From Eledone cirrhosa (Eukaryota), in assembly GCA_964016885.1 (NCBI GenBank), contig OZ024747.1, forward strand, positions 38,440,001 through 38,504,000: a DNA stretch of 64,000 nucleotides. Reading direction: 5' to 3'. Below the pieces are notes generated by a model that saw only the letters and a program-made list of their open reading frames with translations, was not told the DNA's origin and ran no database searches. The position numbers and the translations under genes were made by a program. Shown one piece after another: positions 1 to 64,000 of the stretch. Each line of letters starts with the position of its first letter. Within the stretch, counting starts at the first letter, position 1.

Positions 1-3000
1 TAGAGTCCTTGCGAGGTCTGCCGACTTATCAAGAGGATACCTCATTTTACTAGTCTCAAGAACGCGTCTACACGACGTGAGAAAGAATCCCAAAAGGCGG
101 AGGGGGAGATAGTCACGCGATATAACGGTCGAGAAACAGAGCTAAGCCTCTTATAACCACGAAGAAAATACCACGGAGGCGGAGGGGGTATTCATATCGA
201 GGCCGCAGAAGAGGTAGTGAAGAAGGCGAGAAGTATGAGTAATGGAAGCTTTCCAGTTGTCCCCACACTTCAAAGATTGCTCGACCAGAGGGAGTTAATA
301 TATTTAGAAACACACAGATACATGCGGACACACACATATATACATGAATGCATCCGCACCCAACTGTGAGTTAAGGGTGCCAACTTCACCGATGTTGCTC
401 AATGAATGACTGGGACAGACCAATTCAGTTTGAACCGGACTGAACCAGTATCAGAGTTAAAAATACATTATGAAGAGAGAAGAAACATTTAGATATAATT
501 AGTAATAAAATGTATCATACCTAAACTGTTCCTAAATTCCTCGACTACGTAGTTTCGTGGCATAAACAAAAACAATATATCAAAGATATAGAGTCCTTGC
601 GAGGTCTGCCGACTTATCAAGAGGATACCTCATTTTACTAGTCTCAAGAACGCGTCTACACGACGTGAGAAAGAATCCCAAAAGGCGGAGGGGGAGATAG
701 TCACGCGATATAACGGTCGAGAAACAGAGCTAAGCCTCTTATAACCACGAAGAAAATACCACGGAGGCGGAGGGGGTATTCATATCGAGGCCGCAGAAGA
801 GGTAGTGAAGAAGGCGGGAAGTATGAGTAATGGAAGCTTTCCAGTTGTCCCCACACTTCAAAGATTGCTCGACCAGAGGGAGTTAATATATTTAGAAACA
901 CACAGATACATGCGGACACACACATATATACATGAATGCATCCGCATCCAACTGTGAGTTAAGGGTGCCAACTTCACCGATGTTGCTCAATGAATGACTG
1001 GGACAGACCAATTCAGTTTGAACCGGACTGAACCAGTATCAGAGTTAAAAATACATTATGAAGAGAGAAGAAACATTTAGATATAATTAGTAATAAAATG
1101 TATCATACCTAAACTGTTCCTAAATTCCTCGACTACGTAGTTTCGTGGCATAAACAAAAACAATATATCAAAGATATAGAGTCCTTGCGAGGTCTGCCGA
1201 CTTATCAAGAGGATACCTCATTTTACTAGTCTCAAGAACGCGTCTACACGACGTGAGAAAGAATCCCAAAAGGCGGAGGGGGAGATAGTCACGCGATATA
1301 ACGGTCGAGAAACAGAGCTAAGCCTCTTATAACCACGAAGAAAATACCACGGAGGCGGAGGGGGTATTCATATCGAGGCCGCAGAAGAGGTAGTGAAGAA
1401 GGCGAGAAGTATGAGTAATGGAAGCTTTCCAGTTGTCCCCACACTTCAAAGATTGCTCGACCAGAGAGAGTTAATATATTTAGAAACACACAGATACATG
1501 CGGACACACACATATATACATGAATGCATCCGCACCCAACTGTGAGTTAAGGGTGCCAACTTCACCGATGTTGCTCAATGAATGACTGGGACAGACCAAT
1601 TCAGTTTGAACCGGACTGAACCAGTATCAGAGTTAAAAATACATTATGAAGAGAGAAGAAACATTTAGATATAATTAGTAATAAAATGTATCATACCTAA
1701 ACTGTTCCTAAATTCCTCGACTACGTAGTTTCGTGGCATAAACAAAAACAATATATCAAAGATATAGAGTCCTTGCGAGGTCTGCCGACTTATCAAGAGG
1801 ATACCTCATTTTACTAGTCTCAAGAACGCGTCTACACGACGTGAGAAAGAATCCCAAAAGGCGGAGGGGGAGATAGTCACGCGATATAACGATCGAGAAA
1901 CAGAGCTAAGCCTCTTATAACCACGAAGAAAATACCACGGAGGCGGAGGGGGTATTCATATCGAGGCCGCAGAAGAGGTAGTGAAGAAGGCGAGAAGTAT
2001 GAGTAATGGAAGCTTTCCAGTTGTCCCCACACTTCAAAGATTGCTCGACCAGAGGGAGTTAATATATTTAGAAACACACAGATACATGCGGACACACACA
2101 TATATACATGAATGCATCCGCACCCAACTGTGAGTTAAGGGTGCCAACTTCACCGATGTTGCTCAATGAATGACTGGGACAGACCAATTCAGTTTGAACC
2201 GGACTGAACCAGTATCAGAGTTAAAAATACATTATGAAGAGAGAAGAAACATTTAGATATAATTAGTAATAAAATGTATCATACCTAAACTGTTCCTAAA
2301 TTCCTCGACTACGTAGTTTCGTGGCATAAACAAAAACAATATATCAAAGATATAGAGTCCTTGCGAGGTCTGCCGACTTATCAAGAGGATACCTCATTTT
2401 ACTAGTCTCAAGAACGCGTCTACACGACGTGAGAAAGAATCCCAAAAGGCGGAGGGGGAGATAGTCACGCGATATAACGGTCGAGAAACAGAGCTAAGCC
2501 TCTTATAACCACGAAGAAAATACCACGGAGGCGGAGGGGGTATTCATATCGAGGCCGCAGAAGAGGTATTGAAGAAGGCGAGAAGTATGAGTAATGGAAG
2601 CTTTCCAGTTGTCCCCACACTTCAAAGATTGCTCGACCAGAGGGAGTTAATATATTTAGAAACACACAGATACATGCGGACACACACATATATACATGAA
2701 TGCATCCGCACCCAACTGTGAGTTAAGGGTGCCAACTTCACCGATGTTGCTCAATGAATGACTGGGACAGACCAATTCAGTTTGAACCGGACTGAACCAG
2801 TATCAGAGTTAAAAATACATTATGAAGAGAGAAGAAACATTTAGATATAATTAGTAATAAAATGTATCATACCTAAACTGTTCCTAAATTCCTCGACTAC
2901 GTAGTTTCGTGGCATAAACAAAAACAATATATCAAAGATATAGAGTCCTTGCGAGGTCTGCCGACTTATCAAGAGGATACCTCATTTTACTAGTCTCAAG

Positions 3001-3119
3001 AACGCGTCTACACGACGTGAGAAAGAATCCCAAAAGGCGGAGGGGGAGATAGTCACGCGATATAACGGTCGAGAAACAGAGCTAAGCCTCTTATAACCAC
3101 GAAGAAAATACCACGGAGG
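1..3119 (-). repeat. 588-bp tandem array, left arm (about 5.3 units, runs off the window start); HHR-sense strand is minus
   Basis: Exact 588-bp periodicity (tagagtcctt at 1, 589, 1177, 1765, 2353, 2941); only isolated substitutions between units. Confidence 0.98.
534..631 (-). ncRNA. Type I hammerhead ribozyme, U3-A8 variant (also - 1122-1219, 1710-1807, 2298-2395, 2886-2983)
   Basis: Reverse complement of the motif at 3671-3768, present once per left-arm unit. Confidence 0.8.
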
Positions 3120-5597
3120 ACTCTATATCTTTGATATATTGTTTTTGTTTATGCCACGAAACTACGTAGTCGAGGAATTTAGGAACAGTTTAGGTATGAT
3201 ACATTTTATTACTAATTATATCTAAATGTTTCTTCTCTCTTCATAATGTATTTTTAACTCTGATACTGGTTCAGTCCGGTTCAAACTGAATTGGTCTGTC
3301 CCAGTCATTCATTGAGCAACATCGGTGAAGTTGGCACCCTTAACTCACAGTTGGGTGCGGATGCATTCATGTATATATGTGTGTGTCCGCATGTATCTGT
3401 GTGTTTCTAAATATATTAACTCCCTCTGGTCGAGCAATCTTTGAAGTGTGGGGACAACTGGAAAGCTTCCATTACTCATACTTCTCGCCTTCTTCACTAC
3501 CTCTTCTGCGGCCTCGATATGAATACCCCCTCCGCCTCCGTGGTATTTTCTTCGTGGTTATAAGAGGCTTAGCTCTGTTTCTCGATCGTTATATCGCGTG
3601 ACTATCTCCCCCTCCGCCTTTTGGGATTCTTTCTCACGTCGTGTAGACGCGTTCTTGAGACTAGTAAAATGAGGTATCCTCTTGATAAGTCGGCAGACCT
3701 CGCAAGGACTCTATATCTTTGATATATTGTTTTTGTTTATGCCACGAAACTACGTAGTCGAGGAATTTAGGAACAGTTTAGGTATGATACATTTTATTAC
3801 TAATTATATCTAAATGTTTCTTCTCTCTTCATAATGTATTTTTAACTCTGATACTGGTTCAGTCCGGTTCAAACTGAATTGGTCTGTCCCAGTCATTCAT
3901 TGAGCAACATCGGTGAAGTTGGCACCCTTAACTCACAGTTGGGTGCGGATGCATTCATGTATATATGTGTGTGTCCGCATGTATCTGTGTGTTTCTAAAT
4001 ATATTAACTCCCTCTGGTCGAGCAATCTTTGAAGTGTGGGGACAACTGGAAAGCTTCCATTACTCATACTTCTCGCCTTCTTCACTACCTCTTCTGCGGC
4101 CTCGATATGAATACCCCCTCCGCCTCCGTGGTATTTTCTTCGTGGTTATAAGAGGCTTAGCTCTGTTTCTCGACCGTTATATCGCGTGACTATCTCCCCC
4201 TCCGCCTTTTGGGATTCTTTCTCACGTCGTGTAGACGCGTTCTTGAGACTAGTAAAATGAGGTATCCTCTTGATAAGTCGGCAGACCTCGCAAGGACTCT
4301 ATATCTTTGATATATTGTTTTTGTTTATGCCACGAAACTACGTAGTCGAGGAATTTAGGAACAGTTTAGGTATGATACATTTTATTACTAATTATATCTA
4401 AATGTTTCTTCTCTCTTCATAATGTATTTTTAACTCTGATACTGGTTCAGTCCGGTTCAAACTGAATTGGTCTGTCCCAGTCATTCATTGAGCAACATCG
4501 GTGAAGTTGGCACCCTTAACTCACAGTTGGGTGCGGATGCATTCATGTATATATGTGTGTGTCCGCATGTATCTGTGTGTTTCTAAATATATTAACTCCC
4601 TCTGGTCGAGCAATCTTTGAAGTGTGGGGACAACTGGAAAGCTTCCATTACTCATACTTCTCGCCTTCTTCACTACCTCTTCTGCGGCCTCGATATGAAT
4701 ACCCCCTCCGCCTCCGTGGTATTTTCTTCGTGGTTATAAGAGGCTTAGCTCTGTTTCTCGACCGTTATATCGCGTGACTATCTCCCCCTCCGCCTTTTGG
4801 GATTCTTTCTCACGTCGTGTAGACGCGTTCTTGAGACTAGTAAAATGAGGTATCCTCTTGATAAGTCGGCAGACCTCGCAAGGACTCTATATCTTTGATA
4901 TATTGTTTTTGTTTATGCCACGAAACTACGTAGTCGAGGAATTTAGGAACAGTTTAGGTATGATACATTTTATTACTAATTATATCTAAATGTTTCTTCT
5001 CTCTTCATAATGTATTTTTAACTCTGATACTGGTTCAGTCCGGTTCAAACTGAATTGGTCTGTCCCAGTCATTCATTGAGCAACATCGGTGAAGTTGGCA
5101 CCCTTAACTCACAGTTGGGTGCGGATGCATTCATGTATATATGTGTGTGTCCGCATGTATCTGTGTGTTTCTAAATATATTAACTCCCTCTGGTCGAGCA
5201 ATCTTTGAAGTGTGGGGACAACTGGAAAGCTTCCATTACTCATACTTCTCGCCTTCTTCACTACCTCTTCTGCGGCCTCGATATGAATACCCCCTCCGCC
5301 TCCGTGGTATTTTCTTCGTGGTTATAAGAGGCTTAGCTCTGTTTCTCGACCGTTATATCGCGTGACTATCTCCCCCTCCACCTTTTGGGATTCTTTCTCA
5401 CGTCGTGTAGACGCGTTCTTGAGACTAGTAAAATGAGGTATCCTCTTGATAAGTCGGCAGACCTCGCAAGGACTCTATATCTTTGATATATTGTTTTTGT
5501 TTATGCCACGAAACTACGTAGTCGAGGAATTTAGGAACAGTTTAGGTATGATACACTTTATTACTAATTATATCTAAATGTTTCTTCTCTCTTCATA

Positions 5598-5603
<6 letters not shown>
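3117..5603 (+). repeat. 588-bp tandem array, inverted right arm (about 4.2 units), ending in (TA)n
   Basis: Reverse complement of the left-arm unit with 588-bp period; junction ccacggAGG/AGGactctat at 3117-3119; followed by (TA)n to 5650. Confidence 0.98.
3671..3768 (+). ncRNA. Type I hammerhead ribozyme, U3-A8 variant (also + 4259-4356, 4847-4944, 5435-5532)
   Basis: Stem I TCCTC(3677-81)/GAGGA(3760-64); core TTGATAA 3682-88; stem II GT(C)GGCA/TGCCAC; GAAA 3746-49; palindromic stem III ACTACGTAGT; GTC cleavage triplet ending at 3759. Confidence 0.8.
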
Positions 5604-5650
<47 letters not shown>

Positions 5651-5653
<3 letters not shown>

Positions 5654-5951
5654 GGCAGTGGAAACATTTCTGAATTAGGGTGGAGGTTCAAATTTTGTCA
5701 ATTCAGTTGTAGTAATTAGTTTACATCTTTGCACTCTAAAATGTTCAGAAAATGCAATTTGAGTCCAAGCAGGTCATTTAGATCTTTCAATAATTATATA
5801 GTGATTATAGCAAAATCACTTCTGAAATTGTAACATTAACATATATACAAATAGATGCGTGTGTTAGTAGGTTGAGAGAAAAATATAATTTTTTTTTTTT
5901 TTGGGGGGGGAGGTCATTGTCTCCTCCCCCCCCCTAGTTTTACCACCCCTG
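5651..5951. mobile_element. Possible hAT-like MITE inside (TA)n
   Basis: Imperfect terminal inverted repeats cagggcagtggaaac / gttttaccacccctg; TA repeats on both sides. Confidence 0.4.
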
Positions 5952-6133
5952 ATATATATATACGAGGTCGACTGATTATAATGGAACGATGGTAGAGCCG
6001 TGAAACCTTGCATGCTTTTATTTCAACTCTTCTTATTAATAGCGGTATTGTTTCCTTCCAAGGATTATGTTGAAAAATAAACCTCATTTCGTCATTTCAT
6101 GAGAGTATCTTGGTCTGCCTATATGTGCGTTTG

Positions 6134-6175
6134 AGTGTGTGTGTGTGTGTGTGTGTGTGTTTGTGTGTGTGTGTA

Positions 6176-6210
<35 letters not shown>

Positions 6211-6240
6211 ATGTGTGTGTGTGTGTGTGTTTGTGTGTAA
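6134..6240. repeat. (GT)n microsatellite
   Basis: Visible dinucleotide run. Confidence 0.95.
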
Positions 6241-6344
6241 ATATGTGTGTTTAGAGTTGTTTGATGTTTGTATGAGAGCTAACAACGGAATTGAAATATT
6301 GGAGACCAACTTATATACGTACGTACATCGTATGTATATATAAA

Positions 6345-6502
6345 CATTAGACGCCATTATATTTCTAAGAGTTACGGCCCTTTATGGTCAGAGTTCAAAT
6401 CCGACCGAGGTTAACTTTGCCATTCATCCTTACGAGGTCGATAAAATAAAGTACCAGTAATGTACTGGGTAATTGCTGGCCTTGTGTCAAAAGTAGAAAC
6501 AG
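6345..6502 (+). mobile_element. tRNA-derived SINE family 1, 5'-truncated
   Basis: B box gagttcaaatcc plus conserved cattcatccttacgaggtcgataaaataaagtacc body shared with the copies at 14309 and 15394. Confidence 0.85.
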
Positions 6503-7376
6503 TTATATGTCTATATTTGATGAGATTCAAAGTCACTTAGCTATTAAGAAGTTTTGTCATCAAAATTGGTCAATATATATTCAGATGAGGGGAATATATG
6601 AATATTTTTTTAAATTATTATTATGAAATGTAGTAGGTAGTGGATTGTCAATATCGGTTGATACTCAATCGGTCATGAGATGTACGTATATAATACAAAA
6701 CAAGTCCCCAATCATTTTTGCAGGATATTTTATATATTTTCGACTGTTTGATCAATTATATCGTCTTCTCCTATAGAGGAGGAAAAATAAATTATAGTTA
6801 CGCTACACGAAGTTCATGTGCATCTTATTGTGACCTTACACCCTTATTGAGGCAGTACGTGGGCCGAGAATACCAGACTGTTCAGATTCAACAACAAAAT
6901 TATCACAATACTGTGGAGAAAAGAAACCGGTCTGTATTATTGTATCCGCTAAGCTTCCGTGGAGGAAAGTGGTGCTATATATCGCGTTTGATTTCATAAT
7001 CTTGAAATATGTGCACAGAATAACTCAGGGCAAATTCTGTTAACGCAAAAAAACACATTTAATATATCTATATTAAGATTCTTACCTAAAAAAACCGGTT
7101 GTATTATTCGCCAAAGACATTCGTCTATTTTTTTTATATCATCCATGAAGCTCTCTCTATCCTAACGGCTACCAATTTATGCTGAGCTCTTTGTCACAAA
7201 TTTAAAGGGAAACTTTCGGGTTATTAATGTATGAACTTTCAATTCTATTTTCTGCATTGCCACCTTGTATTTTTCTTATCTAGCTATCTGTTTGTATGTC
7301 TCTCTTTCTGTCTGCCTCCCCCTTTCTTTTTCGCTCTATCACTCCCTTTATCTCTCCCTCCCCGTCTCTCACAATG

Positions 7377-7409
<33 letters not shown>

Positions 7410-8499
7410 ATATCAATTTCATTTTATCTTTCGCTTATATATATATATAAAGGGAGAGATAGTGAGCACCGAGATATTAAGCGAAAGATAAAATGAAATT
7501 GAAGAGTAGATAGCTAAACATGTAGACAAATATATATATATATAAATATATATACGCATGGAATCAGCTAATTTAATATGTACCTTAAATAGCTTCAATG
7601 TTGTTTACAAACATAAAAACATGAACAAATTTTAACGTATTCTATGAAAGCATTTTTGCGAAAAATGAAAGGAAATCATTTTAGAAGGAAATTATATATG
7701 TATTTAAATGCCTTCATTTTGATAGTCTTTAGAATCTATGTTATTTTCTCCAATATTATTTTATTTTCTGCTATTTACAATAAGAAATAGAAGTATACAT
7801 TGCTGAAGGCATTAACTATAATTCTTTTTTCCAGCAACAAAATCCTCTAGAAAATTCAATTATTTAGAAAATTCTTAAGTATCAAACATGGTTTGATTAT
7901 ATTCTAAAGAAAATGTTTTTTTTAATATCACATTATTATTTTCCATTATCTTTGAATTCTATTTAATACTATATTTAAAAGAAACAGCACCAGGATTTTC
8001 TAGCTTTGTTCTACAGATGATGAAATCTATAAAACTTCGGGAAGCGTAAAGTCACAATAAAATGCTTATGGACTTCGAATAGTGTAACTATCATTTATTT
8101 TGTCTCTATACGAGAAAAGGATGAAGTTGATCAAACCGTCAAAAATATCTTTTTAAATGTATTGACACAAGAAAGGATGAAAATAATTATGTTTGAATAT
8201 TTATTGACCACAGAAAAGGGAATGTATTATCTTGATAAAAAACAAGTCTTCTTTTCAAATGTTTCAAAAACCTCATTTTCTTCATTCTATGTAAAATATG
8301 AATATATGTGAATTGATAGGTAGTTTCATTTGCGATGTATGCTATTAGTGCCAGAATCTTCGTCAGTATGTAAATGCGATGCTAGCCCATTGTTGTGGAA
8401 GATCGCCTTCCAAAGAGGTAATAGAAACAATACTTTCTTAACTACTCATTATTCAATATTCAATGCATTTTACGTGAACTCCGTAGACGCGAGGCCTAT

Positions 8500-8770
8500 T
8501 TGTAAGGGTGTTGAACGTACGCTAATATTGTCGTGGGTTAGATGATTCCTGAACTTAGTTGTGTGTTATGTTCTTGAGAAAAACTCTTCATTTCGCGTTG
8601 CTCCAATCTACTCAGCTGTAAATGAGTATCAACAATAACTTGGGGTGTTTACTCTACGATAGACTAGCGTCTTGTCCAGATGGGGAGACTTGTACATTCA
8701 GTCGCTTAACGCCACGGGAACCGGGAAAATTAGCACCAACCTGGTGACCCTCGGGCTCAAGAAAGATTTT
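8500..8770 (+). mobile_element. tRNA-derived SINE family 2 (V/CORE-like domain), decayed
   Basis: ctcagctgtaaatgagta...cgatagactagcgtcttgtccag motif; related copies on the minus strand at 9190 and 39430. Confidence 0.65.
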
Positions 8771-9189
8771 AGACTTTATGTGCACTTGAAACTACTATTC
8801 TTGTGTATATATATACATATATTCATGTATATATATATATACATATGACCAAACCAGGCACATTTTGTTTTTCAATTATTGAAAAATATTGCAATATCCA
8901 CTTAGTTCCTTGCAAAACACTTATAATAGTTTAGTTCAGTATAACGTCCAATGAATGGAAATAATTGTAGCACAGTTATTTCATAGTTTAATGGCTGACG
9001 TTTATTCTAAATAATTTCTGTTCTCAAGTGAGTATACTTCACAAATGGGCAGAAGAAAATCATTACTTTCTAGCGTTCAACGAGCCGGATAATACATATA
9101 TATGACACATATAGGGCCCATATTAAGTAATCGCCCCAGAGAAAGATACCTCTAGAGATGATTGAGGCTAAAGTTTGTCTCGCGCACGG

Positions 9190-9420
9190 AGGCTCATCAT
9201 GCCGGTGTTCCACCTGGTTTCCGTGGCGTTAATTGACTGATGGTCGAAGACTCCCTCTGTACAGGACATCTGTCCATCACAGGGCTAATATCCATTTTCA
9301 GATGAGTAAAATGGAGCAATATGAAATGAAGGATTTGCTCAAGAACGCAATGCAAAACTCAGTTCAGGAATCGAACCTATGACCTTATGATCGTAGCTCC
9401 AACACATTTTCCACGGTATC
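9190..9420 (-). mobile_element. SINE family 2 copy
   Basis: Reverse-strand B box (ggttcgattcc) and body similar to 8500-8770. Confidence 0.65.
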
Positions 9421-9910
9421 ATCTAAAGCATCACATATCCTGCAGCACATTCCTACAATACGCAAAGAGCTGCACGTAGCAGGGTCATAGTACTTTATTG
9501 CGGTTAATGAATAGTGTGTTCTGAAATCATCAACTTTTAGAGAAGTCGCCCCCACAAAATCAACTCGATGTAAAGACAGTACAGCAAAACATTGTTCGTA
9601 ATACACTGGCAAAACATTTGTTATATATGCAAACTATCTTCCTTATATCCTATCATACAATCTGCTGTCAGGTAGTCATACAATGAAAGGCAGATGTTAG
9701 CGAGAAATATAACTATTATTAAAATCCCAATTAACAGACTAATTCTATTTAGTCAAATACAGCATAAGCACATGTTACTATCTAATTTTCAAATTCCCTA
9801 GCAGTTTGTAAACAAATCATGCTTTGCGTCTCCCTATTTATAACTATTATTGTTATTTCTCCATGCATGTTTCTTTTGTATAATATGATTGTTTCATTTC
9901 TTCTTACAAG

Positions 9911-11164
9911 GTTAAAGAATTAACTTTAATGCGTGCGTGGAAGAAAGACAATATAGAGAAAGAGAAGATGCTTGAATTTAAAAGTCAACAATTAGAGCAG
10001 TTTCATGAATTCAAAATGAATATGAATGTCAAAGATAATGAAATTGAAGAACTAAAAATGAGAGCCGATCAGTATAAATCCGCATATTATAATCTGCAGT
10101 TGAAAGTAAACGCTTTTGAGAAAGACATCTCTAGTTTAAAAGCAAAACACAGAGAGGATCTAATGATACAAATACGTTCTAATAGGGCAACTGAATCCAC
10201 AAAAGAACGACTCGCAGGCAAATTAACTTCTGCTGAATTTCTTCTTCGGAATATTCATAAATATATTTCACAAACTATATCTCTGAAGCCAAGAACAAAA
10301 GATATAGAAGAAATAGCTTTAGTAGAAAATGAATTTGCATTCCTTTGGGATGATTTTGAAACATTTTACCACGTGTTTCTTGATCTCCAAGAAACTCAAA
10401 AACATTACAAAGAATTGCACCAAGAAAATGAATGGGTTTTAACATATCTTGGATTTGCTCCGCAGAAGCAAAATACACCAAATCTTGTAAATGCATTTAA
10501 GGATTTTGCTTCCCATTCAGAACAGAATGTCCTAAACCTAAAAAAGGATATCAACATGAAGAACCAGCTTCTTCGTGACAAAAATACTTTGATTAAAAAT
10601 CTATTACATTATAAAGAAATAAGCAAGGAGTCTACACAACCAAATAAAGTGCATTCGTTAAAGACAATGGCAATGAGTCTCATTCGCCAGCAAATTAATG
10701 TATCTCTGGATGACGTTCAAGAAAACAGTGAGAAAGTAAAGGAATCCGTAATTAGAAGTAGTAGAGAAAGACATTGGAAGAACTACAGAGAAGACAAAAT
10801 AGTGAATACATTATCCAAAAGGAAGGTGAAACCACATAAAATTGCTCGAAAAAGTGAAGACAAAAATGAAGCAAATATATTACCTGGTAGATCTAGGTGT
10901 GAAATAAAACAAGAAACAAAAATAAACGAATTTACTGAACAGAAGCTATCTAGCTTACCTTCTATTGATAATGCTGTACTTTCGCAGACCAATTCTCGTT
11001 ATCAACGCCAGACAAAAGGTTTCAGTTTGAGAAATAGCAAAATGTCGACAAATATGGCGTATAATCATAATTTAAATACCAGGCAGTCGTCAACACCTCT
11101 ACTCGACGGATTGACCACTAATTCAATAAGAATCTTTACAGAAAAACATGGCAAAAATGACTGA
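9911..11164 (+). CDS. Probable terminal coding exon of a host coiled-coil protein (about 417 codons), family not recognised
   Basis: Uninterrupted 411-aa ORF in AT-rich DNA; E/K/L-rich heptad-like N-terminal half and basic S/T-rich tail; polypyrimidine tract + AG acceptor (tttcttcttacaag|GTT) 18 nt upstream of and in frame with the ATG at 9929. Confidence 0.7.
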   Translation, partial: VKELTLMRAWKKDNIEKEKMLEFKSQQLEQFHEFKMNMNVKDNEIEELKMRADQYKSAYYNLQLKVNAFEKDISSLKAKHREDLMIQIRSNRATESTKERLAGKLTSAEFLLRNIHKYISQTISLKPRTKDIEEIALVENEFAFLWDDFETFYHVFLDLQETQKHYKELHQENEWVLTYLGFAPQKQNTPNLVNAFKDFASHSEQNVLNLKKDINMKNQLLRDKNTLIKNLLHYKEISKESTQPNKVHSLKTMAMSLIRQQINVSLDDVQENSEKVKESVIRSSRERHWKNYREDKIVNTLSKRKVKPHKIARKSEDKNEANILPGRSRCEIKQETKINEFTEQKLSSLPSIDNAVLSQTNSRYQRQTKGFSLRNSKMSTNMAYNHNLNTRQSSTPLLDGLTTNSIRIFTEKHGKND

Positions 11165-11654
11165 CAAGATGGTTTCATTTTAGTACGCTTGGAAAAAAGA
11201 TTCTATCTCACGCTGACGCATTAACAAACGTTCTTAGATGTGTCTGTCTGTTTCTATGTTTACGTTCGTTCATTGTATTATAAGTACATTAGATTAGGAT
11301 AACAGAACATTCGAAAGAAGAGAACATTGCTTTATATAATCTGGAGCCTTGCTTAGTAGTATCATACTTAATTAACTAACTGTATTCAGGATATTTCTTG
11401 GTGCTGTCATACAACTTAGAGCATTTACAAAGAATTAGAGAGATGAGTAAACAAAAAAGACATTGAAGATCTTCACACGTTTATAAGTGACACATTTATA
11501 TCCACTTAGAGATACACTTTACAGAAATTCATTGAGGCATATGTGAAATAATTATGGCTAGTTGATTAGTGTTCTTCTTCTTTGACTGTAGAGAATATTA
11601 ATGAAGGGGGATGTAATTCAATTCGAAGGTATAATTAGATAACAACAACAACAA

Positions 11655-11960
11655 GACTATACCCTCCAATAGAAATGTGTCAGCAAATGAGTATGAAACA
11701 ATTACAAAATATGACGATCTAGAATTTGAGATGAACCGAATATGGCACCTTAAAACTCAAACCATACCGGAAGTGTTAGGAGCTCTAGGTGTCATAAAAA
11801 CGGTGTTCAAATGTTTCTACAAAACATACCTGATACAGCTAGCATTTATGAAATCCAAAAGATAGTTCTAACAAGTACCGCCCATCTACTGCGTAAATAT
11901 TTGTCTCTATAACAGATCTGAACCCACAATCTTTTCTGATTAATTTTATAGTAAATTTAA
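11655..11960 (+). mobile_element. Decayed 3' fragment of an R4/Dong-like RLE LINE
   Basis: KYDDLEFEMNRIWHLKTQTIPEVLGALG matches the RLE C-terminus of the other R4-like copies (KYKDLEIEIGKMW...IPVVVGALG). Confidence 0.75.
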
Positions 11961-12504
11961 CTGATATTTAATACAAATCAAATACACTTAATCCAAAATT
12001 AATTCATATCATTTATACTCCTGATGGAATGGGAAGACAATATTCGAAAGGAAGAAAATAACATGGCGTGGTGCACATTAGCTGTATGCAACTAATATAC
12101 AGTGTATTTCCTATAAAATAAGAAGTAGGTAATGGGATATCATAACGCAAAACTCATGTATTATTCACGATTGACACTTAATAAACCAACTCAATAAACA
12201 TCACCACATAAACGCTACTCGATATTATAACTCTACTAGACAACACAAACCACTTTCTACACTGCTTCAACTCAGTATGGCTACATAAACCGCATATCAC
12301 ATGCTTCTCGTACGAAAAGAAACATACAGTAATACTGGAATCAGGAAGCTAAACTCCGTAAGAAACAGAACACTTCTAGCACATGTTTACACAAACCCAC
12401 CACGAAAATACGATGCTTCACACTCCTTAGCGATACGAAGGTGCCTCTACTAATACAGTAGAAACTCTCTTGAAAATGTTGAAGTAAAGATTTCCATAAA
12501 TTCT

Positions 12505-12905
12505 TTGGAAGGGGATCGTTTATATCGACCCCAGTACCTTCTTAGTACTTTATGTTTTCGACCTCAGAAAGATGAAAGACAAAGTTGACTTCATGGAGAT
12601 TTGAACTCAAATGTAGAAAATCGTAACTAAATACAGCAAAACCTTATACCCGATGTTCTACTGATACTGCCATTACAACAATAGCAATGATGATTTCTGA
12701 TTTAGGCACAAGACCAACAATTTTAGGGAAGAGAAGAATCGATTAAATCGATCTCAGTGCATTGCTGGTACTTTATTTCATCAAACTCGTTTGAACGAAA
12801 AGCAAAGCTAACCTCGGCGGGATTTGCACTCAGAATATAAGGGGACGTAAATCTACGCTGCAAAGCATGCTATCCCATGCTTTTCTGATACTGCCAATCC
12901 ACCAT
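12505..12905 (-). mobile_element. Two adjacent decayed SINE family 1 copies
   Basis: Reverse-strand B boxes (gatttgaactc about 12598, gggatttgcactc about 12819) and gtactttat...cgacc bodies. Confidence 0.7.
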
Positions 12906-13294
12906 CGATAATAATAAGCGACTATAAAGAATTAAATATATTTTGATATGTTTTTAAGGAAATGTTTGAAAGAAAAAGGCAGTTATATTTGTTTAATTAG
13001 TCATTGTATAATTAGTCATTTCATAATTACATAACAGATCAGATATTAATGAATAAATATCAATTACACGTAATTGTGTATGTCTCAAATAGTAAAGTTA
13101 GTGCTAACATATTTAATGTAGTGAGCTAAGAAATGTTAATTACAATTAAAATTTCATTTTGTTGGTACCATTAGATTACTTATTAACATGTTCAAGAAAA
13201 ACTGGAGAGGAAGCACAATCATTTTCATTAAGTAGAATCAATTAAACATAACAGCACAAAGGAAAAATGAGTAGAATTACTGACGCTACGGTGA

Positions 13295-13335
13295 CGCCTG
13301 ATGTATTTCGATCTTATTAGATCTCATCAGCGAAG
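13295..13335 (-). ncRNA. Minimal type I hammerhead relic
   Basis: Minus strand CTGATGA-GATCT(aata)AGATC-GAAA-TACA-TC; stem I pairing is poor. Confidence 0.5.
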
Positions 13336-13719
13336 TACAGCTTAATCTATTCTGCCAAAGGTAAGGTTGTTGAAGAATCTAGAGAACATTAGCAGATAAA
13401 CAGTGAATTGCGTAAAAAAACTTAAAAGAAATACAATATCTCCTAATAATAAAGAGGTATATCCTGATGCAGACACATAACGAATTAATATCAGACAGTC
13501 ACGTAATTCTGTTTATTTTGGAGGCGTCATTCAAGATTGGTTTTCTTATAGTAATTGTTATCTATTGTTATATAAATTTGCACCCAACAGAGCTATGTAC
13601 AAACAACTTCTATCCTTGGGCATACTTTCCCCTATGCAACGTGTATCCAGCATTACATTATCTAATATGAATTATTTTGCAAGAGGAAGATTTCGTTAGT
13701 ATTTCTAGCAATTCAAGGG

Positions 13720-13938
13720 TGATCGATGGGCAGTATCGGAAGAGCATCAGACACCATGCTTCCCGGCATATACTTCCGTACTTTTACATTCTGAGCTCAA
13801 ATCCCACCGAGCTTACCCTTGCCTTTCATGTTTACGGGGTCGATGAAGTAAAATACCAGTAACGTACTGGGTTTAGTTTAATTGGTTTAATTGGCTCACA
13901 AAATTGTTGGCCTTGTGCCTAGATCAGAAACCATTATT
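13720..13938 (+). mobile_element. SINE family 1 copy
   Basis: A/B-box-like head and gcctttcatgtttacggggtcgatgaagtaaaatacc body. Confidence 0.8.
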
Positions 13939-14308
13939 TTCACCAGCTCCTTTTATGGTTTACGAGTTTCATTGGTGTGCGTGAGTTGTTTGCCAACGAA
14001 TTTATCAGCCCCGCAGAGGCATCTAACTGAGCATTTGGCAATAGAAAATCAGCGTTACCTATTTAAATCTGTTATATATGGCTTCTAAGAGAACCTGAAA
14101 CTAACACCTGCCCCCCCCCCCGTACTTTCAAAGGTAATAAAGTGGTATAACATATTCTCCTGTTCTTCTAAGATTTCTCTTTCATTCATTACCATCGGTT
14201 TCGTGTTCTTCTTCATCACCATCTTCATCATCATCCTCATCATCATCATCACCAACATCATCGGCATCAACGTCATAATCACCGTCGTCACTGTCATAGA
14301 GTTAATCA

Positions 14309-14608
14309 GGGTGGTGGATTGGCTGTATCGGTAGAGGGTCGGACGCCATGCTTTGCTGCAAAGAGTTATAGCCCTTTACAGTCTGAGTTCAAATCCCGCC
14401 GAGGTTAACTTTGCCCTTCATCCTTACGGGGTCGATAAAATAAAGTACCAGTAATACACTGGGATAATTGCTGGCCTTGTGCCAAAAGTAGAAACAATTA
14501 TTTTAAACATCATTAACTTTGCCCTTCATCCTTAAGGGGTCGATACAATAAAGTACCAGTAATGCACTGAGTAATTGCTGGCCGTGTGCCAAAAGTAGAA
14601 ACAATTAT
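14309..14608 (+). mobile_element. SINE family 1 full copy plus tandem duplicate of its 3' half
   Basis: A box tggctgtatcggt, B box gagttcaaatccc; the 3' 95 bp recur at 14513-14608. A further decayed copy follows at about 14650-14850. Confidence 0.88.
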
Positions 14609-15393
14609 ATTCTCTTTACACATCATACCCTGCTATTACTCCGTGGGAAGGGCTGTGGATTGGAAGGGTTGTAATTGTATTGGAACAAATACTTAGCAGT
14701 ATTTGTTCTAGTTTTTTATGTACTTTCAGGGGTTAGTTTTGCCTGTCTTCCTAACAGGGTTGATAAATAAAATACCAGTAACGCACTGGCATCGGTTTAA
14801 TCAACTTTCACTTTGAAATTGCTGGCCGCCTGCCAAATGTAGAATCAATTATTGTGTATATGGGAGTTAAATTGTCATTTAATCTTAACGACGTCGTTAA
14901 ACAAGTACACATCTTTTACAGAGCTCATTTACACTGATTTTTCATTACCCGATACCTGATATCAGAAGTAATAATATGAGGTTTTGTTGTTTTTTATGTT
15001 ATTGTTCTTGGTTTTTTGTTGTTGTTGTTTCATTTATAGTTCCAAGATTTATTCCAGCAATATGATATCAACAGCAACAATCCAAACACATCCAACGTTT
15101 CAAGAAGATGACCTCTACGTGGTTGATCAAATGTGGGCAGCTGTAAAAGGTCACTATGTTTTCTGTAATTAATAGTAATAAACGTCCCTAAATGCACACA
15201 TTGCAATTGCTAATATGAAACACACATTTGTTTATGAAGTCATATACGGACAGAAAGATGAAGAAAAAAACAATAACATAGTGAAGCTAGATGTATCATA
15301 ATTGGTTTGCTGGCGTAGGGTTAAAAAGCAGTTATATTACACCAAAAGGACGGTAACTTTCATTAGCACACCACATAATATTATTTATCGTAG

Positions 15394-15579
15394 GGCGGTG
15401 GATTGGCAGTATTGGTAGAGGGTCGGACGCCATGCTTTGACGTATAGAATTACGGCCCTTGCCATTCCGAGTTCAAATCCCGCCGAAGTTGACTTTGCCT
15501 TTCATCCTTACGGGGTCGATAACATAAAGTACCAGTAATGCACTGGGTAATTGCTAGCCTTGTGCCTAACGTAGAAACA
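15394..15579 (+). mobile_element. SINE family 1 full-length copy with 14-bp target-site duplication
   Basis: attatttatcgtag at 15380-15393 and 15580-15593 flanks an A-box/B-box SINE. Confidence 0.9.
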
Positions 15580-16439
15580 ATTATTTATCGTAGAGCGATT
15601 GTCATTTCGTATAGTATTACTAAGCTATAAAAAGCAAAGCTGAGGTACAGGTGAAGAGACACTATATTACTATTAGTTGAAGTTTAAGCCTGAGGAAATA
15701 GACCATAATTGATTTGATATTTCACATATAAAGATACATGACTAAGCATATATATTCTACAGATGGAATAGGTTGGAGAGAAAATCGAAATGAAAATAAC
15801 TTGAATGTGCCATGTATTTTCTCTTTTCAAACGTTGAAATAGTTTCAATAAATAAATTAGATAAGAATATTAAGAGAACAAATAAAATTATCTTTGGACC
15901 TATTATAGTTACAAAATAAAACAAATGAAAAACTGAAACACTTGTCGGAAATGTGGGAAGTCGAGAACACTCCGTTTCTCTGTTGACTTTATGATTCACA
16001 GCTCTAATTAAGCACGTCCACAGACAAACTGAAGCATAACACATACACATACGACTTGGATATAACTGCTTATCAATTATGCAAGTAGAGTAGCTGAAGA
16101 TGAAGAATTTCTTTTTAAGATGCTCTGCTGAAGCCCATTGGTTGCTATAGGTAACAAGCATATATGTAAAAATATTGTTACGGCCAATTAACCGACATAG
16201 CGCATCAGAATATTCGAAAATGTTAAATGTTGTATGTAATTTCTATATTATGCATAGTTGCTAGAATATATACTGCAATGAGAACTGCGGAGTTATAATG
16301 ATAATAAGTATTTCCAATTTAGGCACAAGGCCAGCAATTTGGGGGTGAGGGAATGTCAATTATATGGGCTTTAGTACTTGAAATGATAATGATAATAATA
16401 ATTATATTATAGTTATTTCCATTATCATTTTTATTGCGC

Positions 16440-16835
16440 ATCATGACTTGTTTACCGAGCACAGCTCTGTATGGGTATGAGCAGTTTAGTTTTTGTTGGT
16501 GTTGTTTCATTGTATTAATAGTACGTTTCGTAATATGTGTGCAGTGCCTAGTAGTGCTATATTTTGTATGCTGCATATAATTTTAACTCCTGGGGTTTTG
16601 ACTATGTATTTGTCTGTGTTTTATTATCATACATTTTCCAGATTCGAGTTATTTCTATCTCTAGATCTTTATATTTGGAGAGTTTCTCTATTTCCTTGGA
16701 AGATATATTGTCGTCTGTGTGGTTAGATACATCTATTAGAAGGCATACTTTTCGTCGTCTTTGACTATAATATCGTGTCGGGTGACTTGATCTCTCTGTA
16801 TGTATTGGCATATCACAGAGAATGGTTGCTTTGTC
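16440..16835 (-). mobile_element. 3' fragment of an R4/Dong-like RLE LINE
   Basis: LLIDVS...KEIEKLSKYKDLEIEITRIW RLE motif in the translation. Confidence 0.8.
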
Positions 16836-16899
16836 ATTCTCTGACTCTTTTTCTGGTGTGTGTTTTTCATCATCATCCTTCGACTCCTCTGTGGGCAGT

Positions 16900-17630
16900 C
16901 GGAACTCTCTTGACAATCCTTTTCCACACTGTTCGGTCCTGCATTTCTGTCCCTAGATCCCTTTTGTCCAACCCTGAGTCCCGAGCTATGGTGTCTGCGA
17001 AAGTCAATTTTCATGAATAGACACATCCTGAGGGATGCCACAGAAGGAGAGAGGAAATTATTTCATTGTCGGCTCGATGACAGTGGCCAGCGAACTGTAG
17101 TTTTTTTGGTTGAGTCTGGGGGATATTGGAATCAAATCTCCATAGATGGTTTCAAGTGTTGCTTGTTGTCTCCAGCTTATGTCTTTGATTCTTCTGAGCA
17201 GATTTAATATGCTCCATCCAGGCGTCTTTCAAGACGAACAGATAAGGTCATCTTTCTGTTCCATATAGTTGTACTGGTTCAATCAATGTTCGAAAGATTT
17301 GGACTTTTAAGGTGGTTGATAAATTTGAGCGCCAAATCTTGTCAAGCCTGTTGCACGCATCCCATGCCACAGCTTCACAGATATTGAAATCTTCTTGGGA
17401 GTCTGACATGAGAGCCAATGTATTTAAGTTCTCGACCCTTTTGATGGATGTATTATTGAGTGATTTCATATCAGATGGTTCAGGGGAGGTTGAGACATAT
17501 TCTGTCTTGCTCTCATTACAATAGAGACCGACCTGATGTGTTGTTTGCTCAAGCGATTTCTGCAGGGATTCTGCGCGGCCCTTTATGGAAATCAGGGAAA
17601 GATCATCGCAAAATCTAGGACAGTCGGCGG
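16900..17630 (-). mobile_element. RTE-like LINE fragment
   Basis: AWDACNRLDKIWRSNLSTTLKVQIFRTLIEPVQLYGTE resembles the RTE thumb region. Confidence 0.7.
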
Positions 17631-17679
17631 TAAAGACGGAACATTGTCAGTATCATTAGCGCGTCGAACAAATTACTAT

Positions 17680-18070
17680 GTGGCATATAGTTACGTCCCT
17701 TTACATCCATTTATGCTTTGAGTTCAAAATACTTAACGGCCCTTGGCTTTTTTAATTCAATGAGGTCACCTTTGCCCTTTATCCTCCTGTGGTTGTTAAC
17801 ATCGACTTTCCTCTCCGTTCAAATTCATGTCTTTGTGTCAAAATTAGAAATAATTATCGTAAGACAAACTAAGGTGGAGGATTTACAGAATCATGAAAAA
17901 ATGGAGAAAATAACTAACAGTATTTATTTAGGGCAGTTGACATTTTCAGATCAAATATTTCCGAGGGTAACTTTGCATTCCCTCCTTCCAAACGTACCAA
18001 TCAAGTACTGGGGTCGATATAACGACTTTCTCCCCACTTAAACGTGTTGGCTTTGTGCTAATGTTTAGAA
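17680..18070 (+). mobile_element. Two decayed SINE family 1 copies
   Basis: gagttcaaa B box and ...ctttgtgtcaaaattagaaa / ...ctttgtgctaatgtttagaaa 3' ends. Confidence 0.6.
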
Positions 18071-18735
18071 AAAAACTATTGCAAAAAAATAATATTTTCT
18101 CCGCTTCACTCGCTACTTTTAAACTGTAATTTAAGTAAGGTGTTCCATTGTTTAAGTATCTTCAAATTTATATATATTAACAAAAAATGGTCACATAAGA
18201 AAAATGAAAAGTAATATTCATGTTTCTTATACATCTCTACATATACTTTGCACATGCGCGTTAAATTATATGCTGCAGCTTCCGTCATTTTTTCTTTCAT
18301 TCTAATCTAGTAGTCTATCCAGTAGTATTCGTACAATGTAAGATTTCTTTAGTAGCAAAGCGTATTTCATTGAATAGCATTCGTTTTGCAGTTTAGTAAG
18401 TACACGCTGGGTTTCTATAGTAACATGACGACGTCAATTGTTTCCCGACCTTTTCTCTCTATACAGAGAGAGCAAGAATACTGAAATTTGATTATACGTG
18501 CTGCATTATGACTTCAGAATTCTCATTTACTGTATCTTTACCACTGTCTATTTCTGCTTTCTTTTTCTTTTCCTGCAAACAAACAGACACACGCATGAAC
18601 ACATCGACACACCTACACACGTACACGGGGAAACACACATTGTCGTTTCAAAGAATATGTATGAATATTATGATCGTATGTATTTATGTATGTATGCATG
18701 TATGTATGTATGTATGTATGTATGTATGTATGTAT

Positions 18736-19111
18736 ATTATCTCTTTCTCTTAATTTCGAATATATTTTTTTGACCGGCCACCTTCCTGGTGGCAAGGTTG
18801 TAAAAGAAAAGAAATTGTCATCCCTTGAATCGCAAGAATGTTTTGCAAATTTTGAAGGCGCAAGCAAGCGCAGGCATTTGTAGACTATGATTTAGGGAGC
18901 TGCGCTCTTTGCCCGCAAATCCAAGTTCAGCCATACTTTGGTCCAAGCGGGTTGGTATATAACCCGTAGCTCCAATAATGATGGGTATGAAACTAAAGGT
19001 GTATCTTGGATACTGGATTTGCAAACTCATCATCAATGGTCCGTAGATGTCCTCCTTCTCCTGTATTTTTCTGACAACGTTTACATCAAGTGGGCAGCTG
19101 ATCTCCACAAC
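18736..19111 (-). mobile_element. RLE LINE family C, 3' fragment inside (TATG)n
   Basis: VVEISCPLDVNV...KICKTFLRFKG; highly similar to 48200-48510; (TATG)n on both flanks. Confidence 0.88.
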
Positions 19112-19832
19112 ATGTATGTATGTATGTATGTATTTAAGTATGTATGTATGTTCTTCTGGTTTTATAATTTCACAAAGTTTTACCAATAGAGAGAGAATCG
19201 GTTTCTAACGTAAACACCAGGCTCTCTCATTGGAATTTACACAACATCAACTAGGTAGATATGTATGCCTGCATGTGTAGATATGGATGTTATTGTATGT
19301 GTGGATGTGGATGTTTTGAGTTGTATGTGTGCATGTGTATATGCTTTGCATCTGTACATACAGTTATTAGATGCAACATTTTTGGGTATCTTTACATACT
19401 TTTACTGTTCCATTAATAGATTGTACTTGTAATTTCCTAACTAGTTGTGTTATGTATGTAAACCTGTGAGAGTGAAGGACCCCCAGTCTTTGTCAGGGCA
19501 TTCTTCTAGAAGGCAACTCAGGAAATTGGGATAACTCCGACATAAAACTTGCGGCTCAGTAGTTACCGATGATGTTGATCTTTTCTTCTTTTTCGGGTTA
19601 TAGCTACTGTCGCTCAGAGAGTGGGATTGGCTCAGTGCACACTCTTTCCTCACTTTAAAAAATATCTTCATGCACAGGCATTGCACGATAGAATTAATTA
19701 ATAATAGTATAACGTGCAATGGCCATACTCGATAACGAGGGGGCAGCCATTATGTATGTATGAACGTATGGATGTATGTATATATGTGTGTATCTATGTA
19801 GGCATGTACGTATGTACGTACGTATGCATATG

Positions 19833-20252
19833 ATATATTGGTAAAAAGAAAAGGAAATGCTGACAAATGTTTCCCAGTGAAAAATAGTTTAATTAGGAAT
19901 AAGTAAAAATTAGTAATAGTATTGGTTAGTATTCAGTTTTAGTTTTAAGTTTTTACCGGTTGCGCATTTCTAATGCTTTTCAAAAATAATTTTGAGATAG
20001 AGCGCCCGTGATGTTTGCTCTAATCTGATTAGTTTTGGAAATTCTACCTTTTTTATGTGAAAAAAGTGGCTCCAGATGTATTAAAATAAGTTTCGCGCCA
20101 ATTCGTGTTGCAAAAATTCTTGTGGTCAAAACGATTTTGATTGGTCGGTAGAGGTCATGTGAATGTTAAAAATTGATTTTGCGCCAAATATAGGTTTGTC
20201 TCGGCTGATCGAGAAGTCACTGAAAAATAAGTCTTTCAAGACAAGTATATGT

Positions 20253-20294
<42 letters not shown>

Positions 20295-20393
20295 GTAGTA
20301 GTAAAGAGGTTCATTGTTGTGATAATGGTCAGTAGGGATGTGTGTGTGAATTGCAGTTTGTTGACAGGTCAACAGTTCAGATGCCTATTAAGA

Positions 20394-20440
<47 letters not shown>

Positions 20441-20548
20441 CAGAGTAATTCGTGGTAGAGCGATCGGTCAGTAGGAATGTGTCTGTACGTGTGTGGGGGA
20501 TATTTTAACATGTTAAAATATATTTTTCAGCTCTTGTCTTATACGGAG

Positions 20549-20599
<51 letters not shown>

Positions 20600-22463
20600 T
20601 ATTTGTATGCAAGTGTACGCGTGTGTATGTGTGTGTGTATATATGTGTGTGTGTATGTATGTATGAGTGTGTGTGGGTGGACCAGTATTTTTGTGATACT
20701 GGTAAAAATGGTGTACATGATTCGATATTTTCAGTAAAATGATTCTCTCAATAGAACAACAAAAACCTTAATAATAAAAGGTGTGAAGTGATATATAGTA
20801 TTGGCATAACACCAAGGTGTGTGTAAGTGTCCAGATTGTACGTACTGCAAGGGGAATCCATTAGGCCTTGCCGTATTGGAATACTTGTGTACAAATATGT
20901 ATGTGTCCATCAGTGTGCAATGCATGTGTGCGAATATGTATGTGTGTGTGTCGGCACGTTTATATCTATAGACATCAAAAGGTATGCAAATTTGTGTATA
21001 TTTGTGTTGCACCATAGAACATGTGTGTTTACGTATGTCATTGTGTTTATATGTGGATGGAGATGTATGTAGGATGTATGCTGATGTAGGTATGTATGTT
21101 GACGTGTGTATGTTGTGGGTTCGTCTTAGGGAGAAGTGTTTAGACGGGGTTCCTATTTGTTAATAAAGTGAGATTCCTTGCTGATGCGCTGGGTGTGGGT
21201 GGCATTATCTTTAAATTTGTCGAGGGGAAAGATTCTGAAGGTGGGATGATTTTGGGCGGCACAGGTATCAATGTGTTCACTCAGTGGTATTTTCCTATAT
21301 TCCCGTATTTTAATTTGGGATCTATGGACAGTCATGCGGAGGCTGATTTTGGTCTGGCCTATGTATTGTTCTCGACAGCCTGAGCAAGTTAATACATATA
21401 TTAGATTTTCTGATGCGCATGGGAAATTGTGTTTTACTATAAAACGTTGTCCTTCTTTGAAATAGAATTCCGAACCCTCTATTAGGTAGATGCATATGCC
21501 ACAGTTGGGTCTATCGCATTTTTTTACTGTGGGTTTCGTTGTTGTGGTTGGCTGTACTTTGGCATGTGTTAGGATGTTTTTCATTGACTTAGATTGTTTT
21601 TGCTCTTTATGATATCGTGTGTTCGTAGGATTTGGTTCATTCTATGGTCCTTTTTTAACACAGGGATGTTCTGGAGGATGGTGTCAAAGGCCTCATTGTT
21701 GAGGGGGTTGTGTGGGGAGATGTATGGAAGAGCTTTTAGTTTCGGTTGATTTACTTTAGGATGTCTAAGGTCCTGGGTACTGAGTTTTTGGGCACGTTGG
21801 ATTCCGTTGTCAATTAGTGATGCAGGTTAGTCCCTGCCTATGAGTGTGTCCTTTAATTCTTGTAGCGGTAAGTAACAGGTGTTTTTTATTGGAGACTATA
21901 GTACAGATTCTCTTGGCTAAGTTGTAGGGAATATTAATTTTAACGTGTCTAGAGTGGCAGGAGTTGAAAGGAAGATATTGCTTGGAGTCTGTGGGCTTGT
22001 AGTATATGTCTGTTTCTATTTTTTTTGTTATGAATCTTAATGAGGATGTCGAGGAAGGGGAGTTGTTGATGGCTGTATTCCATCGTGAAGTTAATATTCG
22101 TGTGAAATCCTTTAAGTTTCTCGATGTTTTCGTGCCAAAGGATTTAGCAGTCTTCTAGATATCGCTTCCAGTTCCTTTCTATGTGTAAGTGGAGAGTGTT
22201 TCCAAATTTGTTTAGTACTTTAGTGTAGAGGGTGATTTCCAGGTATCCCATGACTAGGTTGGCATAAGTTGGGGCTGTTTTCGTTCCAATAGCGGTCCCA
22301 GATTTCTGCCTGTAAGGTTTGTTATTGAAAAGGAAGTAATTGTTCTCCAAAATAAATTTGAGTCCCTCTATCACGAATTCTTTTTTGATGCGTTGTGGGA
22401 GTTCATTGTGGTAATTATACAGCCAGAATTGGATAGCTTCTTTTCCTAGGTTGTGAGGGATGT
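19833..22463 (-). mobile_element. Penelope-like element, 5'-truncated (RT C-half, GIY-YIG endonuclease, CA-rich 3' region/pLTR)
   Basis: NIPH...QKSGTAIGTKTAPTYANLVMG...RYLED (RT); CxxxxCxxC...LIYVLTCSGCREQYIGQT (GIY-YIG); frameshifts and stops present. Confidence 0.92.
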
Positions 22464-22765
22464 TGGACAAGGTTGAAAGTATTGAAGACGGACATTTTCC
22501 TTTTCGGCGAATCCCTGATTACCTTTTTCAAATTTCACTTGAAGAGGAAAATTAGGATGGATGGGCAAGTGCTGTCTTCTAGTAAGTTTGTTGAAAGGTG
22601 GGTGAAAGTGGTGAGTCTGGTCCGAGTGAACGGGCCCGCTCTGAGTATGCTCCTGTAGACTGAAGAGTTGGAAAAGTGAGAGAGTGCGCTTGTCCTGGTG
22701 GTCAGGGTGGCTGTGGTCTTTTGTGTGGTTTTCCTCATGTTAGCCCTGTTGGCCAATAAAGAAAA

Positions 22766-22766
<1 letters not shown>
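22464..22766 (+). mobile_element. 3' fragment of the Tx1-like L1 family
   Basis: FFKFHLKRKIR...FVERW...RVNGP matches 56540-56761; identical terminus AATAAAGAAAAC + (ATT)n. Confidence 0.9.

Positions 22767-22847
<81 letters not shown>
22767..22847. repeat. (ATT)n spacer (others at 24687-24728, 26120-26144, 50982-51031, 57012-57030, 57333-57395, 59351-59375, 62389-62408)
   Basis: Trinucleotide runs located exactly at LINE-LINE junctions. Confidence 0.95.
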
Positions 22848-24685
22848 GTTCTTTGAGTCTCAGTCATTGATGTTATTTAACTGGAAAGTTTGTTGAAAGG
22901 AATATCAAGCTGCTGCCTGCAGCCTCAGATATTCAGGACGTATCGGAGGGTTCTTGCTGTTCCCAGCAAAGATGCCTTTTTTAAGTGTTCCAAAAAGCGG
23001 GGCTGGACCAATATTCTTTAACCATCCCTGGAAACTCCTTGAGATAGTACCCAGTGCGTCTATGACATCGGGACCACTTTGACTTCATGGCAGTTCCAAA
23101 TCCTTTTTACCTCCCACTTTAAATCCTGGTATCGGTTAATTTTCTCCCGCTCCTTCACTTGCACTCTCGTGTCGGATGGGCAGGCCACATCCACAATCAG
23201 GCACGATCTATGTTCCTTGTGCAAAACCACCAGGTCAGGTTTATTGTGTTCCAGTTTCTTGTCCGTCTGTATCCTACAATCCCACAGCACCTTCACCTGA
23301 TTGTTTTCTATCACCGACTCTGGTTTATGCTCATACCACTTCTCACAATGTGCAAAATTGTTTACTTTGCACAGGTGCCAGTGGATCACCCTCCCCATCA
23401 GATCATGTCTCCAGCCTTTATAGTGAGGCTGGGCTAGGTGTTTACACTCGGACACAATGTGAGCCACAGTCTCCTCTCTCTCTCCACAGATCCTGCACAG
23501 TGGACTAGCCTCCTCCTTGTAAATCTGGTGTTTCAGCCACTTCGTTTTGAGAGCCTGCTCTTGCGCAGCCATTAGCATTCCTTCTGTAGCCTTTTTAAGG
23601 TCTCCTCTTTTCAACCAGTTCCATGTCTGTGAATCTCTGAATTCCGTTTTCTAAAGAAGGTACTATGAAGGGATTTTTCATGAAGGCTGCTCTTTCTCAT
23701 TGTTGTTATTTCCTCCTTGGACATCCCCTGGTCTATTGTCCTCTCCTTCAGTACAATTCCGAGCATTGGCTCCTTACTATCGGTCACGTATTTGTCCAGG
23801 TTGTTTTTCCCGATCTGAACACAGTCCTCTATGCTGATAAGGCCTCTTTCAACTTCAGATCTCCTTAAGTAGAGTCTATCGACATCACTCCTCTTGTGGA
23901 ACATGTTGTAGATAGTCAATAGCTTCCTAGTCTTCCTATCCATTTCTTTTTGTTCAGCAATATTCCATCTCAGAATTCCCGCACTGTACCTAATAATAGA
24001 CACAGCTCGGGAATTTACTGCACTTATGGCATTCCTACTGTTCAGATGTGACTTTAATACGCTCCTTACTCTCCAAATGTATTCAGATCTTATCGTTTCC
24101 TTCGTTTTTTTTTGTTCTTGATGTGATCAGCCTCCAGAACACCAAATACTTGTATCCTTCTTCAGTGTTAATTTCCTTTATCATCTCACCTGTTGGTACC
24201 TGGATTCCGTTGCTCCTGCTCAATTTACCCCGCTTCGTCACAAGGATTCCACACTTACTAATACCAAATTGCATACATATATCATTGCTGAAAATACGGA
24301 CAGTGTCAACAAGCACATCCAACTCCTTCTCACTCTTCCCGAAGAGCTTAAGATCGTCCATGAAGAGGAGGTGATTGATGGTAAGCTCTCCCTTTCCCAA
24401 CTTGTATCCTGCTCTCACTTTTCGCAGTATAATTGTCAGGGGTATCAGGGCAAGGACAAACAACAGAGGGGTCAGACTATCTCCCTGGAAGATACATCTG
24501 TTGATTTTAACGCCTCCCAAGGATTCTCCAACTGATGTTAACTCTGTTTTCCAGGACTTCATACTTTTGCTCAACAACTGTCTGATATTATCTGCCACCC
24601 TGAATATCTCTACGCTTTTGGTGATCCAAGAATGAGGCAAATGCCTTTTTGAAGTCTATCCATCCCATGGCAAGATCAGTGTGTC

Positions 24686-24686
<1 letters not shown>
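22848..24686 (-). mobile_element. R4/Dong-like RLE LINE family A, copy 1 (5'-truncated)
   Basis: RT QGDSLTP / FMDDLKLF; CRIC...HIVSEC zinc knuckle; KPDLVV..D RLE; (TAA)n tail. Confidence 0.93.
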
Positions 24687-24728
<42 letters not shown>

Positions 24729-26119
24729 GTTCTTTGAGTCTCAGTCATTGATGTTAGTTAACTGGAAAGTTTGTTGAAATGAATATCAAGCCACCACCTG
24801 CAGCCTCAGATATTCAGGACGTATCGGAGTGTTCTTGCTGTTCCCAGCAAGCATGCCTTTTGAAGCGTTCCAAAAAGCGTGGCGGGGCCAATTTTCCTTA
24901 ACCATCCCTTTAAAATGTTTGAGATAGTTCCTAGTACGCCAAAGACAATCGGGACTACTTTGACTTCATGGCAGTTCCAAATCCTTTTTACCTCCCACTT
25001 TAAGTCCTGGTATCGCTTAATTTTCTTCTCCCTCTCCTTCTCTTGCACTCTCGTGTCGAATGTGCAGGCCACATCCACCATCAGGCACGATCTTTTTTCC
25101 TTGTCCAAAACCACCAGTTCAGGTCTATTGTGTTCCAGTTTCTTGTCCGTCTGTATCCTAAAATCCCACAGCACCTTCACCTGATCGTTTTCTATCACCG
25201 ACTCTGGCTTATGCTCATACCACTTCTCAGAATGTGGTAAATTGTTTTCTTTGCATAGGTGCCAGTGGATCACCCTGCCCATCACATCATGTATCCAGCC
25301 CTTATAGTGAGTCTGGGCTAGGTGCTTACACTCGGAGACAATGTTAGCCACAGTCTCCTCTCTCCACAGATCCTGCACAGTGGGATAGCCTCCTCCTTGT
25401 AAATATGGTGATTCAGCCACTTTGTGTTGAGGGCCTGCTCTTGGGAAGCCATTAGCATTCCTTCTGTAGCCTTTTTAAGGTCTCCTCTTTTCAACCAGTT
25501 CCATGTCTGTGGATCTCTGAATTCCGTTTTCTCAAAGAAGGTACTATGAAGGGATTTTCATGAAGGCTGCTCTTTCTCCTTGTTGTTATTTCCTCCTTGG
25601 ACATCCCCTGGTCTATTGTCCTCTCCTTCAATACAATTCCAGGCATTGGCTCCTTACTTTAAGTCACATATTTGTGTAGGTTGTTTTTCTCCATCTGAAT
25701 ACAGTCCTCCATGCTGATAAGACCTCTTCCACCTTCAGATCTCCTTAAGTAGAATCTATCGACATCACTCCTCTTGTGGAACATGTTGTAGATATTCAAT
25801 AGCTTCTTAGTTTTCCTATCCATTTCTTTTTGTTCAGCAACATTCCATCTCAGAATTCCCGCACTGTACCTAATAATAGACACAGCTCGGGAATTTACTG
25901 CACGTATGGCATTCCTACTGTTCAGGTGTGACTTTAATACGCTCTTTACTCTCCGAATGTATACAGATCATATCAATTCCTTCATTTTTTTGTTCTTGAT
26001 GTCATCAGCCTCCAGAACACCCAAATACCAGTATCCTTCTTCAGTCTCAATTTCCTTTATCATCTCACCTGTTGGTACCTGGATTCCGTTGCTTCTGCTC
26101 AATTTACCCCTCTTCATCA
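24729..26119 (-). mobile_element. RLE LINE family A, copy 2 (5'-truncated)
   Basis: Same 3' end as copy 1 (...GTARTLRYVLNI*, 3'UTR, (TAA)n). Confidence 0.93.
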
Positions 26120-26144
26120 ATTATTATTATTATTATTATTATTA

Positions 26145-29100
26145 CAGCTGCATTTATCTTGCTTTATGTTCATACGAGTTATCACCAAGTCACAACCAGT
26201 GAACTCAAGAGACAACAAGGTCCGCCATGTTCAAGAATGAACATACATACTCACACATGCATCTTTAGGTGTTTAGACTTGTGATGTACTTCTATTGACA
26301 GAATCTTCCAATGTATGTATTGTGCAGCTCTGTCAAGCCTGTTTAGGTATTCGGTTGGAGCTATAGGACTGCACATTGAAATGATATGATCAATGGTCTC
26401 TGGTTGTTTTTTTACATACACGGCATAATGGGCTGCACCCATTTTTTATTATGTTGGCTTGGTAATTCTTTGTTGGCAGACACTGATATTGTGCTGATAT
26501 AATCAGTCCTTCATTCTCCGATTTCAGTCCAGAGGATGCCAACCACTGATGGGTTAAAGTTTTGTCAACATCAGGATTGTTAGCTCGTTCTGGTTATTTT
26601 ACATACAGAGGTTTTTCTTGCCATTTCTTAGCCAGTTTCTGTAGCAGTTCTTTCTTTTCAGTTACTTTTACCTGCTTTGCTTTTTCTGTGTTTTCCATTT
26701 CAGCAGTAAATGGGACTTCTGAAATGTGTAGTCCATTACTGTATCTTTGTGCATCTTTTGTAATGGAATATGATCTTTTGATGCTTTCGTGTTTCAAAAC
26801 GAGTTTGATCATCCAATCATGTGATTCCCTTAGATATGTAGATAATTCAATTGTTGCAGTTTTCAACGCAATATCTAACTGGATTAACCCACTTCCTCCT
26901 GCTTTCATAGAGAGATATATTCTATCTGTATCTGCCTTAGGCTGATGCATTCTGTCCATGGTTAAGAATTTTTGAATATTTGTATCGAGCCTACGGATCT
27001 CTGTGCTTGACCAGTTGATGACATTGTAAATGTAGGTTACTTCTGGTATGGGAAGCGTGTTTATGGTATCGATCCTATTCCTTGCATTCAATTCCGTTCT
27101 TTAGATTGCTCTTACTCTACGGTAACATTCCTTCCTTATCCTTTCCCTCATCATCGAGTGCTTGATTCCGTCTCCTTCACAAACACCTAGATATTTGTAA
27201 GTTTCCTCTTGATCAAGTTCTCTTATCACATTCCCCCGATCAAGATTAATATCTGAACTTTTCAGCAGCTTTCCTCTGGTGAACGTTGCTTTGGCGCATT
27301 TATCTAGTCGAAACTCCATTTTAATGTCATCACTGAACTGCTCCACAGTGGATAATAGCCCTTGCAATTGTTCATCATTTTTTGCAAATAGTTTCAGGTC
27401 ATCCATGTAGAACAAGTGATTAATGGTTTTGTCATAGACTTTATATCCATGTTTTGTTTCTTTGAGCATTTTACTTAATGGTATAAGTGCGATGCAGAAT
27501 AAAAGCGGTGATAAAGTGTCACCAGGAAAAATTCCACAATTAATATTTACTTCTCCAGCTTCCAGTGATTTTTTTTCACTATTCAAACGGAGTGTCTTTT
27601 TCCAAGTCTTCATACTGAATGACAGGAACCTTCTGACAACGGGAAATATTTTGAAAATCTCTCAACATTTTTCAATCCAACTGTGTTGCAATCTATCGCA
27701 TGCATTTTTCTAATCTATCCAAGCAATTGATAGATTTTTGTGTCTATTATGACCATCTTCCTTTATCATTTTGTTAGCCAAAAGATGGCCTTTACAGCCA
27801 TATGAGTCTCGTTTACTCCCTTTGTGTTCATTGGCAAATATATCATTTGTTATCAGGTGGTCATATGTATATTCAGTTAGGACTGATGTTAACATTTTAT
27901 ACATTCTGGTCAAGCAAGTTATCGGTCTGTAATTTTGGGGATTGTTTGTCTCATCATTCTTCGGAAGCAGGAATGTAATGCCGTTAACTAGCCAGTATGG
28001 TATCTTTTCTGGCTCCTTAACTATTTCATTGTAAAGTTGGTCTAACAGCTCATGAGACTCTGTGAAGGCATTTATCCAAAAATTTTGTATTTTGTGTTTT
28101 CCTGGGGATTTCCTTTTGCTGGTTTTTCTAAGAGCCAAACGCAACTGTTCAACGGTTATATTTTCCCATGTTTGTTCCTCAAGGTGAGCTGTATCTTTCA
28201 TTCATCTGTCTATCCATGGGGCATGTATATTATGAACATTTTCTTCGTCCCAGATCTTTTCCCAGAATTCTTGCACTTCCTCCTTGGGTGGTATTGATTT
28301 AGCAGTTATTGTTGACTTGCCAATTTTTCTGTAGAAGTCTCTTTGGTTGTTTTTGAACATATTATTGTCCTTATAGAATCTAGATCGTTTTTCAAAGCGC
28401 CTTATACGAGCAGCTTTGGCCGACAGCTTTTGCTTGATTATTTCTATCAGCATGTCTATGTCACGTGTTGATTTCATACTGTATTTCTCTTCAATTTTCT
28501 AAGTTTAGTTTGTTTAACATGTTCACCTACTTTGTAGTGTGTTAAATTTCTATGTCAGATCGGAGAAGGTTTATTTGGTGATTGATGTTCTCTTTCCAAG
28601 TAGATTTCTTGTGGGAATTCCTTTGTTTTTTCATCTTCACTCCACATAAGTGAGTGGTGACTTTAGCCGATGCATAATAGAGATGATTTAAATCAGTAAT
28701 GTTTAGTTTGTTTGTGATGATAATGTTTTTGAGAATTATGTTAGTCTTGTGTATTATATTTTCGTTCTGTTTGGAGTTCTGTATCTTAGGGAGAGTGTCT
28801 CGTTCCCCCATGTCAGATTCTTTCGTTTTCATCCATTCGATCATAATTTCATCCTTCAAGTTGGCAAGTTCATTCTCATTCATTTCTTTATCATTTATGA
28901 TCTCATTGTTTTCATTTTGAATTTCATCTTGAGCATCCCGGTATTTCTTGGTCACGGGATTTTCTTTTTTTGTTGTTTTTTAAATTGTTATTATCATGAG
29001 TGGTTCCTTAATGTGAGCATTGCGTGGCTTAAGAATGAAATTATTATTAATAATATAATATACTTTTTGTTGAAGTTGCCTGTTATTGTTGTTGGCTATG

Positions 29101-29935
29101 TCGGTGGTGGTGCTGGGGCTTTTTCTATTGTTGGTGGGGAAGGGGAGAGCCAGCAGTGCAACAGTAGTTGACGTTTGACCGGGTCACTAAGTCAGTCTAT
29201 TTATATATTTGGCTAGCCTCTCCCTTGTCTACTGATACCGCCACCTTCCTCTTTCTTATGTTAACAGACGGTAGTGGGGGAATAGTGGTGGTAGCAATGA
29301 AGGAGTGGTGGCGAAAGTGATGGGATAGTGATAGCAATGATGGAGTGGTGCCGGCGGTGACTAAAGTGATGGCGTTGTCGTTACTGAGTTTTGTTGAATA
29401 GACTGTAGTAGGATGCGTTTGTTTGATCTGTATATCTATGCGGTTTGTCGCGTATGTTTAATATATGTGTTGACATATTTTCCTAATATTTGAATTACAC
29501 ATTTTGAGAAAACTTGAGATACAATAATAGTAATTATTATTATTATGCTGGGATTGGTGGTGGTGGTGAAATTGCCGTTATCTGGCTGTTGTATTTAGTG
29601 TACACAGAGGGGTGATGGGATAGGTAGTGTATATAGGTTGTTGTGGTGTTGAAATTGCTGTTATTTGGCTGTTCTATATAGTGTAGACAGAGGGGGTTTT
29701 CTTCCATTTATAACCATTTTCTTTGTTGAATATAACATATATAATACAAAATTGAATATTTGAGCGATATAACAAGATATGATGGGTTCTCATTTCCTGA
29801 GAGCTGAGCCTGGTCCTTAATGTCCCATTTGTACTAAGAATTGTTATATCACAATTGTTTTAAATACGTTAAAAATCAAAAACTTATCGGAGCGATTCCA
29901 TAACAAGTAATCCACCACGTGCGTCTTCTTCCTAT
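26145..29935 (-). mobile_element. R4/Dong-like RLE LINE family B, near full length, degraded, with most of the RLE deleted near 26305
   Basis: NYRPITCL, GIFPGDTLSP, YMDDLKLF RT motifs; long N-terminal region to about 29.8 kb; (TAA)n tail. Confidence 0.9.
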
Positions 29936-29995
<60 letters not shown>

Positions 29996-30050
29996 ATTTA
30001 AAACTGCACTATCCACAAGTGTTTTTTAGCCTTCATATCATGTTCTCCTG

Positions 30051-30117
30051 TTTTATCTGATGAAAACACAAATATTATTGCATGATGATGTTTGTTTTTG
30101 AAATGCGCATAATAAAA
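30051..30117 (+). ncRNA. Type I hammerhead ribozyme in a 250-bp unit between two (TA)n runs
   Basis: TTTTAT-CTGATGA-[16-position stem II, one mismatch, loop GCAT]-GAAA-TGCGCA-TA-ATAAAA; palindromic stem III. Confidence 0.85.
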
Positions 30118-30240
30118 TACATGGAACTCCTTTAACCATCTTTTGATCTTATATTATGTATACTCCAGTCCTACAAACTGTAGAGTGCTTCTTATCCGAT
30201 ATCTGCATTGCTTTATTGTACTACAATAAAACTCACCTCC

Positions 30241-31845
<1,605 letters not shown>

Positions 31846-32091
31846 GGTCTTTGTAGAATTATGTATATACGTTCATACTGAATTTCGAAATAAACAGCGA
31901 CGTTTTCCATTTGATACTAAACAATGCACATTTTCATTTTGTGGTATATTTTTTGGTTCCTCCATCGTGCTTTGCATTTTTACTTCATTTTCATATAAAT
32001 CATCGTACTGATTATGTGTTGATTTGCAGTACCCTCCCTATCTCCCTATGATCAAATATCTAACTTTTGAAGTTTGAATATACTCTAATCG

Positions 32092-32101
32092 TACTACTAT
32101 G

Positions 32102-32153
<52 letters not shown>

Positions 32154-32243
32154 AACTACTACTACCACCACTACTACTACCGCTTCTACTACTACTACTA
32201 CTACAACTACTACTACTAGTACTACTACTACTACAACTACTAC
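32092..32243. repeat. (CTA)n microsatellite
   Basis: Visible trinucleotide run. Confidence 0.95.
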
Positions 32244-32571
32244 TTATATATATATATATATATATGTATGTGTGCGTGTCTATGTGTGTTTGTACAAATG
32301 CTTTTAACTACATTCCTGCCCATAATATGCACCCCACATATCTACGTAAAAATAACACATAATTCAAGTTTCTTATTTAACAACTTGGAAGATGTTGAGT
32401 GAAAATTTTAGGCAAAATTGTTACATGAGAATATGGGCGGGGCTTTCTCGTGAAAGTAAAGTAAAATTAGTTTCTTCGCTGACCATATTTGCAGGTTTGT
32501 CCTCTTAGTCAATAAATTCCAGTAGATCATTGACACTTACACGCATACATGTTAACACACACACACACACA

Positions 32572-36476
<3,905 letters not shown>

Positions 36477-36479
36477 CCC

Positions 36480-38945
36480 TTAGAAGGGCCCTAAAGAAAC
36501 ATAATCTCAATATTAAGATAGTAGAAAGAGCTGGTACCTCCGTAAAAACACTTATTAGCAAGACATACCCGTTCCAAAGACCCTCATGTATAGATAAGAA
36601 ATGTATAACCTGTAAAATAAGCCCCCATATTAACTGTAAAACTAGAAATGTAGTATATAGCATAAGATGTACTGAAGGACAATGTAGAAACAAAAATATA
36701 GTGTACATAGGTGAGACAGCTCGTAGTATAGGGGAACGAATAAATGAACACTGGCGAGACCTCCAAGATAATAAAGAATCATCTGTGCTCTACCAACATG
36801 CTAAGATAGAACACAGGGGTAAATTAGAGAGCATAGAAATAAAAATAGAATCCACACACAAGAAAGACGCAATGTTTAGGCAAATTACAGAGGCAGTAAG
36901 CATAAAAGAATTAAAACCAAAATTAAATAGAAAATATGAGTGGAACAGCAACATCACAACTTACAATTAAGGACAAAATGAAAACACACACACACATAGA
37001 ACAAACAACTTACAATTGAAAACACACACAAAATGAAAACACACACAAGACAAAATGAAAACACACACACACATAGAACAAACAACCAACCAACAATAAA
37101 TAAATAAATAAACAAACAAATAGAAAAATATAAATAGAAAAATAGAAAAATGAACACAAACACACACAGACACCCGGATGTGGCGCATGCGCAAACTGAG
37201 CACGCAACCCACACACAAACAAAATGGCGTAGGATAGAAGAAAGAAATCCCCAGTCACTGAAGAGGTCACAGAGTGTGTGACGAAAGAACTATGACTATA
37301 TATATATAAACAACTATCTGGTTGTGGAACCAACCAACCAACCAGAAATTTATAAATTTGTAAATTTATAAATATATAATAAATTAAATTGAAGTGAAAG
37401 CAACTGGTGCGTGTGTTTCTTATTGGCAACATGACCCTCCCAAAGTACAACAATATCGGTTTCAACACACGATTTCAGATAAAGAATCTTGCTAAACAAA
37501 TTCAGAAACGAAATATCGTAAGCCTTAGCCAGGCTAACAAGATACTGAAAACCACCATGTTCTGTTGTCTACGAAAAACCATAACATCTCGACAACTACG
37601 CTTCATAAAACTGTGCACCACTTCTAGAATCTACACCAACACCATCAATACCGACGTTAGAAGATTACAACTCACCAAAAAACAAGCAGATAGGCTAAAA
37701 CGAACTTTAATTCTAAACATAAAAAAGAAGATCTATAGAGAATTAAGTCATCAAGAAAAACTAAAGCGTAACCTAATACAAGAAATATCTAAAATCACCA
37801 CACCAGCAGAAAAACTAACATTTATAAGCCTTATACGCCCCGAAGAACAGTACATTACTCAAGAATGTAATAAGCACTTTAACAGAAAATTAAAGTGGCT
37901 TAAACAGGCAAAGCTAAATCGGGATACTATAGAGTATACCAATAGATATCCCGACAAAATTGACGGTATCAACATGGCCGACACCTCATTATCTGAAGAG
38001 TTCAACAATGAAAATACCAACATTTATGGAAACACGGAAATAGATAATAATGAAATGTCTGTGCTACGTCTGCCACCCAAATTTGCGACATTCAAGAAGG
38101 TAAATATGATTAGTTGTCTGTCAGAAATAGAAAAATCATTTACGAAACTACGCTGGAGCATCAAAAACAAAAACAAAAGCAACAATATACGCACACACAT
38201 ATACAACACACATCCCAACAACAACAGACACACAGACACAAACAACAATAACAACAACAATAGCAACATACCCAGATACAACAGACACGCAGACACAAAC
38301 AACAATAACAACACACACGGAGACAACAATAACAACAACACACACATCAACAACAACAACAATAGCAACATACCCAGATACAACAACAACAGACACACAA
38401 ACACAAACAACAATAACAACACACACAACAACGATAACACACACACACACGGAGACAACAACAACACACATCAACAACAACACACATCAACAACAACAAC
38501 ACACACGCATTCAATGCCTCTCACCACCACCACAATCTTAACAAACAGACAGACACAGAAAACAAGTAATGACAGTAGCACAGAAATCAGAGAAATAAGA
38601 GAAAGTAATAGGATTAAAAGGAAAAGGAGATGGGAGACTAAGGACAAAGAGAATAACCAAGACGAACACACAGACACACAAAATAGGGTAGATAACAACA
38701 TTGAGCCAGTGGAAAGAGACAGGAGTAATTATGAGAGACATAGAAACAACCATGAAGCTGAGGCTGCTGCTGTTGGTGGAAATAGAAACAACACAACTAA
38801 CAATAACAATAGCACTAGTACACATAAAGCAGCAGCCTGGAACTCTCCGTTTTATAACCCCTCCGATAAATCATTCGACCTACGACGAGTCCACGCCACG
38901 ACTTTGCCATTTAACAAACGCACGCAGTTGCCGTCGCAGGTCGAT
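36480..38945 (+). mobile_element. Inverted partner copy of the same PLE (endonuclease end, pLTR, ORF 5' half)
   Basis: 36480-37515 is the reverse complement of 33726-32672; then open from ATG 37431 and overlapping the main copy from about 37982. Confidence 0.96.
37253..37297 (+). ncRNA. Minimal type I hammerhead in the PLE pLTR (second copy - 32888-32932)
   Basis: AGTCA-CTGAAGA-G-GTCACA(gagtg)TGTGAC-GAAA-GAAC-TA-TGACT. Confidence 0.78.
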
Positions 38946-39300
38946 ATGTTTGATATGTTTGAGCAGAGTGTCCTCAGCGTAAGCTAGTAAAAGTCATACA
39001 CCCTGAAATTGGTTTCCAATTAATGCCTTCGGGTGCTGCAGATATTCTGTGTAACATGGTGATCATCATAGGGGAATAAGATACAAATCAGAATACAGCT
39101 CAGCACACGGGTGTATTTGGCACTCGTTTTTACACTGATATACTCACATTTCTGCTCTCCAGCAACAACTTGGGATATTCTGCGAGTCTTGAACTACTGA
39201 ATAATTATCAATTTGGATAGGCAGTCAAATATTCTTAGACTACTACAGATAAATTCTCTATCTACAGTATCAAAAGCATTTGACAGATCAACAAATGTCG
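38946..39300 (-). mobile_element. RTE-like LINE RT fragment
   Basis: Minus strand reads FVDLSNAFDTVDR. Confidence 0.65.
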
Positions 39301-39429
39301 GATGCCACTTGCTTTATTTTTTACAAGCTTATGAAAACGAAGTTGACTATTCCTCGATCATTATGGTTTTGAATTAATGTTTCCTTTCATAAATAGTCAA
39401 AAGCTTAAAGGTTGTCTCGAATGCGTATG

Positions 39430-39680
39430 CTCATCAGGCTGGTGCATAACCCTAGTTACGTCAAGTTAAGTGATTGAGAGTACATTGCCCCTCCTGGACA
39501 AGACGCCAATTCATCACAGGGTTAAACTCCCAGCTACTGTTGGTACTCATTTTCAGTATGTATACTAGAGTGACGTGAAATGAAGTGCTTTGCTCAAGAA
39601 CACAGTACATAAACTAATCAAGGAATCTAACTCATGTCATTGTGATCATAAGTAAAACAACCTTCCTCTAGGCCTCGTGC
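39430..39680 (-). mobile_element. SINE family 2 copy
   Basis: cctggacaagacgcca...ggtactcattttcag...ttgctcaagaacac matches 8500-8770 and 9190-9420. Confidence 0.65.
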
Positions 39681-40897
39681 CTCAAATTTCATAAACAGGA
39701 GCCGTCATTTAAGGAGAATATGGCCATGTCTAGGGCATCGGCAGCAATTGTTACGAGTGCTCTACACCAACAGTGTACACTTTGTGGCATACAGTCTTTG
39801 TTTAACGATTTTATTATTTTAGGTTCAATATTGTCCTATCTCTCTGCATTTTAACAGCTTCGTTAACCCAGACAGTTATCCTCGTTTTGCATTATATTTG
39901 TTTCAAATCATAACTGCTTTATCCGTTTATTTCGACATAATTAGGTTCTAAATTAATGGTTCTCGTCCGCGCTCCATCATTGTCAAATAATCTTAATGAA
40001 AAGAAGTGTCACCTGGTGATAGTTGATGCTATGAAACAATCTCTGAAGTCCTGGCCGACATTTGCTGCATCATAGTAATTGTACATGAAGACGGCTATCA
40101 AGAGAATGTGTGATGAGGAAATATTCAGCGTTTTGCAAGGCCTATAGGCAGGTGGAAATAGCAAATTATAATTACGCACTTCTGCACTTGATGTACCAAA
40201 TGAAAATATAAAAGACACAAACTGCATGGATTATGTGAGAAAATGATCAAAATTCAAGCAATGTGTAGTCTACAGAATTGTAGTAATCATAACTGGAATG
40301 AAAATCGTGCTGACATCGTTTTACTCCCTAATACCTTTTACACCACACCACTGAATGCGCTACATATGCCAATCTTTTATCGTCGTGTTCCTCCTTATAT
40401 ATGAAATCAATGCGTCTTGCTGCTATGCATGTATCTCAATCCCTTGCAACACTGCTTTTTCGACGAGACAGGCATCATTCAGTACGATAATATCTATTTA
40501 GTACTTTGGACAAATATGCCCATAATTTATTGACAGTCGCTGGGTTACTCCATTTTAGTTACTTACCAATGTAAATATAGTCTAAAGTACTGTCGATTAA
40601 GCTGCAAATCGAAAACTAGATTTATCGATTTTCCGATAAAAAATGATAACAAACACCTCTAAAAATAAGGGAACAAAAATTGAAAAGATTACTATGGTAT
40701 TTATAACAATTGAAAGTAAAATGCAAATATATAATATAATTTAACGTTTTTGAAATAAGTGTACTTAGGAGAATCTTGTGTCATTATTTCCTCTCATCCA
40801 ATATGTTATCTATTCAAAGCTATGGTAATTGGGAAGCAATTAATCAAAATACTTTTCTTCTTTATCTCTTTCCAATTACATATATATATACATTATT

Positions 40898-41002
<105 letters not shown>

Positions 41003-41532
41003 GTAGCGGCTAGTGTGGTTTCAAAAGATAGATTACGCCTGAATTTTAAATATTATACAAACCATGATCTCTTTTAGATTGTCTAGCAACATAAATGTGT
41101 AAGTAAACAACATTAAATAAATGTATTATCAATAAGCTGCAATATAGACATTAATGTTAATTAATGTAAATTAAAACTGTGAAAATTTTGTTAGATTTTA
41201 AAGTTATCTCAATATTTGTATGAGGTATATGAGTGTCATGAGCTGTTTCTTAGATGTGGATTCTGTAGCTTTAACTGCATGAGAAACAAATCATCGTTTA
41301 GTTAAGAAACAAATTATGGTTGATAAAATAACGAAGAATCCTACTATCTATCTACTAATGCACATTGTATTGATATCAAGATAACATTGAAATATGTTTC
41401 CTACTTAAAGAGACAAGGAGCATTCCCTCATTCGATAAGGCAAAGTAATTATAAATTGGTTATCCACCGTAAAAAGCCTCAACATTGATTTCGTTGATTA
41501 TATTACCCCCAGACATATTTATTGATCATATA

Positions 41533-42008
41533 CCGTATATGCCAGCGTACAAGTCGACATTTGGAGCCTAAAAATATTCCTCCAAAACAAGTGGTCGGCT
41601 TGTCCACCGAGTATAACCTTTACCACTCAGGTGTAAACAGTTAACTGCCTGGCTAATACACGGTGTACACCACTTATCATAACTCTAGCAGCCCACCACA
41701 ATTATTTGCTATTTAATTTCATATTTCTTAAGTCTATTTAACGTAGAGATTGTAGTGATATCAATGACGTGCTGCAGCTCATAGGGTGGGTTACCGCAAG
41801 TCCGTTAAGGTTAGGCTAGGCTGGTTTACTCAGTGTTTTAGAAGAAGTGACTTCGCCTAGAGCGCGCCACTAAATTTTTAAAATTATTTGCCCTGCCACT
41901 GCCTTATTTTCTGGAGGTCATCTTACCATAGGCCTAAACCTGAATTACAACTCAGAATTTGAGGGGTCGATCTATGCGCCCGATAGACTTGTACGTAGGC
42001 ATATACGG
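41533..42008. mobile_element. Non-autonomous Tc1/mariner-superfamily (Tc2/pogo-like) DNA transposon
   Basis: TIRs ccgtatatgccagcgtacaagtc / gacttgtacgtaggcatatacgg with TA on both sides. Confidence 0.85.
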
Positions 42009-42132
<124 letters not shown>

Positions 42133-43237
42133 GAATTCCAAACGAATATGGAAACCTTACGCAAATGCTTGCGCATTTGCGTATTATTAGCATGGCTTTT
42201 TTATGGGGGAGGGGGGATTGTCTCTGGGAAACACTCATTAATTATACTTAGAAGTCTATATGATACGTTGTAAAAAATTGTGGATTTATTCTCAATAAGT
42301 CTTTATGTGACAAGAAAAACAGATGGATGTCCCACACGCAGATACAAACAGTCGCCCACCACACACAGGCGCGAATATATATACCCCTCTCTCTTTCTAT
42401 CTCTCTCTATAAATATATGTGTATATGAACGATTCCAACCGTGACTATATAGAGCATTTGTAGATTTTTCCAAATTGAAGGATAAGTATTTACTCTTAAT
42501 TTTATTCTGAGTTAAGATTCTATTGGGTTTTTTTCCCTGGATTACACAAAACCTGTGGATAAAATTTCTGTCTTGACTTTTTTTGAATTGGGATTGAATT
42601 ATTGTCCCATATCTTACGTTAAATATTTTCCATCTTGACGTAATAGTCACTTATATGTATGAATTACTGTTGGCTTCTTGCTCACATTAATTACTCTATT
42701 TTCATTTATATATATATATATATATAAATATACAAATTTATATATATGTCTGTGTGTATGTATTTATGTGTATGTGTAGTGTATGTGTGCGTGTGTATGT
42801 GTGTGTGTGTGTGTGTGCGTGTGAATGATACAAATAAATATTACTCTGTAAAACACGAGACGCTAAAAAGAAAAGAAACATAAGAGGAAGAATTATATGT
42901 ACGAAGAACTAGAAAATAAAATATCAAAACATTTCAATAGATAATTTAACATGCATTAATTAATGGACTTTTGAGAATGGCAATAACAATAGGAAACATA
43001 TAGAAATTAGAAATGTGAAACAAAAAAAATATATGGGTTCTATATAAAAATGGAAAAGAAAATGAAATTGCTATTCATTAGAAATATCGTGGTGTGAATT
43101 GATTCGTAATGATCTAATTAATCTTTTAGTGTGCAACATTATTTTCTAAAGAAATAGTAATAAGTGAAAGAAAGAATGAACAAGCAATAGGTAATAAGAA
43201 AGAAATAAAGTTGTAAGAAGCTAAATGAGAACGAGGA

Positions 43238-43299
<62 letters not shown>

Positions 43300-43374
43300 A
43301 TATAAATATATATATATCTGTGACTGGGTGTGTGTACGTGTATTGGTTTATGCATGAATGTATACAAACATAAT

Positions 43375-43435
<61 letters not shown>

Positions 43436-43452
43436 TACGTATACATATATAT

Positions 43453-43750
43453 AAAGATGGCGTAGAAAATACAATGTAAGGGGAGGAAACAATAGCACCA
43501 CTGACGATGTTGCAGATGTGCAACGAGAGAACTTTGATAAACTATATATATATCTGTTTGCGTCTATATTGTATCTGTATTATTTTTGACCGTTGGTCAG
43601 TCAATGGCAACATTGAGGACCGAATAAATTAGATTACCGATATAAAAGACACAGAAGCGAAAAGCGAAAACCAACCAAACAGTTAGTGTGTTCTGTTATT
43701 AATTCTGGCAATATTACACAAATATGACCCTCTCCAAGTATACCAATATA
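43453..43750 (+). mobile_element. Solo pLTR of a related PLE family with a degenerate HHR (43492-43544), between (TA)n runs
   Basis: aagatggcgtag, HHR layout and final ATGACCCTCTCCAAGTATACCAAT (MTLSKYTN) parallel 37221-37455 (MTLPKYNN). Confidence 0.75.
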
Positions 43751-43756
43751 TGTATG

Positions 43757-43798
<42 letters not shown>

Positions 43799-43808
43799 TC
43801 TATATATA

Positions 43809-43836
<28 letters not shown>

Positions 43837-43846
<10 letters not shown>

Positions 43847-44269
43847 TAAACGGAATAGAAAATGCTGACAAATTGTTCACAGTTGAAAAATGGTTTAATT
43901 AGGAATAAAAGAGTATTAGTGATTGTATGGGTTAGTATTCAGTTGTGGTTTTAAGTTGTTAAGTTTTTACCGGTTGCGCATTTCTAAATGCTTTTCAAAA
44001 ATAATTTTGAGATAGTGTGTCCGTGCTGTTTGCTCTGATCTGAGCAAACAGCACGGACACTCTATCTCAAAATTATTTTTGAAAAGCATTTAGAAATGCG
44101 CAACCGGTAAAAACTTAAAAACTTAAAACCACAACTGAATACTAACCCATACAATCACTAATACTCTTTTATTCCTAATTAAACCATTTTTCAACTGTGA
44201 ACAATTTGTCAGCATTTTCTATTCCGTTTACCAATATATAATAACTTGTGTGTTACACCTCTATTCTTT

Positions 44270-44273
<4 letters not shown>
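43837..44273. repeat. Near-perfect palindrome (about 195-bp arms, 6-nt loop) derived from a PLE 3' end
   Basis: Arms meet at tttgctc-tgatct-gagcaaa (44029-44048); sequence homologous to 19833-20030. Confidence 0.92.
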
Positions 44274-44316
<43 letters not shown>

Positions 44317-44644
44317 GGTATGGGATGCTTAAAGCGTCCGTAAGCGTTATGCCGTTTGACCACTCGATGCTCTTACAGAGCAGAGTATAATATCACATAA
44401 GAAACGGAGAATCAGTGGTTTCAGAGTCAGGTTTGATCATTGCCTCGATCGTTCCTCGAGCTAGTGGCCAGAGACTCGATTGTAATATGTCTAATAAATC
44501 TTATTAGTAACACCACTGATATATATATATATTTATATTTATATTTATATATATATGTAGTGTGCATGTTGGTATTATACGCATATATATATATATGCAT
44601 ATATATATATATATGATATGTAAATTGAAAATGAAATTGACAAT

Positions 44645-45272
44645 ATCTTCTTCTTCGACTATTTATGTCTGAGAGGGCCGTGGTGGAAGACTCCTTCTCA
44701 AACACTCCTTCCAGCGAGTTTGTCAGATGCAAACATCTCTAATTGGTCCAGCTGGATTCCACTGCTTGACCAGCCAAACTCATAGATGTTATCCAACTCT
44801 CTAGCTTAGTGTCTACCTCCGAGTTATTTGCCTGTTGGTTTTGCCTGTAAAATCTGTCCAGCGACTCTTCCCTGAGACATTCTAACCCCGTGCCCATATT
44901 ATCAGAGCTGTGATCTCTCAATGCGGAGAAGTAGTGAATCTACCAGGAGTGTCTCTTTCATCTCCGAGCTACGCACTCTATCATGTAACATTACTCCAAA
45001 GATCATTTCGGCCGCTTGTATTTGAAATTGTATTCTTTTGGTCAATATTCAAGATTCATGATACTTGGAAAGGGTTGGCAAGAATACCAGGAAGACAGTG
45101 ACTTTTGCATTTACACCTGCCTCCCTTCCACTGATTACTGAAGCTGGTGCATTACTGTATCAGCTTTTGCAATTCTTGCACTTAATTCAGCATCCTGCCT
45201 TCCATCACTCATGAACATGGCCCTGAGATACTTGAACTTCTACAGCTGCTTCAGTGGAACTCCATTTACATG
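44645..45272 (-). mobile_element. Probable decayed RTE-like LINE fragment
   Basis: More GC-balanced, coding-like decayed sequence between microsatellites; family assignment is weak. Confidence 0.4.
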
Positions 45273-45400
45273 TATATAAATTTGAGCGACTTCTGTCAAT
45301 CTGTCCGTTACAAAATATGTGTGTGTTTGTGTGAATGTATGTGTGTGTGAAAGGAAGGACGGGGATACACATATATATATGTCTCTAACTTAAAAACGGC

Positions 45401-45562
<162 letters not shown>

Positions 45563-45649
45563 TATATGTATATATAACACGTCTTTAATTCAAGAACGTC
45601 GACATATTCACGCACGAGCACAGACACACACTGCCCCATTACCACTTAT

Positions 45650-46060
45650 GATTTTTGGCCAGGGCAAACAGCCCCTCTATTTTAGAACAATCAGCGTTGT
45701 CCAGATTTGATGGACCTGACGGCTTAACTGGTGGCTCTGGGACGTCATTGTTAGTGACTCTTTTGCTTCTTCCCACATGCTGGGTGCAGCGTTAATGGCA
45801 AGAGCTACAGCATATGCAGCTGAACGGAACACAATCCTAAAATTCCATAATCTGTCGCCTAACTACATTTTCCAGCCTATGGCGCTCGAGATGTTTGGGG
45901 GAGTTTGGCTACTGACAGCGGGTTCTTATCTTCACTGACGGCTAGTCAAACAGAGTGAACTGGTGATGCTCGTGAGAGTGCTTGGTTGTTACAGCACCTC
46001 AGCCTCACCACCAACCGAGGTAACCCTTCGAACGTGCTGCCTTACCTAGAAAATTATTAG
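45650..46060 (+). mobile_element. CRE-like RLE LINE 3' fragment
   Basis: PDGLT...WDVIVSDSFASSH...YIFQPMALEMFG resembles the RLE domain of CRE-type elements. Confidence 0.6.
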
Positions 46061-46450
46061 AGAGGTTTCTCAGTGCTCGTCGCTATATTGTTATCTTTTG
46101 CTCTAGTAGTGGGAATCTATAATAAAATAAAAGGCGGAGTGCGAGTCTGTCTTGAATATATTTTTTTATCCCTTTAGTAAAATAAGTTGGATTACTTTGA
46201 ATAAACAATGAATGAATATTATGTAATTTATGTTCTAACTTTTGATTAAATATAAATAATTTTATTGCTTATTTTAAGTTTCACTTCTTTTAAAAGTTTC
46301 AAATTTCAACACTTCCTGTATATTTCCACCACCTCCACCCCTTCAACTATCATATATAAATAGACAGAGCGAGAAAGAAAGATAGAGTGTGTGAAGAGAG
46401 AGATACAGACAAATAGAGTGACTATGTGACAGATATATATATATATATAT

Positions 46451-46892
46451 ACTAGACCTGAAAAATGCTCAAGCTCAAAAGTGCCACAGAATGTTATAAT
46501 AAACCTTCAAAAGTGTGGGTCTAGAGTTGTTGCTCAAAAATATTGTAATCATTATCTATCGTACACTATGGGGCATCCTTTTATAAAAAAAGAGACTCAT
46601 AACGAACTCAAGACAACACGATAATTATTTGAGCTAATGTTCAATATCTCATATTAGATGTTTAGTAATGATTAATACGAAATGCACTTAAACCGAATTC
46701 TATATTATAAATTCACTTAAATAATTATCGTTTCGTCTTAAGTTCGTTATGAGTCTTTTATAAAATATGCGACAGAGTATACGATAGATAATGATTACAA
46801 TATTTTTGAGCAACAACTCTAGTCCCACACTTTTGAAGGTTTATTATAACATTCTCTGGCTCTTTTGAGCTTGCGCATTTTTCAGGTCTAGT
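46451..46892. mobile_element. Foldback MITE with about 185-bp terminal inverted repeats
   Basis: actagacctgaaaaatg... / ...catttttcaggtctagt; arms about 46451-46635 and 46710-46892. Confidence 0.88.
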
Positions 46893-47264
46893 TTAATATT
46901 TGTTTAAGTAAACGCTTGCAATAACTCTAGTTAAACTGAGAATATTAATAATAAATTGTCGTTGTATTGTAATTAGATTATATAATTGTTATTTTATAAA
47001 TGACCTTATACATATTATTGTAAGATGTACAAAAATATTTTCAGACTTTTAATATAAACAACTACAAAAAACAATCAATATTAAATAAATATATTTTGCA
47101 TAATAATTGTTATAGGTGAATCAATAAAAATTAAATATTACATACAAATAGTCTAAAATAATAATAAAAAAATAATCTAACATAATAAAATAATCTAACA
47201 TAAAACGAACAATAATATAGACAAATATACAAGTAAATATGATACAACCAATGCTTACATACAT

Positions 47265-47720
47265 ATATGGTGGCTGCCAACTCGTTTTCGAGTACGGCCA
47301 CTACTTTATATCCATGTAGGAGAACGCCTACTGATGCCCTGACGAGTGTGACTTTTTAGTCCAGCCAGCGACTTGAAAACTCTGGTACAAACACTACACT
47401 TGTGACAATTATTGACACAGTGCTGGGCCCATGGTAACATGTGACGACAAGTGCAGAGAGATCTCCAGATATAAAGCAATGCCTGTGCCGTGAAGCTTTT
47501 ATAGTGAGCAAAGGCACTGCACAAAGCCAGTCCCACTCTCTTAACCAAGATGATATTTACCAAAAAGAAGAACAAGTCAACATCATTGGATACCATCAGG
47601 GTTGCAGGTGTTATATCAGAGTTTTCCTTGTCCTAGAATTCTGCCTTGACAAAGGCTAAGGGGTCATCTCTCCCGGTGATTTTGGATGGCCATTGACTCT
47701 TAAGAGCTCCTTTTCCCTTT
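47265..47720 (-). mobile_element. RTE-like LINE 3' end
   Basis: C-terminal C2H2-like CSVCTRVFKSLAGLKSHTR. Confidence 0.6.
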
Positions 47721-47876
47721 GATATACATATATATATACACATATATATACACATACATATACACATATATATATATACACATATATATACACACATATA
47801 TACATACACATACATATATATACATACATATATACATACATATACATATACATACATATACATATACATACATACA

Positions 47877-48520
47877 TCTGCTGCACAAAAGAGGAGGGCC
47901 AGCAGCTGACAATAAATGTAGGCTATGTAAAACAAAGATCGAGGATGTAAGCCACATTGTTGCCAGCTGCGAAAGAATGTCATCTCGCTACTACCTCCCC
48001 ATGAGACACGATGGGATAGCTAGAACCATCTGGAACGCACTTCGGAAAACAAAATTAACAACAAACGAGGAGGAATATATTGATACAGATGGCACTAAGT
48101 AATACTGGTGGAACCTGAAAATAAAAACTGCCACCAGATTAATGTACAACCGGCCTGATATTGTTGCTTGGGACCACACATTGAAAACGTGTTCTGTTGT
48201 GGAGATCAGCTGCCCACTTAATGTAAACGTTGTCAGAAAAATACAGGAGAAGGAGGACATCTACGGACCATTGATGAGGAGTTTACAAATCCAGTATCCA
48301 AGATACACCTTTAGCTTCATACCCAATCATTATTGGAGCTACGGGTTATATACCAACCCGGTTAGACCAAAGTATGACTGAACTTGGATTTGCGGACAAA
48401 AAGCGCAGCTCCCTAATTCATAGTCTACAAATGGCTGCGATAGCTGGCACCTTCAAAATTTGCAAAACATTCTTGCGATTCAAGGGATGACAATTTCTTT
48501 TCTTTTACAACCTTTTACAA
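47877..48520 (+). mobile_element. RLE LINE family C, 3' fragment inside (CATA)n
   Basis: CRLC...HIVASC zinc knuckle, RHD, NRPDIV...VEISCP RLE; CATA/TACA repeats on both flanks. Confidence 0.9.
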
Positions 48521-50511
48521 CATACATATATACAAACATACATACAAACATACATACATGCATGCTTGTATGTATACATACATACAAATACGTATGTATG
48601 TATGATTGTATGTATGTATGTGTATATAACCACACATACAAAAATCATCCACACCTATCCATATTTGTTGCAAATTGCCATCTGTAATTCTTTTCAGTAA
48701 CTTATGCCATAATACAACTGAACTGGAAGCAAATTATTTGTCATATACACCAGCGCTTAAATATTTAGAATGTTTTTATCTTTGCCGCTCGACCAGACAT
48801 ATTGAACGCTTGAGCTATGACTGCTAGTGCAAAACTGAATTAAGACTTGTGTGCACACATGGTAGTTAAACCAGACTTCTCCTACCACGATATAAGAATG
48901 AAACGAGAAGTCAAACAAATATATTGTGATAAATAAATTCCTTTTATCCTCGATGGTACGGAATAAATATTTTAATGAGTTCGGGGTTTGATCGTCAATC
49001 GTCTTGTTAAACTATTACTACACGTAATAAATATTACGGAATACGTAACCGTTGGGTTGAATGAATCGAGATACAAACCTACGTCAAGAAATGTATAATC
49101 TGCGCATATCATAGAAATGGCCTTCATTCTTTATAGAAGTTAGGTGTACTTGAAATAGACAGCAGCTTCTTCTATCATGGGAACGATGTGCACCTTGACA
49201 TTGATACTAGCTGAGCATTTGACAGTTGAACTCAAACACATTTGTGATACAAGCTAACTGCCATTGTTTGCAAAACAAACTGTTTATATAATAAATCTTG
49301 ATGTACTTGAATAATCCAAGTCTAATAGATTGTAATTATTTTTTGTTAAACGCCATTTCTCGTAACTATTGTCAACAGTTTACAAATAACTAATGTTTTG
49401 ATTGGTTATGTTCATCACGTTCAGATCGATTTACGAATTCTACAATTTGTTTACGATCACATGCAATCATATTAACATGAGATTCAGTTTGAGTAATCAA
49501 ATGTTAGTTGCAGTCTCTTTGGTGGATATTGCTATTCCATTCATTTTCTGCCAAACAACTCTCCCACAAAAAAGATGTTAATTACGAATATAGATAACAT
49601 CATATATTCAAAACTAAAGTTAAATTCTAAAGAAGACATAGAGGCTCGGGAACCTTCTTTACATGCTTCCCCGATTGTTTTTAATTCATAAACGCGTCAC
49701 TGGTATGATCATTCTGAGCCCCAGGAGACAGACACCTACTGGATTGAAATACCAAAAATTACAGACTTGCTATTAAACCTTTGCCTGAATTTTGGAGATC
49801 AATCAGGCACAGGATCTAGTAAATCTCCTAAACCGTATCATATTCTTACCAATCAAGAGTTGTTTATTCTGATGATCATCGTGTTTCGTACCTGTCTTGG
49901 GAACGTTCTGAAAGGGGTTGGCTTTCTGTGTTCTTTCATTTTCTCTTATTTTGTTTTTACCATTGTAATGATCTGTCAATCATCCTCGTCTCCTTTTTGG
50001 ACTCGATCTGCACAAGTTAATATGATGGTATTGTCATAGAATATTCGAAAATGAAAACTATGAGAAGACACGTTAATCCGACAGTTAATAACTAATTCTT
50101 TACTTGATTGACGTGAGATAAATTTCATTTTCACCTTTCATCGATTGAAGGTGCGTAATATATTAGTTGTGTAATATATGTTCATTTCACCTAGGAAAGT
50201 TAATTTAGTTTCTTTGTGTTCTGTTTTATTAATTTTGTTTTTTGAAATTTTCCTTTATTGCAAGTTCAGTGTGAACTCAGAAATGCTATCCATGCTGTTA
50301 ACATACTGTCAAAAATCAGATATACTGCAGCTTCAATAAATGAATACAAATTTAATGCTTGAAAACTTTTAGATATAGAAGTAACAGTAGATAACATGGA
50401 ATCACAATCAATATACAAATCTGTTAGATATATGCCTAATAAACGTCGGAAAAATGCATAGTACAATTAATACACACATCCTGTATTACTACATAAACAT
50501 GATCATTATTT

Positions 50512-50688
50512 TTGGCCGTAACGGTAGAGGGTTGGATATGCTTTCAAGCATAGTTACTTCCCTTTATGATCTGAGTTCAAATCCCGCCGATGTTAACTTT
50601 GCCTTTCATCCTTATGAGGTCGATAAAATAAAGTACCAGTAATGTACTGGGTATTTGCTGGCCTTGTGCCAAAAGTAGAAATAATTAT
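50512..50688 (+). mobile_element. SINE family 1 copy
   Basis: B box gagttcaaatccc and conserved body. Confidence 0.85.
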
Positions 50689-50979
50689 TTTATTTTAGAA
50701 GCAGAGATTGTTGGTGTTCATTGCTTTACGTTATACGATATGCCAGCCTGTAAATAAAAACAGAAGACTCATTATATTTTATTCTCTGATCCTCTACCAA
50801 ATAATGGAATTAATCTTTTTTTTTTAAGTAATATTTTGGGAGCGTATCTTAATGCAACTCTAAATCAGTATTATATATAAATTACATGTAACATTTCACC
50901 ATGTTTATCCCACCTCTATTCTGGGAATATATAATTTCTCGTAGATTTGTTTTTGTTTTAATGTTTTTGATTACTTGAA

Positions 50980-51031
<52 letters not shown>

Positions 51032-54000
51032 GAATGCTATGGTTGACGGAGGCTCGGCTCTGTAAGGTATTGTAAATTTGACCGCTATGACAATTGTAAA
51101 ATGTTTAAAACTTTAACCAAATTGTAGACAAAAACACCCTCCTCTTCGTGAGAGGGGTCTTTCTGCCCGTTATTTGGCCCTTCGGGGTTAAATAACCGCT
51201 TATTGGGGTTTTGTGCCCAATATTTATTTTAAACAAAAAAAAAAAATGGCTACGAAAAAGAATTTTCATAGGTCACTCCCACTCATTCCATCTTCTTCTT
51301 CCCCAATCGTCACTACAGCAGAGAGAAGATTGTCTCTCTCCCTCCCTTCTCTAAATATGTCTCTCTCCCTCCCTTCTCTTTCGCAAGCGACGCCAGAAAA
51401 GAAAAATCACGTGCAAAGCGTGCAAGATTTCTCCACGACGACGACGACAACGACGAAAAAGGTGTGCGGGAAATACGAAAACCCATTTCATTCGTCTGAC
51501 GTCAGGAATAATAGCAGTAGCAGCCGTAATAACAGCAGCAGCAGCAACAGTGACAAGGAAAACAACAGTAACAGCCGCAACAACATCAGCAGCAGCATAA
51601 ACACAACAGCACTAGCAGCAACAACAACAGCAGCAGCAGCAACAACAACAACAACCACAGCAACAGCGGCGGCGGCAGTAGTCGTAGTACCTGCATCAAC
51701 AACAAAAGTAACAGCAGCTCTGACGACAACAAAAACAATAACAGCAGCAAAGAAAAACCAATCTCGTTTGCAGGTATCGCAAAGAACCTGGAAACCATCC
51801 TCATAACAAATGAGAAATTAGGGGAAGCGAAGAAGATGGTGACGAAAACCGGACACCGAGCAATCTGCAAGGCAGCCGAAACATTTTTCGAAACCTAACA
51901 GCACTGTACGGTCACGTACCGTACAGTAAGCACAACATCCCTCAGGGTTGAAAGATCCACAGAGGCTCAAATACAAAAAGCCTTAGGGTCTGTGTGGCAG
52001 CGGAAAACGCACATCACCCGAGGCAAGAAATATGCCACCGTAGACGTGCTTTTTGCCACACCCCAGGAGGGAAAGGCTCAATCCTTAGTGACCCTAAGGA
52101 GCGGCGAAATGGTGTTGGTGCCCTCCTATGGGGGCAAAAAATTGTGAGTGTCAAACTGACCCCCCCCCCACGGGAGGGCCCGTTCTTGGCTGGCCGCGTC
52201 TGTCCTCGTCGGAATCGAGGACAAAACAACTGTACTGCAAGTACAGAAAAAAGTAAGAGAAGATTGGGTCGGCACCTCCATTGAGATGTTAATCCAAACC
52301 AACCAGGAGTGCATCGAAGCTTTCCCGGATGTGATAGACTTCGATAACGGCACTCAACTGCCCAGAAGTGTTCAGGGCAAACGCCCGAAATGCTTTCGCT
52401 GTGGATTGAAGACTCACCTCAGGGCCTTCTGCAACGAGAAGACACTGAGAAAGGAGAAAACCCCCCTCCTTCCGAAAACGGCTCCACGGCTACCAGCAAC
52501 AGGACAAGCGGCAACCAGGAACGATAGGTCCGTGCAACGCATACCCACGCCACGGAAATCAAAAACAGCAGCAGCAGTGGAAGTATTAACAACAACAACA
52601 GCAATACCAAATGCAGCTGCAACAGAGACTCCAGTGCAAACATCACCAACAACAACAAGTGAAAGAGTGGAGCTGGTACCCCTCCCCGACCTCACATAAT
52701 CAGACATGGAGTGTGAGGTGGGAGAGGGATGGCAAAAGGTCGTAAGAAGGCACAAACGCAGAAGCAGCGCATCGTCGCCTTCGAAAAAGGAGGAAAGAAA
52801 TGAAAAAAGGGTAAAGGCTACTGCAAAGAGACTCACAGCAGCAACACCACCCACACCATCACCACCCACACTAGCACCACCATCACCACCGGCGACAACC
52901 CCACCGCCGACAACAACAACACCTTCAACACCACCACCACAAGCACCAACATCGCAAATACAACAAAATACACACACCCAGCAACAACGACAAGAAAATA
53001 GCAGAACCACACCCCACCCCCAGAAAAAGAAATGCACGGCAATAAATACACACAACAAGAAACTAATGACTTACATAATTGAACACAGACATTTCACAGC
53101 ACGACTACATGATACCAGCACCAATCAAAGCGCCAACTAACATAAGACTGCCAAATATAGCACAGAAACAATACACAGACATTAAACGAAATTCCCCAAC
53201 GCAGTTGGTGATTTCAGAGACCTAGGAGGGACTCTCAACCGGAGAGTGTATTCGGACATACTTATAGAAGAGCCGACGACCAGCCGAAGGGGCGATTCAA
53301 CGGTCTCTTCACCAGACGATCAAGTGAAAAGGGATGGAAAAACCATCCTTCCTCTACGAAAAGTACGGTAAGAGGTCTTTCCCATCTTTTCCACTCTATT
53401 TTAAACATGACCTCACTCAGAATAGGCAGCATAAATGCGCGTGGCTTGGGGTCGTCATGGAAGCAAGGTCACCTGCTCAACGACCTCAGGTCACTAAACA
53501 TAGATGTAGTTGCCATCAGCGAGACCAGAATCTCCGAAGCACGGGCCTTCGCACCGATCTTCTACGGCTACGATGTGTACGCATCTCCCAGCCGTCCGGG
53601 ATCGGGGGGTGGAGTTGCTGTGCTTTTTCGGAAAGGTTTGGATCTCGCCATACGGGCATTCTTCCTGAAGCCAGAGGGTAAGTTAGTGGTGCTGGACGTT
53701 ACCAGCGGAGACGGGCAAGCTTTCAGGCTAGTGGCTGTCTATGCCCCGACAGGAACATGGCGGCCTGATTTCTTCCGGCGTCTGGAGACCTTTCTTGGAA
53801 CATTCCCGCTCTTTAGTGTTAGTGGGCGACTGGAACGGGATCTTAGATGCACGCTGGGACTGTGTGGGATTAGCGGATAGAGGTGGAGGGTGCAAGAGCC
53901 TCACCAACCTGATCAGGCGTTTTGAACTGTCTGACAGGTACCGATTGGATTTCCCGAATGTGCCAATGTGGACTTGGACAAATCGCATAGGGTCATCCAG

Positions 54001-57000
54001 ATCATATCTAGATAGAGTATTTTGTAGGGAAATAGATATGTCTAGCATAGGCTGTCCACAATTCAAGATAGTAAGCTACACGGTCCATGAATTCGTGATC
54101 TGTGTGCTTGGCTTAGCTAGGCTTCATAGACGAGGACCCGGCTACTGGAAGCTAAACGCGCCCTTACCAGCACGCAAGGCCTACAGAGACCGGATTAGCG
54201 AACTAGTTAAGCGGGCGTTGACGGGGGCCATCGTCAACAACAAGTGGTGGTTTGTTCTGAAAAGAGCGATTAGAATAGAATCCATTAGAAAAATAGAGCA
54301 GAGGGAGAATTAGTTAGAAAATTAGACGAAGCGATTAGCAAAGCCATCGCGACCGACGTTCTTGCGGCGAAATTGGCCCTTGACCAATTCTTCAATGCAA
54401 AGCACGAACGCTGCCTTGTCACAGCTAGGGTGTGTGCTCTCAGACACGAGGGTACGAAAGCCGTTCAATGGGCCCGAGTGGCGGAGGCGCGTCGTGGAAA
54501 CAAAGCCACGATCCGGTCTTTGGTGGACCACGACGGGCGCTGCTACTCGAGCCCGGGCAAATATGTGAAGCTTTTCAGCGACACTTCGCTCAGCTGTTCG
54601 GGGGATCGACGGACTGCCGCGGTTCTCGATCACTGAGGCGGAGTGTTGCGAAAAGCCGATAACAGCCGCTCATGTACGGGAGGCAATGACAGGCTGCACA
54701 AGGGGTAAATCGCCTGGTTTGGATGGTCTGCCCTATGAACTTTACGTACAGATGCTAGACTTGTTCGGAGGCCTCTTGGCGGACGTCTACTGCAACTGCC
54801 AACAGAACGGGAGAATTCCCAGCTCTGTGAGCCGAGGAGCGGTGGCACTGCTGCGAAAGGATCCGAACAAGGTGGATAACATAGATAATTTCAGGCCCAT
54901 AACTCTGCTAAACACAAAGTTCAAGATTTTGGCCAAGGTGCTAGCAAAGAGGTTGGCGCTTGTCGTTGGTGGTCTGGTGGGAGAGGCGCAGACATGCGCC
55001 ATTCCCGACAGATCCATCCACGACAACCTCCACCTCATGCGATACATCGTAGAGAGGGTAGCTACGGAACCTGGTACGGTAGGGTCCTTGATCAATTTAG
55101 ATTAGTCGAAAGCTTTCGATAGGGTCGACCATCGTTACCTAGCGGCAGTCCTGAGGGCGGCTGGCTTTGGGCCCGTCTTCAGAGGCTGGATCGCTGCCAT
55201 GCACAGCGACATCTGCTCTGTGGTGATAGTGAACTGTTACCTTTCGGAACCGTTCAACATCATGCGCTCGGTCCGCCAAGGATGTCCCCTCTCGTCCCTC
55301 TTGTACGTATTGACTCTCGAGCCATTACTGCACAAACTGGAGACGTTGAGCGGCGTCCCGGGCGAACTAGGATGCGGAAGATCCGTGTCAGCATATGCGG
55401 ACGATGTCACCGTAGTGGTGTCGAACGCCAAAGACATCGAGGCGATCGGCACTACACTAAGAGAATACGTAGCGGTGACAGGAGCAATGATCAACCAGGA
55501 AAAGTCAGTGGGCTTGCAGCTGGGCACCTGGAGAGGCAGGTCATGCCGTCCAACAGCGTCTTCGAACGCTGGACGGACGGACCGGTTAAATTGCTAGGAG
55601 TCTGGTTCGGTCCGGACCTCCAGACGGACAAAAACTGGGACGAGGTGAAGAACAGGGTGGCTTCTCTCACCCAGAATTGGGCGGAGAGGAAGCTATCCCT
55701 GAAAGGTCGAGCGGAGGTGGCTAACGCGTGCATCGCGTCTGTCATCTGCTACCGCCTGACCGTCGTACCTTGTCCTAAGCCTCGCCTGACTGCGCTGGAG
55801 CGTTTGAGGTTTCGCTTTTTGTGGAAGGGACGCGCTCCGATGGTCAGGCGGTCCATCTGTTGTCAACACCCGCTACGTGAAGGGCTGGGCATGCCGTGGC
55901 TGATGATGAGCAGGCACGCGCTCAGGCTACGACATCTCCACCTCTTCCTCGACGGTGATCAGGTGTGGTCGCCGTTTGCTAGACACGTATTTCCCCAGCT
56001 CGTTTCCTTGACGGAGCTGCAGTCCTCGGTCAAGCGAAGACCGAGAGGGAGCGCCTGGAGACTGGAATGTCTTCAGGCGCTCACAGCCCTCGACCAATCG
56101 GGCAATGTGATCGGTGGAAACTCCACCTCGGCGTTCTATAGAGGATTAGTGTAGGGGAAGAGCGACGACGTACTTGGGGAAACTCTAGGCGTCGACGAAA
56201 ATCAACTAGCCAAATCTCTTCGGAAGAACTTTTGAGCCAGGGCCTATGGACAACTTCCAGAAATCTCTGGCCTGGCAGTGCTACCGAGGAGCCTTGCCAG
56301 TTCGGGATAAACTCTACAGGCATGGAGGTGCCGTCAGCCGGGCATGTCCGAGATGCGCGCAGGGAAACGAAACCGTCCTGCACGCACTCGTCCAGTGTCC
56401 GAAAATTGCTGATTTGTGGGTTTATGTCGAACACCTGCTGTCCCGTGTAGGACGGATCCGGCTATCATCTGAGTCCATCGTGAGGATTGCCCCCCCCTCC
56501 TCCTTTAGCCGGGAAGGGTAGGCAGTTTTTATCTGTCTGGTGGCCATGGCAAAAGAGATAGTATGGTGGACACGTTTGAAAGGACTGAAGACGAGCACTT
56601 ACCCCTTCGGTGATGCCCTGATTGACTTTTTCAAATTTCATTTGAAAAGGAAAATCAGAGTAGAGAGGGAAGTGCTCTCTTCCCAGCATTTTGTTGAAAG
56701 ATGGGTGGGAGAAGCAAGAATGGCCCGAGTGAATGGGCCTACTCTGAGTATATATCTGTAAATTAAAGGTGGAAAACTGGGAGAGGGCACTTGCCTTGGT
56801 GGTCAGGGTCACTGTGGCCTTTTACTGGGCTTTCCCCACAAATCTCCCTCCGAAGTCTCCCCCCTATTGGGGAATTTTTCATTGTTATTTTTTGTTACAT
56901 CCTCTGTTTTTGTTTTTTACACGCAGAAATGCCCATTTGTACCGTCCTGTATTGTCCTGTACTGTCCTTAATGTCTACTTTATGTAAACCCTTGTGGGTA

Positions 57001-57011
57001 ATAAAGAAAAC
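51032..57011 (+). mobile_element. Full-length, degraded Tx1-like (L1 group) LINE flanked by (ATT)n
   Basis: ORF1 remnants 51247-53330 with CCHC knuckle CFRCGLKTHLRAFC; ORF2 from 53407 with APE (INARGL, SET, VYAP, GDWN, LDR), RT (QGCPLS, AYADD) and C-terminal CPRC...HALVQC; multiple frameshifts and stops. Confidence 0.95.
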
Positions 57012-57030
57012 ATTATTATTATTATTATTA

Positions 57031-57330
57031 TTTGCATTTATCTTGCTTTATGTTTATACGAGTTATCACCAAGTCACAACCAGTGACCTCAAGAGACAAC
57101 AAGGTCCGCCATGTTCAAGAAAGAACACACATATTCACACATGCATCCTTAGTGTTTAGACTTGTGATGTACTTATATTGACAGGATCTTCCTTAGTATA
57201 TGGGCAGTTCCCATTAGTACTATCTTTTGTATTTCTCCTATACGCGGGTTTCCTGGGATTTGCGATAAGTAGTCGTTAGACCCCTTAGGTATCATTCCCA
57301 GAGCGCCTGCAACCACTGGTATTGTTTTAG

Positions 57331-57332
<2 letters not shown>
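57031..57332 (-). mobile_element. RLE LINE family B, short 3' fragment
   Basis: Near-identical to 59380-59680. Confidence 0.9.
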
Positions 57333-57395
<63 letters not shown>

Positions 57396-57396
<1 letters not shown>

Positions 57397-59350
57397 CCTT
57401 GAATCTCAGTCATTGATGTTGGTTAACTGGAAAGTCCGTTGGAATGAATATCAAGCCACTACCTGCAGCCTCAGATATTCAGGACGTATCGGAGGGTTCT
57501 TGCTGTTCCCAGCAAGCATGCCTTTTGAAGCGTTCCAAAAAGCGTGAAGGGGCCGATTTTCTTTAACCATCCCTGGAAACTTTTGGAGATAGTCCCCAGT
57601 GCGCCTATGACAATCGGGATCACTTTGACTTCATGGCAGTTCCAAATCCTTTTTACCTCCTTTATACCTACTTTTTACCGCCTTTATAGTGAGTCTGGGC
57701 TAGGTGTTTACACTCGGATACAATGTGAGCCACAGTCTCCTCTCTCTCTCTCTCCACAGATCCTGCACAGTGGGCTAGCCTCCTCCTTGTAAATATGATG
57801 TTTCAACCACTTCGTTTTGTAGGGCCTGCTCCTGCGCAGCCATTAACATTCCTTCTGTAGCCTTTTTGAGGTCTCCTCTTTTCAACCAGTTCCATGTCTG
57901 TGGATCTCTAAAGTCAGTTTTCTCAAAGAAGGTACTATGAAGGGATTTTCCCTGAAGGCTGCTCTTTCTCCTTGATGTTATTTCCTCCTTGGACATCCCC
58001 TGGCCTACTGTCCCCTCTTTCAGTACATTTCTGAGCATTGGCTCCTTACTATCAGTCACGTATTTGTATAGGTTGTTTTTCTCCATCTGAACACAGTCCT
58101 CTATGCTGATAAGACCTCTTCCACCTTCAGATCTCCTTAGGTAGAGTCTATCGACATCACTCCTCTTGTGGAACATGTTGTAGATAGTCAATAGCTTCCT
58201 AGTCTTCCTATCCATTTCTTTTTGTTCAGCAACATTCCATCTCAGAATTCCCGCACTGTACCTAATAATAGACACAGCACGGGAATTTACTGCGCTTATG
58301 GCATTTCTGCTGTTCAGATGTGACTTCAATACGCTCCTTACTCTCCGAATGTATTCAGTTCTTAACAATTCCTTCATTTTTTAGTTCTTTATGCCATCAG
58401 CCTCCAGAACGCCCAAATACTTGCATCCTTCCTCAGAGTCAATTTCCTTTATCATCTCACCTGTTGGTATCTGGATTCCGCTACTTCTGCTCAACCTACG
58501 CCTCCTCATCACAATGACTCCACACTTACTAATACCAAACTGCATACATATATCACTGCTGAAAATACGGACAGTGTCAACAAGCACATCCAACTCCTTC
58601 TCACTCTTCCCGAAGAGCTTAAGATCGTCCATGAAGAGGGGGTGATTGATGGTAAGCTCTCCCTTTCCCAACTTGTATCCTGCTCTCACTTTTCGCAGCA
58701 TAATGGTCAAGGGCATCAGAGCAAGGACAAACAACAGAGGGGACAGGCTATCTCCCTGGAAGATACCTCTCTTGATCTTCACGCTTCCCAAGGATTCTCC
58801 AGTTGATGTCAACTCTGTCTCCCAGGACCCCATACTCCTGCCCAGCAACTGTCTGATGTTATCTGCCACCCTGAAGATCTCCAGGCTTTTGGTGATCCAA
58901 GAGTGAGGCACCATGTCAAATGCCTTTCTGTAGTCTATCCATCCCATGGCAAGATCAGTGTGTCTCCTCCTACCATTCCCCATTACCATCTTATCAATAA
59001 GTAACTGGTCCTTTGTACCACGTGACTTCTTTCGGCATCCTTTCGTCCAGCATCCTTTCGTCCGGCATCCTTTCGTCCGGCATCCTTTCGTCCGGTAACA
59101 AGTTGTTTGTGTAGAGGTGATGGTAGATTTTCTCAGACACAATGCTTGTCAACAGTTTCCACATTACGGACAGACATGTGATAGGTATATAGTTGGTAAC
59201 ATCATTACCCTTGGTTCGGTCTTTCATTATCAGAACTGTGGTACCTTTTGTCAACCACTCTGGCACCTCACCCGACACCAAGCAGTCATTGAACATGGCC
59301 GTCAGTTTCGGGTGGAGGGATGTTAAATTTTTAATCCAATACCGCTGCAT
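57396..59350 (-). mobile_element. RLE LINE family A, copy 3 (internal deletion in RLE, 15-bp tandem expansion in RT)
   Basis: [18 protein letters not shown]; same 3'UTR as 22848 and 24729. Confidence 0.93.
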
Positions 59351-59375
59351 ATTATTATTATTATTATTATTATTA

Positions 59376-62300
59376 CAGTTGCATTTATCTTGCTTTATGT
59401 TCATACGCGTTATCACCAAGTCACAACCAGTGACCTCAAGAGACAACAAGGTCCGCCATGTTCAAGAAAGAACATACATATTCACACATGCATCTTTAGT
59501 GTTTAGACTTGTGATGTACTTATATTGACAGAATCTTCCTTAGTATATGAGCAGTTCCCATTAGTACTATCTTTTGTATTTCTCCTATACGCGGGTTTCC
59601 TGGGATTTGCGATAAGTAATCATTAGACCCCTTAGGTATCATTCCCAGAGCGCCTACAACCACTGGTATTGTTTTAGTTCTCAATTTCCACATTTTTCCA
59701 ATTTCTATCTCCAGGTCCTTATACTTGCTCAATTTTTCAAATGTTTTTATAGATACATTCTTGTCTATTGGAACAGACATATCAATTAGCAGGCATACCC
59801 TCTTTTGAAAGTCCTTCAATATTATATCAGGTCTATTTGCATCTATTTTTCGGTCTTTTGGGATGCTAAATTCCACAAGATTGAGATGTAATCTTTTTCA
59901 AGTATGGGATGTGGTTGATGCTCCCACCAATTCTTTTGATGGGGCAGGTCAAAATGCTTACACATTATCCAATGTATGTATTGTGCAGCTCTGTCATGCC
60001 TGTTTAGGTATTCGGTTGGAGCTATAGGACTGCACATTGAAATTATATGGTCAATGGTCTCTGGTTGTTTTTTGCATACACGGCATAATGGGCTGCACCC
60101 ATTTTTTATTATGTTGGCTTGGTAATTTTTTGTTGGCAGACACTGATCTTGTGCCGATATAATCAGTCCTTCAGTCTCCGATTTCAGTCCAGAGGATGCC
60201 AACCACTGATGGGTTAAAGTTTTGTCAACATCAGGATTGTTTGCTCTTTCTGGGTATTTTCCACACAAAGGCTTTTCTTTCCATTTCTTAGCCAGTTTCT
60301 GTAGCAGTTCTTTCTTTGAAGTTACTTTTACCTGCTTTGCTTTTTCTGTGTTTTTCATTTCAGCAGTAAATGGAACTTCTGAAATTTGTAGTCCATTATT
60401 GTATCTTTGTGCATCTTTTGTAATGGAGTATGATCTTTGGATGCTTTCATGTTTCAAAACGAGTTTGATCATCCAATCATATGATTCCCTTAGATATGTA
60501 CATAATCCAATTTTTTCAGTTTTCAAAGCAATATCTAACTGGATTAATGCACGTCCTCCTTCTTTCCTATGAGAGATATATTCCACCTGTATCTGCCTTA
60601 GGGTGATGCATTCTGTGCATGATGAAGAATTTTTCTAATTTTTGTATCGAGCCTACGGATCTCTGTGCTTGACCAGTTGGTGACACTGTAACTGTACGTT
60701 ACTACTGGTATGGCAAGCGTGTTTATGGCATCGATCCTATTCCTTGAATTCAATTCCGTTCTTAAGTTTGCTCTTACTCTGCGATAACATTCCTTCCTAT
60801 CCTTTCCGACATTGTCGAGTGGTTGATTCCGTCTCCTTCACAAACACCTAGATATTTGTAAGTTTTCTCTTGATCAAGTTCTCTTATCACATTCCCTCGA
60901 TCACGATTAATGTCTCAACTTTTCAGCAGCTTTTCTCTGGTGAACGTGGCTTTGGCGGATTTATCTAGTCCAAACTCCATTTTAATGTCATCACTGAACT
61001 GCTTCACAGTGGATAATACCACTTACAATTGCTCATCATGTTTTGCAAATAGTTTCAGGTCATCCATGTAGAACAAGTGATTCATGGTTTTGTCCTAGAA
61101 TTTGATCATCGAGTTTGATTCCCTTTAGATATATAGATAATCCAATTGTTTCAGTTTTCAACGCAATATCTAAATGGATTAACCCACGTCCTCCTTCTTT
61201 CCTAGGGAGATATAGTCTATCTATATCTGCCTTAGGGTGATGTATTATGTGCATGGATAAGAATTTTCTAATTTTTGTATCGAGCCTACGGATCTCTGTC
61301 CTTGACCACTTGATGATATTATAACTGTAGGTTATTACTGGTATGGCAAACGTCTTTATGGCATCAACCATATTCCTTGCGTTCAATTCCGTTCTAAATT
61401 CCTGCGGTAACAAATCCTCCCTTGTCATTTCACTCATTGTCGAGTGTTTGATTCCGTCTACTTCACAAACACCTAGATATTTGTAAGTTTCCTCTTGATC
61501 AAGTTCACATTCCCCCGATCAAGATTAATGCCTGAAATTTTCAGCAGCTTTTTTCAGGTGAACGTTGCTTTGGCGCATTTATCTAGTCCAAACTCCATTT
61601 TAATGTCATCACTGAACTGCTTCACAGTGGATAATACTGCTTGCAATTGCTCATCATTTTTTAAAAATAGTTTTAGGTCATCCATGTAGAACAAGTGATT
61701 AATGGTTTTGTCATAGACTTTATATACATGTTTTGTTTTATTGACCATTTTACTTAATGGTATAAGTGCGATGCAGAATAAAAGCGTCGATAAATAGTCA
61801 CCCTGAAAAAATCCCACAATTAATATTAACTTCTTCAACTTCCAGTGATTTTTTTTCACTATTCAAAAGGAGTGTCGTTTTCCATGTCTTCATACTGAAT
61901 GACAGGAACCTTCTGACAATGGGAGATATTTTGAAAATCTCTAAACATTTTTCAATCCAACTGTGTAGCAAACTATCGAATGCTTTTTTTACAATCTATC
62001 CAAGCAATTGATAGATGTTTGTGTCTATTATGACCATCTTCCTGTATCATTTTGTTAACCAAAAGCTGATCTTTACTGCCATATGAACCTCGTTTACACT
62101 CTTTCTGCTCCTTGGGAAATAGATCATTTGTTATCAGGTGGTCATATGTATATTCAGTTAGGAATGATGTTAAAAGCAAGTTATCGGTCTGTAATTTTGG
62201 GGATTGTTTGTCTCATCATTATTCGGAAGTAGGAATGTAATGCCATTAACTAGCCACGATGGTATCTTTTCTGGCTCCTTAACTATTTCATTGTAAAGTT

Positions 62301-62388
62301 GGGCTAACAGCTCATGAGAAACTGTGAAGCCATTTATCCAAAAATTTGGTATTTCGTCTTTTCCTCGGGATTTCCATTAGCTGTTTTT
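59376..62388 (-). mobile_element. RLE LINE family B with a roughly 0.6-kb internal duplication
   Basis: YMDDLKLF occurs twice (about 61060 and 61680); CRVC...HIISMC; NRPDII..D RLE; ...GTAHILRKILSI*. Confidence 0.92.
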
Positions 62389-62408
62389 TTATTATTATTA
62401 TTATTATT

Positions 62409-63602
62409 GTTCTTTGAGTCTCAGTCATTGATGTTAGTCAACTGGAAAGTTTGTTGAAATGAATATCAAGCCACTACCTACAGCGTCAGATATTCAGGAC
62501 GTATCGGAGTGTTCTTGCTGTTCACAGAAACCATGCCTTTTGAAGCGTTCCAAAAAGCGTGGCGGGGCCAATTTTCTTTAACCATCCTTGGAAACTTTTT
62601 GAGACAGTACCTAGTGCGCCTATGACAATCGGGACCACTTTGACTTCATGGCAGTTCCAAATCCTTTTTACCTCCCACTCTAAGTCCTGGTATCGGTTAA
62701 TTTTCTCCCTCTCCTTCTCTTGCACTCTCGTGTCGAATGGGCAGGCCACATTCACAATCAGGCACGATCTTTTTTTCCTTGTCCAAAACCACCAGGTCAG
62801 GTCTATTGTGTTCCAGTTTCTTGTCCGTCTGTATCCTAAAATCCCACAGCACCTTCACCTGATCGTTTTCTATCACCGACTCTGGCTTATGCTCATACCA
62901 CTTCTCAGAATGTGGTAAATTATTTACTTTGCATAGGTGCCAGTGGATCACCCTGCCCATCACATCATGTCTCCAGCCTTTATAGTGAGTCTGGGCTAGG
63001 TGTTTACACTCGGATACAATGTTAGCCACAGTCTCCTCTCTCTCTCCACAGATCTTACACAGTGAGCTAGCCTCCTACTATTAAATATGATGCTACACTC
63101 ACTTCGTTCTGAGGGCCTGCTCTTGTGCAATCATTAGCATTCCTTCTGTAGCCTGTTTAAGGTCTCCTGTTTTTAACCAGTACCATGTCTGTGGATCTCT
63201 GAATTCAGTTTTCTCAAAGAAGGTACTATGAAGGGATTTTTCATGAAAGTTGCTATTCCTCCTTGCTGTTATTTCCTCCTTGGACATCCCCTGGTCTATC
63301 TTGTTTTTCTCCATCTGAACACAGTCCTCTATGCTGATAAGACCTCTTCCACCTTCAGATCTCTTTAAGTAGAGACTATCGACATCACTCCTCTTGTGGA
63401 ACATGTTGTAGATAGTCAATAGCTTCCTAGTCTTCCTATCCATTTCTTTTTGTTCAGCAACATTCCACTTCAGAATTCCCGCACTGTACCTAATAATAGA
63501 GACAGCTCAGGAATTCACTGCACTTATGACATTCCTGCTATTTAGATGTGATTTTAAAACGCTCCTTACTCTCCTAATGTACTCAGATCTTATCAATTCC
63601 TC
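62409..63602 (-). mobile_element. RLE LINE family A, copy 4
   Basis: Same 3' end and RLE motifs as copies 1-3. Confidence 0.92.
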
Positions 63603-64000
63603 CGTTATGTCTATGTGGTTGATGGTCGCCATTTCTTCATGGAGTTTTGTGGCATCAAAGAACTCCTCTTTCTTTGTTATTTGTATGTTCCTTAGTGGAC
63701 ATGTGAACACACTTTTGTACTGTTCGTTCAGTATTTCACTTTTCTCTTGAGATTCTCAGTTAATGAACCGTCTGTATGGAAGAGTGGCCCAATCTTGCAG
63801 TGTACCGAGGCAGTTTCTTTTGCAAATTTAAAGAAGGCCTTAGGGTTCGTTTTAATATTTTCTATGGCCCTGCTTTCTTTCTTTGCCTTCTCATTTTCAT
63901 GGGAAAGTTTGAGTGCAATCTCGGTGTCAAGTAGTGCACGTTTCAAATGGGATTCCCTCTTGTTTTTGTTTTCCTGTTGAGCATTCAATTGGTTTGAGAG
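63603..64000 (-). mobile_element. CR1/L2-like LINE fragment (EN-RT linker), continuing beyond the window
   Basis: ENIKTNPKAFFKFAK...IGPL motif. Confidence 0.65.

Follow-up and report, generated by a model that had tools for sequence, protein, structure and literature searches.

This study asked whether a hammerhead-like motif in the genome of Eledone cirrhosa, with an altered core and a possible contact between stem I and loop II, is a working ribozyme, and what kind of repeat carries it. The motif lies in a stretch of 64,000 nt (assembly GCA_964016885.1, contig OZ024747.1, positions 38,440,001-38,504,000 of the forward strand), which is called the window below and to which all coordinates refer unless stated. 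The account we favour, with a probability of roughly 0.7 for the whole, is that the motif works as a type I hammerhead within a non-LTR retrozyme copied by an enzyme of Penelope-like elements (PLEs), and that it combines a U3-A8 core pair with a 6-bp pseudoknot.

The hammerhead motif

Type I hammerheads share a consensus made up of core positions 3-9, 12-15.1 and 16.1, with a Watson-Crick pair between positions 3 and 8 and an NUH cleavage triplet. The motif in the window carries UUGAUAA in place of CUGAUGA, as the original prediction had read it, and the stem I strands UCCUC and GAGGA were likewise verified at the letters (Table 1); GAAA is found at 3746-49, and a GUC triplet ends at C3759. 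All three elements of the type I core (UUGAUAA, GAAA and GUC) are thus present in the motif, and U3-A8 was found in 22 of 22 aligned copies of the family, these being lineage representatives chosen by hand from 133 distinct segments. Helices I, II and III are arranged around the core, with helix I open, and are 97-99% paired in the 22 copies. It is because the core and the three helices are also kept in subfamilies only about 75-85% identical to the unit that the hammerhead was judged to stand above chance, and judged from sequence it is likely to be self-cleaving. Rfam covariance models gave no match to the motif at the gathering score, and the eight matches at E<=10 included no hammerhead family. 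Folding of the 126-nt region was no better than that of shuffled sequences (z -0.33).

Table 1. Features of the predicted ribozyme and of the array that contains it, in window coordinates.
Feature	Position	Strand	Remark
inverted arm	1..3119	-	588-bp units placed head to tail, the first of them truncated at its 5' end; reaches (TA)n at unit position 245
six ribozyme copies of the inverted arm	cores near 2972, 2384, 1796, 1208, 620, 32	-	
forward arm	3117..5603	+	first unit truncated at its 5' end so that it starts within loop II; four complete units follow, then 80 nt of tail up to (TA)n
tentative distal stem I, 5' strand	3658..3662	+	pairs with 3775-3779
pseudoknot 5' strand, (U/C)GAGGU	3670..3675	+	also 5' arm of the competing local hairpin with 3678-81
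stem I, 5' strand	3677..3681	+	pairs with 3760-3764; three states of pair 3680:3761 (U-A, U·G, C-G)
catalytic core positions 3-9, UUGAUAA (U3-A8)	3682..3688	+	
stem II, 5' strand	3689..3695	+	pairs with 3740-3745; bulged C3691 is U in 4 insertions
pseudoknot 3' strand, ACCUC(G/A)	3697..3702	+	in the internal loop of extended helix II
extended hairpin on helix II	3703..3735	+	predicted to form 13 pairs, with changes of the types A-U/G·U and U-A/U·G/C-G
GAAA (positions 12-15.1), palindromic stem III (3749-3758) and C17	3746..3759	+	predicted cleavage after 3759
stem I, 3' strand	3760..3764	+	
one unit of 588 nt, from one predicted cleavage site to the next	3760..4347	+	
next ribozyme copy	4270..4347	+	further plus-strand copies start at 4858 and 5446
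(TA)n microsatellite, 3' end of insertion	5601..5650	none	

The periphery of the motif proved different from the first reading in several places. A distal extension of stem I by AAAU/AUUU had been proposed, but it is paired in only 69% of cells of the alignment, one of its pairs is broken in 17 of the 22 copies, and it lays claim to U3670 together with the pseudoknot. A helix formed by 3658-62 and 3775-79 is offered tentatively for this part of stem I; it is paired in 92.7% of cells, its A/G changes face U's, and an older lineage has lost one pair. Two alternative registers (3661-64/3767-70 and 3651-59/3766-74) were broken by lineage variants and were dropped. Loop II had been described as long and open. 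The strands of stem II are indeed separated by 44 nt (3696-3739), which include the hairpin UAUAUC-UUU-GAUAUA at 3712-3726, but most of this stretch forms an extended hairpin (3703-09/3729-35 plus 3712-17/3721-26) that is paired in 99% of cells, which lengthens helix II and places ACCUC in an asymmetric internal loop within it. A young sub-lineage that includes a multi-unit array (L159, at G000:C1:36736000-36739900, with L147, L155 and L160) carries U in place of the bulged C of helix II, so the identity of this bulge is free.

Stem III is a perfect palindrome, in which no variant was common to at least three insertions. Within a monomer it is reduced to 3 bp and a tetraloop, while the duplex between copies has a predicted energy of -14.9 kcal/mol. 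By analogy with type I motifs of animals, for which dimeric cleavage has been described (PMC4209133; reviewed in PMC6155905 and PMC6765202), such a stem would fit cleavage between copies, as we infer here.

The U3-A8 pair in the family and the genome

Taken on its own, the U3-A8 pair had seemed an unusual double change at this locus; it is instead fixed in the family, shared with other families, and already published from nature. Twelve family copies have lost U3 and 13 have lost A8, each with the other base unchanged, and none has C3-G8. What this copy carries is an inherited pair common to the family, not a local repair. Perreault et al. (2011, PMC3088659) mention 'several' natural U3-A8 hammerheads, and about 1,300 such motifs were described in Schistosoma (Cervera & de la Peña 2014, PMC4209133). 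In a mutational scan of a type III hammerhead, the 3-8 pair was rescued only by a G-C swap (10.1101/2022.05.17.492349), which implies that U3-A8 can cost activity elsewhere and that tolerance of it depends on context.

Elsewhere in the genome, a short-loop hammerhead pattern open to both core pairs found 3,287 matches (control, 118), and among the matches listed U3-A8 was present in 98 of 100 motifs, with four further families distinguished by stem sequence, one of them a 316-bp tandem repeat. Limited to C3-G8, the same pattern found 23 matches (control, 4); it requires helix II to begin with a G-C pair and the site to be GUC, and so excludes other designs. An abundant PLE, for instance, has a minimal hammerhead with C3-G8 and a UA site, of which 9,104 exact copies were counted. 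Cores other than U3-A8 thus exist in this genome, and the pattern matches suggest that U3-A8 is tied to a class of elements.

Several of these other hammerheads were seen at individual loci. About 3 kb upstream of the window (L001:6100-7550) is an inverted-repeat insertion with a second U3-A8 family, which has a hexaloop on helix II and elsewhere occurs in 316-bp tandem arrays. A candidate GUUG/CAAC pseudoknot in this family (L001:7001) was rejected, as the match is not kept in its copies, which look instead like the canonical loop-bulge type. Further U3-A8 families were noted at L080, L081, L087 and L091-L094, one with a C·C mismatch and a palindromic helix II hairpin, and one with a CAAUAA-type loop. 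Within the window, at 30057-30125 (+), just upstream of an (AT)n run, there is a further hammerhead-like motif with C3-G8; its helix II is AU-rich, its helix III is palindromic, and its site is UA.

The 588-bp repeat and its insertions

The motif is present in every full unit of a 588-bp non-coding repeat, which forms a tandem-plus-inverted array between (TA)n runs. The array extends from 878 bp before the window start to 5603 and comprises 6.4 minus-strand and 4.2 plus-strand units, 98.8-100% identical overall and 99.7-100% among full units. Its two arms are joined head to head at 3117-19, with a 3-nt overlap, and the outer ends of both lie in (TA)n, a sequence in which a target-site duplication (over 4 bp, where there is one, in the definition of non-LTR retrozymes) is unreadable. 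The unit has no stop-to-stop frame over 85 aa, a GC content of 0.40-0.43, and no tRNA-derived promoter part detected by ARAGORN. Folded as a circle it reaches -175.5 kcal/mol, compared with -134.7 ± 5.5 kcal/mol for 40 shuffles (z = -7.5), with 63% of its bases paired.

Copies of the unit are numerous and dispersed. A 22-mer from the ribozyme has 5,731 exact matches in the 3.0-Gb genome (control, 0), and an 18-mer from the 3' tail has 8,480. Among 16 independent insertions, drawn from 30 loci, a head-to-head inverted arm was present in 11 and TA runs at the flanks in all 16. The two preferred 3' ends of the insertions, at unit positions 80 and 245 and the only ones counted, were found 64 and 44 times. 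At loci L003-L032, forward arms end mostly at unit position 80 and inverted arms mostly at 245-247, a tail difference of 165 nt that is longer than the 30-40 bp tail given for PLEs (10.1101/2021.04.23.441226).

Several of the features by which retrozymes are recognised were found, namely tandem units of a few hundred bp that each hold a type I hammerhead, a non-coding sequence of GC under 50%, many dispersed copies, and a predicted self-paired circle, and the 588-bp family is likely to be a very abundant and recently amplified repeat of the non-LTR retrozyme kind. It could be objected that the repeat is a satellite propagated at the DNA level, in which the hammerhead is a vestigial passenger and U3-A8 a product of AT-biased decay; the genome is AT-rich, and DNA processes could homogenise near-identical tandem units. 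Such an origin is very improbable, given that the insertions number thousands, are dispersed, truncated at their 5' ends and in part inverted, and have fixed 3' ends within (TA)n; that the core and helices are conserved and compensated across lineages; and that single changes at position 3 or 8 are rare and scattered.

Conservation of the probable pseudoknot

Complementarity between GAGGU (3671-3675) and ACCUC (3697-3701) was part of the original prediction, and both strands were verified as given. A complement of this length is common by chance: when the 5' strand (14 nt) and the loop (44 nt) were shuffled 5,000 times, 58% of the trials gave at least five Watson-Crick pairs, a share that fell to 7% when only the first seven loop nucleotides were allowed. 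The case for the pseudoknot consequently rests on its conservation in relatives. The comparison of copies added a sixth pair, 3670:3702, and the resulting 6-bp helix was paired in 99.2% of cells across the 22 copies, its end pair occurring as U-A (12), U·G (8) and C-G (2). Covariation, which had been put forward as a check, was thus seen in these subfamily copies at the end pair, but the five central pairs are invariant and show none. For the structure as a whole, the covariation was modest: it was matched by 12 of 500 shuffles, a figure that according to the tool is not a probability, and by 202 of 500 when changes on both sides were counted.

A second line of evidence came from the distribution of variants in 71 independent insertions. 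Variants common to at least three insertions were found at 2 of 42 core and helix positions and at none of 10 pseudoknot positions, compared with 38 of 101 positions in flanks and loops (Fisher p=0.015 for the pseudoknot against flanks and loops), a comparison in which indel-prone flanks inflate the background variation, the 22-mer used to retrieve part of the sample includes ACCUC, and the 20 loci chosen for their core variants were excluded. ACCUC was retained in 44 of 45 copies retrieved by a pattern blind to it. The proposal that the motif is under selection and not decaying is supported by this pattern.

More distant relatives separated the two possible partners of GAGG. An older subfamily (173 matches of a 19-mer from the flank) is about 75-85% identical to the unit over long matches, and a third, also older, lineage (85 matches) supplied 27 distinct copies from 30 loci. 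Of these 27 copies, 19 have C-G at the stem I pair 3680:3761, five have U·G, two U-A and one C·C, while the pseudoknot strands are unchanged, with UGAGGU in 20 and ACCUCA in 23. Since stem I went from U-A to C-G without a change in GAGG, A3672 follows U3700 and not the stem I strand. Both pseudoknot strands are intact and in register in 11 of the 19 C-G copies, and the rest differ singly, as old copies do. A pseudoknot between the stem I bulge and loop II is, on these comparisons, the probable reading of the conservation. Pseudoknots between the peripheries of helices I and II have been described in all three types of hammerhead and predicted in about 40% of the representatives of one study, and the human C10orf118 ribozyme requires one of five base pairs (PMC3088659).

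It is conceivable that the hammerhead works while its true helix I-II contact is non-canonical, and that the two 5-mers are kept for another reason, such as a protein site in RNA or DNA, or the youth of the family. The uncompensated central pairs and the frequency of chance complements leave room for this, as does the sampling of only about four lineages. We nevertheless hold it to be distinctly unlikely: neither strand varies more than the catalytic core, the adjacent bases do vary and even include an insertion just 5' of ACCUC, and all three states of the end pair can pair.

A predicted competing hairpin in the leader

The sequences GAGG (at 3671 and 3760) and CCUC (at 3678 and 3698) each occur twice in the motif, and a local hairpin of GAGG (3671-74) with CCUC (3678-81) is therefore open to the same strands. 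In pseudoknot-free folding this hairpin dominates the ensemble, with a probability of 0.94-0.97, and stem I has a probability of 0.0; the nested active fold, at -26.0 kcal/mol, lies 7 above the minimum of -33.0 kcal/mol, before any energy of the pseudoknot (its duplex, -7.9 kcal/mol), and the model that gives these values cannot score pseudoknots or Mg2+. The duplication of both sequences and the strength of the hairpin raise the idea of a folding switch, in which GAGG would trap the stem I strand until ACCUC frees it, so that cleavage is delayed and multimers are spared for reverse transcription. Inserted arrays hold up to 11 complete ribozymes, which agrees with such a delay, and folding of the C-G lineage continues to predict a hairpin in this leader, though in a shifted register. 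The switch could act instead of the docking contact or alongside it, and the ribozyme itself would be real in either case.

The third lineage fits the pseudoknot and not the hairpin in its exact register, because GAGG stayed as it was when the stem I strand changed. U3675, A3697 and the pair 3670:3702 are moreover constrained in the pseudoknot model only, and the hairpin was predicted with a model blind to pseudoknots and Mg2+. We hold a switch to be unlikely. A broader proposal, also rather doubtful, is that hammerheads in this genome are sorted by element class, full-size U3-A8 forms in about five repeat families and minimal C3-G8 forms in the autonomous PLE, with the exchange of strands tuning the timing of cleavage.

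Probable mobilisation by Penelope-like elements

The insertions of the 588-bp family show 5' truncation, partial tandems, an inverted 5'-truncated copy and a microsatellite target, the set of features that Craig et al. (10.1101/2021.04.23.441226) described for insertions of PLEs. An element of this kind is present in the window at 32711-38987, in an inverted arrangement, with a reverse transcriptase (RT) frame at 33967-35766 (-) and a GIY-YIG frame at 33241-33966 (-). Its family is young and of high copy number (150 scored matches are 98-100% identical), is represented at other genomic sites by intact frames of about 1,280 aa with RT and GIY-YIG domains (the longest frames reach about 1,380 aa), and has two preferred end points, both in (TA)n. 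The terminal repeat of the element carries its own hammerhead, at 32911-32933 (-) and 37252-37274 (+), which is of the minimal C3-G8 kind with CUGAAGA, a UA site and an extra base before helix II.

A PLE enzyme is proposed as the mobiliser because the anatomy of the insertions matches that of PLEs and because an intact, (TA)n-inserting family is present in the genome; by this analogy, mobilisation was probably carried out by a Penelope-like reverse transcriptase/endonuclease. When the unit was compared by BLAST with 30 loci of the abundant PLE family, only low-complexity matches were found among the matches listed; with no sequence in common between this family and the unit, the partner that moved the unit is an inference. 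The unit does not appear to be a derivative of the PLE at 33241-35766, with which no terminal-repeat homology was found and whose hammerhead is C3-G8. Matches by tblastn in 182 hammerhead loci were considered as a possible autonomous partner and were read as neighbouring insertions.

Other remnants of mobile elements were noted in the window. A fragment at 21153-21641 (-) represents the C-terminal part of a different PLE-like endonuclease, with no Pfam match, and a piece 92% identical to it adjoins, in inverted orientation, the U3-A8 hammerhead at L081. Broken frames of non-LTR retrotransposons, RT-like or endonuclease-like by eye, occur at 23060-28201, 52160-56154 and 57775-61518, and a 426-aa coiled-coil-like open frame at 9884-11164 (+) is possibly a host exon.

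Under the account we prefer, of a retrozyme hammerhead mobilised by a PLE enzyme, each ribozyme would fold within transcripts that read through an array, with U3-A8 replacing C3-G8. The pseudoknot would hold helices I and II side by side and replace the non-canonical loop-bulge contact, while helix III, weak and palindromic, would be made up from two adjacent copies as a double hammerhead. Monomers of 588 nt, set free by cleavage after GUC3759, could then be closed into circles by ligation, and the PLE enzyme would reverse-transcribe these circles for more than one round into (TA)n targets, giving rise to tandem units and an inverted, truncated copy.

Comparison with known systems

The family is most like the non-LTR retrozymes of metazoans as these are presented in PMC7229834 and 10.64898/2026.07.22.740005, which are likewise non-coding tandem units with a type I hammerhead in each, have a GC content under 50%, thousands of copies, a self-paired circle and a short palindromic helix III, and coexist with autonomous PLEs. 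The 588-nt unit exceeds the range of 150-450 bp given by Cervera & de la Peña (2020, PMC7229834) but falls within the 51-972 bp of Li, Clavereau & Pollet (bioRxiv 10.64898/2026.07.22.740005). It differs from the retrozymes described in these sources in its U3-A8 pair, in having a Watson-Crick pseudoknot and a 13-pair extension of helix II instead of a hexaloop contact, and in showing no pLTR homology to an autonomous PLE, for the one PLE family compared.

A U3-A8 hammerhead of high copy number, in an animal genome and with a link to PLEs, has a counterpart in the Cercyon PLE variant of Schistosoma mansoni (PMC4209133). The Schistosoma motifs described there are minimal, heterogeneous and mostly single PLE hammerheads, whereas the U3-A8 motifs of Eledone are of full size and belong to about five families; moreover, the abundant intact PLE examined in Eledone has C3-G8, in contrast to the U3-A8 of the Cercyon variant. 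The C10orf118 hammerhead (PMC3088659) similarly has a Watson-Crick helix joining the peripheries of stems I and II. In the Eledone motif, unlike that of C10orf118, the partner strand on helix II lies in an internal loop before a long hairpin, stem I is a second possible partner of the 5' strand, and the host is an active repeat, not a single conserved intron. With the PLE insertions of 10.1101/2021.04.23.441226 the family shares, besides the features already listed, alternative 3' tails; it departs from them in that the unit has no RT or GIY-YIG frame and in the wider spacing of its 3' ends noted above.

Significance

U3-A8 cores and pseudoknotted hammerheads have each been published already, and every ingredient of the present system has a precedent; it involves no new chemistry and no new kind of element. 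The 588-bp family, the architecture that combines U3-A8 with the pseudoknot, and the split of core pairs by element class were not found in the literature searched, though supplements of those papers may list them. As Rfam models miss the class entirely, such animal ribozymes are probably undercounted.

The findings bear on two open questions, the dominance of C3-G8 among natural hammerheads and the role of hammerheads in Penelope-like elements and retrozymes. The family offers a natural case, at high copy number, in which the rare U3-A8 pair is joined to a Watson-Crick pseudoknot, and in which single and compensatory variants are available in dated subfamilies. If the division by element class and the folding switch were both true, the core pair and the pseudoknot would together set a cleavage rate that is under selection, and the natural variants, with their thousands of dated copies, could then be used to test why hammerheads are found in retroelements, and at what rate these are required to cleave.
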